A stretch of DNA of 32,000 bases from Sphingomonadales bacterium. GTDB taxonomy: Bacteria; Pseudomonadota; Alphaproteobacteria; Sphingomonadales; Sphingomonadaceae. The stretch covers positions 3,219 to 35,218 of the forward strand of contig JBBSTE010000002.1 in NCBI GenBank assembly GCA_038236185.1. The letters are read 5' to 3'. The position numbers and the translations under genes were made by a program. The stretch's first letter is position 1; each line of letters starts with the position of its first letter. The notes under the pieces were generated by a model. That model ran no database searches. It worked only from the letters and a program-made list of their open reading frames with translations, and was not told the DNA's origin. This document shows, piece after piece, positions 1 through 32,000 of this stretch.

Positions 1-1423
1 TGCCGCGTGCATTCTCGCCCGCGGTATCCATGTAGCGCCGGAAGTCCTTCGCCTTTGGGCTATCCGGCCCCGCTGCGGTCCACGGCCAGTTGTTGGTGTT
101 CATCACCCAGCCAATACGCGGGCGCAGCACACTCGGCAGGCTCGCGAGCGGGTGCAGCCCTCGCCAGTCGGTCGCGGGGTCGCTGCCATCGACCGCACGG
201 GTATAGTCGAAGCGCGCGTCGCGGATCGGCACGAATTGCGGGTGGAGATAGGCGATCTCGCCCTTCGAATCGGCGAAGATCGTGTCGTTCGACGAATTCG
301 CCTTGCGCTCGGCGCTCTGGAGATAGGAGGCGAGGTCGGTCGCCTTGGTTCTGAGCCAGCTCTGCTCGAGCGCCGGCACTGGCTTCCACATCAGCGCCTC
401 GGCTATCCACTTGCCGTCGCGCGATGCGACGATCGGGCCGTGGTGTGCGTGCCAGGTCGTGAAGCTCCGCGTGCCGAGCGTCCCATCGGCGTTACGGAAG
501 CGGATCGTGACAGGCGTGGCGATGAGCGGCCTGAGCGCCGTGCCGTAGCGGTAGAAGCGCTTGCCGCCTTGCGTGACGACGGTCTCGGCAAATTCATCGA
601 CGTTATCGACGCCCGACGATGTGTGCATCCAGCCGGCGTTGCGGTTGAAGCCCTGGTAGATGAAGAACTGGCCCCAGGTCGATGCGCCGTACGCGTCGAG
701 TCCCGCGTCGCTCGTCATCTGCAATTCGGCGCGGAAGTAAAAGCTGGTGTGCGGGTTGATCAGCAGCAGCGCATGGCCGTCGCGGGTCTTGGCGGGCGCG
801 ATGGCGATGCCGTTCGATCCGCGCGGTTCGCGTGGGGTCGCGCCAGTCTCCTCGGCGTTCATCGCGACCTTGGTGTCGCCGTAGAAGCTCGCCAGTTCGG
901 AGAGCGAGATTCGCTCGATGTCGCCGCCGATGCTGCCTTCGGTGAACGACAGCGCCATCCACGGTTCGAATCGTGTCAGCACCTTCGGCTTCACCGCCGG
1001 ATGCGTCGCGAGATAATAGTTCAGTCCGTCGGCCCAGGCGTCCATCAAGCGCCGCAGCCACGCCGGGCTGGTGCGATAGCGCGCCTTGAGGTCGGCGGGA
1101 TCGACGTAGAGCCGCTGGCGCAAATCCTGCCAGATCGCCTTCTCGCCCTCCGCCTCGGCGGTGCGGCCGAGCGCGGTCAGGTAATTCGTCTCGACGCGCG
1201 AGAAATCGTCCTCGGCCTGCGCGTAGATCGCGCCGAATACCGCGTCGGCGTCGCTGCGGCCGTGAACGTGCGCGATGCCCCAATCGTCGCGGGTGATCGT
1301 CACGCGCGCCGCCTCCGCCCGAAGCCGTGCGTCTTCGGAAGGGGCGGCGGTGGCTAGGGCGGGGCTGACGAGCAGCGCGAGGGCGAGGAGCGGGTTGCGG
1401 AGCGACCGCGGGTGTTTATCCAT
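1..1423 (-). CDS. Penicillin-acylase family (S45 Ntn-hydrolase) protein, AHL-acylase/PvdQ-QuiP-like, secreted; partial (C-terminus lies beyond the left window edge)
   Basis: Absent from the ORF track because it runs off the window edge. Reading the reverse complement from ATG 1423-1421 gives an open frame down to position 2: MDKHPRSLRNPLLALALLVSPALATAAPSED... (signal peptide) ...EPRGSNGIAIAPAKTRDGHALLLINPHTSFYFRAELQM...NAGWMHTSSG... The GSNG serine (codon 817-815, about residue 203) sits where the autoproteolytic N-terminal nucleophile Ser of the beta subunit lies in this family. GC3 is high. Confidence 0.8.
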   Translation of the reverse strand, partial: MDKHPRSLRNPLLALALLVSPALATAAPSEDARLRAEAARVTITRDDWGIAHVHGRSDADAVFGAIYAQAEDDFSRVETNYLTALGRTAEAEGEKAIWQDLRQRLYVDPADLKARYRTSPAWLRRLMDAWADGLNYYLATHPAVKPKVLTRFEPWMALSFTEGSIGGDIERISLSELASFYGDTKVAMNAEETGATPREPRGSNGIAIAPAKTRDGHALLLINPHTSFYFRAELQMTSDAGLDAYGASTWGQFFIYQGFNRNAGWMHTSSGVDNVDEFAETVVTQGGKRFYRYGTALRPLIATPVTIRFRNADGTLGTRSFTTWHAHHGPIVASRDGKWIAEALMWKPVPALEQSWLRTKATDLASYLQSAERKANSSNDTIFADSKGEIAYLHPQFVPIRDARFDYTRAVDGSDPATDWRGLHPLASLPSVLRPRIGWVMNTNNWPWTAAGPDSPKAKDFRRYMDTAGENARG

Positions 1424-1468
1424 GCGGTAAAGCTATCGGCGGACGGCGCGGGCGACAAGGAGTTGAGC

Positions 1469-2740
1469 ATGAAACGAATCCTCGCCTTGCTGCTCGCGAT
1501 CGCCGCGTCCGCCAGCGCGGCGCCGCCCGCCGACGAGTCCGCGCCGATCCTTCTGCGTCCGGCGCGGGTGTTCGACGGGGTCGATCCGGTGCCGCATCCC
1601 GGATGGGAGGTTTTGGTCGAGGGCGACCGGATCGTCGCGGTCGGCGCGGCGCTGGCGGTACCGGCGGAGACGCGGACGATCGATTTGCCGGGCGAGACGC
1701 TGATCCCCGGCATGATCGAGGGGCACGGTCACCTCTTCCTTCACCCGTATAACGAAGCGAAGTGGGACGATCAGGTGCTCCACGAGCCGCTGGCGCTGCG
1801 CACCGCGCGGGCGGTGATGGCGGCTCGCGCGACGCTGATGGCGGGGTTCACCACCGAACGCGATCTTGGCACTGAAGGCGCAGGCTTTGCCGATGTCGGG
1901 TTGAAACAGGCGATCGAGCAGGGGATCGTGCCGGGGCCGCGATTGATTGTTGCGACCCGCGCGATCGTCGCGCGCGGTGCTTACGGGCCGAAAGGGTTCG
2001 AGCCGGGCGTCGCGGTACCGCAGGGGGCGGAGGAAGCGAGCGGCATCGACGAGATCGTCCGCGCGGTGCGCGATCAGATCGCGGGCGGCGCCGATGTCGT
2101 GAAGCTGTACGGAGATTATCGCTGGCGGCCGGGCGAGGAGAGCCGCCCGACCTTCTCGCTCGCCGAGATGCGCGCGGCGGTCGAGGCGGCGCACGATGCC
2201 GGGCGGATCGTCGCGGTTCACACCTCGACCGCCGCGGGGATGCGCCGCGCCATCGCGGCGGGGGCGGACACGATCGAACACGGCTATGGCGGGACCGCAG
2301 AGATTTTCGCCGACATGCGCAAGCACGGCATGACTCTGTGCCCGACCCTCGCCGCCGCCGACGCGGTCGCACGATATGCCGGGTGGAATGGAGCCGAGCC
2401 TGCGCCGGCGGGGGTGATGGCGAGCCGCCACGGCTTCGCGCTCGCCCGCGCGGCTGGAGTCGCGATTTGTGCCGGAGGCGATGTCGGCGTTTTCCCGCAC
2501 GGCGACAATGCGCGCGAGCTTGAGCTGATGGTCGCGGGCGGCATGTCGCCCGCGGCCGCGATGATCGCGGTCACCTCGACCAACGCGCGCGCGTTTCATC
2601 TCGCCGACCGCCTCGGCGCGATCAAGCCGGGCCTAGCCGCCGATCTCGTCGCCGTCGAAGGCGATCCGACGCGCGATATCGCCGCCGCGCGCGCGGTGCG
2701 GCTGGTGATGAGCCGCGGCAGGATCGTCCCCGCGCCGTGA
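1469..2740 (+). CDS. Secreted metal-dependent amidohydrolase family protein (COG1228-like)
   Basis: Track ORF 1412..2740. The preferred start is ATG 1469, preceded by AAGGAG at 1457-1462. N-terminus MKRILALLLAIAASASAAPP is a signal peptide. IEGHGHLFLHP metal-binding HxH motif and later VHTSTAAG, DTIEHG, GGDVG motifs are typical of the amidohydrolase superfamily. Confidence 0.8.
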   Translation: MKRILALLLAIAASASAAPPADESAPILLRPARVFDGVDPVPHPGWEVLVEGDRIVAVGAALAVPAETRTIDLPGETLIPGMIEGHGHLFLHPYNEAKWDDQVLHEPLALRTARAVMAARATLMAGFTTERDLGTEGAGFADVGLKQAIEQGIVPGPRLIVATRAIVARGAYGPKGFEPGVAVPQGAEEASGIDEIVRAVRDQIAGGADVVKLYGDYRWRPGEESRPTFSLAEMRAAVEAAHDAGRIVAVHTSTAAGMRRAIAAGADTIEHGYGGTAEIFADMRKHGMTLCPTLAAADAVARYAGWNGAEPAPAGVMASRHGFALARAAGVAICAGGDVGVFPHGDNARELELMVAGGMSPAAAMIAVTSTNARAFHLADRLGAIKPGLAADLVAVEGDPTRDIAAARAVRLVMSRGRIVPAP

Positions 2741-2817
2741 CCGCCGTTGTGCGCCGCCGCGCGGCTGCTTATACACCCCGATCATGATTCCGGCCCGATT
2801 TTGGTGGTTCCTCCGCA

Positions 2818-4944
2818 TTGGTGAAATGGCACGGCATAGCTGACGCCGACGCGACCTTTTCTGTCCTCTCGACGGTCACCACGCCGGGTCCGTTCGTCGC
2901 CTTCGCGCGCATGTTGTTGGACGACGGGGTCGTTGCGCCGCTCGCGCCGCTTGCCGAAGACATGTTGGCGCGCTGGCCGAGGAACGAGCGGGTGGGGGCG
3001 TTGCGTGACGACATCGCCGCACGCGCGGCGCGAATGCGGAACACCGGGGCCGCGGCGCTGGATGCGAGACGCGCGATGCCCCGGATCCGGAAGGCCGTGG
3101 CCGAAGTCCGGAAATCGGCGGACCCGCTACGGATCATGCTCGCCGCGGACCTGGCGGTCCGCACCTTTCCGGAACAGAGCTGGGCGCTCGAGAATATGTT
3201 GCGCGTCCTGAATGGTTCGAGCCGGTTCGAGAGCGCTTTGGCGGAATTCGATCGCGCGCCGATCGTCGCGAAAAGCACGAGCGAGGTCGCGTTCCAGGCG
3301 TATGTCGCGGCGGTTCGCGGCGATACTCCGCGACAAGCCACGCTACGCGCGTCGGCGATGGCGGTCATGGCGGAGTCCCCTCACGCGGATTTGTGGGAAG
3401 GGCGTGTGCTCCGGCTCGAAAACGAGGTCGATCGCGCGCTGGATGCGTTCGCGCGCGCAGCCGAAGCCGATCCCGACGACGCGCTCGCGCTTCGCGAGGT
3501 GGCGTCGTTCAGCCTCGCGCTCGGGCGGATCGGCGGATATGCCGCTTACATCCTGAAGGCGGAAGCGACCGCGCCGCCCGAGCTGCGAGCCGCGACGGCG
3601 GCCGCGCGCGATCTGCTCGCCGCCGCGGGCGGCTCGCTCGAACAGGCGGCGACCGGACAAGAGCCGTCGGTATCGATCACCTCTCCGGCGACCGCGTTCG
3701 ACCTGGTGTGCGGCGATGCGGCCATCGCGCCCTATGAACCGGCATCGGCGCTGATGATGGTGGGCGGGTCGCTCGCCGCCGGCGGGGCCGAGCGCATCCT
3801 GACGACGCTGTTCGCCGCATATCGGCGCGCGCTCGATCCCGGGGCGGTCAGCCTGGCTTTGTTCGAATGCGTCGCCGACGCGCCGACCTCCTTCTATTTG
3901 CCGCAGGCGGAGATCGCGATATCCGACATCCTGATCGCGCGCGCGACCGACGTTTCCCAACCGAAGATCGCCTGGTTACCCAGGCCGATGGGACTGAGGG
4001 CGCAGGCGATCCACGATCACATCCGGGCGGTGAAGCCCGCGGTCGTTCACGCGTCGCTCGACATGGCGAACGTCTGCGCCGCTTACGCCGCGATCCTGGC
4101 GGGCGCGCCGCGCATCGTGCTCCACGTCCACAATATGCGGCCGACCGATCTGGCGGTGGCGGGCGCGTACAATCCCGATTTCGACCATTGCTACCGCGCG
4201 CTGCTGCGTCGGCCCGAGGTTCATCTCGTCGCGGTGTCGCAGGCGACGCTCGACGATTATCTCGACTGGATCGGGCTGGAGCGGAATGCGCGGACCCACG
4301 TCATCCACAATGGCTTCGACTTCACCGATTTCGACCAGGGCGGCGGGCATGAAGCGGCGATGAAGCTGCGCCGCGACCTCGGCATCGCGCCGGGCGCGCG
4401 CCTGATTGGCACCGCCTTCCGCTTCGCCGAACTGAAGCGGCCCGATTGGTGGGTGGCGATCGCGGCGCAGGTCGCGGCGCGGCACCCGGACACGCAGTTC
4501 ATCCTGTTCGGCGATGGCGAGCGGCTGGAGGAGACGCGGGCGCTGGCGAGCGCGCTCGGGCTGGACGGGCGCATCCATTTTCCGGGGCGCGTCACCAATT
4601 TGAACGAATTGATCGGCGCGCTCGACCTGTTCATGCTGACGTCGCGGACCGAAGGATTACCCAACGTCCTGATCGAGGCGCAGGCGGCGGGCGTGCCGGT
4701 CGTCAGCTTCGACGTCGGCGGCGCGCGCGACACCTTCGCCGACGGCGTGACCGGGTGCCTCGTCGCCGAACAGTCGATCGCGGCGATGGTCGGCGCGGTG
4801 TCGGACCTGCTTGGCTCGCCCGAGGCATTGAAGGCGGCGGGAGAAGCGGCGCCCCTCTATGTCCGCCAACACTTTCCGGTGAAGCGCATGATCGACGATC
4901 TCGCGGCGGTTCTCGGCAATCCAAAACAGTCGCGAGGAGTTTGA
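2818..4944 (+). CDS. Fusion protein: N-terminal helical (TPR-like) region of about 300 aa plus C-terminal GT4 (group 1, GT-B) glycosyltransferase
   Basis: 708-aa ORF. The C-terminal module (about 3739..4944) has the GT4 signature ...FMLTSRTEGLPNVLIEAQAAGVPVVSFDVGGARDTFADGVTGCLV. The N-terminal part is Ala/Leu/Arg-rich helical repeat. The start is uncertain: TTG 2818, GTG 2821 or ATG 2911. It is a paralog of the C-terminus of the 7005..10562 gene. Confidence 0.8.
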   Translation: MVKWHGIADADATFSVLSTVTTPGPFVAFARMLLDDGVVAPLAPLAEDMLARWPRNERVGALRDDIAARAARMRNTGAAALDARRAMPRIRKAVAEVRKSADPLRIMLAADLAVRTFPEQSWALENMLRVLNGSSRFESALAEFDRAPIVAKSTSEVAFQAYVAAVRGDTPRQATLRASAMAVMAESPHADLWEGRVLRLENEVDRALDAFARAAEADPDDALALREVASFSLALGRIGGYAAYILKAEATAPPELRAATAAARDLLAAAGGSLEQAATGQEPSVSITSPATAFDLVCGDAAIAPYEPASALMMVGGSLAAGGAERILTTLFAAYRRALDPGAVSLALFECVADAPTSFYLPQAEIAISDILIARATDVSQPKIAWLPRPMGLRAQAIHDHIRAVKPAVVHASLDMANVCAAYAAILAGAPRIVLHVHNMRPTDLAVAGAYNPDFDHCYRALLRRPEVHLVAVSQATLDDYLDWIGLERNARTHVIHNGFDFTDFDQGGGHEAAMKLRRDLGIAPGARLIGTAFRFAELKRPDWWVAIAAQVAARHPDTQFILFGDGERLEETRALASALGLDGRIHFPGRVTNLNELIGALDLFMLTSRTEGLPNVLIEAQAAGVPVVSFDVGGARDTFADGVTGCLVAEQSIAAMVGAVSDLLGSPEALKAAGEAAPLYVRQHFPVKRMIDDLAAVLGNPKQSRGV

Positions 4945-5652
4945 ATGGTTCGCTTCATCATCCTGATGCAATGGGGCCGCGTCGGCAGTAATTTGGTGGT
5001 CAACATCATCAACCAGTCGGGTTCGGTCAAGATGACCAACGAGCGGTTCAACACGATCCGCGACCGCGACGGGCAGGTCGCGCAATACCGGTCGCATTTC
5101 GAGATCGGCGAGGAAGCGCATGCGCATCGCCTGATCGGCACCAAGGAAAACGTGATGACGCTGGCGGACCGCGACGAGTTCGCGGTGATGCTTCGCGCCG
5201 ACGGCGTTCGGATCATCCGTATGCGCCGCGACGATCTGCTGAAGGCCGCGGTCTCCCAGATGCGCGCCGAGCTTTACGCGGCCAAGACGAAGGAGGAGCT
5301 GGGACAGGCCAAATGGGCGGTCCGCCGCGGCGACACGCCGCTCGGACCGACCGCGATCGACCCTGCGACGCTAGTGACGCGCATGGGGATGATGGACCGC
5401 GCGCGCGAGAGGCTGATGACGCTGTTCGCGTCCGGCGAAGTGTTCGACATCGAATATGAGGACATCCTGCACGGCCTTGACGGCGTCGTGACGGGCGTTC
5501 GCGCGCACCTCGATTTGCCGGCCGACGCGCCGTTCCGCGTGCCCTTCATCAAGGCCACGCCCGACGATCTGGCGTCGGTGATCGTCAACTACGACGAGGT
5601 CGCCGCCGCTGTGCGATCGTCACCCTACGGCGCGCTGCTGCCGGTGAAGTAA
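4945..5652 (+). CDS. Sulfotransferase-like protein (Stf0/NodH-like P-loop sulfotransferase fold)
   Basis: The ATG directly abuts the upstream TGA (4942-4944), indicating translational coupling. N-terminal ILMQWGRVGSNLVVNIIN resembles the 5-prime-PSB (PAPS phosphate-binding) loop. IRMRRDDLLKAAVSQMRA resembles the RRD/N-x-L-x-Q-x-VS 3-prime-PB motif of Stf0/NodH enzymes. The first ~200 bp look lower in GC than the surroundings. The call rests on motifs only. Confidence 0.55.
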   Translation: MVRFIILMQWGRVGSNLVVNIINQSGSVKMTNERFNTIRDRDGQVAQYRSHFEIGEEAHAHRLIGTKENVMTLADRDEFAVMLRADGVRIIRMRRDDLLKAAVSQMRAELYAAKTKEELGQAKWAVRRGDTPLGPTAIDPATLVTRMGMMDRARERLMTLFASGEVFDIEYEDILHGLDGVVTGVRAHLDLPADAPFRVPFIKATPDDLASVIVNYDEVAAAVRSSPYGALLPVK

Positions 5653-5653
5653 A

Positions 5654-6934
5654 TCACAGCGTCCAGCGGTCGATGTCCCCCAGATCGCGCCCCCGCCAGA
5701 TCGCCTTCATGTCGGCGAGCAGGCCGCCCGGCGCGATCAGGCCGGTCACTTCGGTATCGGGCATCTCGCAATAGGCGCGGTGCGAGACCGTCGAGACGAC
5801 GACATCGTACGTGCGGCCGAGCGCCTCGGGATCGAGTTCGAGGCCGTATTCATGGGTCACCTCGGCGGGGTCGGCGAGCGGATCGTGGATCGTCACCTTG
5901 TGCCCAAGCCAGCGCAGCCGCTCGATCACGCTATGCGTGCCGGTATTGCGGAGATCGGGCACGTTCTCCTTGAAGGTGAAGCCGAGTACGAGGACGCTTC
6001 CGGCGCGGCAGGCGCGGCGCGAGTGGATCCGGTCCGCGACCCACGCGCCCATGCCGTCGTTGGTCGATCGCCCCGAGAGCACGACCTTCGGCTCGTGGCC
6101 GAGCTCCTGCGCCAGATGGCTGAGATAGAACGGATCGACCCCGATGCAGTGGCCGCCGACGAGACCCGGCGTGAACGGCAGAAAGTTCCACTTCGTCCGC
6201 GCCGCGTCGAGCACATCCCACACCGACAGGTCGATATCGGCGAAAACCCTGGTGATCTCGTTCATGAACGCGATGTTGATGTCGCGCTGCGCATTCTCGA
6301 TGACCTTCGCGGCCTCGGCGGCTTTGATCGATCGCGCCTTGAAGGTGCCGCCGGTGGTGATCGCACCGTACATCGCGGCGAGCGTCTCGGTCACTCCTTC
6401 GTTCTCGCCCGCGACGACCTTGGTGATGCGGTTGACGGTATGCTCGGTGTCGCCAGGATTGATCCGCTCGGGCGAATAGCCGAGGAAGAAATCCGTGCCG
6501 CGAACGAGGCCCGACAAGGATTCGAGCAGCGGCCCGCAATGATCCTCGGTGACGCCGGGATAGACCGTGCTTTCGTAGACGACGATCGTCCCGCGCCCGG
6601 CCTCGAGCATCGCCGCGACGGTGCGGGTCGCACTCAGGACGGGGTGCAGATCGGGGCGCTTGGCCTGGTCGACCGGGGTCGGCACGGTGACGATGTAGAC
6701 GTGGGCGCCGCGCGCCTGATCCGCGCTCGCCGTCAGCACCAGCGTCGAAGCGGTCAGCCGATCGTGTGCGATCTCGTTGGTCCGGTCGAGACCGTCGCGC
6801 AGTTCGTCGATCCGGCGCGAATCGATGTCGAAACCGACGACCTCATGCTCGTCCGCCAGCGCCACCGCCAGCGGCAGCCCGACATAGCCAAGCCCGATAA
6901 CGCAGATCTTCAGCCGCTTGCCGCTATCCATCAT
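5654..6934 (-). CDS. Nucleotide-sugar 6-dehydrogenase, TviB/WbpO/CapL type (UDP-N-acetylhexosamine or UDP-glucose family dehydrogenase)
   Basis: Track ORF 5654..7243, trimmed to ATG 6934 (MMDSGKRLKICVIGLGYVGLPLAVALADEHEVVGFDIDSRRIDELRDGLDRTNE...), with GGGAG 6-10 nt upstream. It has a GxGYVG Rossmann motif and a catalytic-Cys region GLVGGHCIGVDPFYL. Its length of about 426 aa is typical of TviB-like enzymes. The 103-aa N-terminal extension in the track is Arg/Ser/Pro-rich junk. Confidence 0.85.
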   Translation of the reverse strand: MMDSGKRLKICVIGLGYVGLPLAVALADEHEVVGFDIDSRRIDELRDGLDRTNEIAHDRLTASTLVLTASADQARGAHVYIVTVPTPVDQAKRPDLHPVLSATRTVAAMLEAGRGTIVVYESTVYPGVTEDHCGPLLESLSGLVRGTDFFLGYSPERINPGDTEHTVNRITKVVAGENEGVTETLAAMYGAITTGGTFKARSIKAAEAAKVIENAQRDINIAFMNEITRVFADIDLSVWDVLDAARTKWNFLPFTPGLVGGHCIGVDPFYLSHLAQELGHEPKVVLSGRSTNDGMGAWVADRIHSRRACRAGSVLVLGFTFKENVPDLRNTGTHSVIERLRWLGHKVTIHDPLADPAEVTHEYGLELDPEALGRTYDVVVSTVSHRAYCEMPDTEVTGLIAPGGLLADMKAIWRGRDLGDIDRWTL

Positions 6935-7004
6935 ATCTCCCTTGCAACGCCCGTCCGCGAAATTTCCGCGCGCGCGCGCCGCCCCTAGACCATAATCACG
7001 CGAC

Positions 7005-10000
7005 TTACAGCGTCGATTGGTCCGCCTCGGCAAAGCCATACAAACCGACGATCTGATCGATCGCGGTCTCGGCGCCGAAGCGCGCATGAACGAAATCGGG
7101 CGCGGCGGCGCGGGCGCGCGCGAACCAGACGCGGTCGTCGAACGCCGCGACGATGGCGTCGCCGACCGCTTCGGGCGTCGAATCGACCGGCACCAGCATG
7201 CCGGTGACGTCGGCGTCCATCGTCTCTCCAGCCCCGCCGACATCGGTCGAAACCGGGATGACGCCGAAATGCTGTGCTTCGATGAGCATGTTGGGCAGCC
7301 CCTCGCGATCGGAGGTCAGCAGCGCGACGTCCATCGCCCGATACCACGGACCGAGGTCGCCGATCGACCCCGGCAAGTGCAGCCGGTCCGCGAAGCCCTC
7401 GGCTTCGGCATAGGCCGTCATCGCGTCCTTCATTTCGCCGTCGCCGAGCATCAGGAAGCGCGCCTCGGGGTGGCGGGTCAGGATATGCTTCGCGGCGGCG
7501 AGCCACAGCAAGGGCCGCTTGACGCGATGAAAGCGGAACGCCGCGCCAATGACGAGATCGCCCGGCGCGGCGCCGATCGAGAGGCGCACCGAATCGTCGG
7601 GGTCGTGCGACGGCCCGAGCCGCGCGAAATCGACGATATTGTGGACGAGCGAGAAGCGGGCCGGGTCGTCGCAGCTCGTCCATTCGCGGTCGGAGCGCAC
7701 GCCCGACATCGCATTGTTGATGAACCCGAAGCCCGGCCAGGAGACGAGGCGGCGATAGGTGTGCTGCATCGGCCGGACGGTCGCGAGATGCTGCGGCACG
7801 GTCAGATCCCAATGATCGGGGGTCAGCGAGCCGCGGTGGATGAAGAAGCGCGGCACCCCGGCGAGCACGCAGGCTAAAGCCGCGGCGAAGAAATCCTGCC
7901 GGATGTGGACGACCGCCGGGCGCCGCTCGAGCAGAAGCGGAACGAGCTGACAGATCGTGGCGCGAAGCCCTTCCGGCAGCAGCGGCAACGCGGCCGACAG
8001 CGGCGAATCCGGCGGCTCTTTCAGCAGCGCGAGCACGCGCGCGCCGTCGATCGGATCGTGCTCGAACACGTGAAACCCGATTCCCGACGCCTCGACCTGC
8101 GGCAGGAAGAAACCGCGCCGCTCGGGCGTGACGCTCCGCACCAGCAAGGACTGCGTCGCGACGCGCGGGTCGCGTGAGATCGCCTCGATCACCGAGACCG
8201 CTTGCCGTTCGCCGCCGCCCGCCGCGAGCGCCGCAACGATCGTCACCAACGAACGCGGCACGGGATCATAGAGTCGCTGCGGCGCACGATCGAAAATCGT
8301 GTCGATCAGATATTGCGGGTAGAGCGCGTCCGGCGATGGGGCCACCGCCGCGATGGTCGCGGCGGCGTTGCGCAAGGGCGCATAGGGCCGGCCCGACGGC
8401 GCCGCCCCGCCATCGGTCGCCAAGTCACGCGCGACGGTTCCATATTCCCCGAAGCGCGCCGCCAGCAAGGCGCGCTCGTTCGCGAAGGAGACGATCGTAC
8501 TGTCTGGCCACCGGTCGTGGCCCTCGTCGAGCAACGCCCGGGCGCGGGCGTAGTCGAAACCGGCCCAGGCGAAGAGCGCTTCCGTCCACAGCGCGAGTTC
8601 CGCGGGAAGGCCGGGATCGAGCGGGATCGCGGCTGCGTCGGCGAGCGGTGCAGCGTCGGCCCGGCGCCAGCTCCGCGCGAGCATCGTCCGCATCGCCTCG
8701 ACGTAGGCGGATGTCTTGATCGTCGGCCGCAGCGTGCCGGCGGCGATGCCGAGCGCGATCGGATAGAAGGAGTCGGAGCGTTCGAGCGCGTATAGCGAGC
8801 GGAGCGCCGTCGGTACGACCGCATCGCTGCGGTTGTTCGAGACCGCCGCGCTCCAGAACCGATCAACCTCCGCCGTTTGCGCCGCGGTAAACAAACGCGC
8901 GACATCGCGCAGATCGTTGACGGCGACATCGGGGATCGGCGCCAATCGCGCCGCGAACTCGGCGACGTCGCGGGGCGATCCGGCCAAAGCGGCGAGCTTC
9001 GCCCCGTGAAGCCAGATGGATCCGCCAAGGCCGGTCGTCAACGCGCGGAACACCGCGACGCCGGCCGCGGCATCGTCCGGCGTGCTGAACCGATCCGCGA
9101 CGGCTCCGGCCAATTCCGGCGACAGCGCCAATAGCCTGTTCAGGATTTCGGGATCGGCCGAAAGATCGGCGGTCCGCAGCAGCGCCGCCGCGGAATCCGA
9201 TACCAGGCGGTGCGGCCGCGTTCCCGCCTGCAACGTGCTCAGCAGCGCGATCGCCTCCGCCAAATCGGCCAGAGGCCGTTGTTGGGGCGCCGCGGCGCCT
9301 CGCCGGCTTGCGGCAAGCCTGGCGTCGAATTCGGCGGCGGATTCGGAAGCGCCGGCGAGGTTCGCGAGTCTTGCCGCCTGGGCCCAGACGGCGGCGGCGT
9401 GATCAGGGCCGAGCGCGCTGAACAGCCGAACGCCCGCCGCCGCATCGTCCGGTGTCAGAAATCGTTCGGCGACGATTTCCGCCAGTTGTGGCGCGGCTAA
9501 CAACACCCGGTCCAGTGCGTCGGAATCGGCTGCGAGATCGGCGGTTCGCAGCAAGATCGCGGTAGCGTCCGAAGTCAGGCGGTACGGCCGCGTTCCCGGT
9601 TGCAAGGATCCGAGGAGCGAGGCGGCCTCTTCGATGCTGACGATCGGTTCCTGTTGCGGACGCGCCGCTTTTGGCCGGGACGGCGGGTGCGTCGCCACGA
9701 TTGCGAGCGTGCGCTCGATCGCCCGACGCCGCGGAGTCTCCGAATCGATCGCGTCCAACTGGGCAAGCGCGCGCCGGGCGATATCGGCGGTCGCGGCGGA
9801 AGGATCGCCCGCGACCGCTTCGTTGAGCGTGTCGAGGAGGTTTCGCACCGCGCGATCGACCTCGCCGCGATGGCTCTCGAATGCGTGTGCGGCGACGCAG
9901 TGTCGCGCCGCTTCGACAAAGTCGCCCCGCTCGCTCAGCGCGCGTATGAGATCGAGCCGAAGCCCGGGATCAGCGGGATCGAGCGAGACGAGATGCGCGA

Positions 10001-10562
10001 TGAGCGGGGCGGCGCGCGCGCGATCGTTGAACTTCTCGAACTGCGCGACGTAGAGGCCGATCGTCGCGCGGTCGGTCAATCGGGCCGGGGCGTGGGCGCG
10101 GATATAGGCGAGTATGGCGTCCGACCGACCCGTCGCCCAAATGAGGTTGAGCGCCTTGCGCAAAGGAACGCCGGCCTCGGGCAAGCCGCGGTGGAGGGCG
10201 CCGACATAGCGATCGATCAGCGGCGATTGCGCCATCCGCTCGAACGCCAGAAACAATCGCCGCGCTTCGCCGAACGACAGCGCGTCGATCTTGCGCAATT
10301 CGCGCAGGCTGAACGCGACGCCGGGTTCGAAGCGCACGTCGCGCATCAGCCCGAACAGCCCTTTCAGATAGGCGATCTTCGCGGGCCGCTCGGTGATGCG
10401 CCGATAGGCCGCACGAGCTTTGGCGAAGCCGAGTTCGGGTTCGCGCGCGTCGAAATTCGCGCGCGCCTCGGCGAGCGCGGGCATCGTCCGATCACCCGCG
10501 GGGGGATCAGCCGCTCGCGCCATCGAAACCCGTTTGCCGACGCGGTCGGGCGAACGAGCCAT
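7005..10562 (-). CDS. Giant (about 1185 aa) helical-repeat protein with an internally duplicated module and a C-terminal GT4 glycosyltransferase domain
   Basis: Long ORF with high GC3. The C-terminal ~415 aa (about 7005..8255) carry ...ALLTSDREGLPNMLIEAQHFGVIPVSTDVGGAGETMDADVTGMLV, paralogous to 3739..4944. The N-terminal ~770 aa are Ala/Leu-rich helical repeats. Alternative starts are at 10523 and 10484. Confidence 0.8.
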   Translation of the reverse strand: MARSPDRVGKRVSMARAADPPAGDRTMPALAEARANFDAREPELGFAKARAAYRRITERPAKIAYLKGLFGLMRDVRFEPGVAFSLRELRKIDALSFGEARRLFLAFERMAQSPLIDRYVGALHRGLPEAGVPLRKALNLIWATGRSDAILAYIRAHAPARLTDRATIGLYVAQFEKFNDRARAAPLIAHLVSLDPADPGLRLDLIRALSERGDFVEAARHCVAAHAFESHRGEVDRAVRNLLDTLNEAVAGDPSAATADIARRALAQLDAIDSETPRRRAIERTLAIVATHPPSRPKAARPQQEPIVSIEEAASLLGSLQPGTRPYRLTSDATAILLRTADLAADSDALDRVLLAAPQLAEIVAERFLTPDDAAAGVRLFSALGPDHAAAVWAQAARLANLAGASESAAEFDARLAASRRGAAAPQQRPLADLAEAIALLSTLQAGTRPHRLVSDSAAALLRTADLSADPEILNRLLALSPELAGAVADRFSTPDDAAAGVAVFRALTTGLGGSIWLHGAKLAALAGSPRDVAEFAARLAPIPDVAVNDLRDVARLFTAAQTAEVDRFWSAAVSNNRSDAVVPTALRSLYALERSDSFYPIALGIAAGTLRPTIKTSAYVEAMRTMLARSWRRADAAPLADAAAIPLDPGLPAELALWTEALFAWAGFDYARARALLDEGHDRWPDSTIVSFANERALLAARFGEYGTVARDLATDGGAAPSGRPYAPLRNAAATIAAVAPSPDALYPQYLIDTIFDRAPQRLYDPVPRSLVTIVAALAAGGGERQAVSVIEAISRDPRVATQSLLVRSVTPERRGFFLPQVEASGIGFHVFEHDPIDGARVLALLKEPPDSPLSAALPLLPEGLRATICQLVPLLLERRPAVVHIRQDFFAAALACVLAGVPRFFIHRGSLTPDHWDLTVPQHLATVRPMQHTYRRLVSWPGFGFINNAMSGVRSDREWTSCDDPARFSLVHNIVDFARLGPSHDPDDSVRLSIGAAPGDLVIGAAFRFHRVKRPLLWLAAAKHILTRHPEARFLMLGDGEMKDAMTAYAEAEGFADRLHLPGSIGDLGPWYRAMDVALLTSDREGLPNMLIEAQHFGVIPVSTDVGGAGETMDADVTGMLVPVDSTPEAVGDAIVAAFDDRVWFARARAAAPDFVHARFGAETAIDQIVGLYGFAEADQSTL
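8934..9650 (-). repeat. Intragenic tandem duplication: two modules of about 115-123 aa (about 369 nt period) inside the 7005..10562 CDS
   Basis: Protein residues ~305-425 and ~428-543 align colinearly: LLGSLQPGTRPYRLTSDATAILLRTADLAADSDALDRVLLAAPQLAEIVAERFLTPDDAAAGVRLF versus LLSTLQAGTRPHRLVSDSAAALLRTADLSADPEILNRLLALSPELAGAVADRFSTPDDAAAGVAVF. The similarity is visible in DNA too: ggcggtacggccgcgttcccggttgcaa near 9578 versus ggcggtgcggccgcgttcccgcctgcaa near 9208. Confidence 0.75.
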
Positions 10563-10607
10563 AGGCTGCGTGGTCGGGCGACTTCCGGGGCGAAGGGGCG
10601 CGCGTCC

Positions 10608-12209
10608 TCATAGTCCCGCCTCCGGGGTCGCGGCGGCGCCGCCGGCATCGATGATCTTGCGGAGGTCCGCCAATCCGGCGATCGACGGGTCGAATGCGGC
10701 AGCGGCGGCGGCCGCATTCGCGGCGCCGTCATACTCTCCGAGCGCGGCGCGATTTCTGCCGAGTTCGATCTGCGCTTCCGCGCCGTCCTGCAGTCCCGCG
10801 ACCCGCTCCCACGCCGCGGCGGCGAGATCGAATTGGCGCAGCTTGGCCGCCGCCTTGGCGAGCAGGCGATGGAGGTCAAGATTGTCGGGCGCGACCTCGC
10901 GGCCGATCGATCCCGCGGTGACGACCCTGGTGAACTCGCGCGCCTTATAATCGGCGCGCATCGCCTGCACGAGTAGCCGTCCTATGCGATCGAGCCGCTG
11001 GTCGGCCGACGGCCGTTCCGTCGCGTCGGGGGGTATTGCCGCCAAATAAGTCGCGGCGGCGATGGGGTCCTCCGCGACAATCGCGTCGCGTCCTAGCTTG
11101 AACAGCCTCTGCGAAAGTTTCTTGCGGTGCTTGGCGGCTTCTTCATTTAACGGCCAGCGCTCAATCAGGTCGTTCCAGGCAGCCATCGCGTCGATTGGAC
11201 GATCGAGCCATTCCAGTGCGCGCGCGCGCTGTAGCCAAGCCTCTTCCAGATCGGGGCTGGCGGCGATCATTGTGCACCAAAGGTCTTCGGCCAGCCCGAG
11301 CTCGCCGGCGTTCATCAGAGCGCGCCCGTAGAGAAGCACGATCTCGGGATTTGCCGGGTCGCTGCGATACAGCGTCCGCAAGCTGTGGATCGCCTCGCCG
11401 AACTCGCCGATCCGGTTCAGCGCGCGCGCCTGTCCCAGGAAATTGCTGGCCAGCCGATCGATGCCATGCACAGCGAGGACTTCGTCGTGCGACAGGACCA
11501 GAGCCGCGCGGAAATCGTTGAACGCGGCGGTCTGCGCGCCATCGCGCTCGCGCTGTACTCCGGAGGAAAGCAAGGCTTGTATCAACGCTTCCCCATCGAC
11601 GGGCGGCGCGGCAGCCGAACCGCTCATCTGCACTCCGGCGAGTGCGGCGGCGAGACCGCGGGAATTGCCGGCCAATGCGAACGTGTCGATTAGAGCGCTG
11701 ACCCCGGCGGCATCGATAACCGCGATTCGCGCCACCAATTTCGCCAGCGCCTCGAACTGATCGAGTTCGAGCAGCGTCGCCGCGACCATCGGCAGGGCAT
11801 CGGCACGCTCGACGGCGATCGCGGCGAGGCGCGCCGCTGCGGCGATCGCGAACGAATCGTTCCCCACCTTCGCGTTGGCGCGAGCCGCCTGGCGCAACGC
11901 CTCGACCGGATCGGGCGAAAGATCGGCGAGTTGGCGCCACGACGACGCGGCGAGCGGCGCGTCCTTCAGCTTGTTTGCGGCGCGCGCCAGCAACTGGACG
12001 ACTTCGACGTGCGGCGGGTAATCGGCGAGATAGGCCGCCGCGCGTTCGCGGACCGTCTCGAATTGTTCACGGCGCGAGGCGAGGCGAACGCCCCAGAGGC
12101 GTGTCTGTTCGGTGTCGGGAAGGTTGGCCAGCGACGCCTCGCACCCGGGGTAATCGCCGGCGGCGTAAGCGGCGCGGATTTCCGGCCAAATCTCGCTTGC
12201 GTCTTTCAC
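10608..12209 (-). CDS. Tetratricopeptide (TPR) repeat protein
   Basis: 533-aa ORF with a GTG start at 12209, 3 nt after the stop of the upstream epimerase gene. It has repeated TPR-like helical hairpins, e.g. GEFGEAIHSLRTLYRSDPANPEIVLLYGRALMNAGELGLAEDLWCTMIAASPDLEEAWLQRARALEWLDRPIDAMAAWNDLIERWP. No catalytic motif was recognised. Confidence 0.7.
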   Translation of the reverse strand: MKDASEIWPEIRAAYAAGDYPGCEASLANLPDTEQTRLWGVRLASRREQFETVRERAAAYLADYPPHVEVVQLLARAANKLKDAPLAASSWRQLADLSPDPVEALRQAARANAKVGNDSFAIAAAARLAAIAVERADALPMVAATLLELDQFEALAKLVARIAVIDAAGVSALIDTFALAGNSRGLAAALAGVQMSGSAAAPPVDGEALIQALLSSGVQRERDGAQTAAFNDFRAALVLSHDEVLAVHGIDRLASNFLGQARALNRIGEFGEAIHSLRTLYRSDPANPEIVLLYGRALMNAGELGLAEDLWCTMIAASPDLEEAWLQRARALEWLDRPIDAMAAWNDLIERWPLNEEAAKHRKKLSQRLFKLGRDAIVAEDPIAAATYLAAIPPDATERPSADQRLDRIGRLLVQAMRADYKAREFTRVVTAGSIGREVAPDNLDLHRLLAKAAAKLRQFDLAAAAWERVAGLQDGAEAQIELGRNRAALGEYDGAANAAAAAAAFDPSIAGLADLRKIIDAGGAAATPEAGL

Positions 12210-12212
12210 GAT

Positions 12213-13196
12213 CTAGGCCCGCTGTCCGTGATAGTCGCGGTACCACTCGACGAAACGCGGGATGCCGACCTCGATCGGCGTGGCCGGCGCGAAACCGTGC
12301 TCGGCGGTGATCGCGGAAATGTCGGCGTAGGTCGAGGGGACGTCGCCGGGCTGCAGGGGTTCGAGCCGCTTCTCCGCCTTCAGCCCGATCGCATCCTCCA
12401 GCACCGCGATCATCTTCAACAACGGCTCGGGGTGGTTGTTGCCGATATTGTAGACGCGGTGCGGTGGGGTCGTGCCGTCGTCGGTAGGGGGATTGTCGGT
12501 CACCGCCAGCACGCCCGCGACGATATCGTCGACATAGGTGAAGTCGCGGCTCATCTCGCCGTGGTTGAAGACGCTGATCGGCTCGCCCGCGAGGATCGCC
12601 TTGGTGAACAGCCACATCGCCATGTCGGGGCGGCCCCAGGGTCCGTAGACGGTGAAGAACCTGAGGCCCGTCAGCGGGATGCGGAACAGGTGCGCGTAGA
12701 CATTGCCCATCAGCTCGTCCGCCTTCTTGGTCGCGGCGTAGAGCGAGACGGGAGAATCGACGCGGTCGCTTTCGGCGAAGGGCAGCTTGGTGTTGCCGCC
12801 GTAGACCGAACTCGACGAGGCGTAGCTCATCGAATCGAGGCCATCGAGATTACGCGCATATTCTAGCAGATTGACCTGCCCGACGATGTTTGCCTGGATA
12901 TAGGCCTGCGGATTGATCAGCGAGTAACGCACCCCCGCCTGCGCCGCGAGGTGGACGATCCGCTTGACCTTCGCGCCCGCGAGCGCCGCGCCGAGCGCCG
13001 CCGCGTCGGCGATATCGACATGGTGGAACGTGAAGTTCGCGTGTTCCGTCAGCCGGACCAGCCGGTCGCGCTTTAACTGGACCGAATAATAATCGTTGAG
13101 ATTATCGACGCCGACGACGGTCTCGCCGCGTTCGAGTAATGCGGTCGCCACATGCGAGCCGATGAACCCGGCGGCGCCGGTTACGAGATAGGTCAC
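12213..13196 (-). CDS. NAD-dependent SDR epimerase, UDP-glucuronate (or UDP-GlcNAcA) 4-epimerase family
   Basis: MTYLVTGAAGFIGSHVATALLERGETVVGVDNLNDYYSVQLKRDRL... has the GxxGxxG Rossmann motif. The catalytic YAATK (YxxxK) and a length of 327 aa are typical of Cap1J/LpsL/Gla-type uronate 4-epimerases. GTG start at 13196. Confidence 0.85.
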   Translation of the reverse strand: MTYLVTGAAGFIGSHVATALLERGETVVGVDNLNDYYSVQLKRDRLVRLTEHANFTFHHVDIADAAALGAALAGAKVKRIVHLAAQAGVRYSLINPQAYIQANIVGQVNLLEYARNLDGLDSMSYASSSSVYGGNTKLPFAESDRVDSPVSLYAATKKADELMGNVYAHLFRIPLTGLRFFTVYGPWGRPDMAMWLFTKAILAGEPISVFNHGEMSRDFTYVDDIVAGVLAVTDNPPTDDGTTPPHRVYNIGNNHPEPLLKMIAVLEDAIGLKAEKRLEPLQPGDVPSTYADISAITAEHGFAPATPIEVGIPRFVEWYRDYHGQRA

Positions 13197-13211
13197 GGTC
13201 GCACCATCCTG

Positions 13212-14009
13212 TCATTGCTCGAACAGGCCAAAATCCACGATATGGATCTGCTTGCTCTTGTCATTCGAGAACTTCGCTCGGGCAGAGAGGTACGACCAAA
13301 CCTCGTCACTTAGTTTATTATTCGCCAGGCTCATGAAAATCTCACCGTTTTCTGTGAGCACGGCAGTACGCAGATCCTTGATGAAGAAACGCCACGCCTC
13401 GATCGTCCACGGATTCTTGTCGGCGTCAACATTGAACGCGGCAAGAAACGCGGTGACCAGGTCGTAGCGCCGCTCGAACGGCGGCAGCGGCGTGAATTGC
13501 TCGATCGCGACCGGGATGCGGCGAACCTGGTAGATGTCGCCCAGCGCATCGTACAGATGCCCGTTCTCGACGACCCCGGTCGTGCGCGACGGGAGATCGG
13601 TGCCGACGACATGGTGGCCATAGAATTCGGCGACGACGGGGAAATGCGCGGGGCCGGTGCCGATGTCGAGAATGTGCATCGGCGCGCGGGTCGGCAGGTT
13701 GATCCGCGACGCGAGCGACAGCTTGCTTTCGAACCAGATCGTCGGATCGATATATTTCGAGATGTCGGCGGCCGGATCGATCACGCCTTCCGACAGATGG
13801 TAATCCTGCATTTCGCCGAACTTCTTCGTATCGACGCGGTCGAGCAGATAGCGATAGAATCGGATCTTCTCGTCGTTGCCGGGGCGGTCGGCCTCGGTCA
13901 GCCGCGCGATGGCGTCGCCGACGACATCCTCGAATTCGCCGAAGACGCCGGGCAGATGTTGTTCCTTCACCTTGGCGAGGGGAACGGGGGCGACGCGGTT
14001 GCGGATCAT
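13212..14009 (-). CDS. Class I SAM-dependent methyltransferase (paralog of 16611..17396)
   Basis: 265 aa. Motif I is MHILDIGTGPAHFPVVAEFYGHHVVGTDL, followed by RYDLVTAFLAAFN. It is colinear with the 16611..17396 product. The 3-prime ~250 bp (13212-13460) are visibly lower in GC than the neighbouring genes. Confidence 0.65.
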   Translation of the reverse strand: MIRNRVAPVPLAKVKEQHLPGVFGEFEDVVGDAIARLTEADRPGNDEKIRFYRYLLDRVDTKKFGEMQDYHLSEGVIDPAADISKYIDPTIWFESKLSLASRINLPTRAPMHILDIGTGPAHFPVVAEFYGHHVVGTDLPSRTTGVVENGHLYDALGDIYQVRRIPVAIEQFTPLPPFERRYDLVTAFLAAFNVDADKNPWTIEAWRFFIKDLRTAVLTENGEIFMSLANNKLSDEVWSYLSARAKFSNDKSKQIHIVDFGLFEQ

Positions 14010-14041
14010 ATCGGCCTTATAGTGAAGGGGTTTAGGAAACG

Positions 14042-15247
14042 TCAGACGGTCTCTGCCGCCAGTTCGCGGTGCTTTTCCATCAGTTCGGCCCAGGTGTCCT
14101 GCATCGCCTTGTCCTCGGCGATCAGTCGGGCGTGGACGGGATCGAGATCGGCATCGGGCAAGGGAGCGATCTTCACGCCATAGTCGAGCGCGCGCAGTCG
14201 CGCCATCGAGCCGGTGTTGCCGCCGATCGCATGGCCGGGCTCGGTGCGAGTGAGGACGCTCTCGTCATAGCGCAGCCCGAAGGTGTCGCAGACCGCGCGC
14301 AACAGCGGCGCGGGATCAATCGTGAACGCATCGAAATTGAGATAGCCGACCGTCCCGGCCGGGCGGAAGCGATCGAGATAGGTCCGGTAGCTGCGCGTCC
14401 ATACCGGGATGTAGGTCCGGCACTCGGCCTCGTAATAATCGGCCTCGCGATCGGCCGGCAGCTTGTTCAGCTTCGACCGCCACGCCTGTTCGGGCGACTT
14501 GAAGACGACCAGAGCGGACAGATCGAGCAGCGGGTCGTTGTCGACCAGCTTGGGCGCATTCTTGTCCGCCGAGACGAGAACGTCGGTGCCGAGCCGCGCC
14601 GCGATCTTGCGATACCAGTCGGTATGGTCCGCCGCGAGGCCGAGCCGAAAATCGAGCGACAGCGTCTCGCAGTCGCGGCCGCAGACGGAACATGGGACGA
14701 CCTGCGATTCGGCGATCGGTTTGGAAAAGTCGATGTTCTGGTACGCGTTCGCGGCGCGTTCCTTCACGATCCAGTGCGATTCGCCGATGCTCTTGACCTC
14801 GGGAAGCCCGCCCAGCACGCGATCGAGCAAGGTGCTGCCGCAATAGGAAACGCCGCAGATCACGAGGTGCTTAAAGTCCTTGCCGGCAACCGGCAGCGTC
14901 CGGTCAAGCGCGGCGACGAGATTTTCGCGGAAGGCGGGCGTCGCCGCCGGGGTGGCATCGCCCGCCGCTTCGTCGGCCGAGCGTCCGCCCTCCATCGCCG
15001 CGCTGGCGACGTGATACGCCGCCTCGAGGTCGGTGGGATCGGCCTCCGCCAGCGCCTGCCACAGCGGCCGCGCCTCGTCGCTGCGGTGTTGGGCGTCCAT
15101 CGTGCGCGCGGTCGCACGTCGGACCGCCTCGTCGTCGGGGCGCCGTTCCAGCACCTCGAACGCGATCTTTTCCGCGGAAGCGAGATCGCGTTCGGTTCGG
15201 GCATTCATCCAATGGACACGCGAGGGAGCGCGCTGAGCCACCGCCAT
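14042..15247 (-). CDS. TPR-like N-terminal region fused to a sulfotransferase-like domain
   Basis: Track ORF 14042..15457, trimmed to ATG 15247 (MAVAQRAPSRVHWMNARTERDL...). This leaves an 85-bp gap to the upstream gene stop at 15333. An alternative ATG is at 15208. KHLVICGVSYCGSTLLDRVLGG resembles a PAPS 5-prime-phosphosulfate binding loop, and ALVVFKSPEQAWRS resembles the 3-prime-PB strand-helix. There is a Cys cluster, VPCSVCGRDC. Motif-level call only. Confidence 0.5.
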   Translation of the reverse strand: MAVAQRAPSRVHWMNARTERDLASAEKIAFEVLERRPDDEAVRRATARTMDAQHRSDEARPLWQALAEADPTDLEAAYHVASAAMEGGRSADEAAGDATPAATPAFRENLVAALDRTLPVAGKDFKHLVICGVSYCGSTLLDRVLGGLPEVKSIGESHWIVKERAANAYQNIDFSKPIAESQVVPCSVCGRDCETLSLDFRLGLAADHTDWYRKIAARLGTDVLVSADKNAPKLVDNDPLLDLSALVVFKSPEQAWRSKLNKLPADREADYYEAECRTYIPVWTRSYRTYLDRFRPAGTVGYLNFDAFTIDPAPLLRAVCDTFGLRYDESVLTRTEPGHAIGGNTGSMARLRALDYGVKIAPLPDADLDPVHARLIAEDKAMQDTWAELMEKHRELAAETV

Positions 15248-15332
15248 GTTGGTATCGTCTCTCCGGAACCCCACGGCGCGGCTAAACACCATCGTGCGCC
15301 GCGATGTCCACCAAAATGACCCGCCTGTGCCG

Positions 15333-16484
15333 TTATCGCTCGGCTTTGGGTCCGACGGTCTTCGCCAATTCGGCCTTGAGACCGGCAGGGTTGGCGACGT
15401 GGTAGCGGTAGGGTGGGGTAAAGACGCGTCCGTTGCTTCCGCCTTCGTCGCGCGCACCGTTCGTCAGCAGGTTGCGCGACCGCGACAGGATGCCCGTGCC
15501 GCGGTCGCTACCGTCGTCGGACGAACGCTCGCCGATCGTGAACGCGGCCTTGCAGCGATCGTCGCCGCGCCGCGCCTCGAAATAATTGCCCTCGGCGAGC
15601 ATCTGGGCCCCGCCGGTCACCGAAACCGCCCAGCCGAGTTCGGTTCCGGTCGTGCACGGCGTGTCGCGGCCCCAATTCTCGATCACGTTGTTGAGCAGAT
15701 GGACCTTCGCGCCCGATGCCGCGCGGGGAGTGCGGCGGAAATTCCCGTCGAACAGGTTGCGCGCGACCGTCACGCGCATGTTTGCCGGAAGCTGCGACGC
15801 CGGCACCTGACCCGACGCGCCGACGAGGATCGCATAATAGGAATCGGTGAAGCGGTTGTTCGAAATGGTGACGCGGTCCGCGCCCATCGCGCGCCGCCCG
15901 GCCGCGGGGACGTCGCTCCACAGTGCGATGCATTTGTCCCCGCAGTTCGCGAAGGCATTGTGATCGATCAGGATGTCGTGCGAATCGCCTTGTGCGAGGA
16001 TCGCGACGCCGCAGCCGACGACGTCGGTCGGGCGCATCGGCCTCGCGCAATGCGACGCGGCGAATTCGCTGCGGAACACGATGTTGCGGATGACGATATT
16101 GCTCGAATCGTCGATCATCAGCTTGATGCGGGAGGGGCCGCCGATCGCCGCCGGCGACGTGTCGGCTCCGACGGGCGCGCCGTTGATCGTCACCGAAGAC
16201 GCGACGAGGATCGGTCGCTCGACCCGGATCGTGCCGTTGGTGCGGAACCGGACGCGCGTGTTGGGTTTCGTCGCGCAGGCGCGCAGCGAACCTGGTCCGT
16301 CGTCGGTCAGCGATGTGACGATGCACAGGCAATTGGCGGTGCCGGGGGCGCACAGCGCCCCGGTCGCGGCGGCGCCGAAGCCGATGCCGTGTACGGGCGA
16401 TGATGCGACCTGCGGGCTCGCGATCGCGGCACCGTTCAGCCCGATCGCGGTGAAGGCGAGTGCAAGAAGCGTGTTATGGTTCAC
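15333..16484 (-). CDS. Secreted right-handed beta-helix polysaccharide lyase, pectate lyase (PL1)-like
   Basis: Signal peptide MNHNTLLALAFTAIGLNGAAIASP. HDILIDHNAFANCGDKCIALW corresponds to the PL1 vWIDH block. NFRRTPRAASGAKVHLLNNVIENWG corresponds to the PL1 R-x-P-R-x-R-x-G-x-x-H-x-x-NN block. Confidence 0.7.
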   Translation of the reverse strand: MNHNTLLALAFTAIGLNGAAIASPQVASSPVHGIGFGAAATGALCAPGTANCLCIVTSLTDDGPGSLRACATKPNTRVRFRTNGTIRVERPILVASSVTINGAPVGADTSPAAIGGPSRIKLMIDDSSNIVIRNIVFRSEFAASHCARPMRPTDVVGCGVAILAQGDSHDILIDHNAFANCGDKCIALWSDVPAAGRRAMGADRVTISNNRFTDSYYAILVGASGQVPASQLPANMRVTVARNLFDGNFRRTPRAASGAKVHLLNNVIENWGRDTPCTTGTELGWAVSVTGGAQMLAEGNYFEARRGDDRCKAAFTIGERSSDDGSDRGTGILSRSRNLLTNGARDEGGSNGRVFTPPYRYHVANPAGLKAELAKTVGPKAER

Positions 16485-16610
16485 GATGCTCTCCGATCCC
16501 GAAATAAGCGAACGGCGATCGCAATGGCGCCAGCTTCCGAAACCGGCGCTGAACGATCACGCGGATCAGCCCGCTTGCGAGCCACAAGCCCCTTCTCTAA
16601 CGACATCGCG

Positions 16611-17396
16611 ATGACGGGGGATGCTGAACGCGCCGGTGCGGGCGGAGAACCGGGTCGGTCGGCTCCCGCCAGCACATTCGCGTTGAGAGCAGAGGAACTG
16701 CGTCGGACGACGATAACCGCGCGGCGCATTCTGCGGGCGTTCGATTCCGGCGTCGCCGCGATCGATCCTGACCGGATTGCGGGGCTGGAGGCCTATGTCG
16801 CAGCGCATCCCGCTTCGACGAGCGATCCGCTCGAGGCCAAATATCTCGATCTTCCGCTCTACTTGAAGGACAAGGCGCGTTGGCTGGTCGATCTTCGGCT
16901 CGACGACGCGGCGCCGCAATCGATCCTCGACCTTGGCATGGGGGGCGGGCATTTCCCGTTTCTCGCCAAGGCGCACGGGCACCGCGTGCTCGGGATCGAC
17001 CTCGACGTGTCGCTCTATTCGCAAATCCTCGAAGCCTATGACGTGACGCGGCTGGTGCATCGTATCGAACCGGACGCGCCTCTGCCGGTGGACGACCGGT
17101 TCGACCTAATCACCGCGCTGCAGATAACCTTCAATCGCAAGCCCGGCATCGCGCACAGCGAGGAGGGCGGCGCCTATTGGACCGAGGCCGAATGGGCGAC
17201 GTTCATCGACGAGCTTTGCCGCCATCTGGTCTATCCGGGGCGGATTTTCTTCAATTTCAACCGCCAGACGATGCCGTCGGGCGAGCATCACGCCGATATG
17301 CTGCTCGACCTGTTCGAGGCGAACGGCGCCCGGGTCGATTTCTGGAAATATACCGCGCTGCTGGAATTGACCGGGCCGATCACGCTGCGCGCGTAA
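16611..17396 (+). CDS. Class I SAM-dependent methyltransferase (paralog of 13212..14009)
   Basis: Track ORF 16476..17396. ATG 16611 is preferred because it gives 261 aa with motif I (SILDLGMGGGHFPFLAKAHGHRVLGIDL) at the same distance from the N-terminus as in the 265-aa paralog. It also avoids overlapping the divergent lyase gene. RFDLITALQITFN and WTEAEWATFIDEL match RYDLVTAFLAAFN and WTIEAWRFFIKDL in the paralog. ATG 16524 remains possible. Confidence 0.6.
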   Translation: MTGDAERAGAGGEPGRSAPASTFALRAEELRRTTITARRILRAFDSGVAAIDPDRIAGLEAYVAAHPASTSDPLEAKYLDLPLYLKDKARWLVDLRLDDAAPQSILDLGMGGGHFPFLAKAHGHRVLGIDLDVSLYSQILEAYDVTRLVHRIEPDAPLPVDDRFDLITALQITFNRKPGIAHSEEGGAYWTEAEWATFIDELCRHLVYPGRIFFNFNRQTMPSGEHHADMLLDLFEANGARVDFWKYTALLELTGPITLRA

Positions 17397-17420
17397 CCGC
17401 ACCCAAGGAGCCGCAAGCCG

Positions 17421-18107
17421 ATGGACAAACCGACGCCCCCCGAACGCAAGGCGGAGATGCAGCGCCTTTTCGCAAAATACGATTACCTGACCGCCTATCG
17501 GATGTTCACCGACTGGTTCGTCGCGCGCGATCCGCACGGCGCGGTCGGCAGCCAATGGGAGGAACTGGGGCAGCTCCAGATCGAATATATGCTGGCGCAC
17601 GGAATGAAGCCCGAGCACCGTCTGCTCGATTTCGGCTGCGGGACGCTCCGCGCGGGGCGGCATTTCATCCGCTACCTCGATGCGGGCCGTTATACCGGGG
17701 TCGATCTTTCGGCGGGCGCGCTGGCCTACGGCAAATCGCTTGTTGCCGAGGAGGGGCTGGAGGACAAACACCCCCGCCTCATCCAGAACACCGATATCGC
17801 GACGCTCTCGTATCGTGCGGATTCGTTCGATTACATCATGGCGCAATCGGTCTTCACACATTTGCGCCTGCCCGAAATCGGCGCGTGTCTGAAGAGCTTC
17901 GCGAGCGTCATGCACGCGGGGACCGCGTTGTTCTTCACCTATAACGAAGCCCCCGAGGCGACCGAGACGACGCTCAAGGATTTCAAATTTCCCTTCGAGG
18001 CGATCGCCGAACGCGCGCGCGAACGCGGCATTTCGGTCGAACGCCGCGACGATTACCCGCACCCGCGCGGGCAGCTGATGGCGGAGGGGCGACTGACCGC
18101 GGCTTGA
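17421..18107 (+). CDS. Class I SAM-dependent methyltransferase (Methyltransf_11/25-like)
   Basis: AAGGAG at 17404-17409 lies upstream of ATG 17421. Motif I is HRLLDFGCGTLRAGRHF. The acidic residue at the end of beta2 is in YTGVDLS. The post-I/II region is FDYIMAQSVFTHL. Confidence 0.7.
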   Translation: MDKPTPPERKAEMQRLFAKYDYLTAYRMFTDWFVARDPHGAVGSQWEELGQLQIEYMLAHGMKPEHRLLDFGCGTLRAGRHFIRYLDAGRYTGVDLSAGALAYGKSLVAEEGLEDKHPRLIQNTDIATLSYRADSFDYIMAQSVFTHLRLPEIGACLKSFASVMHAGTALFFTYNEAPEATETTLKDFKFPFEAIAERARERGISVERRDDYPHPRGQLMAEGRLTAA

Positions 18108-19036
18108 TCGCGTGCCTTGCGGGATGTCTCGCGCTTTGGTCTAACCGTCTGGGGCGCAATGATCGTGGGGGCGGTTCGGTGGCGGATGTCTTTGTCTCGT
18201 ACAAGCGCGAGGACGAGGCCGGGGTGGCGCGGCTGGTCAAGGCGCTGCGTGGACAGGCGCTGAGCGTCTGGTGGGACCGCGACATCCCGACCGGCGCGCC
18301 GTGGGAAGACACGATCGAGCGCGAACACGCGGCGGCGCGGTCGATCGTCGTCTGCTGGTCGAAGGCGGCGGTCGCGAGCGAGAACGTCAAGGCCGAGGCG
18401 CGCGCCGCGCGCGCCGATCACCGCCTCGTCCAGACCTTCATCGAGCCGTGCAATCCGCCGATGTTCTTCGGCGAGCGGCAGGGCGTCGATCTGTCGGGCT
18501 GGAGCGGTAAGGCCGACGATCCCCGTTTTCAGGCGGTCCTCGCGGCGGTGCGCGCGGCGCTCGACGGCAAGGCGGCTGAAGCTGGAGTCGGCGCAATTGC
18601 CGCGGGTACGTCTCGCAAGCCATTCATCCTGGCGGGAGTCGCTGCGGCGGTGCTCGTCGCGGGCGGGATCGGCGCGATGGCGCTGCGGCCCGAGCCTGCG
18701 AAGGTTATGCCGAAGGCCGCCCCCGCGCCCAGCCCCGCCGACGTCCTGCTGGCGAAGGTGGATGGAAAGTGGGGCGTCCAGAACAAGTGCGACGAGAGCT
18801 ATCGCTACCGCGTCGCCAGGGACGCGGCGACGGGCGACAAGCATATCTTCGCCGAGCGTCCCGGTTTCAAATCGGAGGGCCGGGTCGTCAGCGCCGCCGA
18901 CGGGGTGATCCTGTCGGAGGCGCTCGAACCCGCGGCGGATCGCGGCAATCTCGTCGAACTCCGGCCCGAACCGGGGCAGCTCGTGCTGCAAGACCGGCGG
19001 ACCGACACGCGGCTGGTGCTCGTCAAATGCCGCTGA
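18104..19036 (+). CDS. Membrane-anchored TIR-domain protein: N-terminal cytoplasmic TIR, one TM helix, small C-terminal extracytoplasmic domain
   Basis: TIR (TIR_2-like) signature DVFVSYKREDEAGVARLVKALRGQALSVWWDRDIPTGAPWEDTIEREHAAARSIVVCWSKAAVASENVKAEA. The Glu at codon 18395-18397 sits at the position of the conserved catalytic Glu. The TM helix PFILAGVAAAVLVAGGIGAMAL is at 18620-18685. The ~97-aa C-terminal domain has two Cys residues. The track start is TTG 18104, overlapping the upstream stop. The more likely start is GTG 18179, giving MADVFVSY... Confidence 0.8.
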   Translation: MIACLAGCLALWSNRLGRNDRGGGSVADVFVSYKREDEAGVARLVKALRGQALSVWWDRDIPTGAPWEDTIEREHAAARSIVVCWSKAAVASENVKAEARAARADHRLVQTFIEPCNPPMFFGERQGVDLSGWSGKADDPRFQAVLAAVRAALDGKAAEAGVGAIAAGTSRKPFILAGVAAAVLVAGGIGAMALRPEPAKVMPKAAPAPSPADVLLAKVDGKWGVQNKCDESYRYRVARDAATGDKHIFAERPGFKSEGRVVSAADGVILSEALEPAADRGNLVELRPEPGQLVLQDRRTDTRLVLVKCR

Positions 19037-21090
19037 TGCCGCGCAGCGTCCGGACCAGCGTCGGACGGCTGCGGCGCAGCGCGAGGCAATATCCCGGCGG
19101 CGGCCCGACGGTGTTTCGCGCGACGCTCGCGCTTGCGATGTTCCTGCTCGGGCTGAAGGGCTTCCAGCAAGTCTATCAGCCGCAGAGTTTCGCGGACTGG
19201 AGCGACTGTCTGTTCCGCACAGGACAGCTCGTCGTCGGCCAGTTTCCGAGCGAACTGGTGCCGGGACTCGGCGATCCGCACAGGGCTATCCCGGTCTACC
19301 TCAATCTCGCGCGGTTCGCGTTGCCGCTGCTGGCGTTGTGGTTCGCGGTGTCGGCGCTGATCAAGCGCATCCGCCAGCCACTGCGCTCGGCGGGCGCGGG
19401 GCTGCTGTCGGACCATCTCGTCTTCGCAGGGGCCGGCGAGACGCTTCCCGCGCTGCTCGCCGAGGCGAAACGCGAGAAGCGGCGCGCGGTCGTGATCGGA
19501 CCCGCACCCGCGCCCGCCGATCTCGCGGGCGCGATCGTCGTTCCGGGCGACCCCTCCGACGTCGAGAGCTGGCGGCAGATCGGCTTGAGTCGGGCGCGCG
19601 CGGTGGTGATCACCGGCATGAAGGACGGGCCGGCGTTGAGCGCGGCGCTGGCCGCGACGGAGGTCGCGCGCGCCGAACGCCCGGCGACGCGCGAGCCGCT
19701 CGGGATCGTCTGCTCGGTCGATAGCGCCGATCTGCGCGCCCTGCTCGACAGCGTGTTTCGCGGGCAGGACCCGATCGCGGGCGTGGTGCTCCACGCGACC
19801 TCGCCCGCGCGGGTCAGGGCGCGCGCGCTGCTCTCCCGGCACCCGCTCTATCGCGGCGTCGATGTCGAGGCGGGCGAAGGTGTTCATGCCTTGATCGTCG
19901 GGTTTGGTCGCACCGGAGAGGAGGTCGCGCTCCAGGTCCTGAAGACCGGCATCGTCGACGAGACGACCCCGCCGCGCGTCACCGTCGTCGATCCCGACGC
20001 GACGCGGCTCGGACGGGCGTGGCGCGAGCGACTCGACCACGCCGCGCCGCTCGATCGCGTAACCTTCATCGACGCCGCGATCGATCCGGCGGATCGCGAC
20101 GCGCTCGCGGAACTGCTCGACCGGATCGGCGCGGTCAATGCGATGTACGTCTGCCCGCGCGATGATACTCAGGCATTGCTGATCGCAGTGGCGATCCGGC
20201 GCGTCTATGCGAAACGCGGGGCGGGCGCGCCGCCGCTCTATTGCTATCAACGCGACGCCGACGATCTGAGCCGGCACTTCTCGGGGGCCGAACTCGGCGA
20301 TTTGGACCTCACCCGCATCCACGGTTTCGGTCATGCCGAGGCGCGACGCCTCGAATCGCTGACCGGCGAGACGCTCGATCGCCGCGCGCGGCAGATCCAC
20401 GAGGCGTATCTCGCCGAGTTCGGCGGCGGCGGTGCGGAGTCGCAGCGGCCCTGGCCATTGCTGGGAGACCTCTACCGGCAGGCGAACCGCGATCAGGCGG
20501 ATTATCTGCCGATGCGTCTCGCCTGCCTCGGCCTGCGCGAGGTCGATGAGCCCGGTGCGGTTTCTCTCTCGGCCGAAATGCTGGAGCGCGCCGCGCGGAG
20601 CGAGCACGCGCGCTGGGCGACGAGCGCGGAACTCATCGGCTGGCGGCTCGGCGCGCGCGACAATCCGCGCCAGCTGCATCCCGATCTGGCGCCGTACGAG
20701 CGGCTGAGCGAGATCGACAAGGCCAAGGATCGCGCGGTGATCCGCAACCTCGCTTCGCTGCTCGCGCGGCATCGCGCGGGGCTTCGTGCGGTCGAGACGC
20801 TCGCCTTGACGGCCGATCCCGGTGGCGATGCGGCGGAACAGGCGAAGGCGCTTTTGCGGCGGGTTCGCGCGGTATCCGATACCGCGCCGGTGGTCGTCGC
20901 CGCGCTGGCGGCGCCCACCGAGGTGGCGGTGCTGCGGCGGGCGGCGGCGCGCGCGCCCGATCTGGTCTGGCGGTTGCGGCTCGCTCCCGACGCGGTCGCG
21001 CGCATCCGCGTCTGGCCCGCCGCACAGGACCGCGAAGACGCGCGGTGGCTCGTTAACCACGCCGATCAGGTGCTGTTCCTCAAGGAATAG
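19027..21090 (+). CDS. Membrane protein with 2 N-terminal TM helices, two TrkA_N/RCK-like Rossmann domains, a RyR (ryanodine-receptor repeat) domain and an uncharacterised ~100-aa tail
   Basis: Track ORF 18769..21090, trimmed to ATG 19027 (MPLMPRSVRT...), which overlaps the TIR gene stop (19034-19036) by 10 nt. TM helices are at about 19108-19164 and 19288-19365. Rossmann 1 is degenerate (HLVFAGAGETL). Rossmann 2 is canonical (HALIVGFGRTGEEVA...VTVVDPD). The RyR motif is EHARWATSAELIGWRLGARDNPRQLHPDLAPYERLSEIDKAKDRAVIRNL, compared with the animal RyR repeat HELWA-x6-GWTYG-x2-RD-x3-K-x-HPCLV-x-(F/Y)-x2-L-x-E. Confidence 0.7.
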   Translation: MPLMPRSVRTSVGRLRRSARQYPGGGPTVFRATLALAMFLLGLKGFQQVYQPQSFADWSDCLFRTGQLVVGQFPSELVPGLGDPHRAIPVYLNLARFALPLLALWFAVSALIKRIRQPLRSAGAGLLSDHLVFAGAGETLPALLAEAKREKRRAVVIGPAPAPADLAGAIVVPGDPSDVESWRQIGLSRARAVVITGMKDGPALSAALAATEVARAERPATREPLGIVCSVDSADLRALLDSVFRGQDPIAGVVLHATSPARVRARALLSRHPLYRGVDVEAGEGVHALIVGFGRTGEEVALQVLKTGIVDETTPPRVTVVDPDATRLGRAWRERLDHAAPLDRVTFIDAAIDPADRDALAELLDRIGAVNAMYVCPRDDTQALLIAVAIRRVYAKRGAGAPPLYCYQRDADDLSRHFSGAELGDLDLTRIHGFGHAEARRLESLTGETLDRRARQIHEAYLAEFGGGGAESQRPWPLLGDLYRQANRDQADYLPMRLACLGLREVDEPGAVSLSAEMLERAARSEHARWATSAELIGWRLGARDNPRQLHPDLAPYERLSEIDKAKDRAVIRNLASLLARHRAGLRAVETLALTADPGGDAAEQAKALLRRVRAVSDTAPVVVAALAAPTEVAVLRRAAARAPDLVWRLRLAPDAVARIRVWPAAQDREDARWLVNHADQVLFLKE

Positions 21091-21097
21091 CCGCGTC

Positions 21098-21130
21098 TTG
21101 ATTATATAAGCATACGCATTATATGTGCCG
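21098..21130 (+). promoter_or_regulatory. AT-rich putative promoter/operator of the marR-emrAB operon
   Basis: TTGATT (21098-21103) followed by ATATAA-N9-TTATAT (inverted repeat, about 21104-21124), ending 8-9 nt before the marR ATG at 21133. It is the only AT-rich patch for kilobases. MarR regulators usually bind palindromes overlapping their own promoter. No canonical spacing was verified. Confidence 0.3.
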
Positions 21131-21132
21131 CC

Positions 21133-21576
21133 ATGAGCGACAATATCGGATTTCTGATCAGCGACGTTTCGCGCCTGATGCGGCGGCGTTTCGACGAAAG
21201 CGCGCGGCTGATCGGCGTGACGCGCGCGCAGTGGCGCGCGCTGACCACCCTCAACCGCAACGAAGGCATCAACCAGGGCGGACTCGCCGACTTGCTCGAG
21301 GTCGAACCGATCACTTTGTGCCGGATGATCGACCGGCTCGAGGAAGCGGGGCATGTCGAGCGCCGCCGCGACCCCAACGATCGCCGCGCCTGGCGGATTC
21401 ATCTCACCGAAACCTCGCGCCCTTTGCTCGATCAGCTCAGGAGAATCGCCGACGATCTTTTCGCGCGCGCGCTCTACGGGATCGATGCGCGCGATCAGGC
21501 GCGATTCGTCGCGACGCTGGGCGCGATCCGCGAAAACCTGAGCGATGACGGCGCGGAGGTGGCGAGTCATGGCTGA
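21133..21576 (+). CDS. MarR family transcriptional regulator (EmrR-like)
   Basis: 147 aa. The winged-helix region is LTTLNRNEGINQGGLADLLEVEPITLCRMIDRLEEAGHVERRRDPNDRRAWRIHLTE (the DxR wing motif typical of MarR). It overlaps the downstream emrA start by 8 nt. Confidence 0.85.
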   Translation: MSDNIGFLISDVSRLMRRRFDESARLIGVTRAQWRALTTLNRNEGINQGGLADLLEVEPITLCRMIDRLEEAGHVERRRDPNDRRAWRIHLTETSRPLLDQLRRIADDLFARALYGIDARDQARFVATLGAIRENLSDDGAEVASHG

Positions 21577-22660
21577 CGCCGATCCCCAGCGCAACCTGAC
21601 CGTCGATGCGGTCGAGATCGCTCCGCCCGAGGACGCCTCCGCGGAAACCAAGCGGCAGGGCTGGCTGCGTCCGCTGCTGATGATCAGCGTGCCGCTGCTG
21701 ATCGCGTTGATCGGCGGCTATTTCTGGCTGACCTCGGGGCGGTTCGTCTCGACCGACAACGCCTATCTGCAACAGGACAAGGTGTCGGTTTCGTCCGATG
21801 TCGCCGGGCGGATCGTCCAGGTCGCGGTGCGCGAGAACCAGGTCGTGAAAACTGGCGACCTCCTGTTCCGCGTCGATCCCGATCCGTACCGGATCGCGGT
21901 CGATCAGGCCAATGCCGCGATCGCCGACGCGCAGGTCGAGGTCACCTCGCTGCAGGCGGATTTTCGCGGGACGAGCGCGGACATCCAGGCGGCGCGCGAC
22001 CAGATCCTGTCGGCGCGGCAGGACTACGACCGCCAGGCCGAGTTGATGAAGCGCGGCTTCACGACGCGCGCGCGGCTCGAGCAATCCGAACATGCGCTCG
22101 AACAGGCGCGCGCCGCGCTCGGTAACGCGCAGGCGAACGCCGCCGAGGCCAAGGCGAAGCTCGCGACCGGCAGCGCGGTTCCCGGCGTCTCGCCCGCGAT
22201 CGCCGCGGCGCGAGTGCAGCGCGCCAAGGCCGCGCTCGATCTCGGGCGGACGTCGGTCGTCGCCCCGGTCGGCGGCACGATCAGCCAGTCGGATCGGCTT
22301 CAGGTCGGCCAGATGATGATGACCGGGCTGCCCGCGGTCAGCATCGTCGTGAACGGCAAGTCCTGGGTCGAAGCGAATTTCAAGGAAACCGACCTCAACC
22401 ACATGCGCGTCGGCCAGCCCGCCGAGATCAGCTTGGACGCCTATAAGGGGCTGAAGCTGAAGGGCCATGTCCAGTCGATCGGCGCGGGCACGGGCTCCGA
22501 ATTCTCGGTGCTGCCGGCGCAGAATGCGACGGGCAATTGGGTCAAGGTGACGCAACGCGTACCGGTCCGCATCGCGATCGACGAAGCAAGCCCGCGCCGG
22601 TTGATCGCCGGGCTGAGCGCCGACGTGACCGTCGATATCCGCGATTCCGGCGCGCGTTAG
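21569..22660 (+). CDS. emrA: HlyD/EmrA-family membrane fusion protein of an MFS efflux pump
   Basis: Track ORF 21545..22660. ATG 21569 is preferred because GGAGG at 21556-21560 lies upstream. It has a single N-terminal TM helix (LLMISVPLLIALIGGYFWL), the lipoyl-like motif VSTDNAYLQQDKVSVSSDVAGRIVQVAVRENQVVKTGDLLFRVDP, a coiled-coil region and a C-terminal beta-barrel. Confidence 0.85.
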   Translation: MADADPQRNLTVDAVEIAPPEDASAETKRQGWLRPLLMISVPLLIALIGGYFWLTSGRFVSTDNAYLQQDKVSVSSDVAGRIVQVAVRENQVVKTGDLLFRVDPDPYRIAVDQANAAIADAQVEVTSLQADFRGTSADIQAARDQILSARQDYDRQAELMKRGFTTRARLEQSEHALEQARAALGNAQANAAEAKAKLATGSAVPGVSPAIAAARVQRAKAALDLGRTSVVAPVGGTISQSDRLQVGQMMMTGLPAVSIVVNGKSWVEANFKETDLNHMRVGQPAEISLDAYKGLKLKGHVQSIGAGTGSEFSVLPAQNATGNWVKVTQRVPVRIAIDEASPRRLIAGLSADVTVDIRDSGAR

Positions 22661-22687
22661 GATGGGCCGAAGATCCGAGCGTGAAAT

Positions 22688-22863
22688 CCCTCTCCCGCTT
22701 TTGCGGGAGAGGGAGGGGCCCGCGAAGCGGGAGGGTGCGGGTCTTCTTTCTTCTTCTTGCCAGGCGCGCGTCGGTGAAAGAAGAAGAAAGAAGACCCTCA
22801 CCCAACCCTCTCCCGTAAGCGGGAGAGGGCTAAGAAGAAGCGGCCGCTTAGATGGCGGCCGCT
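22688..22863. repeat. Nested palindromic intergenic repeat element (REP/MITE-like) between emrA and emrB
   Basis: Hairpin A is CCCTCTCCCGC-tttt-GCGGGAGAGGG (22688-22713). The central hairpin has a perfect 20-bp stem, GGGTCTTCTTTCTTCTTCTT (22739-22758) / AAGAAGAAGAAAGAAGACCC (22778-22797). Hairpin C is CCCTCTCCCG-taag-CGGGAGAGGG (22806-22829). Hairpin D is AGCGGCCGC-ttagatg-GCGGCCGCT (22839-22863). Confidence 0.7.
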
Positions 22864-24465
22864 AGCCCCGCGCGCGGCGTCGATCCGCTCGCCGAGGTTC
22901 CCGCGACCGCCGCCGCCGAACCGTTCGAGGATCGTGCCGCGCTCCACACCTCGAACGTGCCGCTGCTGACGATCGGCGTGATGGCGGCGACGATCATGCA
23001 AATCCTCGATTCGACGATCGCCAATGTCGCGCTGCCGCGGATGACGCCCGATCTCGGCGCGACCGCCGACACGATCACTTGGGTGCTGACGAGTTATATC
23101 GTCGCCTCCGCGGTCGCGATCCCGGTGACCGGCTGGCTCGCCGATCGGGTCGGTTCGCGCAACTTGTTCCTCGCCGCGACGGTCGGCTTTGTCGCCGCCT
23201 CAATGCTGTGCGGCCTCGCGACGAGCCTGCCCGAGATGGTGCTGTTCCGTGTCCTGCAGGGGACCGCGGCGGCGTTCATGAATCCGCTCAGCCAGACGGT
23301 GATGATGGATATCAACCGCCCGTCGAAACAGGCGAGCGCGATGTCGATCTGGGGCATGGGGGTGATGGTCGGGCCGGTGCTCGGCCCGGTGATCGGCGGC
23401 TGGCTGACCGACAATTACAATTGGCGCTGGGTGTTCTACGTCAACGTGCCGATCGGCATCGCGTGTTTCGCGATCCTGTGGGCGCTGCTGCCGACGCGGC
23501 CGATCGGCCGGCGGCGGTTCGATATCTTCGGCTTCTCGATGCTCGCGCTGGCGATCGCGTCGTTCCAGATCATGCTCGACCGCGGCCAATCGAACGACTG
23601 GTTCCAGTCGTGGGAGGTGTGGATCGAGGGGATGGTCGCGCTGTGCGCGCTGTGGATGTTCCTGGTGAACCAGTTCACCGCGAAACAGCCGATGTTCGAC
23701 CGCGAATTGCTCAGGAACCGCAACCTCCTGACCGGCATGTTTTTCATGCTGGTGACGGGTGTGCTGATGATGGCGACGATGGCGCTGCTGCCGCCGATGT
23801 TGCAGACGTTGTTCGGCTATCCCGTACTCGACACCGGGTTGCTGCTCGTGCCGCGCGGTATCGGCATCATGGCGAGCATGTACGTCGCGGGGCAGGCGAT
23901 CCAGCGCGGCTTCGATCCGCGCATCCTCGTTGGCACGGGCCTCGTCGTCGCGGCGGGTTCGCTGTGGCAGATGACGCAGTGGACGCTGGTGATGGGGTCG
24001 ACGCCGTTCATCGTCAGCGGTCTAGTTCAAGGGCTGGGGTTGGGGCTGATCTTCATCCCGCTCAACATCACCGCGTTCGGCACGCTGCCGCCGCATCAGC
24101 GGACCGAAGGCGCGAGCCTGATGAACCTGTTCCGCAACGTCGGCGCCTCGGTCGGGATTTCGGTCGTCACCGCGCTCCTCGCGCGCAACATCCAGACGAG
24201 CCACATGGAATTGGGCGGGCATATCACCGGTTACAGCGTCGATTCGGTCGACCCCGGCATCGTCTCGGTGCTCGGCGCGACGGGGGAGACCGTCACCGCG
24301 ATGCTCAACGCGGAGGTAAACCGCCAGGCGGGGATGATCGCCTATCTCGACGACTTCAAATTGATGATGATCCTGACCCTGCTCGCGATCCCGCTGGTGC
24401 TGGTGCTCAAACGCCCGCCGCGGCCGAAGGCGGGCGACGAGGCGATCCACGTGGCGATGGACTGA
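22852..24465 (+). CDS. emrB: EmrB/QacA-subfamily (DHA2, 14-TMS) MFS drug efflux transporter
   Basis: 537 aa. The N-terminal motif LLTIGVMAATIMQILDSTIANVALPRM is characteristic of DHA2. Motifs GWLADRVGSRNLFL and LFRVLQGTAAAFMNPL are present. The protein is highly hydrophobic throughout and lies downstream of emrA. Confidence 0.9.
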   Translation: MAAASPARGVDPLAEVPATAAAEPFEDRAALHTSNVPLLTIGVMAATIMQILDSTIANVALPRMTPDLGATADTITWVLTSYIVASAVAIPVTGWLADRVGSRNLFLAATVGFVAASMLCGLATSLPEMVLFRVLQGTAAAFMNPLSQTVMMDINRPSKQASAMSIWGMGVMVGPVLGPVIGGWLTDNYNWRWVFYVNVPIGIACFAILWALLPTRPIGRRRFDIFGFSMLALAIASFQIMLDRGQSNDWFQSWEVWIEGMVALCALWMFLVNQFTAKQPMFDRELLRNRNLLTGMFFMLVTGVLMMATMALLPPMLQTLFGYPVLDTGLLLVPRGIGIMASMYVAGQAIQRGFDPRILVGTGLVVAAGSLWQMTQWTLVMGSTPFIVSGLVQGLGLGLIFIPLNITAFGTLPPHQRTEGASLMNLFRNVGASVGISVVTALLARNIQTSHMELGGHITGYSVDSVDPGIVSVLGATGETVTAMLNAEVNRQAGMIAYLDDFKLMMILTLLAIPLVLVLKRPPRPKAGDEAIHVAMD

Positions 24466-24541
24466 GGCAGCGAAACCGGGAACACTCGCGGAGCCGGATC
24501 GTACTAGGCGCAGCGCGGCTTACTCGCGACGATCCGGGACA

Positions 24542-24985
24542 ATGATCATGGCGACCGATCATCCATCGGCTATTGTAGGCCACCCGATCCACAATTTGCT
24601 CTCGGCCTTCCCGATCGCCTTCTTCACGGGAGCGTTCGTCACCGACATCGTCTACGCCAATACCGCGCAGATGATGTGGGCGAACTTTTCGATATGGCTG
24701 ATCACGGGTGGGCTCATCATGGGCGGCCTCGCGGCGATCGCGGGGACCGTCGATTTCGCCGCGCGCAAACATGCGGCCGCCCGACGGCGCGGCTGGCCGC
24801 ATACGATCGGCACCGCGCTCGTTATGGTGCTTTCGTTGATCAACGCCTTTGTCCACAGCCGCGACGCCTGGACGTCGGTGGTGCCCGCGGGAATCATCCT
24901 GTCGGGGATCGTCGCGATCCTGGTGCTGGTGACGAGCTGGATGGGCGCATCGCTCGTCTACCGCGCGAATGTGGGAGCGGCATGA
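24542..24985 (+). CDS. DUF2231-like integral membrane protein
   Basis: 147 aa with about 4 TM helices. GHPIHNLLSAFPIAFFTGAFVTDIVY is typical of the DUF2231 family, which commonly precedes PQQ-dependent sugar/sorbosone dehydrogenases. The stop overlaps the next ATG (ATGA at 24982-24985). Confidence 0.7.
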   Translation: MIMATDHPSAIVGHPIHNLLSAFPIAFFTGAFVTDIVYANTAQMMWANFSIWLITGGLIMGGLAAIAGTVDFAARKHAAARRRGWPHTIGTALVMVLSLINAFVHSRDAWTSVVPAGIILSGIVAILVLVTSWMGASLVYRANVGAA

Positions 24986-26280
24986 TGCGCATCGCTATCG
25001 CTTTGGCCCTCGTCGCCGGCGCCGCGCTAGCCGGTTGCGACCGTGCCGATGCGCCGACCAGTTCGCAGGTCGGCCCCAACCCGCCGCTTCCCGAACAAAC
25101 CCAATACCTCGTTCCCCCGATAAAGATCGCGCCGGTCGCGAAATGGAACGGGGCAACGCCCACGGTTCCCGCGGGCCTAAAGATTGCCGCTCTCGCGACC
25201 GGGCTGAAGCATCCGCGCTCGTTGTATGTCCTCCCCAACGGCGACGTGCTGGTGGTCGAGACCAACGGCCCGGCCGAGCCGGGCTCGCGGCCCAAGGACA
25301 TCATCATGGGCTGGGTGCAGAGCTTTGCGGGGGCGGCCGCCAAGGGCGGCAACCGCATCACGCTGCTTCGTGACGCTGACGGCGACGGTAAACCCTAGGT
25401 CCGCACCGTCTTCCTCGACCATCTCAATTCGCCGTTCGGCGTCGCGCTCGTCGGAGGCGATCTATACGTTGCCAACACCGACGCGATCGTCCGCTATCGC
25501 TATGCGACGGGGCAGACCAGGATTACCAGCGGCGGCACGATCCTGACGCATCTGCCGGGCGGCCCGATCGACCATCACTGGACCAAGAGTCTCGTCGCGA
25601 GCCCCGACGGAAGCAAACTCTACGCGGGCGTGGGATCGAACAGCAACATCACCGAAAACGGGATCGAGGCGGAAAAGGAACGCGCCGCCATTTGGGAGAC
25701 CGACCGCACGACCGGCGCGCACCGTCTCTACGCGACAGGGCTTCGCAACCCCAACGGTCTGTCGTGGAATCCCGAGACCGGGCAATTGTGGGCGGTCGTC
25801 AACGAACGCGACGAACTTGGCCCCAACCTCGTGCCCGATTACATGACCTCGGTGCGCGACGGCGGTTTCTATGGCTGGCCCTATAGTTATTGGGGAAGGC
25901 ACATCGATCCGCGCGTCCAGCCGCGGCGCGACGATCTCGTCGCGAAGGCGATCGTCCCTGATTATGGCCTCGGCTCGCATGTCGCGCCGCTCGGCATGAC
26001 TTTCTATACAGGAGCGATGCTGCCCGCGGGGTATCGCGGCGGTGCGTTCGTCGGCGAGCATGGCAGCTGGGATCGCTCGCCGTTGAGCGGCTATCGCGTC
26101 GTCTTCGTTCCGTTCGCGGGTGGGCGTCCGTCGGGCAAGGCGCAGGACGTTGTCACCGGATTCCTCGACAAGGACAATCACGCGCGCGGTCGTCCCGTCG
26201 GCCTTGCGGTCGACCGCGCCGGGGCGTTGTTGGTGGCCGATGATCTCGGCGATACCGTCTGGCGCGTCACCGCAGGCTAG
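24982..26280 (+). pseudogene. PQQ-dependent sugar (sorbosone/glucose) dehydrogenase-family lipoprotein interrupted by one in-frame TAG at 25396-25398
   Basis: Track ORFs 24676..25398 and 25630..26280 are in the same frame (954 nt apart). Reading through the TAG gives a continuous beta-propeller sequence: MMRIAIALALVAGAALAGC (lipobox) ...[46 protein letters not shown]...[30 protein letters not shown]...[28 protein letters not shown]...[16 protein letters not shown]...[27 protein letters not shown]. Confidence 0.75.
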
Positions 26281-27922
26281 GCAGGTCGAGCCCCTTCTCC
26301 TGCGCGCACTCCAATGCGATCTCATAACCCGCATCGGCGTGACGCATCACCCCGGTCGCTGGATCGTTCCACAAAACCCGCTCCAGCCGCTTCGCCGCCT
26401 CCGGCGTGCCATCGGCGACGATCGCCATCCCGGCATGCTGCGAATAGCCCATGCCGACGCCGCCGCCGTGGTGGAGCGAAACCCAGGTCGCGCCGCTCGC
26501 GGTGTTCAGAAGCGCGTTGAGGAGCGGCCAGTCGCTGACTGCGTCGCTGCCGTCGCGCATCGCCTCGGTCTCGCGGTTGGGCGACGCGACTGAGCCTGAA
26601 TCGAGATGATCGCGACCGATCACCACCGGCGCTTTCAGCTCGCCGCTCGAGACCATCTCGTTGAAAGCCAAACCGAGGCGATGGCGGTCGCCGAGGCCGA
26701 CCCAGCAGATCCGCGCGGGGAGGCCCTGAAACTTGATCCGCTCGCGCGCCATGTCGAGCCAGCGGCGCAAGGGCGCGTTGTCGGGCAATAGCTCCTTCAC
26801 CTTGGCGTCGGTCTTGTAGATGTCCTCGGGATCGCCCGACAGCGCGACCCAGCGGAACGGGCCGATACCGCGGCAGAACAGCGGACGGATATAGGCAGGG
26901 ACGAAGCCGGGGAAGGCGAAGGCGTTCTCGACGCCCTCGTCTTTCGCGACCTGGCGGATGTTGTTGCCGTAATCGACCGTCGGCACCCCCGCCGCCTGGA
27001 AAACGAGCATCGCGCGGACGTGCGTTGCCATCGATTTGCTCGCGGCGGCGGCGACGGTTGCGGGATCCTGTTCGCGCGTTGCGATCCAGCGCTCGACGGT
27101 CCAGCCCGCGGGAAGGTAGCCGTTGACGGGATCGTGCGCGCTGGTTTGGTCGGTCAGGAGATCGGGGCGGACGCCGCGCGCGAACATCTCGGGAAGGAGT
27201 TCGGCGGCGTTGCCGAGCAGGCCGACCGAGATCGGCTCTTTCGCGTTGGTCACGATATCCAGCGCTTCGTCGAGGCTGTCGGTGGCGCGATCGAGATAGC
27301 CGGTCCTGAGCCGCATCTCGATCCGGCTCTGCTGGCATTCGATCGCGAGACACGACGCGCCCGCCATCACCGCCGCCAAGGGCTGCGCGCCGCCCATCCC
27401 GCCTAGGCCCGCGGTCAGCAGCCACCGCCCGGAAAGGTCGCCGCCGTAATGCTGGCGGCCCATCTCGACGAAGGTCTCGTAGGTGCCCTGCACGATGCCC
27501 TGCGTGCCGATGTAGATCCACGATCCCGCGGTCATCTGGCCGTACATCGCGAGGCCCTTGCGATCGAGTTCGTCGAAATGCTCCCAATTCGCCCATTTGG
27601 GGACGAGGTTGCTGTTCGCGATCAGCACGCGCGGCGCATCCGCGTGCGTTCGGAAGACGCCAACCGGCTTGCCCGACTGGACGAGCAACGTCTCGTCGTC
27701 GTTCAGGCAGCGCAGTGTGTCGACGATCCGGTCGTAGCTCTCCCAGTCGCGCGCGGCGCGCCCGATGCCGCCGTAGACGACGAGTTCCTCGGGGCGCTCG
27801 GCGACGTCGGGGTGGAGGTTGTTCATCAGCATCCGCAGCGGCGCCTCGGTCAGCCAGCTCTTGGCGCTGAGCGTGGTGCCGGTGGCGGCTTTGATGGTGC
27901 GGCTGGGGTCGAGACGGGTCAT
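26267..27922 (-). CDS. hutU: Urocanate hydratase
   Basis: Track ORF 26267..28159, trimmed to ATG 27922 ([60 protein letters not shown]...). It is about 552 aa, with highly conserved HutU blocks ([35 protein letters not shown]). Confidence 0.95.
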
Positions 27923-28704
27923 CGGGCGAATTCCAGGCAGGCGGTGAGGACACGGGCCAGCGTCGCGGCGAGCGGGGCGGCGTAATCGGGGTCGAAGGGG
28001 GGAGGCCAGTTGCTCTCGTCGGGCGTCTCGGGTTCGGGGGCGTAGCCGCGGATCGCGAGCTCCATCTGGATTGCGTGGATGCCGTCTTCGGGGTGGCCAT
28101 AATGCCGGGTCGTCCAGCCGCCCTTGAAACGGCCGTTGACCGCCTGATCGTCGCCGCAAGCCGACGACACCGCGGCAGTCAACGCGGCGTCGCAGGTCGC
28201 GCCGTCGTTCGTGCCGATGCTGAACTGCGGAAGTTCGCCGCCGAACAGCCTCGGGATGCGGCTGCGGATCGAATGCGCGTCGTAGAGGACGACGTGGGAG
28301 TGGGTGTCGCGGAGGCGCGCAATCTCGGCGGCGAGGGCGGCGTGATAGGGGTCGAAACAGGCCGTGCAGCGGCGCGCGATCTCGGCGTCGTCCGGAGTGG
28401 CTGCGGCATAGAGTGGTTCGCCGTCGAAGGTCGTGGTCGGGCAGAGTTCGGTCGTCGCCTGCCCCGGATAGAGCGACGCCCCCGAGGGATCACGGTTCAC
28501 GTCGATCACGCTGCGCGAAACGGGCGTGCGGACGGTGGTCGCGCCGAGGTCTCTGGCGAAGGCGTAGAGCGTGTGGATATGCCAATCGGCGTCGCGCCGC
28601 GCGCGCCAGGGGGAGACGAAGGCGTCGTCGAGTCCGGTGAGATCGATCCCGGTGTGCGGGAAGGCGACGATTAGGGGGGCGGTGCCCTGGTGGGTTTCGA
28701 TCAT
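27919..28704 (-). CDS. hutG: N-formylglutamate deformylase (amidohydrolase)
   Basis: Track ORF 27919..29031, trimmed to ATG 28704 ([24 protein letters not shown]...[20 protein letters not shown]...). It is about 261 aa, and its stop overlaps the hutU start (ATGA). The track extension runs through a palindromic repeat and is spurious. Confidence 0.85.
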
Positions 28705-28708
28705 GGCA

Positions 28709-28830
28709 CCCCTCCCTTGCAGGGAGGGGCTGGGGGTGGGTGCCGAGCGAAGCGAGGCTCTTGAGGTCGCCGTCGAGCGCGACCTTGCAGGTCGCGCACC
28801 CACCCCCGACCCCTCCCTTGCAGGGAGGGG
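28709..28830. repeat. Nested palindromic intergenic repeat element (REP/MITE-like) between hutH and hutG
   Basis: Two identical terminal hairpins, CCCCTCCCT-tgc-AGGGAGGGG (28709-28729 and 28810-28830), flank a long-range inverted repeat GGGGGTGGGTGC (28732-28743) / GCACCCACCCCC (28796-28807). An inner hairpin is GCGCGACC-ttgca-GGTCGCGC (28777-28797). The architecture matches the element at 22688-22829. Confidence 0.7.
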
Positions 28831-28852
28831 AGCGCGTCTCGCCTGCCGGCCG

Positions 28853-30382
28853 TCACGCGCAAATCCCGGGCAGATCAGTCGCGACCGCCTCCGCCAGCGC
28901 CCCGCCCCGCACCAGCGCCGTCGCCTTCGCCATATCCGGCGCGAAATGGCGATCCTCGCCCAGCGTCGGCACCTCCGCCCGGATCGCCGCGCGCGCCGCC
29001 TCCAGCGCATGGCTCGACAGCAGCGGAGCATGGAAGTCGCACCCTTGCGCCGCCGCCAGCGCCTCGATGCCGATCACGTTCGCCGCATTCGCCGCCATCT
29101 CGAGCAGCCGCCGGCTCCCATGCGCCGCCATCGACACATGATCCTCTTGAGTCGCCGAGGTCGGGATCGAATCGACGCTCGCCGGATACGCCCGCTGCTT
29201 GTTCTCGCTGACCAGCGCGGCGGCGGTCACCTGCGGGATCATGAACCCGGAATTCAGCCCCGGCCGCGGCGTCAGGAACGCGGGCAGCCCCGACAGCGCC
29301 GGATCGACCAGCATCGCGATGCGACGCTCGGCGATGCCGCCGATCTCGCAGATCGCGAGCGCGATCATGTCGGCGGCGAAGGCGACCGGCTCGGCGTGGA
29401 AATTGCCGCCCGACAATGCTTCATCGGTCTCCGGAAAGATCAGCGGATTGTCGGTGACGCCGTTCGCTTCGGTTTCGAGCGTCGCCGCCGCCTGGCGCAA
29501 CACGTCGAGGCAGGCGCCCATCACCTGCGGTTGGCAGCGCAGGCAATAGGGGTCCTGCACGCGCGGATCGTCCACCTTGTGGCTCGCGCGGATCGCCGAA
29601 CCCGCCATCAGCGTCCGCAGAGCGTCGCCGACCGCGATTTGTCCGGCGTGGCGGCGCAGTTTGTGAATGCGTGGGTCGAACGGTGCGTCGGAACCCTTCG
29701 CCGCTTCCGTCGACAGCGCGCCGGTGACCAACGCGGCCTGGAATACGGTCTCGGTCTCGAACAGCGCAGCGAGCGCGTTGGCGCAGGAGAATTGCGTGCC
29801 GTTGAGGAGCGCGAGTCCTTCCTTGGGGCCGAGTTCGAGCGAGGCCAGTCCGGCCTGCGCCAGCGCTTCGGCGGCGGGCATGGTTTCGTCCTTGAGGTGG
29901 ATCGCCCCGACCCCGATCATCGCCGCGGCCATGTGCGACAAAGGCGCGAGATCACCGCTTGCGCCGACCGAGCCCTGGCTCGGGATCACCGGCGTCAGCC
30001 CGCGCGCGAGCATCGCCTCGATCAGCGCGACCGTCGCGGGCTGCACCCCCGACGCACCCTGCGCGAGGCTGGCGAGTTTCAGCGCCATCATCAGCCGGAC
30101 GATCGCGACGGGAGAGGGCGCGCCGACGCCCGCGGCGTGGCTCAGCACGATGTTGCGCTGGAGCGTCGCCAGATCGGCATCGCCGATGCGCACGCTGGCG
30201 AGTTTTCCGAAGCCGGTGTTTATGCCGTAGACCGGCTCGCGCCGCGCGAGGATTCGTGCCACCGCGGCGGCGCTTTCCGCGATGATCGGCGCCGAGGCCG
30301 GGTCGAGCACGGGTGTCGCGCCGCGATAGATCGCGCGCCAGTCGGCGAGCGGGACATCGCCGGGGGTTAGGGTGATCGTCAT
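28853..30382 (-). CDS. hutH: Histidine ammonia-lyase
   Basis: 509 aa. [16 protein letters not shown] contains the Ala-Ser-Gly triad that forms the MIO cofactor. It is colinear with HutH throughout, and its start overlaps the hutI stop (ATGA). Confidence 0.95.
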
Positions 30383-31569
30383 TTGCCGTTCCGGATGCGG
30401 GTATGGAGTGGATTGAAGCCCATGCGATAGACAAGCTCGGCGGGCCGCTCGATGTCCCAGATCGCGAGGTCGCAGGCCTTGCCCGCCTCCAATGTACCGA
30501 TCTCGTCGTGCAGGCCCAGCGCGCGCGCGGCGTTGACCGTGACGCCGCGCAAGGCTTCCTCAACGGTCAGGCGGAACAATGTCGCCGCCATGTTCAGCAC
30601 CAGCAGGATCGAGGTGAGCGGCGAGGTGCCGGGATTGCAATCGGTCGCCAGCGTGATCGGGACGCCCGCTTTGCGCAGCGCGTCGATTGGCGGCAGCTTG
30701 GTCTCTCGGGTGAAATAATAGGCACCGGGCAGGAGCGTCGCGACGGTTCCCGCTGCCGCCATCGCGGCGATGCCCGCGTCGTCGAGATATTCGAGATGAT
30801 CCGCCGACAGCGCGCCGTGGCGCGCGGCGAGCGCGGCGCCGTGCAAGTTAGATAGCTGTTCGGCGTGGAGCTTGACCGGCAGGCGATGCGCGGCGGCGGC
30901 GGCGAATACCCGTTCGGTCTGCGCGGCGGAGAAACCGATCCCCTCGCAAAACGCATCGACCGCGTCGGCGAGTCCCTCGCTGGCAACCGCGGGGATCATC
31001 GTGTCGCAGACGTGGGTGATATAGGCGTCGGCGTCGCCCGCGAACTCGGGGGGCAACGCGTGCGCGCCGAGGAACGTGGTCGCGACCCGCACGTCGCGCT
31101 CGCGCCCGAGCCGTCGTGCCGCGCGCAGCATCCGCGATTCGGTGTCGAGATCGAGGCCGTAGCCCGATTTCACCTCCACCGTCGTCATGCCCTCCGCGAT
31201 CAGCGCGTCGAGGCGGGGCAGGGCGGTCGCGATCAGGTCGTCCTCGCTCGCCGCGCGCGTCGCGGTCATCGTCGAGACGATCCCCCCGCCCGCGCGCGAG
31301 ATCTCCTCATAGGATGCGCCCGCCAGCCGCAGCTCGAATTCATGCGCCCGGTCGCCGGCGTGGATCAGATGGGTATGGCAATCGATGAGGCCGGGCGTGA
31401 TCCAGCGCCCCGCGCAATCGATCGTCTCGGCGGCGTCGGGTGCGCCACCGGCGGGGCCGGCATAAACGATGCGACCCTGGGCACAGGCGACCGAGCCGTC
31501 CTCGACAATGCCCAGACCATCGCCGGTCATCGTCGCGAGTCGTGCATTGGTCCACAGACGATCGGCCAT
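30379..31569 (-). CDS. hutI: Imidazolonepropionase
   Basis: 396 aa. [13 protein letters not shown] is the metal-binding HxH motif. ...[10 protein letters not shown]... is the C-terminal Asp region typical of HutI. Hut context on both sides. Confidence 0.95.
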
Positions 31570-31592
31570 GCCGCATCATTGCAGCGCCTTGC

Positions 31593-31612
31593 GATAATGT
31601 ATAGACATTATC
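31593..31612. promoter_or_regulatory. Candidate HutC (GntR/HutC-family) operator in the hutI / hutF divergent intergenic region
   Basis: Perfect 8-bp inverted repeat GATAATGT-atag-ACATTATC. Its core, TGTATAGACA, fits the GT-n-TA-n-AC consensus reported for HutC-subfamily GntR regulators. It is an AT-rich patch in the 72-bp divergent promoter region. No hutC gene is in the window. Confidence 0.45.
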
Positions 31613-31641
31613 CTTCTCGTGTGGGCTGAGGACGAGCGCGG

Positions 31642-32000
31642 TTGAGCCAGCATTTCCATTTCGCCGAAGCCATGCTGCCCGACGCTTGGGGCGTGAACGT
31701 CCGCATCTCTGTCGAGGGCGGCGCGATCGCGTCGATCGAGACCGGCGCGATGCCGCAGCCGGGCGATGGCTGTCATGCGATCGCGCTGCCCGGCATGCCC
31801 AACCTTCACAGCCACGCCTTTCAGCGCGGGATGGCGGGCTTGGCCGAGGTCGCGGGTCCGAACGACGACAGTTTCTGGACGTGGCGCGAGACGATGTACC
31901 GGTTCGCCCGGTCGATCACGCCGGAGCAGCTTCAGGCGATCGCCGCGCTCGCCTATGTCGAAATGCTCGAGGGCGGTTTCACCCGGGTCGGCGAGTTCCA
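31642..32000 (+). CDS. hutF: Formimidoylglutamate deiminase; partial (continues beyond the right window edge)
   Basis: Absent from the track because it is open at the right edge. From TTG 31642 (GAGGA 6-10 nt upstream; in-frame TGA at 31627-31629 limits the start): LSQHFHFAEAMLPDAWGVNVRISVEGGAIASIETGA...AIALPGMPNLHSHAFQRGMAGLAEV...DSFWTWRETMYRFA...AYVEMLEGGFTRVGEF. This includes the HxH metal motif and blocks typical of HutF. Confidence 0.8.
   Translation, partial: MSQHFHFAEAMLPDAWGVNVRISVEGGAIASIETGAMPQPGDGCHAIALPGMPNLHSHAFQRGMAGLAEVAGPNDDSFWTWRETMYRFARSITPEQLQAIAALAYVEMLEGGFTRVGEF

Follow-up and report, generated by a model that had tools for sequence, protein, structure and literature searches.

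A TIR protein and a channel-like RCK/RyR protein encoded as an overlapping gene pair: a candidate Thoeris-like signalling module in a Sphingomonadales bacterium

Introduction

TIR enzymes are makers of NAD-derived alarm molecules. In the window analysed here, a stretch of 32,000 nucleotides from a Sphingomonadales bacterium, a TIR gene runs into a gene whose product combines membrane helices, Rossmann domains and a ryanodine receptor (RyR) domain. Do the two genes form one signalling unit, which part of the partner protein might receive the signal, and what could the unit be for? A first-pass annotation proposed that a signal made by the TIR protein acts on the Rossmann/RyR membrane partner, and the results presented here, which are bioinformatic throughout, support this interpretation. 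If the reading is true, the pair would constitute a TIR signalling system that has not been described before, and would parallel, in a bacterium, the cyclic ADP-ribose (cADPR)-ryanodine receptor signalling of animals.

Results

Both genes, and all features given below, are located on the forward (+) strand, and both genes have a coding-type G+C content at third codon positions (GC3 = 0.86 for the TIR gene and 0.85 for the effector gene). Antisense open reading frames at 18053-18991 and 18805-21651 were rejected as genes, their GC3 of 0.74-0.76 identifying them as high-GC artefacts. The TIR-protein gene (285 amino acids, 18179..19036) was delimited by its Pfam TIR_2 match, homologue starts and GC3. 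It had initially been read as an open reading frame from TTG 18104. The gene itself was confirmed, but since the homologues at loci L003 and L010 begin with MADVFVSYKR, its true start is GTG 18179, in agreement with the public gene call. The effector gene (684 amino acids, 19036..21090; Pfam, AF2 model and Foldseek) follows through a stop/start overlap (19027..19038), in which the TIR stop codon TGA 19034-19036 meets two in-frame start codons: ATG 19027, resulting in a 10-nt overlap, and ATG 19036 (TGATG), resulting in a 1-nt overlap. The overlap geometry proposed earlier as a sign of co-translation thus holds, with the start at 19027 as an alternative to the 19036 of the public call. At homologous loci the TIR and effector genes overlap (L010) or are separated by 1 nt (L001), 7 nt (L003) or 125 nt (L002).

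The TIR domain (amino acids 1-140, 18179..18598) matches TIR_2 with E 3.5e-21 at residues 29-139 of the 18104 reading frame and aligns with seven other partner TIRs. E73 (codon 18395..18397), the putative catalytic Glu, is invariant in 8/8 partner TIRs within the motif S-x-x-V-x-x-E; we take it to correspond to SARM1 E642 and the catalytic-Glu motif, a match made by eye, given that the HMMER alignment spans residues 2-64 only. A single strong transmembrane (TM) helix follows (amino acids 148-170, 18620..18688; Kyte-Doolittle maximum 2.27), which is conserved in L003 and L010. Based on an alignment of three homologues, the remainder is a beta-rich C-terminal domain (amino acids 190-285, 18746..19033) with two conserved cysteines, 204 and 284. 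We found no Pfam family for this domain, and its AF2 single-sequence model was of too low quality for use; its topology places it presumably in the periplasm. An extracytoplasmic domain on a TIR protein is atypical among known phage sensors.

An AF2 model of the effector (pLDDT 83.8, pTM 0.79) arranges TM1 (amino acids 26-47), a short helix and loop (amino acids 48-86, DCLFRTGQLVVGQFP) and TM2 (amino acids 87-123; together 19111..19404) ahead of a pair of RCK/Rossmann domains, followed by a RyR Repeat12-like domain and, at the C-terminus, a small alpha/beta domain (amino acids 582-684, 20779..21090). For the latter no Pfam family was found, and it is shared with soluble, LSDAT-linked relatives. 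RCK/Rossmann domain 1 (amino acids 127-255, 19414..19800) matches TrkA_N with E 2.2e-9; domain 2 (amino acids 284-431, 19885..20328) was assigned by a Sacchrp_dh_NADP-like match (E 1e-4), NAD_binding_9 and TrkA tandem-RCK structures. Both domains had been described as dinucleotide-binding. Both are indeed present, but domain 1 carries a degenerate nucleotide motif in the window clade, GAGETL instead of GxGxxG, and its beta2 strand does not end with an acidic residue, so that only domain 2 (GFGRTG ... VVDPD) appears from its sequence to retain a canonical dinucleotide site.

The expected structural resemblance to ligand-gated RCK channels and to RyR Repeat12 was recovered by Foldseek. The best PDB matches of the effector model were the GsuK, TrkA and MthK gating systems and RyR3 Repeat12 (E 4e-5), with full-length GsuK chains aligned over 534-537 columns (E 7e-9); Slo1 was also among the structural matches. 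In a viral structure library, a phage K+-channel protein was the top match, followed by many phage RyR-domain proteins. The effector TM module lacks the K+ selectivity-filter signature, having VVGQFP at that place, and gave neither an Ion_trans_2 match in Pfam nor a sequence-profile match to any PDB channel. Ion conduction by this module is therefore putative.

The RyR Repeat12-like tandem (amino acids 439-577, 20350..20766) scores 32.6 bits against PF02026 (cut-off 27.4; E 9.4e-8), so that the predicted assignments TIR_2, TrkA_N and RyR are all borne out by Pfam. By sequence, this region matches Repeat12 of animal RyR1-3 and a Bacteroides RyR protein with E 2.5e-14 to 1e-6. The animal RyR pocket also accepts ATP and other adenine ligands, and the effector ligand therefore need not be made by a TIR enzyme. 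A BLASTP alignment with the phage protein RyR Tad gp68 (E 9e-6) pairs all six ligand residues, RyR Tad H129, W132, K147, H154, K170 and D171, with H524, W527, R541, H548, K564 and D565 of the effector pocket. Mutations in the RyR Tad pocket weaken 3'cADPR binding about 100-fold (10.64898/2026.06.04.730250), and the RyDEP equivalents at the effector pocket positions are H75, W78, H100 and D117 (PMC13232231). Two 2026 preprints show 2'cADPR, 3'cADPR and cADPR to be ligands or substrates of RyR-domain proteins from phages (PMC13232231; 10.64898/2026.06.04.730250). Conservation within the effector family is highest in the RyR region, which contains 22 of the 36 alignment columns conserved at 90% or more and has a nearly invariant pocket; the Rossmann motifs are not conserved. 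On this sequence evidence, the RyR domain is a better candidate for the sensor than the Rossmann domains.

A census of gene neighbourhoods bore out the proposed linkage. At eight of the roughly 14 TM-type loci whose context could be read (the window, L001, L002, L003, L010, L029, L046 and L048), a TIR gene adjoins the effector gene, in about six genomic settings and with four partner architectures: TIR-TM, TIR-TPR, TIR-FHA and, tentatively, TIR-WGR. Effectors at the TIR-TPR loci are 55% and 53% identical to that of the window, compared with 49% at the TIR-TM locus L003, but their TIRs share only 26-28% identity with the window TIR; the TIR gene has therefore been exchanged and the effector retained. 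There is no TIR neighbour at the TM-type loci L005, L037, L040 and L049/L050 or beside any soluble relative. Overall, the pair is patchily distributed and rare, with only 6-9 close matches among 5.8 billion clusters.

Discussion

From the observed domain content, fold, conserved pairing, and conservation of the TIR Glu and the RyR pocket, we infer an enzymatic activity, a signal, a receiving domain, membrane conduction and a biological role as follows. The membrane-anchored TIR protein would be activated through its variable non-TIR part, which is the TM helix with the small extracytoplasmic domain in the window and TPR, FHA or possibly WGR in relatives. From NAD+, active TIR would make a signal derived from ADP-ribose, for which a cyclic ADPR isomer is the most plausible candidate, and the partner would bind this signal with its RyR Repeat12-like domain. 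Given the GsuK-like tandem-RCK build, ligand binding could then act through the RCK ring to open or otherwise change the membrane module, and the ensuing ion flux or depolarisation would lead to cell arrest, the likeliest purpose of which is abortive infection as a defence against phages. We give about an even chance to this reading of the pair as a two-gene, Thoeris-like module for TIR signalling whose channel-like effector has not been described before.

The same chain from TIR to RyR/RCK protein might instead serve physiology, the ectodomain sensing an envelope or environmental cue and the messenger tuning K+ or other ion flux or membrane potential. The receptor-like build of the TIR protein, with its TM helix and conserved Cys-pair domain, would suit such a role, as would K+ transport being the normal target of RCK regulation and the vertical conservation of soluble relatives at one Chromatiaceae locus. 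The surroundings are of a housekeeping and glycan-related kind: in the window, the pair is preceded by genes for glycan modification and followed by MarR-EmrAB and hut genes, and in Brevundimonas lutea dapD and purK lie on either side of it. No defence genes, integrases or tRNAs lie near the pair, which thus has no defence-island or mobile-element context; PADLOC gave 0 matches among the neighbours at other loci of the family, and searches of plasmids and viral contigs yielded no members of the family. Proximity to known defence islands, which the first-pass annotation had raised, was accordingly found neither in the window nor at the other loci of the family, and a defence role specifically is weakened by this. 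Against a physiological role, an effector that is kept while its TIR partner switches between TM, TPR, FHA and WGR-like forms follows the pattern of a defence module, and rare, patchy occurrence in about six unrelated settings is typical of such modules. Moreover, phages carry RyR-domain proteins specifically against TIR signalling (PMC13232231). We consider the physiological role unlikely.

It is also conceivable, with a rather low probability, that the Rossmann/RCK part reads the TIR signal and that the RyR domain is a RyDEP-like signal-destroying glycosidase that resets the system, or a metabolic sensor of ATP/ADP. Besides the canonical motif of RCK2, structure titles place NAD, ADP or ATP in the RCK Rossmann sites of GsuK and TrkA, and human RyR3 Repeat12 binds ATP analogues (6uhh, 9ls7). 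The His/Asp catalytic dyad of RyDEP is present as H524 and D565, but of eight RyDEP homologues with the same dyad, none cleaved 2'/3'cADPR and six bound it (PMC13232231). Furthermore, GxGxxG is lost in different clades of the TIR-linked members, from RCK1 in the window clade and from RCK2 in L029, in contrast to the near-invariance of the RyR pocket across the family.

A reversed direction, with the RCK/RyR membrane protein as a sensor (of membrane potential, ions or nucleotides) and the TIR protein as the effector that it activates to deplete NAD+, is improbable. Many bacterial TIRs do deplete NAD+, in CBASS, Pycsar, pAgo and Avs (10.64898/2025.12.03.692087), and the best PADLOC match of the window TIR is a SAVED-TIR effector model, although this match is limited to the generic TIR core (amino acids 25-101). 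The partner TIRs carry variable sensor-type domains of their own (TPR, FHA, TM with ectodomain), like signal-generating ThsB-like proteins, and it is the partner that bears a domain type shown to bind TIR products. Finally, coincidental adjacency of functionally unrelated genes is barely credible. The window yielded no promoter or terminator common to both genes, but the stop/start overlap speaks against coincidence, and the census, with TIR adjacency at eight loci in about six contexts and an invariant Glu, effectively refutes it. Assuming that TIR genes occupy no more than 0.2% of flanking positions, 8/14 loci have a probability below 1e-15.

As had been surmised, the effector does not correspond to a catalogued one: PADLOC-2023 and NCBIfam-2026 models, including those of Thoeris effectors, do not match it. 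Membrane or ion-channel effectors have a validated precedent among Thoeris types (10.64898/2025.12.03.692087). Type X (ThsB and ThsK), likewise a two-gene TIR module with a channel-like membrane partner, has been shown to act in defence in Bacillus sp. BH32 (Yirmiya et al. 2025 preprint, 10.64898/2025.12.03.692087). However, the type X effector at the locus that we compared (L044, Vibrio sp. JCM 19052) has 208 amino acids, with a TLTYGGF filter and a weakly scoring Ion_trans_2 domain, but neither RCK nor RyR domains. A BLASTP comparison (E 5) revealed no resemblance between it and the window effector. The TIR at this locus belongs to the ThsB type (PF08937), as opposed to TIR_2 (PF13676) in the window. 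Thoeris I, II, V, VI and VII share the logic of a catalytic-Glu TIR beside a single effector in which a ligand-binding domain is fused to a killing module; this module is located in the membrane in II, V, VII and some VI effectors. Their known sensors are SLOG, Macro, DUF2270, DUF6650 and SLATT, with RyR not among them, and their effectors lack the RCK domains of which the window effector has two. The window pair further differs in lying outside any defence island.

With GsuK, MthK and TrkA, the effector has in common the succession of TM1, short helix, TM2 and tandem RCK. It differs from channels of this type by lacking a TVGYG-type filter, Ion_trans_2 and any TM profile match, and by its additional RyR Repeat12-like and C-terminal alpha/beta domains. 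Phage RyDEP and RyR Tad belong to the same family, PF02026, and have similar structures, and their mapped cADPR-isomer contacts are conserved in the effector. Unlike these small soluble dimers, which sponge or cleave the host signal, the window RyR domain is an internal tandem in a host membrane protein encoded beside a TIR gene, and presumably acts as a native signal receiver and not as an inhibitor.

Sequence homology to animal RyR Repeat12 reaches E 5e-10 (RyR1). In both the animal and the bacterial case, a RyR domain is joined to a channel-type protein, and the enzyme class placed upstream (TIR or SARM1) produces cADPR-type molecules; the pore modules, a 2-TM RCK-type one in the window and a six-TM one in animal RyR, are unrelated. 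Binding of cADPR to animal Repeat12 is unsettled. The animal cADPR-RyR pathway thus looks like a parallel, common descent of the whole pathway being unsupported here.

Related proteins in Chromatiaceae share the tandem Rossmann, RyR and C-terminal core at 30-33% identity but are soluble, lacking the TM module. Their gene, too, is preceded by one for a nucleotide-centred domain, a SLOG domain (LSDAT_prok) in place of the TIR of the window, and the locus is vertically conserved beside GGACT and OsmC genes.

Gene pair and TIR protein

Two overlapping genes on the forward strand encode a TIR protein and a membrane protein (the effector) that joins Rossmann domains of the TrkA type to a ryanodine receptor (RyR) domain. 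They may constitute a native bacterial pathway in which a TIR-made cyclic-ADPR-type messenger directly gates an ion channel via a ryanodine receptor Repeat12 domain, a possibility to which we give a little less than even weight. The first-pass annotation had proposed that a TIR-made signal is read by the RyR/Rossmann membrane partner; every available computational test supported this interpretation, and the mechanism is one that we infer.

Both genes are present as first described, apart from minor adjustments. A TIR_2 domain (Pfam, E 3.5e-21) lies in ORF 18104-19036 (+). In three homologues the protein begins with MADVFVSYKR, as it does in the public gene call, and the start of the TIR gene is therefore placed at GTG 18179, giving a product of 285 aa. 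Its TGA at 19034-19036 overlaps two in-frame ATGs of the effector gene (19027 and 19036), which ends at 21090. The G+C content at third codon positions (GC3) is 0.85-0.86 in both sense frames, which identifies the forward strand as coding. Two long antisense ORFs cover the pair, 18053-18991 (-) of 312 aa and 18805-21651 (-) of 948 aa; with a lower GC3 of 0.74-0.76, they are high-GC artefacts and not genes. The 948-aa ORF was rejected also because Pfam domains and homologues all lie on the forward strand. Around the pair, we found neither a sigma-70 promoter nor a convincing terminator.

In the TIR protein, the TIR domain (aa 1-140) is followed by a strongly hydrophobic helix (aa 148-170) and a beta-rich domain of about 95 aa (aa 190-285) with two conserved cysteines. 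This C-terminal domain is without a Pfam family and is 61-68% identical in two other loci. Since the protein lacks a signal peptide and its TIR domain depends on cytosolic NAD+, the C-terminal domain should be extracytoplasmic. The protein thus looks like a transmembrane receptor of Toll-like layout, with an ectodomain, a transmembrane (TM) helix and a cytosolic TIR domain. The predicted catalytic glutamate, Glu73 (18395-18397), is retained within an S-x-x-V-x-x-E motif and is invariant in all eight partner TIR domains aligned. By eye, this motif corresponds to KDWVHKE of SARM1, the computed alignment extending to residue 64 only. Sequence searches of the PDB gave no match to the TIR protein below E 0.01, with weak matches to SARM1, and a single-sequence structure model (pLDDT 47) was set aside as unusable.

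Channel-like architecture of the effector

An AlphaFold2 model of the effector, built from an 11-sequence alignment (pLDDT 83.8, pTM 0.79), begins with an Arg-rich cytosolic N terminus (aa 1-25) and the TM1 helix (aa 26-47). A short helix (aa 52-66) then leads into a conserved VVGQFP and a loop, followed by TM2, a long helix (aa 87-123), two Rossmann domains (RCK1, aa 127-255; RCK2, aa 284-431), an all-helical RyR domain (aa 439-577) and a four-stranded alpha/beta domain (aa 582-684). Pfam matches to TrkA_N (E 2.2e-9), to a second NAD(P)-type Rossmann family (E 1e-4) and to RyR (PF02026, E 9.4e-8; 32.6 bits against the curated threshold of 27.4), together with the model and Foldseek, confirmed the TrkA_N and RyR domains initially assigned to this protein.

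In Foldseek searches of the PDB, the best structural matches were full-length chains of the multi-ligand-gated K+ channel GsuK (534-537 columns, E 7e-9), followed by the TrkA tandem-RCK ring, full-length MthK and Slo1; RyR3 Repeat12 was matched at E 4e-5. Among viral models, a phage K+-channel protein ranked on top, ahead of many phage RyR-domain proteins. RCK domains directly follow the inner TM helix, as indicated by TrkA_N, the model and Foldseek, and the modelled topology and the full-length GsuK alignment fit a TM1-pore helix-TM2 layout. The K+ selectivity filter T-V-G-Y/F-G is missing; the effector reads L-V-V-G-Q-F-P at this position, which is variable across the family, and Pfam did not detect Ion_trans_2. 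When a profile of the TM region, built from 23 sequences, was run against PDB sequences, it matched no channel, only PsbU and claudin at chance level, so it is the fold that carries the channel assignment. As modelled, the effector is channel-like in fold and topology, and its conduction and selectivity are putative.

Association with TIR and SLOG genes

Close homologues of the effector are very rare, with 6-9 matches among 5.8 billion clusters, and an exhaustive HMMER scan returned a wider family of 136 representative clusters at E<1e-30, most of which are 570-600 aa long and stop just past the RyR domain. A metagenome scan with a narrower alignment (A5) returned only five loci, and a genome scan with one peptide pattern mostly a soluble Chromatiaceae clade.

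A TIR gene adjoins a TM-type family member in eight loci representing about six genomic contexts and four TIR architectures, which bears out the expectation that homologues of the two genes are neighbours elsewhere. The partner is a TIR-TM-ectodomain protein in the window, L003 and L010 (Brevundimonas lutea), a TIR-TPR protein of about 660 aa in L001 and L002, a TIR protein with a weak WGR-like tail in L029, and a TIR-FHA protein in convergent orientation in L046 and L048. What flanks the pair changes from locus to locus (a glycan cluster and MarR; RTX-like proteins; PPIase; dapD and purK; ankyrin; TctC and M20), and it follows that TIR gene and effector travel as a unit. Effectors 53-55% identical to that of the window adjoin TIR-TPR genes, but their TIR domains are only 26-28% identical to that of the window; by these identities, the TIR gene has been exchanged within the closest effector clade.

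In L029, on a contig labelled as an Akkermansia MAG, the WGR-like C terminus of the TIR partner (3937-4854) has an E of 0.004, and a 678-aa protein encoded upstream (1656-3692) shows a weak similarity to WGR too (E 0.056). No TIR gene is visible beside the TM-type relatives in L005, L037, L040, L047 and L049/L050. Directly upstream of the family member in L047 lies a gene for a WD40 beta-propeller protein (3-1817) that is cut by the contig end; its missing N terminus could hold a TIR or other signalling domain.

The soluble branch of the family lacks the TM module. Its members are directly preceded by an LSDAT_prok SLOG gene (PF18171, E values as low as 6e-63) in 12 loci: L004 (3-434), L051 (2892-3668), L013 (3980-4735) and nine further Chromatiaceae loci. 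GGACT and OsmC genes often precede the SLOG gene in the Chromatiaceae loci. Pfam describes SLOG/LSDAT as 'SLOG in TRPM', a domain of TRPM channels, and its association with the soluble relatives gives a second case of a nucleotide-centred domain paired with an RyR protein. With TIR genes adjoining TM-type members and SLOG genes adjoining soluble members, the tandem Rossmann-RyR core is thus repeatedly coupled to genes for nucleotide-centred domains.

Genomic context and a possible physiological role

A role in physiological signalling, in which the TIR ectodomain would sense the envelope, is a serious rival to a role in defence because the pair has no defence context, its neighbours are unremarkable and the family is absent from the plasmids and viruses searched. 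The window is free of integrases, tRNAs and PADLOC-recognised genes, and the pair is surrounded by genes for glycosyltransferases, methyltransferases, a sulfotransferase and MarR-EmrAB and by a hut operon. PADLOC likewise found no defence-gene neighbours in the few loci covered (the window, L001, L029 and L046). A Pfam scan of the L010 flanks identified the housekeeping genes dapD and purK, and neighbours in other loci are similarly unremarkable. No family member was found on plasmids by tblastn or in a scan of viral contigs.

Within the window, the region 12500-18107, of lower G+C (0.60-0.63), lies downstream of genes for large glycosyltransferases and UDP-glucose dehydrogenase; it encodes three SAM-methyltransferase-like proteins, a TPR-containing sulfotransferase and a beta-helix protein resembling pectate lyase, and probably serves to modify surface glycans. 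At 21133-24465, the pair is adjoined by a gene for a MarR regulator and an efflux operon of EmrA/HlyD type (plus an MFS EmrB-type gene), and the same holds in L001 (7615-9009); the two copies are only 32-35% identical, MarR is inverted, and the shared adjacency may be coincidence. Histidine-utilisation genes at 26267-31569 (-), encoding urocanase, histidine ammonia-lyase and an amidohydrolase (probably imidazolonepropionase), form an ordinary housekeeping context.

RyR domain as the candidate signal receiver

For signalling through the RyR domain, the reading that we favour, the closest comparison is with phage proteins. Nanomolar affinity for 2'cADPR, 3'cADPR and cADPR has been shown for phage RyR-domain proteins (PMC13232231; 10.64898/2026.06.04.730250). 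The RyR region of the effector matches RyR1-3 and a Bacteroides RyR protein in the PDB by sequence (E 2.5e-14 to 1e-6), and BLASTP with RyR Tad, gp68 of phage CB1, matched the effector at E 9e-6. In that alignment, effector H524, W527, R541, H548, K564 and D565 correspond to the six mapped positions of the RyR Tad pocket, H129/W132, K147/H154 and K170/D171 (10.64898/2026.06.04.730250), and would line a candidate pocket. The mapped pocket of RyDEP, which cleaves a ribose-ribose bond, comprises H75, W78, H100 and D117 (PMC13232231). Positions of the RyDEP His/Asp catalytic dyad are present in the aligned effector sequence as H524 and D565. Non-catalytic sponge homologues stay highly similar to RyDEP in sequence (PMC13232231), and in RyR Tad, for which cADPR binding alone is described, H129 and D171 occupy the dyad positions.

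Across 23 diverse family members, 36 alignment columns are at least 90% conserved, and 22 of these fall within the two RyR repeats. By contrast, the GxGxxG and acidic motifs are degenerate in RCK1 of the window clade and in RCK2 of L029. Because the RyR repeats are the most conserved and the RCK1 and RCK2 motifs are degenerate in different members, we prefer the RyR pocket, predicted from sequence to be the one ligand site that all members share, as the receiver of the signal. The canonical RCK2 site of the window effector is a possible second or alternative signal site.

Relation to known TIR-based systems

The pair was suspected to be missing from named-system models, and this was borne out: the effector has no match in PADLOC-DB 2023, where the TIR protein gives generic TIR matches only, and NCBIfam 2026 holds nothing relevant for the pair. 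Neither resource matched the effector to the catalogued Thoeris effector families (ThsA, ThsC ... ThsL). In a survey of TIR systems from December 2025, 29 putative Thoeris types are listed and types V-XI validated; its main text and the part of Table S1 consulted contain neither an RyR or TrkA effector label nor peptides of these TIR proteins (10.64898/2025.12.03.692087). A literature search for RyR with TIR, Thoeris, SLOG or conflict systems found only the two phage preprints (PMC13232231; 10.64898/2026.06.04.730250). Because catalogues, survey and literature gave no match, we class the pair as a variant on the logic of Thoeris in which both the effector and the sensor domain are new.

We reject identity with Thoeris type X, to which the survey assigns an "ion channel" effector (10.64898/2025.12.03.692087): in Vibrio sp. 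JCM 19052, the type X locus (L044 2740-4468) has two ThsB-type TIR genes flanking a 208-aa effector that bears a TLTYGGF filter and weakly matches Ion_trans_2 but shows no similarity to the window effector. Plasmid candidates for a type X locus proved to be type II, with Macro effectors.

Implications and further observations

For animal ryanodine receptors, it has been debated for decades whether a Repeat12-type domain binds cADPR-type ligands and passes this binding on to a channel. If signalling through the RyR domain is correct, the pair would be a tractable prokaryotic counterpart, and possibly an evolutionary source, of this disputed link between cADPR and RyR in animals, and a small, clonable two-gene system in which binding of cADPR-type ligands by a Repeat12-type RyR domain and its transmission to a channel can be measured. 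TIR-based bacterial immunity would also gain a new class of effector and, in RyR Repeat12, a new domain for sensing the signal. TIR partners of the TM-ectodomain, TPR, FHA and WGR-like kinds would be alternative triggers for a single output module, useful for learning how bacterial TIR proteins switch on. Why phages carry RyR proteins that bind cADPR isomers was left open by the two phage studies (PMC13232231; 10.64898/2026.06.04.730250). A host RyR-domain receptor would explain them, and the effector would then be the host-side receptor that gave rise to the RyR-domain sponges borrowed by phages.

A search of phage genomes by tblastn with the RyR region of the effector gave a single weak match. 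Genes of AIG2/GGACT-like type (gamma-glutamyl cyclotransferase fold) adjoin family members in two distant clades (L049 2426-3472; L050 2031-3350; L007 4967-5500). In an Eubacteriales MAG (L040 2050-4364), a family member is directly followed by a stand-alone 153-aa RyR-domain protein (PF02026, E 9e-21).
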